Below, one piece after another: positions 1 to 17,359 of a stretch of 17,359 bases of DNA. The notes under the pieces are model-generated. The model did no database searches. It was not told the DNA's origin and worked only from the letters and a program-made list of their open reading frames with translations. Origin of the DNA: an uncultured Eubacteriales bacterium (GTDB taxonomy: Bacteria > Bacillota > Clostridia > TANB77 > RGIG9151). The stretch spans positions 1 to 17,359 of the forward strand of contig CAZXFU010000005.1 of the NCBI GenBank assembly GCA_964640345.1, given 5' to 3'. Position 1 is the first letter of the stretch. Each line of letters begins with the position of its first letter. The position numbers were made by a program, and so were the translations under genes.

Positions 1-46
1 CAACCGGTTATGAGCCGGTAGCTCTAACCAACTGAGCTAAAGGCCC
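1..46 (-). tRNA. 5' portion of a tRNA with anticodon CAT (tRNA-Met, or lysidine-type tRNA-Ile2). The 3' part lies beyond the left edge of the window.
   Basis: The reverse complement of 1-46 reads GGGCCTT-TA-GCTC-AGTTGGTTA-GAGC-T-ACCGG-CTCATAA-CCGGT-TG. That gives a 7-nt acceptor arm, a canonical D-arm, and a 5-bp anticodon stem with a 7-nt loop CT-CAT-AA. Confidence 0.85.
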
Positions 47-119
47 TCAATTGGACTACTTGATTAATATACAAAAATTATATTGATTTGTCAAGAGGAA
101 AAATATATTTTTTAGGATA

Positions 120-148
120 TTTTAATATTAAATAAAATATGGTAAAAT
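120..148 (+). promoter_or_regulatory. Candidate sigma-A promoter with an extended -10 for the phosphodiesterase-family gene
   Basis: TGgTAAAAT (extended -10) lies at 140-148. A weak -35-like TTTTAA lies at 120-125, 17 nt upstream. The background is AT-rich, so specificity is low. Confidence 0.3.
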
Positions 149-190
149 AAATTTGTTTTTAACATATTTGTAGAGAGGGGAAGAAGTGGA

Positions 191-1315
191 ATGAATTTTT
201 TGGATATAGCAGATGCAGTTTATTATAATGTCGGTGGAAAAGTTGACCTGACTAAAGAGGCTAAAGAAATTGTAGCACAACTAAAGAAAAGAAAAAAGAC
301 GATATTTATTTTAATTGACGGAATGGGGGCTTTGGTATTAAATAATCTCTTGCCTGATTCCTTCTTAAATAGCAAAGTGAAGGAAGTTGCAACAACAGTT
401 TTCCCGTCTACAACATCTGTAGTATTAACAGCTCTTGCAACAGGAAAATATCCGGCAACACACGCGGTTAACGGCTGGTTTAATTATATAGAAGAAACAG
501 ACGAATCAATAATTTCCTTACCGTTTATAAACCGATTTGATGCGAATGAAAAAGTAAAAATTAAATTGACAGATTTATTTTATTGTGAAACACGTATGCA
601 ACATATTCCATGCAGAGCTTCGATGATTGCTAATGCAGGTATTGTAAAATCGGAATATTCTATGTGGTCAAGAGGTAATACCAACGGACACGGATACAGA
701 ACATTAAAAGGTGCATTCCAGACGCTCTCCAGACTAATTAACAAAGATGATGAAGAAGAATATATATATTTATATATAGATGATTTTGATACTATTTGTC
801 ATAAATTTGGACCGGATAGTGAAGAAGCGAAGGCATTATTAAGTACGATAGATACTTTGGTTAAAAAGTATGCAACGAGATATAAAGATAAGGTAAATAC
901 AATAATTACCGCAGATCATGGGCAGGTTAGAATAAGGAATGAGAACTTCTTTACTATAAATAGTAAAGATAAGATGATGGAATTGTTAAAAGCTCCACCT
1001 TCTGGCGATTCACGTTGCACATGTTTTCATGTAAGAGATGGTAAAAAAGAAGAATTTGTGAAAATGTTTAATGAAAGATATGGTAAATATGCAAAGTTAT
1101 TGTCTCAGGAGGAAATTGACAAGGCTCATATACTTGGACCTGAGTCTATGTGTGAAAGAGCGAAGAGAAGGTTTGGAGATTTTTGTGCATTCTTTGATAA
1201 GGAATATGCATTTTTATATGTGAAAGATGATTTTGACAGAAATAAGTTAAAGAAAGGATGCCATAGCGGAAATTCTGAGGAGGAAATGAAAATCCCACTT
1301 ATAATAATAAATTAA
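191..1315 (+). CDS. Alkaline phosphatase superfamily protein (type I phosphodiesterase / nucleotide pyrophosphatase-like)
   Basis: 374-aa ORF with a purine-rich RBS (AGAGGGGAAG) 5-15 nt upstream of the ATG. Family motifs are FILIDGMG (metal-binding Asp), FPSTTSVVLTALATGKYPATHAVNGW (nucleophile Thr/Ser plus the TG..P..H..N pattern) and ITADHGQ (distal metal site). Confidence 0.8.
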   Translation: MNFLDIADAVYYNVGGKVDLTKEAKEIVAQLKKRKKTIFILIDGMGALVLNNLLPDSFLNSKVKEVATTVFPSTTSVVLTALATGKYPATHAVNGWFNYIEETDESIISLPFINRFDANEKVKIKLTDLFYCETRMQHIPCRASMIANAGIVKSEYSMWSRGNTNGHGYRTLKGAFQTLSRLINKDDEEEYIYLYIDDFDTICHKFGPDSEEAKALLSTIDTLVKKYATRYKDKVNTIITADHGQVRIRNENFFTINSKDKMMELLKAPPSGDSRCTCFHVRDGKKEEFVKMFNERYGKYAKLLSQEEIDKAHILGPESMCERAKRRFGDFCAFFDKEYAFLYVKDDFDRNKLKKGCHSGNSEEEMKIPLIIIN

Positions 1316-1345
1316 GATAAAAAAGAATTTTCTATTACAAAAATA

Positions 1346-1374
1346 GGGGAGCTGTAAATAGCTCCCCTGTTTTT
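1346..1374. terminator. Bidirectional rho-independent terminator shared by the two convergent genes
   Basis: Perfect 8-bp stem GGGGAGCT (1346-1353) / AGCTCCCC (1360-1367) with loop GTAAAT. It is followed by TGTTTTT on the + strand and by TATTTTTGT on the - strand. The stop codon of the minus-strand gene (1373-1375) abuts it. Confidence 0.75.
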
Positions 1375-2782
1375 AAAGGCATTTTACCGCCTTTTTCCAG
1401 ACATTATAGTATGTCTGGGACATAAGCTCCGTGCTTAATGCACGGAACTCCTCTTTAGAACCTACCAAATACTGGTTGCAGATTCCAAAGAGGACGTTCA
1501 GTTCGAACTGATCGAACTGATAAGAAGTTGCTTTCTCCAGAAACCATTCAGCAAAAGTTTCCTCGTGCTGTGAACGGTTTGGATATCCTCCCTCCTTATA
1601 CGTTATCGTATAAGGAGAAGTCTTGCCAAAAAGATTTTCATTCATGAAATCTTTTTGGTAAAGCGAGGGAGTGGAGAAAACTCCCTGCTCTTCAATTTTG
1701 TTCCTGACTTCCAGGAACAACTGTCTTAGAGCTTTCGCTCTAGACAATGCATCGTCCGGGTTTTCGTAATTGGCAACCGACGATGCTTCGTAGAGGGCCT
1801 TTGCAAAGCCCTTGGGCTGCCACTCAAGTTCGCTTATTTTCGCGAACTTGTTCGTGGATGGAATTACTGCATTGTTTATGCAGTAAATAATATCAATTAC
1901 ATTGTCCAGACCTTCCGAGACAATGTCGTGTGCGTTCCAAGGTAGCCCTCGGATTACGCACTTCCGAACGGAATGTTCGGAGTACTTGTCGACTCTTGTG
2001 AAAAGCCGAGCAAGTTTTACAACGTTATCAGAAGAGTTTTTATCAGAAGAGGTTTTGGGATAACTTACTATAATTATTCCCTCCTTTGCTAACCTCTTCA
2101 TTACCTGAGCCCTCAGGTCTCGTATTGCTACGAGCTTTACCACAGGATTCTTGGTCTGGTAGCACTTCCCGAGCAACGTTGTGAAGTTTTCAGGTTTCCA
2201 GGAAAGCCGGGTACTACCAGAGACTCTCCACTTCAAATCCGGAGGGTATTCCCAATTAACGTAGAATACCCCTTCGGTGAGAAGCTTCACTACTTTTGCC
2301 AGTTTGATATTTCTATCAATCTGACCTTCCAACAAAGCTTCGTCATAAAGCTTGTTGGCCTTAGAGACGAGGTCTCTTATGCGTACGAGCCTATATGACG
2401 GACTCATCTCGCAATGAGACCTCAGCCAATCCCGAATTTGTCCGGGCTTTCGCTCGAACTTGATGCTTGTCGAGTAGGCATAGCCCTCTCGGCAAGCAGA
2501 ACTCCATTCCGATTCATCACTGATATCGAATCGGTAGAGGTCCACTTCAAGCCACCGGTCTCCCAGCAACTCGAAGTGCTTAAAGTTGTGCCAGGGGATA
2601 TAACCTGGCGTTGTTACTACTGTTAGATCCAAGTCACTAGACCAATCGGTCTCGTGACGCGGCTCGTCACTTAAGCCGCCGTGGACCATTATACCCAGGA
2701 CCTCCGGCTTTGCCTTCAAGGTCTCTATGAGTTGTGCCGCCCGACACATCATAGCAATCCTAGCTTCGATCATGTTCTTCAT
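1373..2782 (-). CDS. Pol-beta/MNT-type nucleotidyltransferase domain protein with two C-terminal helical domains; function unknown; compositionally foreign
   Basis: 469-aa ORF. The NTase signature is hG-G-x13-D-L-D-L (VHGGLSDEPRHETDWSSDLDLTVV, aa 33-56, nt 2627-2680), with a third acidic residue candidate in WLEVDLY (D81). The rest is predicted helical and resembles the KNTase_C / DUF4037 style domains found after such NTase folds. There is no Shine-Dalgarno directly upstream of the ATG at 2782. An in-frame ATG at 2752 (M11) has a weak AGGA 5 nt upstream and is an alternative start. Confidence 0.7.
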   Translation of the reverse strand: MKNMIEARIAMMCRAAQLIETLKAKPEVLGIMVHGGLSDEPRHETDWSSDLDLTVVTTPGYIPWHNFKHFELLGDRWLEVDLYRFDISDESEWSSACREGYAYSTSIKFERKPGQIRDWLRSHCEMSPSYRLVRIRDLVSKANKLYDEALLEGQIDRNIKLAKVVKLLTEGVFYVNWEYPPDLKWRVSGSTRLSWKPENFTTLLGKCYQTKNPVVKLVAIRDLRAQVMKRLAKEGIIIVSYPKTSSDKNSSDNVVKLARLFTRVDKYSEHSVRKCVIRGLPWNAHDIVSEGLDNVIDIIYCINNAVIPSTNKFAKISELEWQPKGFAKALYEASSVANYENPDDALSRAKALRQLFLEVRNKIEEQGVFSTPSLYQKDFMNENLFGKTSPYTITYKEGGYPNRSQHEETFAEWFLEKATSYQFDQFELNVLFGICNQYLVGSKEEFRALSTELMSQTYYNVWKKAVKCL

Positions 2783-2832
2783 GATTGATTTGGAGACAAA
2801 TTATGTGCTCACAGAATAGAAGGCAAAATAAA

Positions 2833-2918
2833 TTTGCACGTTCTAAGCCGGAAGAGACAATTGTCTCCTTCCTCCTTTTTTTATTTTTACAAAATAATTT
2901 TAATATAAAACGTGCAAA
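2833..2918. promoter_or_regulatory. 10-bp perfect inverted repeat bracketing the leader of the NTase gene (possible operator pair)
   Basis: TTTGCACGTT at 2833-2842 and its exact reverse complement AACGTGCAAA at 2909-2918, 66 nt apart. The right copy lies inside the -35/-10 spacer of the candidate minus-strand promoter. Confidence 0.3.
2850..2882 (+). terminator. Terminator-like hairpin plus T-tract, oriented for the + strand, lying within the 5' leader of the minus-strand NTase gene
   Basis: GGAAGAGAC-AATT-GTCTC(C)TTCC at 2850-2872 forms a 9-bp stem with one bulged C. It is followed by TCC and then TTTTTTT (2876-2882), A, TTTTT. No + strand gene precedes it. On the minus strand the same hairpin overlaps an AAGGAGGAAGGAGA purine tract. 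Confidence 0.4.
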
Positions 2919-2925
2919 AAGTCAA
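2897..2925 (-). promoter_or_regulatory. Candidate sigma-A promoter for the NTase gene
   Basis: The minus strand reads TTGACT (complement of 2920-2925), a 17-nt spacer, then TAAAAT (complement of 2897-2902). This would give a leader of roughly 110 nt before the ATG at 2782. Confidence 0.45.
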
Positions 2926-3043
2926 CATAAAAGCAATACATAAGTTAAAAACATTACTACTTAGAGCTAATTAAAAAAAATAATAAATTTGCCGATAAAA
3001 AAATATGAAAAAGGCATAGAGGTTACATAATTTCATAAAAATG

Positions 3044-3072
3044 TTGACTTTATTTGCTAAATGTAGGATAAT
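3044..3072 (+). promoter_or_regulatory. Candidate sigma-A promoter for the coupling-protein / topB / tex / dnaI gene string
   Basis: TTGACT (3044-3049), an exact 17-nt spacer, then GATAAT (3067-3072), about 25-40 nt upstream of the first possible start codons. Confidence 0.55.
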
Positions 3073-3095
3073 TTATATGTTGGTATTTGTAATTA

Positions 3096-5600
3096 ATGAA
3101 AGGTGGAATAACCTTGTTTAAGAATATAAAAAATTGGTGGAGCGGAATAAAGAAAAAATACAACAAGCCTAGTTTCTTAACAAAACTTTTTTACGGGATG
3201 TCAATACTTGTTGTTTTAAATAGGATAATATCATTGATAATAGCGTTATCCGGGAAATGTATAGAGCTTACTTCGAAAGAGTTGTATCGTTCGTTGTTTT
3301 GGACGGCAGAGGAGTATACTCTTGCTATATTATTACCATTAGCCGGTTTTGCATATTTTTGCTCTTCTGAGTATGTAGCCAATACAGAAAATAAGGCTAA
3401 GGGTTATTTTATTACATACGGATTTATTGCGGCGATTGCCTTTGTGATGCTTGCACAGTGGTCAAACGAATTTATAATATTTTTAGCAAGTTATTATAAA
3501 AATGGTGAAATATTGAGAATAGGTCTTACCGAAGCACCGGATATTTTTAAGGAAGCGTTAGGATATGCAAGTTTATATATTCCTGTTTGTGCAATTGCAC
3601 TTACTCCGACGTCTGTTGCTTCATTGTTTGATGATAGTAATCCTATAAATAAATTAAAATCTCTTTCACTTATGCCTTCTAAACCCGGTACGAACGGTGT
3701 TGGAGAATGGGCTGCCGACGTTAGACTTTGCGATGATTTAAAAACCGGTGCACCTGTAATTATTTCTGAACCAAGGCGTATGGAAACTGTTTTAATACAG
3801 GGTGCGACAGGTACAGGTAAAACTTCAACGTTATTATTGCCTATGTGTGCAAGTGATTTAGAGAAGAAATATTTTTTTAGAGAAAAAGCAAAGGAATTAG
3901 CTTATAAAGCTTTGACAAGTGGCTGTGCATATATAAATGCACCTTATGATAACGAAACGTTAAACAAGTGTTTTACTCTGAATTTCTTACGCCCTATTTA
4001 CGGTAGAGAAAAGGATTTTATGGAAATTTTAAAACCGATGATAAAGTGCGAGGATAAAGAAAACAAAGAATTGGTTTTTAGGGATTTAGGTATTACGGTT
4101 TTGGAGCCTGACGGTAATTTTATTGACGATTTTAGATTAATTGCGGACAACTTAGGGATAATGGTTTACAAAATCGACCCACTTGATCCGAATTCTTTTG
4201 GCATAAATCCGTTTATAAATAAAAGCCCGGCAAAAGTTGCAAGTATTATTTCAACGGTTTTAAAAGGAATGTATGAAAGTGAAAATCCTGATTCTAGTAA
4301 CCTTTTCTTTGGCCAGGTTACTCAACAGGCATTAGAAAATCTTGCAATTTTATTAAAAGTTATGTATCCGAAGCTACATGATAACCAGATTCCCACACTT
4401 GAAGATATGCTTGAATGTTTATATAATTATAATCTTGTTGAGGATATGTGTGAGGAGTTAAAACGTGATCCTGTTTTATGTGAGAAGCATGCAATTTTAA
4501 TAAAATACTTTGAAAAGAATTTCTATAATCCGCCGCTTGATATTAACGGTAGACCTGTACTTGGTTCTATCGGAAGTAACAGAAAAGAAACAGAAACGTT
4601 CTTATATGGGGCCACGACTCAACTTGATAACCTAATAAGGAATAAGATGGTAAAGCGAATCTTATGCAGTAGGGATAACAATATCGACCTAGATAAGGTA
4701 TTGGCAGAAGGCGGTTGTGTTTCTGTTTGTACAAGACGTGGAGAGATTGGCGGACTTCTTGCTAAGCCGTTTGGTATGTTTTATATTCTTACAATGCAAG
4801 ATGCAGTCTTAAGAAGACCGGGAGATGAAAATACCAGAATACCTCATTTCTTATATATAGATGAGTTCCCTGATTTTGTAAATAAAGAAACAGAGACTTG
4901 TTTTACTTTGTTTAGAAAATATCGTTGCGGAATGACTATTGCAATTCAGAACTTATCTCAGCTTGAAAGAAATAAGTCAATGAAGTTTTATAAGCAGGTT
5001 GTTACGTCGAACAGTAAAACTGTTGCTGTTTTTGGCGATACCAATAAAGAAGACAGTGAATATTGGAGTAAAGCTTTTGGCAGACATGAGTATTGGGATA
5101 TCGGAAGCGGATGGAGTAGACCACCTTTATTTAATGTTAAGAATGAATCCGAGAATGCTGAAGGTATAAGCATGAAAGTATCGTTTACAGAAAATATAAA
5201 ACCTTTCCATTTAGCCGAGATGCCGTTTAGAACAGTATATTATAAGACAAGAGATGCTAAAGGAAGCGTTGCTTTTGGTAAAGGTACAACTGATTTTATA
5301 GATAAAAGATTTTTAAAGAAGTATGAGCAAAAAGAATATGACTTTAGAATGTTTGTAAATTACAATCCGGAAGATACTACATTAAGAGAAACACCTATAG
5401 TAAAAGAAGTCGCTTCAGGCGATATCGAAACAAACGAAGTTTTAGACGGTACAAATTCTATAGAAATTGCAAAGCAAATAGAAGAAGAAAGAAAAGAATT
5501 ATTTAAGCTTACACAGGCAAATCCGGAAATTGCTAATATTATTATTGATGAACCGGAAGTTGTTGATGACGTAAAGATAGAAATAGAGAAAAATATATAA
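3096..5600 (+). CDS. Membrane-anchored type IV coupling protein-like ATPase (VirD4/TraG/TraD family), paralog 1
   Basis: 834-aa ORF. Motifs are Walker A LIQGATGTGKTS (nt 3801-3827), T4CP-type LEPDG and INPF motifs, Walker B HFLYIDEFPDF (around nt 4851), and the TraG-D_C-like AIQNLSQL...VFGDTN. About 4 hydrophobic helices lie in the first ~190 aa. The ATG at 3096 has no RBS. An in-frame TTG at 3114 is preceded by AAAGGTGGA (3099-3107) and may be the real start. Confidence 0.75.
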   Translation: MKGGITLFKNIKNWWSGIKKKYNKPSFLTKLFYGMSILVVLNRIISLIIALSGKCIELTSKELYRSLFWTAEEYTLAILLPLAGFAYFCSSEYVANTENKAKGYFITYGFIAAIAFVMLAQWSNEFIIFLASYYKNGEILRIGLTEAPDIFKEALGYASLYIPVCAIALTPTSVASLFDDSNPINKLKSLSLMPSKPGTNGVGEWAADVRLCDDLKTGAPVIISEPRRMETVLIQGATGTGKTSTLLLPMCASDLEKKYFFREKAKELAYKALTSGCAYINAPYDNETLNKCFTLNFLRPIYGREKDFMEILKPMIKCEDKENKELVFRDLGITVLEPDGNFIDDFRLIADNLGIMVYKIDPLDPNSFGINPFINKSPAKVASIISTVLKGMYESENPDSSNLFFGQVTQQALENLAILLKVMYPKLHDNQIPTLEDMLECLYNYNLVEDMCEELKRDPVLCEKHAILIKYFEKNFYNPPLDINGRPVLGSIGSNRKETETFLYGATTQLDNLIRNKMVKRILCSRDNNIDLDKVLAEGGCVSVCTRRGEIGGLLAKPFGMFYILTMQDAVLRRPGDENTRIPHFLYIDEFPDFVNKETETCFTLFRKYRCGMTIAIQNLSQLERNKSMKFYKQVVTSNSKTVAVFGDTNKEDSEYWSKAFGRHEYWDIGSGWSRPPLFNVKNESENAEGISMKVSFTENIKPFHLAEMPFRTVYYKTRDAKGSVAFGKGTTDFIDKRFLKKYEQKEYDFRMFVNYNPEDTTLRETPIVKEVASGDIETNEVLDGTNSIEIAKQIEEERKELFKLTQANPEIANIIIDEPEVVDDVKIEIEKNI

Positions 5601-5614
5601 TTGGCGGTGAAGAA

Positions 5615-8002
5615 ATGTCGGAAATTATTAATAAAACAAGAAAGTTAATGAGAAATGAAGATTTAATGTGCAAACTTTTTTATGGCATGACTACATTAGT
5701 AATATTAAATAGACTTTTATCATTTTTGATAATGATTTTCTTCTCTGATTACAGCCAAATTTCTTCATCTATGGGGCATTCAAATGTTTTAGCATCATTA
5801 TTTTCTTTAGTAACAAAGTCGCCTGTAAAGCAGTTTGAAATGTGGAATTCTTTTGAATATACAATGGCTATTTTACTACCGTTAGCAGGATATGCGTTTT
5901 TCTGTTCGTCAAGCTATGCAAAAAATCGTACTAGGAAAATAAAGATGTTTTCTGTTACGATGATGTTGGTTTCTATAATCGGATCATTTATGTTAGCAGA
6001 ATGGTCGAATTCTTTGGTTTGTTATATTATTTCATTTGCAGGAGAAGAAAGAATTAAAGAGGCTTGGTCACTTGCACCGGATAAGATGATTGCAGCGATT
6101 CGTGCTGCTACGATTTATTTACCTGTGCAGGCTATGTGTTTAACAAGTGGAATGATTTCTATAGCAGTATATGGACCGGATTCGGAAGATCAGATTATAA
6201 ATTTGAAAATTTTAGATTTTACGCCAAACGCTATGCCAACAGGTAAATATACTTGTGAAGTTACTGTTTGTCGTGATTCTGGTACCGGCGAGTGGATAAC
6301 AATACCTGAAAATAGACGAATGGAAGCAACGTTAATTCAAGGTGCGACCGGTACAGGTAAAACGTCTATGTTATTATTACCGATGTGTGCTAGCGATTTA
6401 GAAAAGAAATTTTTCTTTCAGGAAGAGTTAAAGAAGTTAGCAATTGAAGCGTTAGATAAAGGATATGCTTATATTGATGCACCATTTTCAAGTGAAGAAC
6501 TTAATGAGCATTTTTCGATGGAATATATCAAACCTCGTCAAAATATGGAAAAGGAGTTTTTGGGTGTATTTAAAAATATGACTAGATATGTCGGAACAAT
6601 GGACGACACAAGAATTTATAAAAACCTTGGCGTTACGGTAGTTGAGCCTGACGGAAAGTTTTGCGGTGATTTTCAGGAAGTCGCTAAAAATTACGGAATT
6701 GAGGTAAAGAAGATTGACCCTGAGGCACCGGATACTTATGGTATGAATCCTTTCCAAAATGAAGATCCGGATAAAGCAGCGAGCATTATTGCAACTGTTT
6801 TGCAAGGAATGTATGAAAGTGAAAATCCAGGCGGGAATAACGTGTTTTTTGGGCAGGTTACACAGCAGGCATTAGAGAATTTGGCACTGCTATTAAAAGT
6901 AATGTATCCAAGGCTTCATGACGGTGAATTGCCTACGCTTGAGGATATGTTAAAGATGATGTATGACTACAACATCGTAGAAAAAATGTGTGAGGAAATG
7001 AAGAAAATTCCGGAGCTTGCAGAAGAGTATAGAATTTTAATTAAATATTTTGAAAAGAATTTCTATAATCCGCCGTACGATTTAAATGGTCGTCCGATTC
7101 CGGGAACTTTCGGTAGCGGAAGAAAAGAAACAGAGAAATTCTTATATGGTGCTGCAACTCAATTAGACAACTTAATGAGGCATGAAAAGGTTAAAGAGAT
7201 TTTATGTTCTAGGGATAGAAATTTGGACTTCGATAAGGTTTTATCTGAAGGGCAATGTGTTTCGGTTTGCACAAGACGTGGTGAACTTGGTGCATTACTT
7301 TCAAAGCCTCTTGGAATGTTCTTTATATTGTCTATGCAAGATGCTGTTTTAAGAAGACCGGGTAATGAAAAGACGAGAATACCACATTTCTTATATATAG
7401 ATGAATTCCCGGATTTTGTAAACAGTGAAACAGAAACATGCTTTACATTGTTTAGAAAGTATCGTTGCGGCATGATCGTTGCAATTCAGAACTTGTCACA
7501 ACTTGCAAGAACCGAATCTATGAAATATTATAAACAAGTTGTTGTTTCCAACTCGAGAACTCATTTGGTTTTCGGTAATACGAATGTTGAAGATAGTGAT
7601 TACTGGTCCGGAGTTTTCGGAAGACGTGAAGTTATGAACTTAAGTTATAAGCTGGAAACTGCTCCACTTAGCCAGGTAAAGAGTGATTCGACTGGTATCA
7701 AAGCTGATAGTATGAATGGCGTTATGGATTATACGGATAATATAAAGCCTCATGTACTTAACCAGTTAGCTTTTAAAGCTTTATTTTATAATACACGTGA
7801 TGCAAAAGGAAATAGGAAAAGAGGAAAAGCAAAAGTTGATTTCTTAAATGCTCGTCACAAAAAGATGCATGAAGGAGCAAAATATGATTTTTCAAAGTAT
7901 TTATCATATCGTCGTACTTCGCTTAATGACGGCTATTGGAGTGACAGCATTTCTGAGCAGGAATACAGAGAAAGTAGAATTTTAGACGGAGAAAAAAATT
8001 AG
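5615..8002 (+). CDS. Membrane-anchored type IV coupling protein-like ATPase (VirD4/TraG/TraD family), paralog 2
   Basis: 795-aa ORF that begins 14 nt after paralog 1, with RBS GGTGAAG. It carries the same motif set: LIQGATGTGKTS (nt 6341-6367), VEPDG, MNPF, HFLYIDEFPDF, AIQNLSQL and VFGNTN. It aligns with paralog 1 over the whole length, including the N-terminal membrane domain (KLFYGM..LV.LNR, EYT.AILLPLAG.A.FCSS, A.WSN). Confidence 0.75.
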   Translation: MSEIINKTRKLMRNEDLMCKLFYGMTTLVILNRLLSFLIMIFFSDYSQISSSMGHSNVLASLFSLVTKSPVKQFEMWNSFEYTMAILLPLAGYAFFCSSSYAKNRTRKIKMFSVTMMLVSIIGSFMLAEWSNSLVCYIISFAGEERIKEAWSLAPDKMIAAIRAATIYLPVQAMCLTSGMISIAVYGPDSEDQIINLKILDFTPNAMPTGKYTCEVTVCRDSGTGEWITIPENRRMEATLIQGATGTGKTSMLLLPMCASDLEKKFFFQEELKKLAIEALDKGYAYIDAPFSSEELNEHFSMEYIKPRQNMEKEFLGVFKNMTRYVGTMDDTRIYKNLGVTVVEPDGKFCGDFQEVAKNYGIEVKKIDPEAPDTYGMNPFQNEDPDKAASIIATVLQGMYESENPGGNNVFFGQVTQQALENLALLLKVMYPRLHDGELPTLEDMLKMMYDYNIVEKMCEEMKKIPELAEEYRILIKYFEKNFYNPPYDLNGRPIPGTFGSGRKETEKFLYGAATQLDNLMRHEKVKEILCSRDRNLDFDKVLSEGQCVSVCTRRGELGALLSKPLGMFFILSMQDAVLRRPGNEKTRIPHFLYIDEFPDFVNSETETCFTLFRKYRCGMIVAIQNLSQLARTESMKYYKQVVVSNSRTHLVFGNTNVEDSDYWSGVFGRREVMNLSYKLETAPLSQVKSDSTGIKADSMNGVMDYTDNIKPHVLNQLAFKALFYNTRDAKGNRKRGKAKVDFLNARHKKMHEGAKYDFSKYLSYRRTSLNDGYWSDSISEQEYRESRILDGEKN

Positions 8003-8006
8003 AGAT

Positions 8007-9944
8007 ATGGGAAAAAGTTTGTTTATAGCTGAAAAACCAAGTGTTGCGAAAGAGTTTGCCAAGATTTTAAAGGTAAACTCTTCTTCGCGTGATGGGTATA
8101 TTGAGAATGAAAATTATGTTATTACATGGTGTGTTGGTCATCTTGTTACTATGAGCTATCCGGAAGTGTATGACGAGAATTTAAAAAAGTGGTCACTTAG
8201 CACTTTACCTTTTTTGCCGGAGAATTATAAGTACGAGGTTATATCCTCTGTTGAAAAGCAGTTTAATATAGTAAAAGGATTACTTACAAGAGATGATGTT
8301 GAAACGATATATGTGTGTACCGACTCCGGGCGTGAGGGAGAATATATTTATAGGTTAGTAGATTCTATGGCTCACGTTGAAGGTAAGAATAAGAAAAGAG
8401 TTTGGATAGATTCACAGACTGAAGAAGAGATATTAAGAGGAATTCGTGAGGCAAAGAATTTAAATGAGTATGATGCTTTGGCGGATGCTGCGTATTTAAG
8501 AGCTAAAGAGGACTATTTGATAGGTATAAATTTCTCAAGGCTTCTTAGTTTACTTTATTCACGTTCCGTCAGTGTCTTTAGTAAGGAAGAACGTGTTGTT
8601 ATCGCTATTGGTCGTGTTATGACATGTGTTTTGGGAATGGTTGTAGATCGTGAACGAGAGATTAGAAATTTTGTTAAGACAAACTTTTATAGGTTAGTCT
8701 GCAATTTAGAGGGAAATTGTTCGGGGGAATGGAAAGCTATAGAGAATACCAAGTTTTACAATTCTCCGCTTTTATATAATGAAACAGGTTTTAAGAAAAA
8801 GGAAGATGCTCAAAACCTTGCAAATGTTTTAAGTGAGAATGAAACAGCAGTTGTTGAAGAGATAAAGAAAAAACAGCAAAAGGAAAATGCACCTTTACTT
8901 TTTAATTTGGCAGAGCTTCAAAACGAATGCTCAAAGCGTTTTAAGATTGCACCTGATGAGACTTTGGCTGTTGTTCAGACGTTATATGAAAAGAAGCTTG
9001 TTACATATCCAAGAACTGATGCAAGGGTTCTTTCTACGGCTATTGCTAAGGAGATAAAGAAGAATTTAAACGGGATTGCAACAAGGTGCTTAGACGAGAA
9101 TGTAAAGAAATTTGCAATGAATATTGCTGAGAGAAAGTATAATATTGATTTGGTAAAGTCAAAGTATGTTGATGATTCTAAAATTACAGATCACTATGCG
9201 ATTATTCCGACCGGTCAGGGATATGAAAATTATAATTCGTTAAAAGAACTTGAAAAGGCAATATATAATGTGATTTCCCTTAGATTTTTAGCGGTTTTTT
9301 ATCCGCCTGCTGTTTTTAACAGAATTTCGCTTACTGTAAAAATCGGTGAAGAGTATTTTTTTGCCAGTGCAAAAACTTGTAAGGATATTGGGTATTTAGA
9401 AGTGCTAAAAAGCGGTAAAGATGCAGATAGTGATGAGAGTGCGTTAAGTGGCTTAAAGAAAGGTCAACAATTAAAGATAAATAATATTGAGGTAAAAGAA
9501 GGAGAAACAAGTCCACCGAGCCGTTATACAACCGGTACAATGATTTTGGCAATGGAAAATGCCGGAAAGCTTATTGAAGACGAGGAATTAAGGTCACATA
9601 TTAAGGGTGCGGGAATCGGAACGAGTGCAACCAGGGCTGAAATTATAAAGAAGCTTGAAAGAAATTCATATATTATTTGTAATTCTAAAACTCAGGTAAT
9701 AACGCCAAGTTTTAAAGGCGAGTTAATATATGAGACTGTAAAAGATGCTATGCCGGATATGCTAAACCCTGAACTTACGGCAAGTTGGGAAAAAGGGCTT
9801 ACAATGGTGGCAAATAAAGAGATAGAAGCAAAAGTTTTTATGGATAAATTAGAGGCGTATATACGAAATAAGACTAAGAGAGCAATTGAAAAAAAGCCGT
9901 ATATTAATCCGCCAAGAATGTTTAAGGATGTGCCGAAGATATAA
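8007..9944 (+). CDS. topB: DNA topoisomerase III (type IA)
   Basis: 645-aa ORF. The N-terminal Toprim reads LFIAEKPSVAKEFAKIL with the catalytic Glu. The Firmicute TopB-style motif is CTDSGREGE. The active-site Tyr motif is LVTYPRTDARVL (around nt 9000-9030). It starts 4 nt after the upstream stop. Confidence 0.9.
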   Translation: MGKSLFIAEKPSVAKEFAKILKVNSSSRDGYIENENYVITWCVGHLVTMSYPEVYDENLKKWSLSTLPFLPENYKYEVISSVEKQFNIVKGLLTRDDVETIYVCTDSGREGEYIYRLVDSMAHVEGKNKKRVWIDSQTEEEILRGIREAKNLNEYDALADAAYLRAKEDYLIGINFSRLLSLLYSRSVSVFSKEERVVIAIGRVMTCVLGMVVDREREIRNFVKTNFYRLVCNLEGNCSGEWKAIENTKFYNSPLLYNETGFKKKEDAQNLANVLSENETAVVEEIKKKQQKENAPLLFNLAELQNECSKRFKIAPDETLAVVQTLYEKKLVTYPRTDARVLSTAIAKEIKKNLNGIATRCLDENVKKFAMNIAERKYNIDLVKSKYVDDSKITDHYAIIPTGQGYENYNSLKELEKAIYNVISLRFLAVFYPPAVFNRISLTVKIGEEYFFASAKTCKDIGYLEVLKSGKDADSDESALSGLKKGQQLKINNIEVKEGETSPPSRYTTGTMILAMENAGKLIEDEELRSHIKGAGIGTSATRAEIIKKLERNSYIICNSKTQVITPSFKGELIYETVKDAMPDMLNPELTASWEKGLTMVANKEIEAKVFMDKLEAYIRNKTKRAIEKKPYINPPRMFKDVPKI

Positions 9945-10007
9945 ATTATTTGCAAACAATATATAAAAGTGATATTGTGAATGATGTTAGAAAGGAGCAT
10001 TCAGAGT

Positions 10008-10883
10008 ATGATAGATTTTACGAATACAACGGAAGAACTTAATAATTATAAAGGCTCTGAGAAGAAAAAAACCTTAAGATATGAGGGTAAAAAATATCTA
10101 GTTAAATTCCCAGATCCGATAAGAGAGAAAAATAAGAATATATCATATATAAATAATGCCTTTTCTGAGTATGTCGGTAGTAATGTGTTTAGAATTTTGG
10201 GATTTGAGACGCAAAATACAATTTTAGGTCAATATGAATACAATGGGAAAAAGAAAATTGTTTGTGCATGTGAGGATTTTACTGATGCTGATAATGTATT
10301 ATATGAATTTGAAAGTTTAGTTTTAAGTGCAAACCCAGATAAAAAAATTGAGACTGAAGTAAGTGATATTATGGAAGTGCTAAAAGAGTGTGCTAATTTA
10401 ATAGATTTTCCGTCAACAGTTCAGAAATTTTGGGATATGTTTATTGTTGATGCACTTATAGGAAACACGGATAGGCATAACGGTAATTGGGGCTTTTTGC
10501 TTAATAAACAAACTGGCGAAACTAGATTTGCACCTATATATGATTGTGGTTCTTGTCTAAATCCTATGATTGATGATGAAGAGCTGCTTAATATAAGTGA
10601 GACAGAATTTAAGAATTTTGCTGTAAATTGTTATTCATGTTTGAAAGAAAATAATAAAAAAATTAATTATATTACATACATAAATAGTATGAAAAATAGT
10701 GAGTGCAATAGTGCTTTGATTAGAATTTATAAGGATATTAAAATTGATGATATTGATAATTTCATAAAAAATATAGAAGGCATGTCTGAAATTAGGAAGA
10801 ATTTTTACATGAGAATTATTAGAAAGAGATACGAGATGTTGAGTCATGTTTATAATAAATTGTGCGAAATGAAGGGAGAATAA
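10008..10883 (+). CDS. Short HipA-like Ser/Thr kinase (HipA_C domain only)
   Basis: The ORF is open from 9981 (300 aa), but the ATG at 10008 follows the RBS AAAGGAG (9991-9997) and is the better start (291 aa). The HipA catalytic motif is LIGNTDRHNGNWGFL (around nt 10461-10493), followed by the APIYDCGS (DxG-like) motif. Confidence 0.75.
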   Translation: MIDFTNTTEELNNYKGSEKKKTLRYEGKKYLVKFPDPIREKNKNISYINNAFSEYVGSNVFRILGFETQNTILGQYEYNGKKKIVCACEDFTDADNVLYEFESLVLSANPDKKIETEVSDIMEVLKECANLIDFPSTVQKFWDMFIVDALIGNTDRHNGNWGFLLNKQTGETRFAPIYDCGSCLNPMIDDEELLNISETEFKNFAVNCYSCLKENNKKINYITYINSMKNSECNSALIRIYKDIKIDDIDNFIKNIEGMSEIRKNFYMRIIRKRYEMLSHVYNKLCEMKGE

Positions 10884-10884
10884 T

Positions 10885-13038
10885 ATGGATTTTATACAAG
10901 AACAATTAAAAAATGAGTTTAATTTAAAGGATTTTCAAGTAAAAAATACTGTAGAGTTAATTGATGGCGGAAATACTATTCCTTTTATTGCACGTTATAG
11001 AAAGGAAATGACAGGAGAACTTAGTGACGAGGTTTTAAGAGATTTTTATGAAAGATTACTGTATCTTAGGAAGCGTGAAGAACGCAAAGAAGAGATTATG
11101 CGTTTAATTGACGAACAGGGAAAGATGACAGAAGATTTACAAAAGCAGATTGAAAAAGCTGAGACTATGACTGAGCTTGAGGATTTGTATAGACCATATA
11201 AGCAGAAAAAGAGGACAAGAGCTACCATTGCTAAGGAAAAAGGTTTAGAGCCTCTTGCTGTTATTATAAAGAAGCAGGAAATGATGTCGGGAGATAGAAG
11301 TTTAGTTGCAAGTGAGTTTATAAACGATGAAAAAGGTGTAAAGAGTGCAGAAGATGCAATTTCCGGTGCATTAGATATTATTGCTGAAGAAATTTCAGAT
11401 AATGCGGATTATCGTAAAGAAATAAGAAAGATAACTTTTGAAAACGGCATTTTTACTTCTAAGGGTACGAATCCGGATGAGAAGACAGTATATGATATGT
11501 ATTATGATTTTGCTGAGCCTATTTCAAAGATACCTAGTCATAGGGTTTTGGCTATAAATCGCGGAGAAAAGGAAGGTGCGTTAAAGGCAAAGCTTGAGAT
11601 TGATACTGACGGCATATTAGCTTATCTTGAAAAAGATGTTATAAAAGGAGATAGCATTTTTAAAGATGATTTAAAGTTATGTGTTTTAGATGCGTATAAG
11701 AGGTTAATTGCACCTTCTATTGAGAATGAGCTTAGAAATGATATTACAGAAGTTGCGGATGAGAAGGCTATTAAGGTCTTTGGTGTTAACATCAAAAATT
11801 TACTTTTGCAAGCACCGCTTAAAAATATGACTGTTATGGGGTTTGATCCTGCATATAGGACAGGTTGTAAGATTGCGATTATCGATGAGACCGGTAAGCT
11901 ACTTGCTACTACTACAGTTTATCCTACTATGCCTCAAAATGATGTTGACGGAGCAAAGAGGGAGTTAAAAGCATTAATTAAAAAGTATAATGTTAATATG
12001 ATTGCGATAGGAAACGGAACTGCTTCAAGGGAGTCTGAGCAGTTTGTTGCGGATATGATAAAAGAAATACCGGAAAGCACTTATTATACTATTGTTAGTG
12101 AAGCAGGAGCTTCTGTATATTCTGCATCAAAGCTTGCGACAGAAGAATATCCGGATATAAACGTTTCGCTTCGCGGTGCTATTTCTATTGCAAGGCGTCT
12201 CCAAGATCCGCTTGCCGAGCTTGTTAAGATTGATCCTAAAAGCATTGGTGTAGGTCAGTACCAACATGATGTTAATCAGAAAAAGCTTGATGAGGCGTTA
12301 ACGGGTGTTGTTGAAGATGCGGTTAATAAGGTTGGCGTTAATTTAAATACCGCAACTCCGTCATTACTTAATTATGTTTCAGGTTTAAGCAAGACCGTTG
12401 CTTCTAATATTGTTAAGTACAGAGAGGAAAAAGGTAAGTTTAAAAACAGAAAGGAATTACTTAACGTAAGTAAGTTAGGACCTGCGGCATTTACACAATG
12501 TTCCGGATTTTTAAGGATACCCGGCGGGGATAATCCTTTAGATAATACTTCTGTTCATCCTGAATCTTATGATATTGCAAAGAAGATTTTAGAGAAGATG
12601 GGTTATGATGTTAAGAATTTTGAAAATGTTGATAAGAATGAGATGATTAGAAAAATAAAAGCTATTAACATTAGTGAATTAGCTAGTGAGTTAAATGTCG
12701 GGGTACCTACTGTTACGGATATATTAAATGAACTTCAAAAACCTGGACGTGATCCTAGAGAAGACATGCCGAAACCTATTTTAAGAAGTGATGTTCTAAA
12801 ACTTGAAGATTTAAAAGAAGGTATGGTATTAAAGGGAACTGTAAGAAATGTTATTGATTTTGGAGCGTTTGTGGATATTGGTATAAAAAATGACGGTTTG
12901 GTACATATTTCAGAGATGAGCAATAATTATGTTAAAAATCCTATGGATGTTGTGTCTGTTGGAGATATAGTTGATGTCAGAGTTATAAAAATTGATATGG
13001 ATAAAGGAAAAGTAGGGCTTAGCATGAAAGATTTATAG
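10885..13038 (+). CDS. tex: Tex-like transcription accessory protein (YqgF/RuvX-like, HhH and C-terminal S1 domains)
   Basis: 717-aa ORF with RBS AAGGGAGA. The N-terminus FIARYRKEMTGELSDEVLR is typical of Tex. Other marks are the central GFDPAYRTGCK (YqgF-like) segment, IGVGQYQHDV, and the C-terminal S1 segment GMVLKGTVRNVIDFGAFVDIG...GLVHISE. It starts 1 nt after the HipA-like stop codon. Confidence 0.9.
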   Translation: MDFIQEQLKNEFNLKDFQVKNTVELIDGGNTIPFIARYRKEMTGELSDEVLRDFYERLLYLRKREERKEEIMRLIDEQGKMTEDLQKQIEKAETMTELEDLYRPYKQKKRTRATIAKEKGLEPLAVIIKKQEMMSGDRSLVASEFINDEKGVKSAEDAISGALDIIAEEISDNADYRKEIRKITFENGIFTSKGTNPDEKTVYDMYYDFAEPISKIPSHRVLAINRGEKEGALKAKLEIDTDGILAYLEKDVIKGDSIFKDDLKLCVLDAYKRLIAPSIENELRNDITEVADEKAIKVFGVNIKNLLLQAPLKNMTVMGFDPAYRTGCKIAIIDETGKLLATTTVYPTMPQNDVDGAKRELKALIKKYNVNMIAIGNGTASRESEQFVADMIKEIPESTYYTIVSEAGASVYSASKLATEEYPDINVSLRGAISIARRLQDPLAELVKIDPKSIGVGQYQHDVNQKKLDEALTGVVEDAVNKVGVNLNTATPSLLNYVSGLSKTVASNIVKYREEKGKFKNRKELLNVSKLGPAAFTQCSGFLRIPGGDNPLDNTSVHPESYDIAKKILEKMGYDVKNFENVDKNEMIRKIKAINISELASELNVGVPTVTDILNELQKPGRDPREDMPKPILRSDVLKLEDLKEGMVLKGTVRNVIDFGAFVDIGIKNDGLVHISEMSNNYVKNPMDVVSVGDIVDVRVIKIDMDKGKVGLSMKDL

Positions 13039-13053
13039 GAACGGAGAATTAAT

Positions 13054-14019
13054 ATGAAGATAGAGAGAAACGCATCACTGCTTTTGGGAGATACGGCAGT
13101 TTCAGATATATTTATTAATGATTATTTGATGGCGGCTGAAGGCGATTTTGTTAAGGTTTATTTGTATTGCCTTTTCTTATCTAAGCATAATAAAGATATT
13201 ACGCTACTTGATTTATCTAAAAAGACAGGTTTGCAACTAGAAAGAGTTAAAGCGGCAGTTGAGTATTTTAACAAATCCGGCTTGTCTGTTGCAACAGAGC
13301 GTGGCATTATATTATGTGATTTGAAGGAAAAAGAGATAAATAGGTTATATACGCCAAAGCTTTCTACTTCTCCGGAAGATGCTGTAGATAAGCTTAATAG
13401 AAATAGAAAGCGCTCTTCTGTTATAAATGCGATAAATAATACTTTTTTTCAAGGAATTATGAGTCCTGCATGGTATAATGACATTGCAACTATTTTTGAT
13501 AAGTATAATTTTGAAGAAGAGGTTGTTTTTTCGTTGTTTAATTATTGCTATGATAAAAGAGCTTTGCACAAGAATTATTTGTTTGCGGTAGCGGAGGCAT
13601 GGGCACTTAATAAGATTCACAATACCGGTGATTTAGATGCTTATTATCAAAAATATGAAAAGTCTAATAAACTCAAAAAAACCGTTAGTAAGAAGCTTGG
13701 GATTACAAGAAAGCTTACTGAGTATGAGGAAGCGTATGTAGATAAATGGTGTATGGAATTTGGTTATGATATTGATGTTATTGAAATTGCACTAAAGAAA
13801 ACTACTTCTAAGACCAACCCAAGTTTTGAGTATATAAACAAGATTATTTGCTCATGGGCAGAAAAAGGTCTTAAGTCAAAAGAACAAGTTTCAGAATTTT
13901 TAGAGCAAACTAAGACTAAGAACGAGTTTATAAAGAATAATAAAAATGTGGTAAGTAATGCTTATGTTAATCCTGAGCAGAAAGAATTTAATGATTTGGA
14001 TCGTTTTTATGCAAATTAA
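13054..14019 (+). CDS. DnaD-domain replication initiation / membrane attachment protein (Firmicute DnaB-like: winged-helix N-domain plus two DnaB_2/DDBH2 repeats)
   Basis: 321-aa ORF with RBS ACGGAGA. Two repeats match the pattern hydrophobic-x-Y..K..W...G: FEEEVVFSLFNYCYDK...YLFAVAEAWALNKIHNTGDL and DIDVIEIALKKT...FEYINKIICSWAEKGLKSKEQV. It sits immediately upstream of a DnaI-like gene, as in the Bacillus dnaB-dnaI operon. Confidence 0.7.
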   Translation: MKIERNASLLLGDTAVSDIFINDYLMAAEGDFVKVYLYCLFLSKHNKDITLLDLSKKTGLQLERVKAAVEYFNKSGLSVATERGIILCDLKEKEINRLYTPKLSTSPEDAVDKLNRNRKRSSVINAINNTFFQGIMSPAWYNDIATIFDKYNFEEEVVFSLFNYCYDKRALHKNYLFAVAEAWALNKIHNTGDLDAYYQKYEKSNKLKKTVSKKLGITRKLTEYEEAYVDKWCMEFGYDIDVIEIALKKTTSKTNPSFEYINKIICSWAEKGLKSKEQVSEFLEQTKTKNEFIKNNKNVVSNAYVNPEQKEFNDLDRFYAN

Positions 14020-14034
14020 TAGTGAGGTGGTTAT

Positions 14035-15051
14035 ATGCAGAGTGTTTACAGGCGTATTCAGCAGGAGTATGAAAAGGATAGGAATTCGGCTTTGGCTGAA
14101 GTGGAAAAGAAGAAAAAGGAGATTTATGAAAAAGAGCCCAGAGTTTTAGAAATTGATGAGAAGATAAAGAAAATCGGGATGGAGATTAGTAAATCTATTA
14201 TTTTTATTGATGATGACACTAAACGTGAAAATGCAGTAAGAGACCTTAATTCGCAAATTGATGAGCTAAAAAATGAAAAAGGTAAATTACTTAGTAGCAT
14301 GGAGATTGACGAAGAGTATTTAGTACCGAATTTTAGATGCAAAATATGTGAAGATACAGGTATTGTAGGCAGTGTGACCGGAGCGAAAAATTGCTCTTGT
14401 TTTAGGCAGAAGCTTATTGATTATACGTATAATCAATCTCAGATATATAATATAGATAAAGAAAATTTTGATGCGTTTGATGAAAGTATTTTTTCTGATA
14501 TGGTTGATGAAAAGGCGTATAACAGTCAAAAATCTCCGCGAGAAAATATTCTCCTTATAAAGGATATTGCCACTAAGTTTGTAGAGGGTTTTGATGATGT
14601 AGATACTAAAAATCTTTTATTTACAGGCGGAACAGGACTCGGAAAGACTTTTTTAAGCAATTGTATTGCAAAAGCTATGTTAGACAAAGGGAAAACAGTT
14701 TTGTATCAAACATCCGGTCGGCTTATGGACTTAGTTATGGACTATCGTAAAGGAGATAGTGAAAATTTTGATGCTTCGCAATATGAGGAACTGTTTAATG
14801 TTGATCTTTTAATTATTGATGACCTTGGAACTGAGAACATGACTGAAGCAAGACGCTCAGAGCTATTTAACATACTAAATACAAGGTTGTTAAATTCTGC
14901 TAAAAAGCATACGAAAACAGTTATTTCCACAAATAAAGATTTAAAAGAGTTGGTTAATTATTATGATCAAAGGATTGTTTCCAGAATTTTGGGAAATTTT
15001 GAGATATGCAGATTTTTCGGTAGAGATTTAAGATTATCTAACAGAAAGTAA
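14035..15051 (+). CDS. dnaI: Primosomal helicase loader DnaI/DnaC-like AAA+ ATPase
   Basis: 338-aa ORF with RBS GAGGTGG. The N-terminal zinc module is CKICEDTG...CSC. Walker A is FTGGTGLGKTFL, Walker B is LLIIDDLGTE, and the sensor region is VISTN. Confidence 0.8.
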   Translation: MQSVYRRIQQEYEKDRNSALAEVEKKKKEIYEKEPRVLEIDEKIKKIGMEISKSIIFIDDDTKRENAVRDLNSQIDELKNEKGKLLSSMEIDEEYLVPNFRCKICEDTGIVGSVTGAKNCSCFRQKLIDYTYNQSQIYNIDKENFDAFDESIFSDMVDEKAYNSQKSPRENILLIKDIATKFVEGFDDVDTKNLLFTGGTGLGKTFLSNCIAKAMLDKGKTVLYQTSGRLMDLVMDYRKGDSENFDASQYEELFNVDLLIIDDLGTENMTEARRSELFNILNTRLLNSAKKHTKTVISTNKDLKELVNYYDQRIVSRILGNFEICRFFGRDLRLSNRK

Positions 15052-15120
15052 CAAAAGATGTACGATAATAATATTATGTTAATGCAGGGTAAGGATTTTT
15101 GTTTACAAGGGCATTGACTA

Positions 15121-15178
15121 AAAAGCTATTGCTAAAATGTTGTCGGGTTGCCCGTTTTAGTAATAGCTTTTATCTTTA
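15121..15178 (+). terminator. Long AT-rich hairpin with a T-rich tail; likely the terminator of the upstream gene string
   Basis: The 17-nt arms AAAAGCTATTGCTAAAA (15121-15137) and TTTTAGTAATAGCTTTT (15155-15171) pair with one G-T wobble. They enclose an inner CGGG-TTG-CCCG hairpin (15144-15154). The structure is followed by ATCTTT. Confidence 0.45.
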
Positions 15179-15210
15179 CTCTAAATTAAGTAGGTTGAAG
15201 GGTGAAAATA

Positions 15211-16377
15211 ATGATTATTGTACAAAAATATGGAGGAAGTTCTGTAGCAGATAATAAAAAACTATATATGGTAGCAGAAAAAATAAAAAGGACTGTCCGG
15301 GAAGGAGCTAGCGTTGTCGTTGTTGTTTCCGCACAAGGGAAAACCACAGATGTACTTATTGACAAGGCACATTCTATAGAAAAAGAATGTTCTAAGCGTG
15401 AGCTTGATGTACTTTTAGCTACAGGAGAACAACAGTCTATGGCACTTCTTGCAATGACACTTAATAAAATTGGTGTGCCTGCGGTTTCACTTACCGGTGA
15501 ACAAGCAGGGATTTATACTATTGGAAGCCATACAAACGCCAGAATAGAAGATATTCGCCCTTTTAGAATTTTTAACGAATTGGAAAAGGGGAATGTAGTT
15601 GTAGTTGCAGGCTTTCAGGGCGTAGATGAGGAAAATGATATAAATACTTTAGGAAGAGGGGGCTCTGATACGACCGCGATTGCCTTAGCACATGCACTTT
15701 TAGCTGAAAGATGTGACATATATAGCGATGTTGACGGAATATATACGGCAGATCCAAGGATTGTAAAAAATGCTATGAGATTAGATGAAATAAGTTATGA
15801 TACTATGTTGGAGTTGGCAAGTTTAGGTGCTAAAGTGCTTAATAGCAGGGCTGTTGAACTTGCAAAGAAGTACGAGGTTAATCTTACTTCTGGTGGAAGT
15901 TTTTGTGACAGGGAGGGAACTAAAATAGTTAGAAATGGATTAGAAAGTGCTAATGTTACCGGCTTTACTGCAGATAGGGGAGTGGCAATAGTTACTATTT
16001 TTAATGTAGAAAATGAATACGATATTTTTTCTAAGCTTTTAGACAGACAAATCCAACTTGATGTTATTGGTCAAAGCATAGGATTAAAAGAGGTTTCTTT
16101 TACTGTTAAATCAGATAGTATCGAAACCGTAAGAGAGTGTATCGGAGACAAATATGATATCAATATTTGTGACAATTGCGGTAAAGTTTCAGCAGTTGGA
16201 AGCGGAATGCTAAATAAACCTGAAATGGCAAAATGTATATATGAGGCACTTTATGAAAATAATATCCCGATTAAGCTTATAAGCAGTTCGGAAATAAAGT
16301 TTTCCGTTATTGTTGATGTCGAATATGTGGATACTGCGTTGAATGCCATGCATAATAGGATTTTTAATTTGTCCTAA
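15211..16377 (+). CDS. Aspartate kinase (monofunctional, with C-terminal ACT domains)
   Basis: The ORF is open from the GTG at 15202, but the ATG at 15211 follows GAAGGGTGA and gives the canonical N-terminus MIIVQKYGGSSV. Other motifs are VVVVSAQG, LGRGGSDTTA and DVDGIYTADPRIV. Confidence 0.9.
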   Translation: MIIVQKYGGSSVADNKKLYMVAEKIKRTVREGASVVVVVSAQGKTTDVLIDKAHSIEKECSKRELDVLLATGEQQSMALLAMTLNKIGVPAVSLTGEQAGIYTIGSHTNARIEDIRPFRIFNELEKGNVVVVAGFQGVDEENDINTLGRGGSDTTAIALAHALLAERCDIYSDVDGIYTADPRIVKNAMRLDEISYDTMLELASLGAKVLNSRAVELAKKYEVNLTSGGSFCDREGTKIVRNGLESANVTGFTADRGVAIVTIFNVENEYDIFSKLLDRQIQLDVIGQSIGLKEVSFTVKSDSIETVRECIGDKYDINICDNCGKVSAVGSGMLNKPEMAKCIYEALYENNIPIKLISSSEIKFSVIVDVEYVDTALNAMHNRIFNLS

Positions 16378-16395
16378 GCTTAGGATACGTTTTTT
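16372..16395 (+). terminator. Weak rho-independent terminator overlapping the aspartokinase stop codon
   Basis: The palindrome TCCTAAGCTTAGGA (16372-16385) is followed by TACG and then TTTTTT (16390-16395). Confidence 0.35.
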
Positions 16396-16458
16396 GTATT
16401 AATTTGATACTAAAGTGTGGGGAAATTAATATATACCCTTCCTTTTATTTTTTATTTA

Positions 16459-16609
16459 TGATACAATAAATTGTAAAAAATATTGGTATGTTTATTTTAA
16501 TAAAATAGTTCATCGGAGGACTCGGTGCCGTAGTACCGCTTAAAAAAGCATGGGTCGATAAGATGTCGAGTGAGCTCGGTTATTTAAAAAATGATTGAGC
16601 TCTTTTTTT
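16459..16609 (+). ncRNA. Unclassified structured transcript: candidate small RNA or cis-regulatory leader upstream of the MATE gene
   Basis: An extended -10, TGaTACAAT, lies at 16459-16467. A 6-bp hairpin CGGTGC-CGTA-GTACCG lies in the GC-richer core (about 16510-16580). A terminator is formed by GAGCTC (16572-16577) and GAGCTC (16597-16602) with AT/wobble extension, followed by T7 (16603-16609). A competing CGAG-TGAG-CTCG hairpin overlaps the 5' arm of the terminator. I could not match any riboswitch consensus by eye. Confidence 0.3.
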
Positions 16610-16752
16610 GAGAAATAAAAAGATAGTAGGCAATACGAGTGGGAGAATAAAAGTAACTACAATTTATGTATAAATACATCTGATGTAGAGATAAAGAAAA
16701 ATAATATCTTCTTTTGCAGAGTATGCTAATAATTGGTTTGGGGGAAAGAAAA

Positions 16753-17359
16753 ATGGAAATTAATTTGTCAGAACATTTTACATATAAAAAATTGATCAAA
16801 TTTACGTTACCTACCATAATTATGATGATATTTACATCTATTTATGGTGTGGTTGATGGATTATTTGTTTCAAATGTTGTGGGAAGCGACGCGTTTGCTT
16901 CAATTAACTTAATTATGCCAGCGATTATGATTTTGGGTACAATTGGTTTTATGTTTGGAACGGGCGGGAGTGCAATTATTTCAAAAACGTTTGGAGAGGG
17001 AGATAATGAAAAGGCAAATAGATATTTCTCGATGCTAGTTTATTTAGAAGTAATTTTGGGAATTGTTTGTACAGTGGCTGGACTGCTTGTGATTGAACCG
17101 ATTGCAAGGTTGCTTGGTGCTACAGATGCTATGATGAGCGATTGCTTAATTTATGGAAGAATACTTTTAGTGGGAATGGTTGCATTTACTTTGCAAAACA
17201 GCTTTCAATCATTTATGGTTGCGGCTGAAAGACCTAATTTTGGGCTTTTAATATCAGTAATAGCCGGATTAACTAACATGGTTTTGGATTTTGCGTTTAT
17301 TTATTTGTTTAAATGGGGAGTAGCAGGTGCTGCAATTGCCACTGTTGCAAGTCAGTTTG
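16753..17359 (+). CDS. MATE family efflux transporter (5' partial; continues beyond the window)
   Basis: Not in the supplied ORF track because it has no stop within the window. My translation from the ATG at 16753 (RBS GGGGGAAAG) is MEINLSEHFTYKKLIKFTLPTIIMMIFTSIYGVVDGLFVSNVVGSDAFASINLIMP...AGAAIATVASQF. It is open to the window end and shows the typical MATE N-terminal lobe pattern (F..P.......S.Y..VD..FV...G..A.A). Confidence 0.8.
   Translation, partial: MEINLSEHFTYKKLIKFTLPTIIMMIFTSIYGVVDGLFVSNVVGSDAFASINLIMPAIMILGTIGFMFGTGGSAIISKTFGEGDNEKANRYFSMLVYLEVILGIVCTVAGLLVIEPIARLLGATDAMMSDCLIYGRILLVGMVAFTLQNSFQSFMVAAERPNFGLLISVIAGLTNMVLDFAFIYLFKWGVAGAAIATVASQF

Follow-up and report, generated by a model that had tools for sequence, protein, structure and literature searches.

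The window, as we call the whole stretch of 17,359 nt that was analyzed, comes from an uncultured Clostridia bacterium of the gut and carries seven plus-strand genes packed head to tail from position 3096 (or 3114, from the revised start codon of the first gene) to position 15051 (Table 1). Their ORF calls agreed with a first-pass annotation that had described seven tight same-strand genes, with intergenic gaps of 14, 4, 36 (63 if counted from the RBS-backed ATG at 10008), 1, 15, and 15 nt. The gene identities proposed there were borne out by Pfam and NCBIfam profiles throughout, with the exception of the label "HipA-like," since the kinase belongs to the CtkA family.

TABLE 1 Genes and transcription signals of the seven-gene array
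Feature	Position	Strand	Basis or remark
Conserved 12-nt box, GGTTACATAATT	3021..3032	+	11 nt 5' of the −35 hexamer
Sigma-70-type promoter of the T4A-T4B(-TopB) unit, TTGACT-17-GATAAT	3044..3072	+	Promoter scan
T4A, T4CP-like P-loop ATPase with predicted membrane anchor, 828 aa counted from TTG	3114..5600 (ORF opens at ATG 3096)	+	Pfam
T4B, paralog of T4A	5615..8002	+	Pfam; 14 nt after T4A
TopB, type IA DNA topoisomerase III, 645 aa	8007..9944	+	Pfam; 4 nt after T4B
Putative internal promoter, TopB-kinase gap: TTGCAA (9950-9955), 17 nt, extended −10 TGnTATTGT	9950..9978	+	Read from the sequence
CtkA-family (HipA_C-only) Ser/Thr kinase, 291 aa	10008..10883 (ORF from 9981)	+	HipA_C Pfam
−10 box (TATAAT) of the tex promoter, in the 3'-terminal part of the kinase ORF	10851..10856	+	Alignment A3
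Tex, transcription accessory protein with an S1 domain, opening the housekeeping block	10885..13038	+	Full Tex domain set
DnaD-domain (DnaB_2) replication initiation/helicase-loading protein	13054..14019	+	PF07261, 3.5e-26
DnaC/DnaI-like AAA+ helicase loader	14035..15051	+	NF005304, 345 bits (cutoff, 215)
A+T-rich long hairpin followed by a U-rich stretch	15121..15171	+	Fold ΔG, −25.5 kcal/mol; z = −4.2

The promoter proposed upstream of the array was recovered by a scan in which promoter-like sites as a class occurred at chance level (72 found versus 66 expected). Its hexamers were kept base for base in six of seven relatives whatever the upstream gene, as were the RBS and the TTG start codon, and an identical site was present in L090. 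Since RBS and TTG are conserved in this way, the true start of T4A was moved to 3114. The GGTTACATAATT box was found in one copy, solely 5' of T4A, in the 10 fetched loci (including L001, the source contig of the window), and is possibly a regulator site or a UP-like element. Further promoter signals lie inside the array. The −10 region of a tex promoter (TATATAAT) was invariant in six of six genomes, and a candidate promoter in the TopB-kinase gap scored below the scan threshold. The −35 hexamer of the tex promoter, TTGAAA or TTGTCA in relatives, is degraded in the window, and because of this loss tex, dnaD, and dnaI may depend on upstream transcription in this genome. The terminator scan gave no terminator-like site at any internal junction, and scan and folding together confirmed the earlier statement that the first convincing hairpin stands at the end of the array. 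That hairpin, which received no call in the G+C-based terminator scan and whose energy was matched by none of 200 shuffles, is likely to be the terminator of the array.

Comparison of the gene order with that in relatives separated the array into two blocks. Block 1, T4A-T4B with or without TopB, is inherited as a unit with a conserved promoter of its own, and block 2 is a housekeeping set of tex, a variable slot, dnaD, dnaI, and an aspartate kinase gene under the conserved promoter of tex. In block 2, the dnaD gene was followed by the loader gene in all relatives examined (15 nt apart here), and homologs of the DnaB_2 protein carry the name "DnaD domain protein." The succession of a DnaD-domain protein and a DnaC/DnaI-type AAA+ loader resembles the Firmicute pair dnaB/dnaD-dnaI, known from Bacillus subtilis and with a counterpart in clostridia. 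In B. subtilis, the upstream partner of this helicase-loading pair is nrdR; here, that place is taken by tex, optionally with a gene for an HD hydrolase, and the loader is of the PRK06835 type. Tex was 78 to 92% identical in L090, L093, and L101 to L103. Block 2 was found without block 1, and with different genes upstream, in L101 and L102 (Tex 90% identical) and in L103, and block 1 without tex downstream, whether TopB was present or not, in L082, L092, L084, L086, L004, and L009. L085 and L103 belong to one MAG, in which the two blocks lie on separate contigs. The functional linkage to tex-dnaD-dnaI that had been suggested for the upstream genes is not supported by this comparison. Equally close relatives keep the blocks apart, an outcome that the first-pass annotation itself had set as a refutation, and the linkage is not conserved. 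The order T4A-T4B-TopB-...-tex does recur in two relatives (L090 and L093), so the arrangement has persisted for some time.

A functional super-operon, in which the translocase pair, topoisomerase III, and the kinase would be coregulated with Tex and the helicase-loading proteins for replication, restart, decatenation, or segregation, would fit this recurrence, the very short gaps, the one strong promoter, the junctions free of terminators, and the degraded −35 of tex. Such compactness is common in the clade, where 81% of adjacent genes lie on the same strand, same-strand gaps are ≤20 nt in 39% and ≤65 nt in 56% of cases, and same-strand runs of 10 to 17 genes were found; the six gaps of the array, all ≤65 nt, are tighter than this background (P of ∼0.56^6, or ∼0.03, by rough arithmetic). 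However, equally dense packing is found elsewhere between unrelated genes (22 nt from TopB to PGA_cap in L082), every relative retains the promoter of tex, and the junction gene is variable; with the blocks separable as well, we regard the super-operon as very unlikely. Instead, the array is in our judgment probably made up of two chromosomal blocks, independent of each other, that came to lie head to tail by chance in a recent rearrangement, with the CtkA-family kinase at their variable junction. Transcription from the T4A promoter plausibly continues here as far as the hairpin at 15121-15171, but such read-through would be incidental, a product of the compact packing and not of a shared function.

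Both ATPases of block 1 resemble type IV coupling proteins (T4CPs). T4A matched Pfam TraG-D_C and T4SS-DNA_transf above cutoff, and the T4CP family test placed PF02534, PF10412, and PF12696 above their gathering cutoffs. T4B, 51% identical to T4A (alignment A1), has intact Walker A and B motifs, the GATGTGKT and DEF columns being invariant in that alignment. T4A retains the acidic family motif DDVxIEIxK at its C-terminal end, and T4B has a conserved tail of its own without it. Sequence profiles gave no PDB matches for the ATPases, nor was there an FtsK_SpoIIIE Pfam match in either. With the AF2 model of T4B (pLDDT 75.5), the best PDB fold in Foldseek was TrwB (6e-10), followed by Cag-beta and DotL; VirB4 and HerA ranked lower. 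The best structural matches, TrwB (R388), VirD4, Cag-beta, and DotL, had TM-scores of 0.51 to 0.68 (normalized to the target). An N-terminal transmembrane anchor is predicted for T4A and T4B alike (three to four hydrophobic 19-mers in residues 20 to 190), and AF2 places long helices in this region. Such an anchor, Walker A and B motifs, a helical insertion domain, and the T4SS-DNA_transf, TrwB_AAD_bind, and TraG-D_C matches above cutoff are shared with T4CPs. The ATPases differ from the solved T4CPs in sequence (∼15% identity), in length (∼800 aa), and in their three to four hydrophobic segments, and from T4CPs generally in their chromosomal location, their vertical inheritance, and their occurrence as two tandem paralogs. 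The annotated loci showed neither T4SS nor relaxase genes within 10 kb. T4A and T4B formed sister clades with matching internal topology in the tree; as one part of the explanation that we favor as a whole, and with the same confidence, the pair would go back to a single ancient duplication within a compact family of proteins. The two may assemble into a mixed hexamer that acts at the membrane as a motor for DNA or for a DNA-protein complex, with the acidic tail of T4A perhaps recruiting a partner.

The ATPase family comprised 80 loci in MAGs of uncultured Clostridia and at least 80 species. Most loci hold a single copy, divergent from pth and beside rplU-rpmA-obg-trpS, RNase G, or secA. Pairwise identity within the family tracked that of Pth (Spearman coefficient of 0.85 over 2,145 pairs) and was higher (median of 57% versus 48%), which suggests that this chromosomal family is inherited vertically in an uncultured lineage of gut Clostridia. 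Neighborhoods were surveyed within ±10 kb of each locus, all genomes being MAGs, and no VirB4, VirB6, VirD2, or MOB gene was found in this range around the window or around relatives with Pfam-annotated neighbors. The interest of the locus lies in this combination of a vertically inherited, conjugation-type DNA-pump gene pair with no conjugation machinery nearby. We also considered a recent integrative conjugative or mobilizable element, made up of the T4CP-like pair, TopB, and the kinase and inserted 5' of tex. Conjugative elements commonly carry a T4CP along with a type IA topoisomerase, 4,055 of the best 5,000 plasmid records with a TopB match were typed as conjugative, and CtkA of Helicobacter pylori is carried on the tfs3 ICE (PMC5536186). 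The flank 5' of T4A is also variable and holds foreign-looking genes (a 45% G+C ORF in the window and an integrase fragment in L090). Nevertheless, neither genes for an integrase, a relaxase, or VirB4 nor att-like repeats were found in the window, G+C content and skew show no break toward the flanks, the pair is inherited vertically with congruent trees of T4A and T4B, and the same promoter recurs in different neighborhoods. With a TopB that is nearest to chromosomal enzymes (see below), such an insertion seems highly improbable.

The nearest annotated relatives of the family were T4CPs of clostridial plasmids, namely, type E toxin plasmids of C. botulinum such as pFWSKR40E1 and p1 of C. beijerinckii (30 to 35% identity over ∼80% of the length; E of ∼1e-77 to 1e-81). 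There the genes belong to large plasmids and have neighbors of transfer type, for instance a DUF87/VirB4-like gene, whereas the family studied here is chromosomal, by pth and ribosomal protein genes. The first-pass annotation had raised the capture of a conjugation-derived module. These relatives support an ultimate origin in conjugation, but not a recent island, given codivergence with the host and the absence of flanking repeats and of conjugation genes nearby. In tra operons of the pIP501/pSK41 type, with which that annotation had compared the genes, the T4CP and the TopB/TraI-like gene are embedded among genes for VirB4, VirB1, VirB6-like proteins, and a relaxase; the resemblance does not extend beyond the T4CP-like pair and TopB, the flanking genes here being housekeeping or accessory. 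In 17 loci, all of them single copy, a Replic_Relax-like gene adjoins the T4CP-like gene, and 11 of 12 members of this neighbor group matched PF13814, the profile given for MOB_C relaxases (MobC) in PMC5357655. A homolog of the neighbor sits on the same C. beijerinckii plasmid as the T4CP relative. The clade of the window has a duplicated T4CP gene and no relaxase-like gene in its vicinity. The pairing in those 17 loci resembles CloDF13 MobC/MobB, a minimal mobilization module of a MOB_C relaxase and its own coupling protein; unlike CloDF13-type modules, the family occupies one fixed chromosomal site and codiverges with its host. By these sequence comparisons, the family has the look of a transfer module that was domesticated long ago. 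Its descent from a plasmid-type mobilization module (a coupling protein plus a MOB_C-type relaxase-like gene) belongs to the favored explanation as a whole and is, like the rest of it, likely.

TopB matched Pfam Topoisom_bac (1e-101) and Toprim, and fell just under the trusted cutoffs of TIGR01056 (515.7 versus 515.75) and NF005829 (573 versus 597); topoisomerase III is its best-matching class, at the trusted threshold, by sequence profile. A plasmid-type enzyme is not supported, since TopB was closer to chromosomal-type clostridial TopB (47 to 55% identity) than to plasmid TopB (∼35%). TopB lies directly 3' of T4B in L093, L090, L082, and L092, which form one subclade, and could there relieve topological by-products of the motor. 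A chromosome-handling machine of T4A, T4B, and TopB, separate from tex and dnaD, would combine a membrane DNA pump and a decatenase in division or sporulation, in the role of FtsK/SpoIIIE plus a topoisomerase. As with FtsK/SpoIIIE and topoisomerase IV, a membrane-anchored, hexameric-type DNA motor is encoded beside a decatenating topoisomerase; unlike there, the ATPase is of another family, the partner is topoisomerase III, and the link is adjacency in one subclade only. Core-like vertical inheritance with conservation above that of Pth, the predicted polytopic anchor, the absence of T4SS genes nearby, and the nearby sporulation genes SpoIIM and YunB would all suit such a machine. Against it, TopB is unlinked in most of the family, and the ancestral neighbor is a relaxase-class gene, which points to single-strand transfer and not to chromosome segregation; we consider it decidedly unlikely. 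A broader proposal, which we put forward as a speculation with the odds clearly against it, is that an uncultured order-level lineage of gut Clostridia domesticated a plasmid mobilization module, with or without the MOB_C-type relaxase, and put it to a core use on the chromosome, either host-controlled transfer or export of chromosomal DNA or a DNA pump of division or sporulation, and that in the genus of the window a two-subunit motor has teamed with topoisomerase III.

The slot between the two blocks is variable: a Wzy_C gene replaces the kinase in L090, and the kinase of L093 is 74% identical although its flanks are 92 to 95% identical. A HipA toxin was rejected for this gene, which encodes HipA_C alone, without the HipA N-domain and without an antitoxin; the 63-nt upstream gap has no small ORF for HipB/HipS, and tex follows directly. 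An anti-phage defense locus is suggested by a match of the kinase to the PADLOC candidate PDC-M03A (1e-36) and by weak matches of the ATPases to MADS Mad8 (2e-8 and 7e-7). The Mad8 matches are partial as well as weak, however, no other PDC-M03 component was identified among the six proteins scanned, and the ATPase family holds a fixed core position with vertical inheritance, unlike defense islands, so that a defense role is extremely unlikely. Relatives of the kinase in gut Clostridia are chromosomal genes that stand alone beside housekeeping genes, which also speaks against defense. NCBI gives one homolog (P0180) the name "CtkA family protein." The kinase aligned with H. pylori CtkA (JHP0940; PDB 3AKJ) over 265 residues (residues 14 to 278; E of 1e-48), with the catalytic motifs GNxDRHxGNWGF and DCGS common to both; the C-terminal KRRR signal of H. 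pylori CtkA (PMC5536186) is absent from the window kinase.

Coupling proteins are normally read as markers of mobile elements, so that vertical inheritance of such a protein would lead mobilome annotation astray in gut metagenome-assembled genomes (MAGs). A profile of the type IV coupling protein (T4CP)-like proteins had hits in roughly 130 GTDB species; 80 loci were taken from the species representatives, and further contigs were added through exact-protein look-up. The family behaved as a host gene, with a fixed chromosomal position, codivergence with pth and a duplicated, conserved pair. Most of the 80 loci carried a single-copy T4CP-like gene divergent from pth; the single-copy gene adjoined rplU-rpmA-obg-trpS, RNase G or secA. 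Pairwise identities within the family tracked those of Pth (Spearman 0.85), and the family was more conserved than Pth. T4A and T4B, the paralogous T4CP-like ATPases of the window, formed sister clades with matching topologies, indicating one duplication followed by coinheritance.

The T4CP-like gene was followed by a convergent gene in 17 loci, and 11 of 12 aligned members of that gene matched PF13814 (Replic_Relax), a family that PMC5357655 lists under the MOB_C class of relaxases. A Replic_Relax-like homologue (28% identity, E 4e-17) was found next to an S1-domain gene on a Clostridium beijerinckii plasmid; among plasmid-borne proteins, one of those closest to the ATPase is encoded there too. 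We claim the Replic_Relax-like link alone, as the S1-domain genes had no detectable match beyond the domain. With this neighbor and these plasmid homologues, the family looks like an old mobilization module turned fixed chromosomal gene. Of the captured conjugative module proposed in the first-pass annotation, the deep ancestry was supported and nothing beyond it. No genes of a type IV secretion system (T4SS) were present in any locus with annotated neighbors (within ±10 kb each), and a repeat search around the T4A-TopB block yielded no att-like direct repeats, only paralogue repeats. The same T4CP-like/Replic_Relax-like/S1/pth set was seen in two MAGs with non-Firmicutes labels, Ignavibacteriales (L011, 315-kb contig) and Deltaproteobacteria (L013, 128-kb contig), both from one project, 48% identical to window T4B and grouping with the Clostridiales locus L012; these two could be cases of misbinning, mislabeling or interphylum transfer.

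A type IA topoisomerase beside a T4CP was named in the first-pass annotation as a hallmark of Gram-positive conjugative tra operons. The topoisomerase III gene (topB) lay directly after T4B in the window, L093, L090, L082 and L092 and 1.7 kb upstream of the pair in L084. The rest of the family had no TopB in the neighborhood, with the sole exception of L054, in which a distant type IA homologue (26% identical) was convergent to the ATPase gene. The best matches of TopB in the plasmid collection were chromid- or chromosome-sized clostridial records (47 to 55% identity), whereas typical plasmid TopB genes were ~35% identical. TopB is more likely a host topoisomerase III that became neighbor to the pair within a single subclade than a topoisomerase of a tra operon.

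In relatives, gene order was conserved within T4A-T4B(-TopB) and within tex-[slot]-dnaD-dnaI-aspartate kinase (AK); these two blocks adjoin only in the immediate sublineage of the window. In one MAG (GCA_017934955.1), the two blocks were on different contigs (L085 and L103).

Gene orders in related loci, with identity to the window protein
Locus	Identity	Gene order
L093	T4B 83%	T4A-T4B-TopB-kinase-tex
L090	T4B 78%	T4A-T4B-TopB-Wzy_C-tex-dnaD, gaps 84-106 nt
L092	T4B 77%	T4A-T4B-TopB-SLH protein-two-component system
L082	T4B 77%	T4A-T4B-TopB-PGA_cap-...-proS
L084	T4B 66%	TopB-truB-dgkA-T4A-T4B, then yunB
L086	T4B 56%	htrA, T4A-T4B, then lysC-prfB-secA on opposite strand
L004, L009	T4B 69%, 55%	T4A-T4B pair; no TopB within 10 kb
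L101, L102	Tex 90%	VWA gene-tex-HD hydrolase-dnaD-dnaI-AK; in L102, groES/EL and murD further upstream
L103	Tex 78%	pilB/pilT-like genes-tex-...-dnaD-dnaI-AK

The first-pass annotation had suggested that the T4CP pair is functionally coupled with tex, dnaD and dnaI, and had named relatives carrying tex-dnaB-dnaI alone as evidence to the contrary. The synteny comparison gave this outcome: relatives carry either block alone, and the functional coupling is not supported. The adjacency of a translocase to replication and transcription genes thus reflects the ordinary reshuffling of a compact genome. In L101 and L102, tex and dnaD are separated by a gene for a YfbR-like HD-domain hydrolase, which is missing in the window and L090; the "housekeeping" block thus has a variable slot of its own, the second in this region.

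The description of the array itself as tightly packed on one strand was accurate, with gaps of 14, 4, 63 (36 counted from the first in-frame ATG), 1, 15 and 15 nt. A consensus scan recovered the promoter upstream of T4A and detected no terminator-like site at any internal junction, and the hairpin downstream of the array was strong. Promoter-like sites as a class were at chance level (72 found versus 66 expected), so the scan alone is little proof. When the regions upstream of T4A from seven genomes were aligned, the −35 and −10 elements, the ribosome-binding site GGTGG, the TTG start and a 12-nt box (GGTTACATAATT), located 11 nt upstream of the −35 element, were kept in six, despite differing upstream genes. 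The exact box was found in ten loci (the window, L002, L003, L082, L083 and L088 to L092), solely at this position, and may be a regulator binding site. In Rfam searches, neither the array nor the region before the AK gene matched a riboswitch or attenuator; the sole match was the partial tRNA gene at the window edge. The window matched an ENA metagenome contig of 20 kb (ERZ27279218, k141_574383). Its G+C content was ~33%, and GC skew was positive from ~3 kb onward.

Features in the window and in related loci
Sequence	Feature	Position	Strand	Remark
Window	Partial tRNA gene	1-46	-	cut by window edge; RF00005, 31.9 bits; no ARAGORN call
Window	Phosphodiesterase gene	191-1315	+	type I phosphodiesterase/nucleotide pyrophosphatase family
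Window	469-aa ORF	1373-2782	-	43-45% G+C
Window	12-nt box	3021-3032		GGTTACATAATT
Window	T4A promoter	3044-3072		TTGACT-17-GATAAT
Window	T4A	3096/3114-5600	+	T4CP-like protein
Window	TTG start codon of T4A	3114	+	from upstream-region alignment
Window	T4A C-terminal motif	5540-5600		acidic/hydrophobic
Window	T4B	5615-8002	+	T4CP-like, 51% identical to T4A
Window	T4B C-terminal tail	7900-8002
Window	TopB	8007-9944	+	topoisomerase III
Window	Kinase	10008-10883	+	HipA_C-only
Window	−10 box of tex	10851-10856		in 3' end of kinase gene
Window	Tex	10885-13038	+
Window	DnaD-domain protein	13054-14019	+
Window	DnaC/DnaI-like loader	14035-15051	+
Window	Hairpin	15121-15171		-25.5 kcal/mol, z = -4.2
Window	Aspartate kinase	15202-16377	+
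L093	Kinase	6147-7013
L101	HD hydrolase gene	2983-4242
L102	HD hydrolase gene	8660-9883
L099	Replic_Relax/S1 locus	533-1363
L014, L015, L017, L025-L027, L032, L040, L043-L045, L052, L057, L072, others	314-aa Replic_Relax (MOB_C-class) and 171-aa two-S1-domain genes			convergent, downstream of single-copy chromosomal T4CP-like gene

Promoter sequences near the junction of the two blocks were compared. A −10 box (TATATAAT) ~28 nt before the tex start codon was kept in all 6 aligned genomes, with TTGAAA or TTGTCA as the −35 element in relatives; in the window the −10 box was retained and the −35 element was lost. A possible promoter of the extended −10 type lies between TopB and the kinase gene. 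These features make read-through from the T4A promoter likely in the window, and tex may depend on it more there than in relatives. The predicted transcription unit is a by-product of gene packing: in related loci, 81% of neighboring genes were on the same strand, 39% of same-strand gaps were ≤20 nt, and unrelated genes elsewhere were packed equally close.

The kinase resembled Helicobacter pylori CtkA (3AKJ; E 1e-48), and homologues were abundant in gut metagenomes (>7000; ~70 to 75% identical among the 120 matches listed), one bearing the NCBI name "CtkA family protein." Elsewhere, homologues were stand-alone genes adjoining rpoBC or gdpP. The kinases of the window and L093 were 74% identical, compared with 95% for the flanking TopB and 92% for Tex, and kinases of unrelated Clostridia were equally distant (73%), which suggests that recombination has replaced the allele here. 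The kinase is accessory and its slot is variable, filled in L090 by another gene (Wzy_C). A HipBA toxin was ruled out, as N-domain and antitoxin were both missing. In H. pylori, the gene for CtkA is a variable component of the tfs3 integrative and conjugative element, located at one of its ends, and the proinflammatory activity of CtkA needs the T4SS of tfs3 (PMC5536186); unlike CtkA, the window kinase lacks the KRRR tail discussed there, and we give low weight to a substrate relationship. A literature search on PDC-M03 returned nothing relevant.

An AF2 model of T4B (pLDDT 75.5) matched TrwB, Cag-beta and DotL best, ahead of DndH-C, VirB4 and HerA. Both T4A and T4B kept the Walker motifs and had several hydrophobic N-terminal segments. 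PDB sequence-profile searches with the T4CP and Replic_Relax-like alignments gave no matches; among the representatives of 50% identity clusters in the library, the family had 429 matching proteins at E ≤ 1e-30. We discounted the PADLOC matches to Mad8 and DpdF as noise at the domain level, and the match to PHROG 5156 was confined to the ATPase core, over ~150 residues. The C termini of T4A and of the single-copy proteins carry an acidic/hydrophobic motif (DDVxIEIxK or DDFEIIFDD...GGAITExYExPxIK), instead of which all T4B orthologues have the tail YDFxKY...SLNEGYWxDSISxQE; the differing tails suggest a division of labor between the two subunits. We favor a membrane translocase of DNA or nucleoprotein, for DNA transfer or chromosome handling, with neither preferred. 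If functional, the family would represent a noncanonical use of the T4CP motor. The literature searched contained no account of such a vertically inherited family, which is weak evidence of novelty given exact-word matching, and nothing relevant on T4CPs, chromosomal or orphan, that occur with TopB. The residual interest lies in a vertically inherited, duplicated T4CP family of uncultured gut Clostridia with no secretion partner visible nearby.

Directly upstream of the T4A promoter, the 469-aa ORF, higher in G+C than the ~33% elsewhere in the window, had no Pfam, NCBIfam, PHROG or PADLOC match and was missing from every related locus; its recent acquisition from a foreign source is probable. 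Its N terminus carries a nucleotidyltransferase-like motif (HGGLS...SDLDLTVV). The adjacent phosphodiesterase gene includes a weak PglZ-like stretch (E 1e-4), and among the fetched loci, the source contig of the window aside, its one homologue was in L029 (31% identity).

Follow-up and report, generated by a model that had tools for sequence, protein, structure and literature searches.

Coupling proteins (T4CPs) act as hexamers that hand relaxase-bound DNA to a T4SS channel, and in F-like systems the acidic C-terminal tail of TraD contacts the relaxosome. VirD4-type members include TrwB of R388, Cagbeta of H. pylori, DotL of Legionella and TraD of F. [quoted passage not shown] The pair differs from TrwB, Cagbeta, DotL and TraD in an extra helical/beta insert after Walker A, and in consisting of chromosomal, vertically inherited tandem duplicates with no T4SS gene nearby. 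The classical T4CP anchor has two membrane helices, which in TrwB take up about 70 aa (PMC7431656), whereas A and B have four over about 190 aa.

An enlarged membrane domain, of about 150 aa with three helices, has been described for MobB, the T4CP of CloDF13, which is encoded with a MOBC relaxase (MobC) and, having no T4SS of its own, uses one encoded elsewhere (PMC7431656). CloDF13 (MOBC1) differs from A and B in being a small proteobacterial plasmid with a single copy; MobB aligned solely around Walker B (hhalign E = 0.011) and was set aside as a relative, offering an analogy and not close homology. The Pcp locus of pCP13 from C. perfringens encodes a monoderm T4SS with a VirD4-like protein (PcpD4, of the CD1115 family) together with a topoisomerase III gene (PMC8941779). 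It differs in that PcpD4 has no significant BLASTP similarity to B and in that the topoisomerase III encoded beside A and B is of chromosomal type; the NCBIfam model conju_CD1115 was also rejected, giving 25.7 bits for A against a cutoff of 250 and no match for B. A chromosomal T4SS with VirB2-like pilins, akin to the conjugation systems of monoderms, was reported throughout the Patescibacteria lineage (PMC12102498). There t4cp usually lies far from virB4, and genomes have about two T4CP homologues each. The relaxase class found most often is MOBC, frequently beside t4cp, and most T4SS clusters lack a relaxase. Because t4cp was not essential and the other T4SS genes were, the authors left exaptation of t4cp open (PMC12102498). 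This system is a precedent in another phylum, with a likeness by description, and a tandem A/B pair in which one copy lost its tail is not known from it.

The closest annotated relatives of A and B are T4CPs of large plasmids from C. botulinum (for example pFWSKR40E1, WP_172688299) and C. beijerinckii (for example CloBei18h p1, WP_264647377), which align with 77-82% of B at 30-33% identity. A four-helix N-terminal domain like that of A and B is present in the C. beijerinckii protein, whose plasmid carries homologues of the MOBC-like/S1 protein pair discussed below. Both plasmids have a DUF87-annotated gene nearby, that of C. botulinum with weak DUF87/AAA_10 Pfam matches. These T4CPs differ from A and B in being plasmid-borne, in their length of 924-1001 aa, in a GSSGSGKT Walker A, and in lying beside recombinases with no core-gene synteny.

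The stretch examined, here called the window, comprises 17,359 nt from an uncultured Eubacteriales bacterium (GCA_964640345.1 CAZXFU010000005.1:1-17359), and all positions are those of the whole stretch. A and B lie adjacent on the same strand, with 14 nt between the ORFs (Table 1), and align end to end with 51% identity over 787 aa (BLASTP, E = 0); the duplication is detectable even at the DNA level, where 4486-4785 and 7026-7325 match at 73%. A first-pass annotation had described two adjacent ORFs of about 800 aa that align end to end, with intact Walker A, Walker B and Q..SQL motifs and a shared N-terminal domain of about 190 aa with some four hydrophobic helices, and all of this was borne out. 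Walker A and Walker B were invariant in 68 family members, as were Q, N, L, Q and L of QNLSQL in the 68 sequences. Hydropathy segments (31-49, 76-94, 103-128 and 160-178 in A; 25-43, 84-102, 109-139 and 167-185 in B) agree with four long AlphaFold helices (25-51, 71-90, 97-146 and 148-176 in A; 15-43, 79-98, 105-140 and 155-186 in B). By the positive-inside rule, both ends of this four-helix anchor would face the cytoplasm. The sigma-70-like sites of the region, one of which precedes A, are not above shuffled expectation in number.

Table 1. Features of the coupling-protein pair and its surroundings (positions in the window; aa, amino acids of the protein named)
Feature	Position	Strand	Description and basis
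Partial tRNA	1-46		
Sigma-70-like promoter match, TTGACT-17-GATAAT	3044..3072	+	Consensus scan, 10/12 matches; 24 nt upstream of A; pattern match only
Paralog A	3096..5600	+	834 aa; assigned as VirD4-type coupling ATPase, four-helix membrane domain, ancestral acidic C-terminal tail kept
N-terminal membrane domain of A	3096..3665	+	aa 1-190, four helices; hydropathy and AlphaFold
Walker A of A, GATGTGKT	3801..3824	+	aa 236-243; motif search
Walker B of A, LYIDEFPDF	4851..4877	+	aa 586-594; motif search; underlying DNA repeated at 7391 (repeat D8)
QNLSQL of A	4947..4964	+	aa 618-623; motif search
Acidic low-confidence tail of A	5328..5597	+	aa 745-834, net -13, ends DDVKIE; charge count and AlphaFold
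Paralog B	5615..8002	+	795 aa; assigned as VirD4-type coupling ATPase, architecture as A, truncated tail
N-terminal membrane domain of B	5615..6184	+	aa 1-190, four helices; hydropathy and AlphaFold
Walker A of B, GATGTGKT	6341..6364	+	aa 243-250; motif search
Walker B of B, LYIDEFPDF	7391..7417	+	aa 593-601; motif search; DNA repeat D8
QNLSQL of B	7487..7504	+	aa 625-630; motif search
Basic patch of B	7784..7918	+	aa 724-768, net +10; charge counts; within folded C-terminal beta domain, not tail
topB, topoisomerase III	8007..9944	+	645 aa; Pfam Topoisom_bac 1e-101, NCBIfam topB; begins 4 nt past B stop

Family assignment used the Pfam gathering thresholds. A scored above cutoff for TraG-D_C (32.7 bits, cutoff 22) and T4SS-DNA_transf (27.1, cutoff 20.1) and under it for TrwB_AAD_bind (17.9, cutoff 20.5), and B exceeded all three cutoffs (T4SS-DNA_transf 35, TrwB_AAD_bind 33 and TraG-D_C 30.9 bits). 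By these thresholds and by predicted fold, A and B are VirD4/TraG-type coupling proteins, as had been proposed. In the AlphaFold2 models (pLDDT 76.7 for A; pLDDT 79.4, pTM 0.70 for B) the anchor of each protein is followed by a predicted TrwB-like nucleotide-binding domain with an all-alpha insert, and then by a small C-terminal beta domain; Foldseek likewise recovers the RecA-like nucleotide-binding and all-alpha domains of the TrwB fold. The family profile found nothing in the PDB by sequence at E <= 1, and only fold comparison worked. The best matches of A were Cagbeta (4e-11) and TrwB (2e-10), and B matched Cagbeta (1e-11), TrwB (1e-10; TM 0.66-0.71 normalised to TrwB) and DotL (1e-6). These three proteins fill the top 38 matches (E 1e-11 to 1e-6) and outrank VirB4, HerA and DndH for both models. 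FtsK_SpoIIIE gave no Pfam match at E <= 0.01 for A or B, and no FtsK structure was among the significant Foldseek matches, the FtsK-like EccC reaching only E = 0.014; an FtsK/SpoIIIE-like identity was rejected as having neither sequence nor fold support.

The same searches bear on an anti-phage defence or conflict system built on a HerA/FtsK-superfamily ATPase and including the HipA-like kinase encoded nearby, a reading to which we give hardly any probability. Both proteins match the PADLOC model mad8 (27 and 32 bits, E 1e-7 to 1e-8), the HipA-like neighbour strongly matches the candidate system PDC-M03A (1e-36), and DndH-C and SIR2-HerA appear among the lower-ranked Foldseek matches. However, the mad8 matches are weak, that of A being confined to the P-loop at aa 219-247, and T4CP structures stand ahead of HerA and DndH by at least 5 orders of E-value. 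In the sister genome L095 the body of the hipA-like gene is cleanly deleted while A, B and topB are retained, and the single-copy, syntenic, Obg-like conservation of the family across its clade is unlike that of defence islands. A and B matched no PADLOC model over its full length, and a known defence ATPase was rejected as an identity.

Most of the divergence between A and B falls in their membrane and C-terminal domains. Tails of opposite charge had been claimed, acidic in A and basic in B, of which the first part stands: the last 90 aa of A are acidic, with pLDDT <50 at 763-785 and 818-834, and 9 of 10 A orthologues, as well as many single-copy relatives, share the tail motif. The second part does not stand, since the basic stretch of B sits in a conserved folded domain, overlapping AlphaFold strands at 722-728 and 734-740. 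This region is basic throughout the family, at +4.5 in single-copy members, +5.2 in B orthologues and +2.8 in A orthologues. The real tail of B has 44 aa and a net charge of -2, with acidic residues continuing beyond YRRTS. A long acidic tail is kept by A and by all single-copy relatives; by sequence comparison, this tail with its DD[VIF]x[IV]E motif is ancestral, retained in A but no longer present in B. Such a long acidic tail with short conserved motifs would be the likely docking site for a MOBC/S1 partner.

About 70 other uncultured Clostridia have one copy of the family gene. According to identity-based clustering and NJ bootstrap (A 97, B 100, A+B 100), the duplication happened once, in the lineage of the window. 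The tandem-clade loci are the window, L001, L007-L016, L095 and L096, and at least 8 species-level genomes have kept the pair, amid differing flanks; a metagenome scan with B returned only an L010 copy and no further tandem-clade contexts. Substitution rates indicate that strong purifying selection acts on both copies, dN being far under dS and dN/dS mostly about 0.05-0.09 for each, with dS saturated. The earlier view that neither copy is decaying agrees with these ratios and with the retention of 88% of the family-conserved residues in A and 88% in B, on which figures asymmetric decay of one paralog was rejected.

All 80 genome loci of the family come from Clostridia/Bacillota MAGs or from MAGs mislabelled as other phyla. 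At 69 of 89 loci pth is a near neighbour, which in 65 of these 69 is encoded on the other strand, and the median gap is 153 bp; L21, L27, Obg and TrpRS genes lie upstream at family loci; at tandem-clade loci the pth synteny is lost and contexts are variable. Pairwise identity of the T4CP tracks that of Obg (r = 0.92) and Pth (r = 0.86), and its mean identity equals that of Obg. As judged from synteny and co-divergence, a clade of uncultured gut Clostridia carries this coupling-protein subfamily as a fixed chromosomal gene that is passed on vertically.

These data weigh on the idea that the pair belongs to an integrative conjugative or mobilizable element, of which the window shows one edge or a remnant and whose other genes lie just outside. 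ICEs and IMEs typically include a T4CP gene, ORF 1373-2782 upstream of the pair looks foreign (GC 0.46 vs 0.33-0.35), and a partial tRNA opens the window. The locus is nevertheless very unlikely to be such an edge because it has housekeeping flanks, because the 10 kb to each side of the pair in L095 hold only housekeeping or unrelated genes and none for a T4SS, and because the family is vertically inherited. No integrase was found in the window, integrase-like ORFs occur at only 3 of 89 loci, and the pth synteny, the co-divergence with Obg and Pth, and the presence of the pair amid different flanks in several species also speak against an element. Downstream in the window lie tex, dnaD, dnaI and aspartokinase, the last being the tenth ORF (15202-16377), assigned from precomputed Pfam hits of an orthologue. 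The term "domesticated" in the first-pass annotation is thus correct in the sense of vertical inheritance, and a T4SS set immediately outside the window, which would have spoken for an element, has no counterpart in these 10-kb flanks of the sister genome L095. Profile and repeat searches also agree with that annotation on the content of the window: none of the nine large ORFs scanned matched a relaxase, VirB4, cell-wall hydrolase or integrase family (Pfam; six also NCBIfam), and no conspicuous oriT-like inverted repeat was found in it.

Within 10 kb of the pair, no tandem-clade locus contains a T4SS, MOBC-like or S1 gene, and the statement that the pair has no T4SS partners therefore holds locally. 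It does not extend to the relatives. In 23 loci the single-copy gene is adjoined by genes for an S1 protein and a MOBC-type relaxase-like protein (Replic_Relax, a borderline match with E about 1e-5, at the Pfam cutoff); PF13814 is listed as the MOBC relaxase class (PMC5357655). Divergence of the MOBC-like protein parallels that of the T4CP (r = 0.93), and the mean identity of the former, 67%, is above typical relaxase conservation. GCA_041687355.1 has a complete monoderm-type T4SS operon at a distance of about 20 kb from its T4CP orthologue; the gene set of about 32 kb, located between secA and pth-mfd, comprises pilins, TraC-like, VirB4 (NCBIfam CD1110 match, 1e-60), TrbL_3-like, hydrolase, a second VirB4, S1, MOBC-like and T4CP. 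T4CP and T4SS occur on one contig in this one genome only. The pilin, TraC-like, VirB4-like and large downstream genes of the operon recur in two other assemblies (L100-L102, L103), where closely similar operons occupy separate chromosomal loci, and plasmid-derived and chromosomal T4SS proteins searched against all loci gave matches in L091 and L100-L104 only. The proposal that missing partners imply an undescribed, non-conjugative system finds no support in these neighbours of the orthologous gene. It is reportedly not unusual for t4cp to lie at a distance from virB4 (PMC12102498). The reading we favour, with modest confidence, is that A and B are the duplicated substrate receptor of a chromosomally fixed T4SS, the T4SS and relaxase of the window's genome being extrapolated from other clades.

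The topB gene is probably co-transcribed with A and B. The window, L010 and L095 share short A-B-topB junctions of 2-4 nt; topB adjoins the pair in these three and in L001, and lies near the family gene in L013 and at the single-copy locus L061. Such conserved junctions are in keeping with the reading of the first-pass annotation, under which A and B would be a membrane translocase exapted to work without a T4SS. A heteromer, as that annotation proposed, is plausible; such a translocase might be a mixed A/B ring whose enlarged four-helix domain forms a conduit of its own, and would work with topoisomerase III on chromosomal DNA (for example in export, import or segregation), with Streptomyces TraB and FtsK/SpoIIIE as known analogues. 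Also in favour of this unlikely though substantial alternative are the absence of T4SS and relaxase genes around the tandem-clade pairs, conservation at housekeeping level, the polar and proline residues conserved within the membrane helices (family alignment), and the non-essential t4cp of Patescibacteria, whose exaptation was considered possible (PMC12102498). However, topB is absent near the pair in L007/L008, L011/L012 and L016, so that the link is missing in half of the tandem-clade loci (L007, L011, L012, L016), and the nearest relatives of the window's TopB are ordinary chromosomal-type TopB proteins (47-55% identity); an obligate partnership with topB was rejected on these grounds. Constant co-occurrence of the pair with topB and the HipA-like gene, suggested earlier as a check, is likewise not observed. 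The four-helix domain is not a mark of T4SS independence, because a plasmid relative near a DUF87-annotated gene has it too. Sister-clade orthologues beside the MOBC-like protein, one of them near a full T4SS, and the missing FtsK-like signal in Pfam and Foldseek also count against a free-standing translocase.

If A and B are instead the receptor of a T4SS, they would, by analogy with TrwB, VirD4 and TraD, oligomerise at the membrane and hydrolyse NTP, recruiting a nucleoprotein or protein substrate and handing it over to the channel. In the relatives this channel would be a monoderm-type T4SS with VirB2-like pilins, split VirB4, a VirB6-like protein and a cell-wall hydrolase, and the ancestral substrate processor was likely a MOBC-class protein (Replic_Relax, PD-(D/E)XK) that acts together with an S1 protein of OB fold. 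After the duplication A would have kept the docking tail and B lost it, as could be expected both of a ring that mixes A with B and of two receptors that serve different partners. Translational coupling of the downstream topB would be compatible with DNA as substrate, and the T4SS and relaxase genes of the window's genome are presumed to lie outside the window. A more far-reaching proposal, which we hold unlikely, is that in a large clade of uncultured gut Clostridia a whole conjugation-type apparatus (VirB2-like pilins, split VirB4, VirB6-like protein, hydrolase, MOBC-like nuclease, S1 protein and four-helix T4CP) has been domesticated as a core vertical function, perhaps for routine chromosomal DNA export or exchange, and that in the sub-lineage of the window its motor is an obligate asymmetric A/B hetero-oligomer, with the docking tail on A only, co-expressed with topoisomerase III.

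Were the T4SS reading true, a conjugation-type secretion system would be part of the conserved chromosomal make-up of many uncultured gut Clostridia, a broad group, and not a mobile element in them, with a coupling protein as slow-evolving as Obg and a relaxase-like partner slower still. This would be a second lineage-fixed monoderm T4SS after that of Patescibacteria, here with the relaxase-like gene retained, and would prompt the question what these gut bacteria secrete or exchange. ICE/IME finders will call such genes mobilizable elements or orphan T4CPs, which would be an error. The A/B pair offers a natural experiment on the specialisation of coupling-protein subunits, with the docking tail in one copy only. 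A complete Tad operon immediately precedes the single-copy gene at L002 and L005; a Tad/Flp pilus link was rejected as a family trait, L091 and L092 of the same clade and all other loci being without Tad, and is regarded as a local arrangement.

The two adjacent ORFs of the window, here A and B, align end to end, as the first-pass annotation had described, with 51% identity across 787 aa (E = 0), and their duplication can still be detected at the DNA level (4486-4785 vs 7026-7325, 73%). Motif searches located GATGTGKT at A236 and B243, LYIDEFPDF at A586 and B593, and QNLSQL at A618 and B625, the Walker A, Walker B and Q..SQL motifs being intact in both proteins. The assignment to the coupling-protein families was supported by Pfam, where A and B both exceeded the gathering thresholds for these families and neither matched FtsK_SpoIIIE; no PDB chain was matched by sequence with the family profile. 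AlphaFold2 models of A and B, which can be considered usable from their predicted quality (pLDDT 79.4 and pTM 0.70 for B, pLDDT 76.7 for A), found their best structural matches in Cagbeta (~1e-11), TrwB (~1e-10) and DotL (~1e-6), with a TM of 0.66-0.71 on TrwB; VirB4, HerA and DndH-C were placed below these three. Because the Pfam thresholds were passed and the structural matches agree, A and B are divergent yet genuine VirD4-type coupling proteins (T4CPs); a function of the pair as a defence system is disfavoured.

Hydropathy analysis located four hydrophobic segments within the first ~190 residues of both proteins, modelled by AlphaFold2 as four long helices, thus confirming the shared N-terminal domain of about 190 aa noted at first reading. 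Only two helices, spanning about 70 aa, make up the classical anchor of TrwB, and MobB of CloDF13 has three in about 150 aa (PMC7431656). Among annotated proteins, those most similar to B are plasmid-encoded T4CPs of C. botulinum and C. beijerinckii (30-33% identity); the C. beijerinckii protein shares the four-helix N-terminal layout of A and B. A DUF87-annotated gene is found in the vicinity of each plasmid T4CP gene; in C. botulinum it gives weak DUF87/AAA_10 matches.

In neighbor-joining trees, A, B and A+B were recovered as clades with bootstrap values of 97, 100 and 100, respectively, and a single duplication is thus indicated. Decay of either copy, already doubted in the first-pass annotation, is disfavoured, since dN was far below dS in both (dN/dS mostly about 0.05-0.09, values that are approximate because dS is saturated) and of the 181 positions conserved at 95% or more among the single-copy relatives, 88% are kept in each copy. 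Divergence between A and B is greatest in the membrane domain and the C-terminal beta domain (33% identity each), as against 72% in the all-alpha domain and 80% in the second half of the nucleotide-binding domain.

The tails of opposite charge that had been proposed did not survive closer analysis. The supposed basic tail of B is a patch (B724-768, +10) within the folded C-terminal domain, a place where the whole family is basic, and the true tail of B has 44 aa and a net charge of -2; the last 90 aa of A carry -13. Single-copy proteins have acidic tails of about 110 aa (mean -12.8) with a DD[FIV]x[IV][EDI] motif, which is retained at the end of the 85-aa tail (-12) of A orthologues and is missing from the 38-aa tail (-2) of B orthologues. 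Single-copy tails often show a second motif, GGAITExYExPxIK, near the extreme C-terminus and past the DDFEII motif (e.g. L035:9833-12328 and L026:9839-12388, two homologous loci); it is absent from both window paralogs and is probably a second partner-docking site. A and B belong to a divergent, chromosomally fixed four-helix T4CP subfamily, here tandemly duplicated and with the presumed docking tail lost in one copy.

Pfam scanning covered nine of the ten large ORFs of the window, six of them also searched with NCBIfam, and found no relaxase, VirB4, hydrolase or integrase among them; no conspicuous inverted repeat occurs in the window. A and B are separated by 14 nt.

Features of the window
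Feature	Position	Strand	Basis or remark
Partial tRNA	1-46	-	Rfam RF00005, 31.9 bits; 3' end cut by window edge; no tRNA called here by ARAGORN
Alkaline-phosphatase-like protein	191-1315		Pfam/NCBIfam scan
ORF of 469 aa	1373-2782	-	Pfam/NCBIfam scan; weak Polbeta nucleotidyltransferase match only (E 0.006)
A, coupling protein, 834 aa	3096-5600	+	Pfam, structural matches
B, coupling protein, 795 aa	5615-8002	+	Pfam, structural matches
topB	8007-9944		Pfam/NCBIfam scan
HipA_C-like protein	9981-10883	+	Pfam/NCBIfam scan
tex	10885-13038		Pfam/NCBIfam scan
dnaD/dnaB_2	13054-14019		Pfam/NCBIfam scan
dnaI	14035-15051		Pfam/NCBIfam scan
Aspartokinase	15202-16377		Precomputed Pfam matches of orthologue

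Nine successive same-strand genes with short or overlapping junctions occupy 3096-16377 (+), where GC skew is strongly positive throughout and cumulative skew climbs monotonically, consistent with a leading-strand segment of the core genome. The 469-aa ORF has a GC content of 0.46, against 0.33-0.35 in its neighbours, and its counterpart (465 aa) is kept upstream of the pair in L095, the sister genome, whose DNA is 90-94% identical to the window. The HipA_C-like kinase gene has a low GC content (0.283) and strongly matches PDC-M03A, a candidate system of PADLOC (1e-36). In L095 a clean deletion has removed its body (window 9994-10815), sparing ~13 codons at the start and ~70 nt at the end. The kinase gene is accordingly dispensable and has no fixed tie to the T4CP pair. 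topB adjoins the pair through a junction of 2-4 nt, conserved in the window, L010 and L095 and missing in L007/L008, L011/L012 and L016. Clostridial T4SS loci may include topoisomerase III, as in pCP13 (PMC8941779), but because the junction is patchy and the window TopB is of chromosomal type, its link to the pair is suggestive at best.

A homologue search yielded 532 relatives; with each species represented by one genome, scanning gave 80 loci, all from uncultured Clostridia/Bacillota gut MAGs except two labelled Ignavibacteriales and Deltaproteobacteria, whose contigs carry SpoVT, Mfd and Pth. These two MAGs (L002/L018, JBLNBO010000022.1, and L005/L020, JBLMYQ010000034.1) combine typical Firmicute genes (SpoVT, a pth-mfd arrangement) with Clostridia-type T4CP, VirB4 and MOBC proteins, and their labels are probably wrong. 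Synteny was surveyed by ORF calling and phmmer at 89 loci. The coupling gene is single-copy in about 70 of them; the tandem pair was restricted to the window, L001 and L007-L016, with L095 and L096 added later; assemblies of this tandem clade include GCA_964316295.1 (90-94% nucleotide identity to the window), JAEEXS01, JAGBIO01, JAFSUW01 and CAVHFU01. pth lies nearby in 69 of the 89 (opposite strand in 65 of those, median gap 153 bp), with L21, L27, Obg and TrpRS farther upstream, and the pth arrangement is retained even by P0122, a more divergent family member. When pairwise identities are compared, the coupling protein diverges in step with Obg (r = 0.92) and Pth (r = 0.86); its mean identity of 0.64 is on par with Obg (0.66), and integrase-like ORFs occur at only 3 of the 89 loci. 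Because of this synteny, co-divergence and scarcity of integrases, the coupling gene is a strongly constrained, vertically inherited chromosomal gene and not an integrative element, in line with the earlier idea of domestication. The alternative that the pair marks the edge of an ICE is disfavoured on the same grounds, and also because L095, which can be followed for 10 kb to either side of the pair, has no T4SS, relaxase or integrase there.

Directly downstream of the coupling gene, on the opposite strand, 23 loci in three clades encode a protein of 313-318 aa and one with an S1 domain. The former, named replication-relaxation family protein by NCBI, matches Pfam Replic_Relax at the gathering threshold (borderline, E about 1e-5); this family, PF13814, is the entry listed for MOBC relaxases (PMC5357655, Table 1) and has been placed in the PD-(D/E)XK fold (PMC3424549). 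The MOBC-like protein and the coupling protein diverge in parallel (r = 0.93), and the mean identity of the former across the same genomes (67% vs 53% for the T4CP) is far above expectation for a relaxase. With the S1 protein, which has two S1 domains, the MOBC-like protein forms a conserved pair, seen at L002:13058-14851 (-), L091:12979-14774 (-) and 21 other loci, and also on the C. beijerinckii plasmid (L089:6464-8267; E 1e-21 and 1e-24).

In GCA_041687355.1 (contig JAWLCD010000004.1), a full T4SS and a single-copy coupling protein are encoded in about 32 kb between secA and pth-mfd. Besides the coupling gene, the segment comprises T4SS_pilin genes, a TraC-like ORF resembling VirB4 in its N-terminal part, an ATPase of VirB4 type (NCBIfam CD1110, 1e-60), a TrbL_3-like, VirB6-like protein of 903 aa, a Glucosaminidase+M23 hydrolase, another VirB4-like gene, polA, an S1 gene and a MOBC-like gene. 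This chromosomal monoderm-type operon (L104:7286-21368, with L091) has VirB2-like pilins and a divided VirB4, with a TraC-like N-terminal ORF and a separate ATPase ORF; its two VirB4 paralogs face each other and are 52% identical. Two further assemblies (L100-L102; L103) have counterparts of its pilin, TraC-like, VirB4-like and large downstream genes at separate chromosomal loci flanked by housekeeping genes. The VirB4 of the operon belongs to a large, tightly conserved family (489 matches, including a group of 102 clusters mutually >60% identical).

No T4SS gene was found within 10 kb of the coupling gene at any other locus, every tandem-clade locus included. The reported lack of T4SS and relaxase partners thus holds locally for the window and its tandem-clade relatives, but not for the 23 loci with MOBC-like/S1 genes or for GCA_041687355.1, and the step from missing neighbours to a novel non-T4SS system is unsupported. 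That the pair was exapted as a T4SS-independent translocase, as the absence of partner genes at all tandem-clade loci might suggest, is rather unlikely. The original observation is largely correct. In the simplest account, A and B are two copies of the ATPase that receives substrates for a monoderm-type T4SS fixed in the chromosome, the remaining components being encoded elsewhere, in this genome presumably outside the window. They would form an oligomeric ring, perhaps a mixed one containing both, that drives substrate transfer with ATP, the acidic tail serving in docking. Patescibacteria offer a precedent: throughout the lineage the chromosome encodes a T4SS akin to monoderm conjugation machinery, with about two T4CPs per genome, t4cp usually far from virB4 (distant t4cp being "not uncommon" according to the authors), and MOBC as the commonest relaxase, often adjoining t4cp (PMC12102498). 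In CloDF13, a MOBC relaxase with its own enlarged-anchor T4CP can use a T4SS encoded elsewhere (PMC7431656).

Immediately upstream of the single-copy T4CP, two MAGs have a complete operon for a Tad/Flp pilus (L002:627-9902 and L005:928-9908). In L002 (7187-8413) this operon encodes a TadE-like pseudopilin of 408 aa that carries a fused CDI_toxin_EC869-like (restriction-endonuclease-fold) domain, and such a nuclease-tipped minor pilin beside a DNA-transfer module is unusual.
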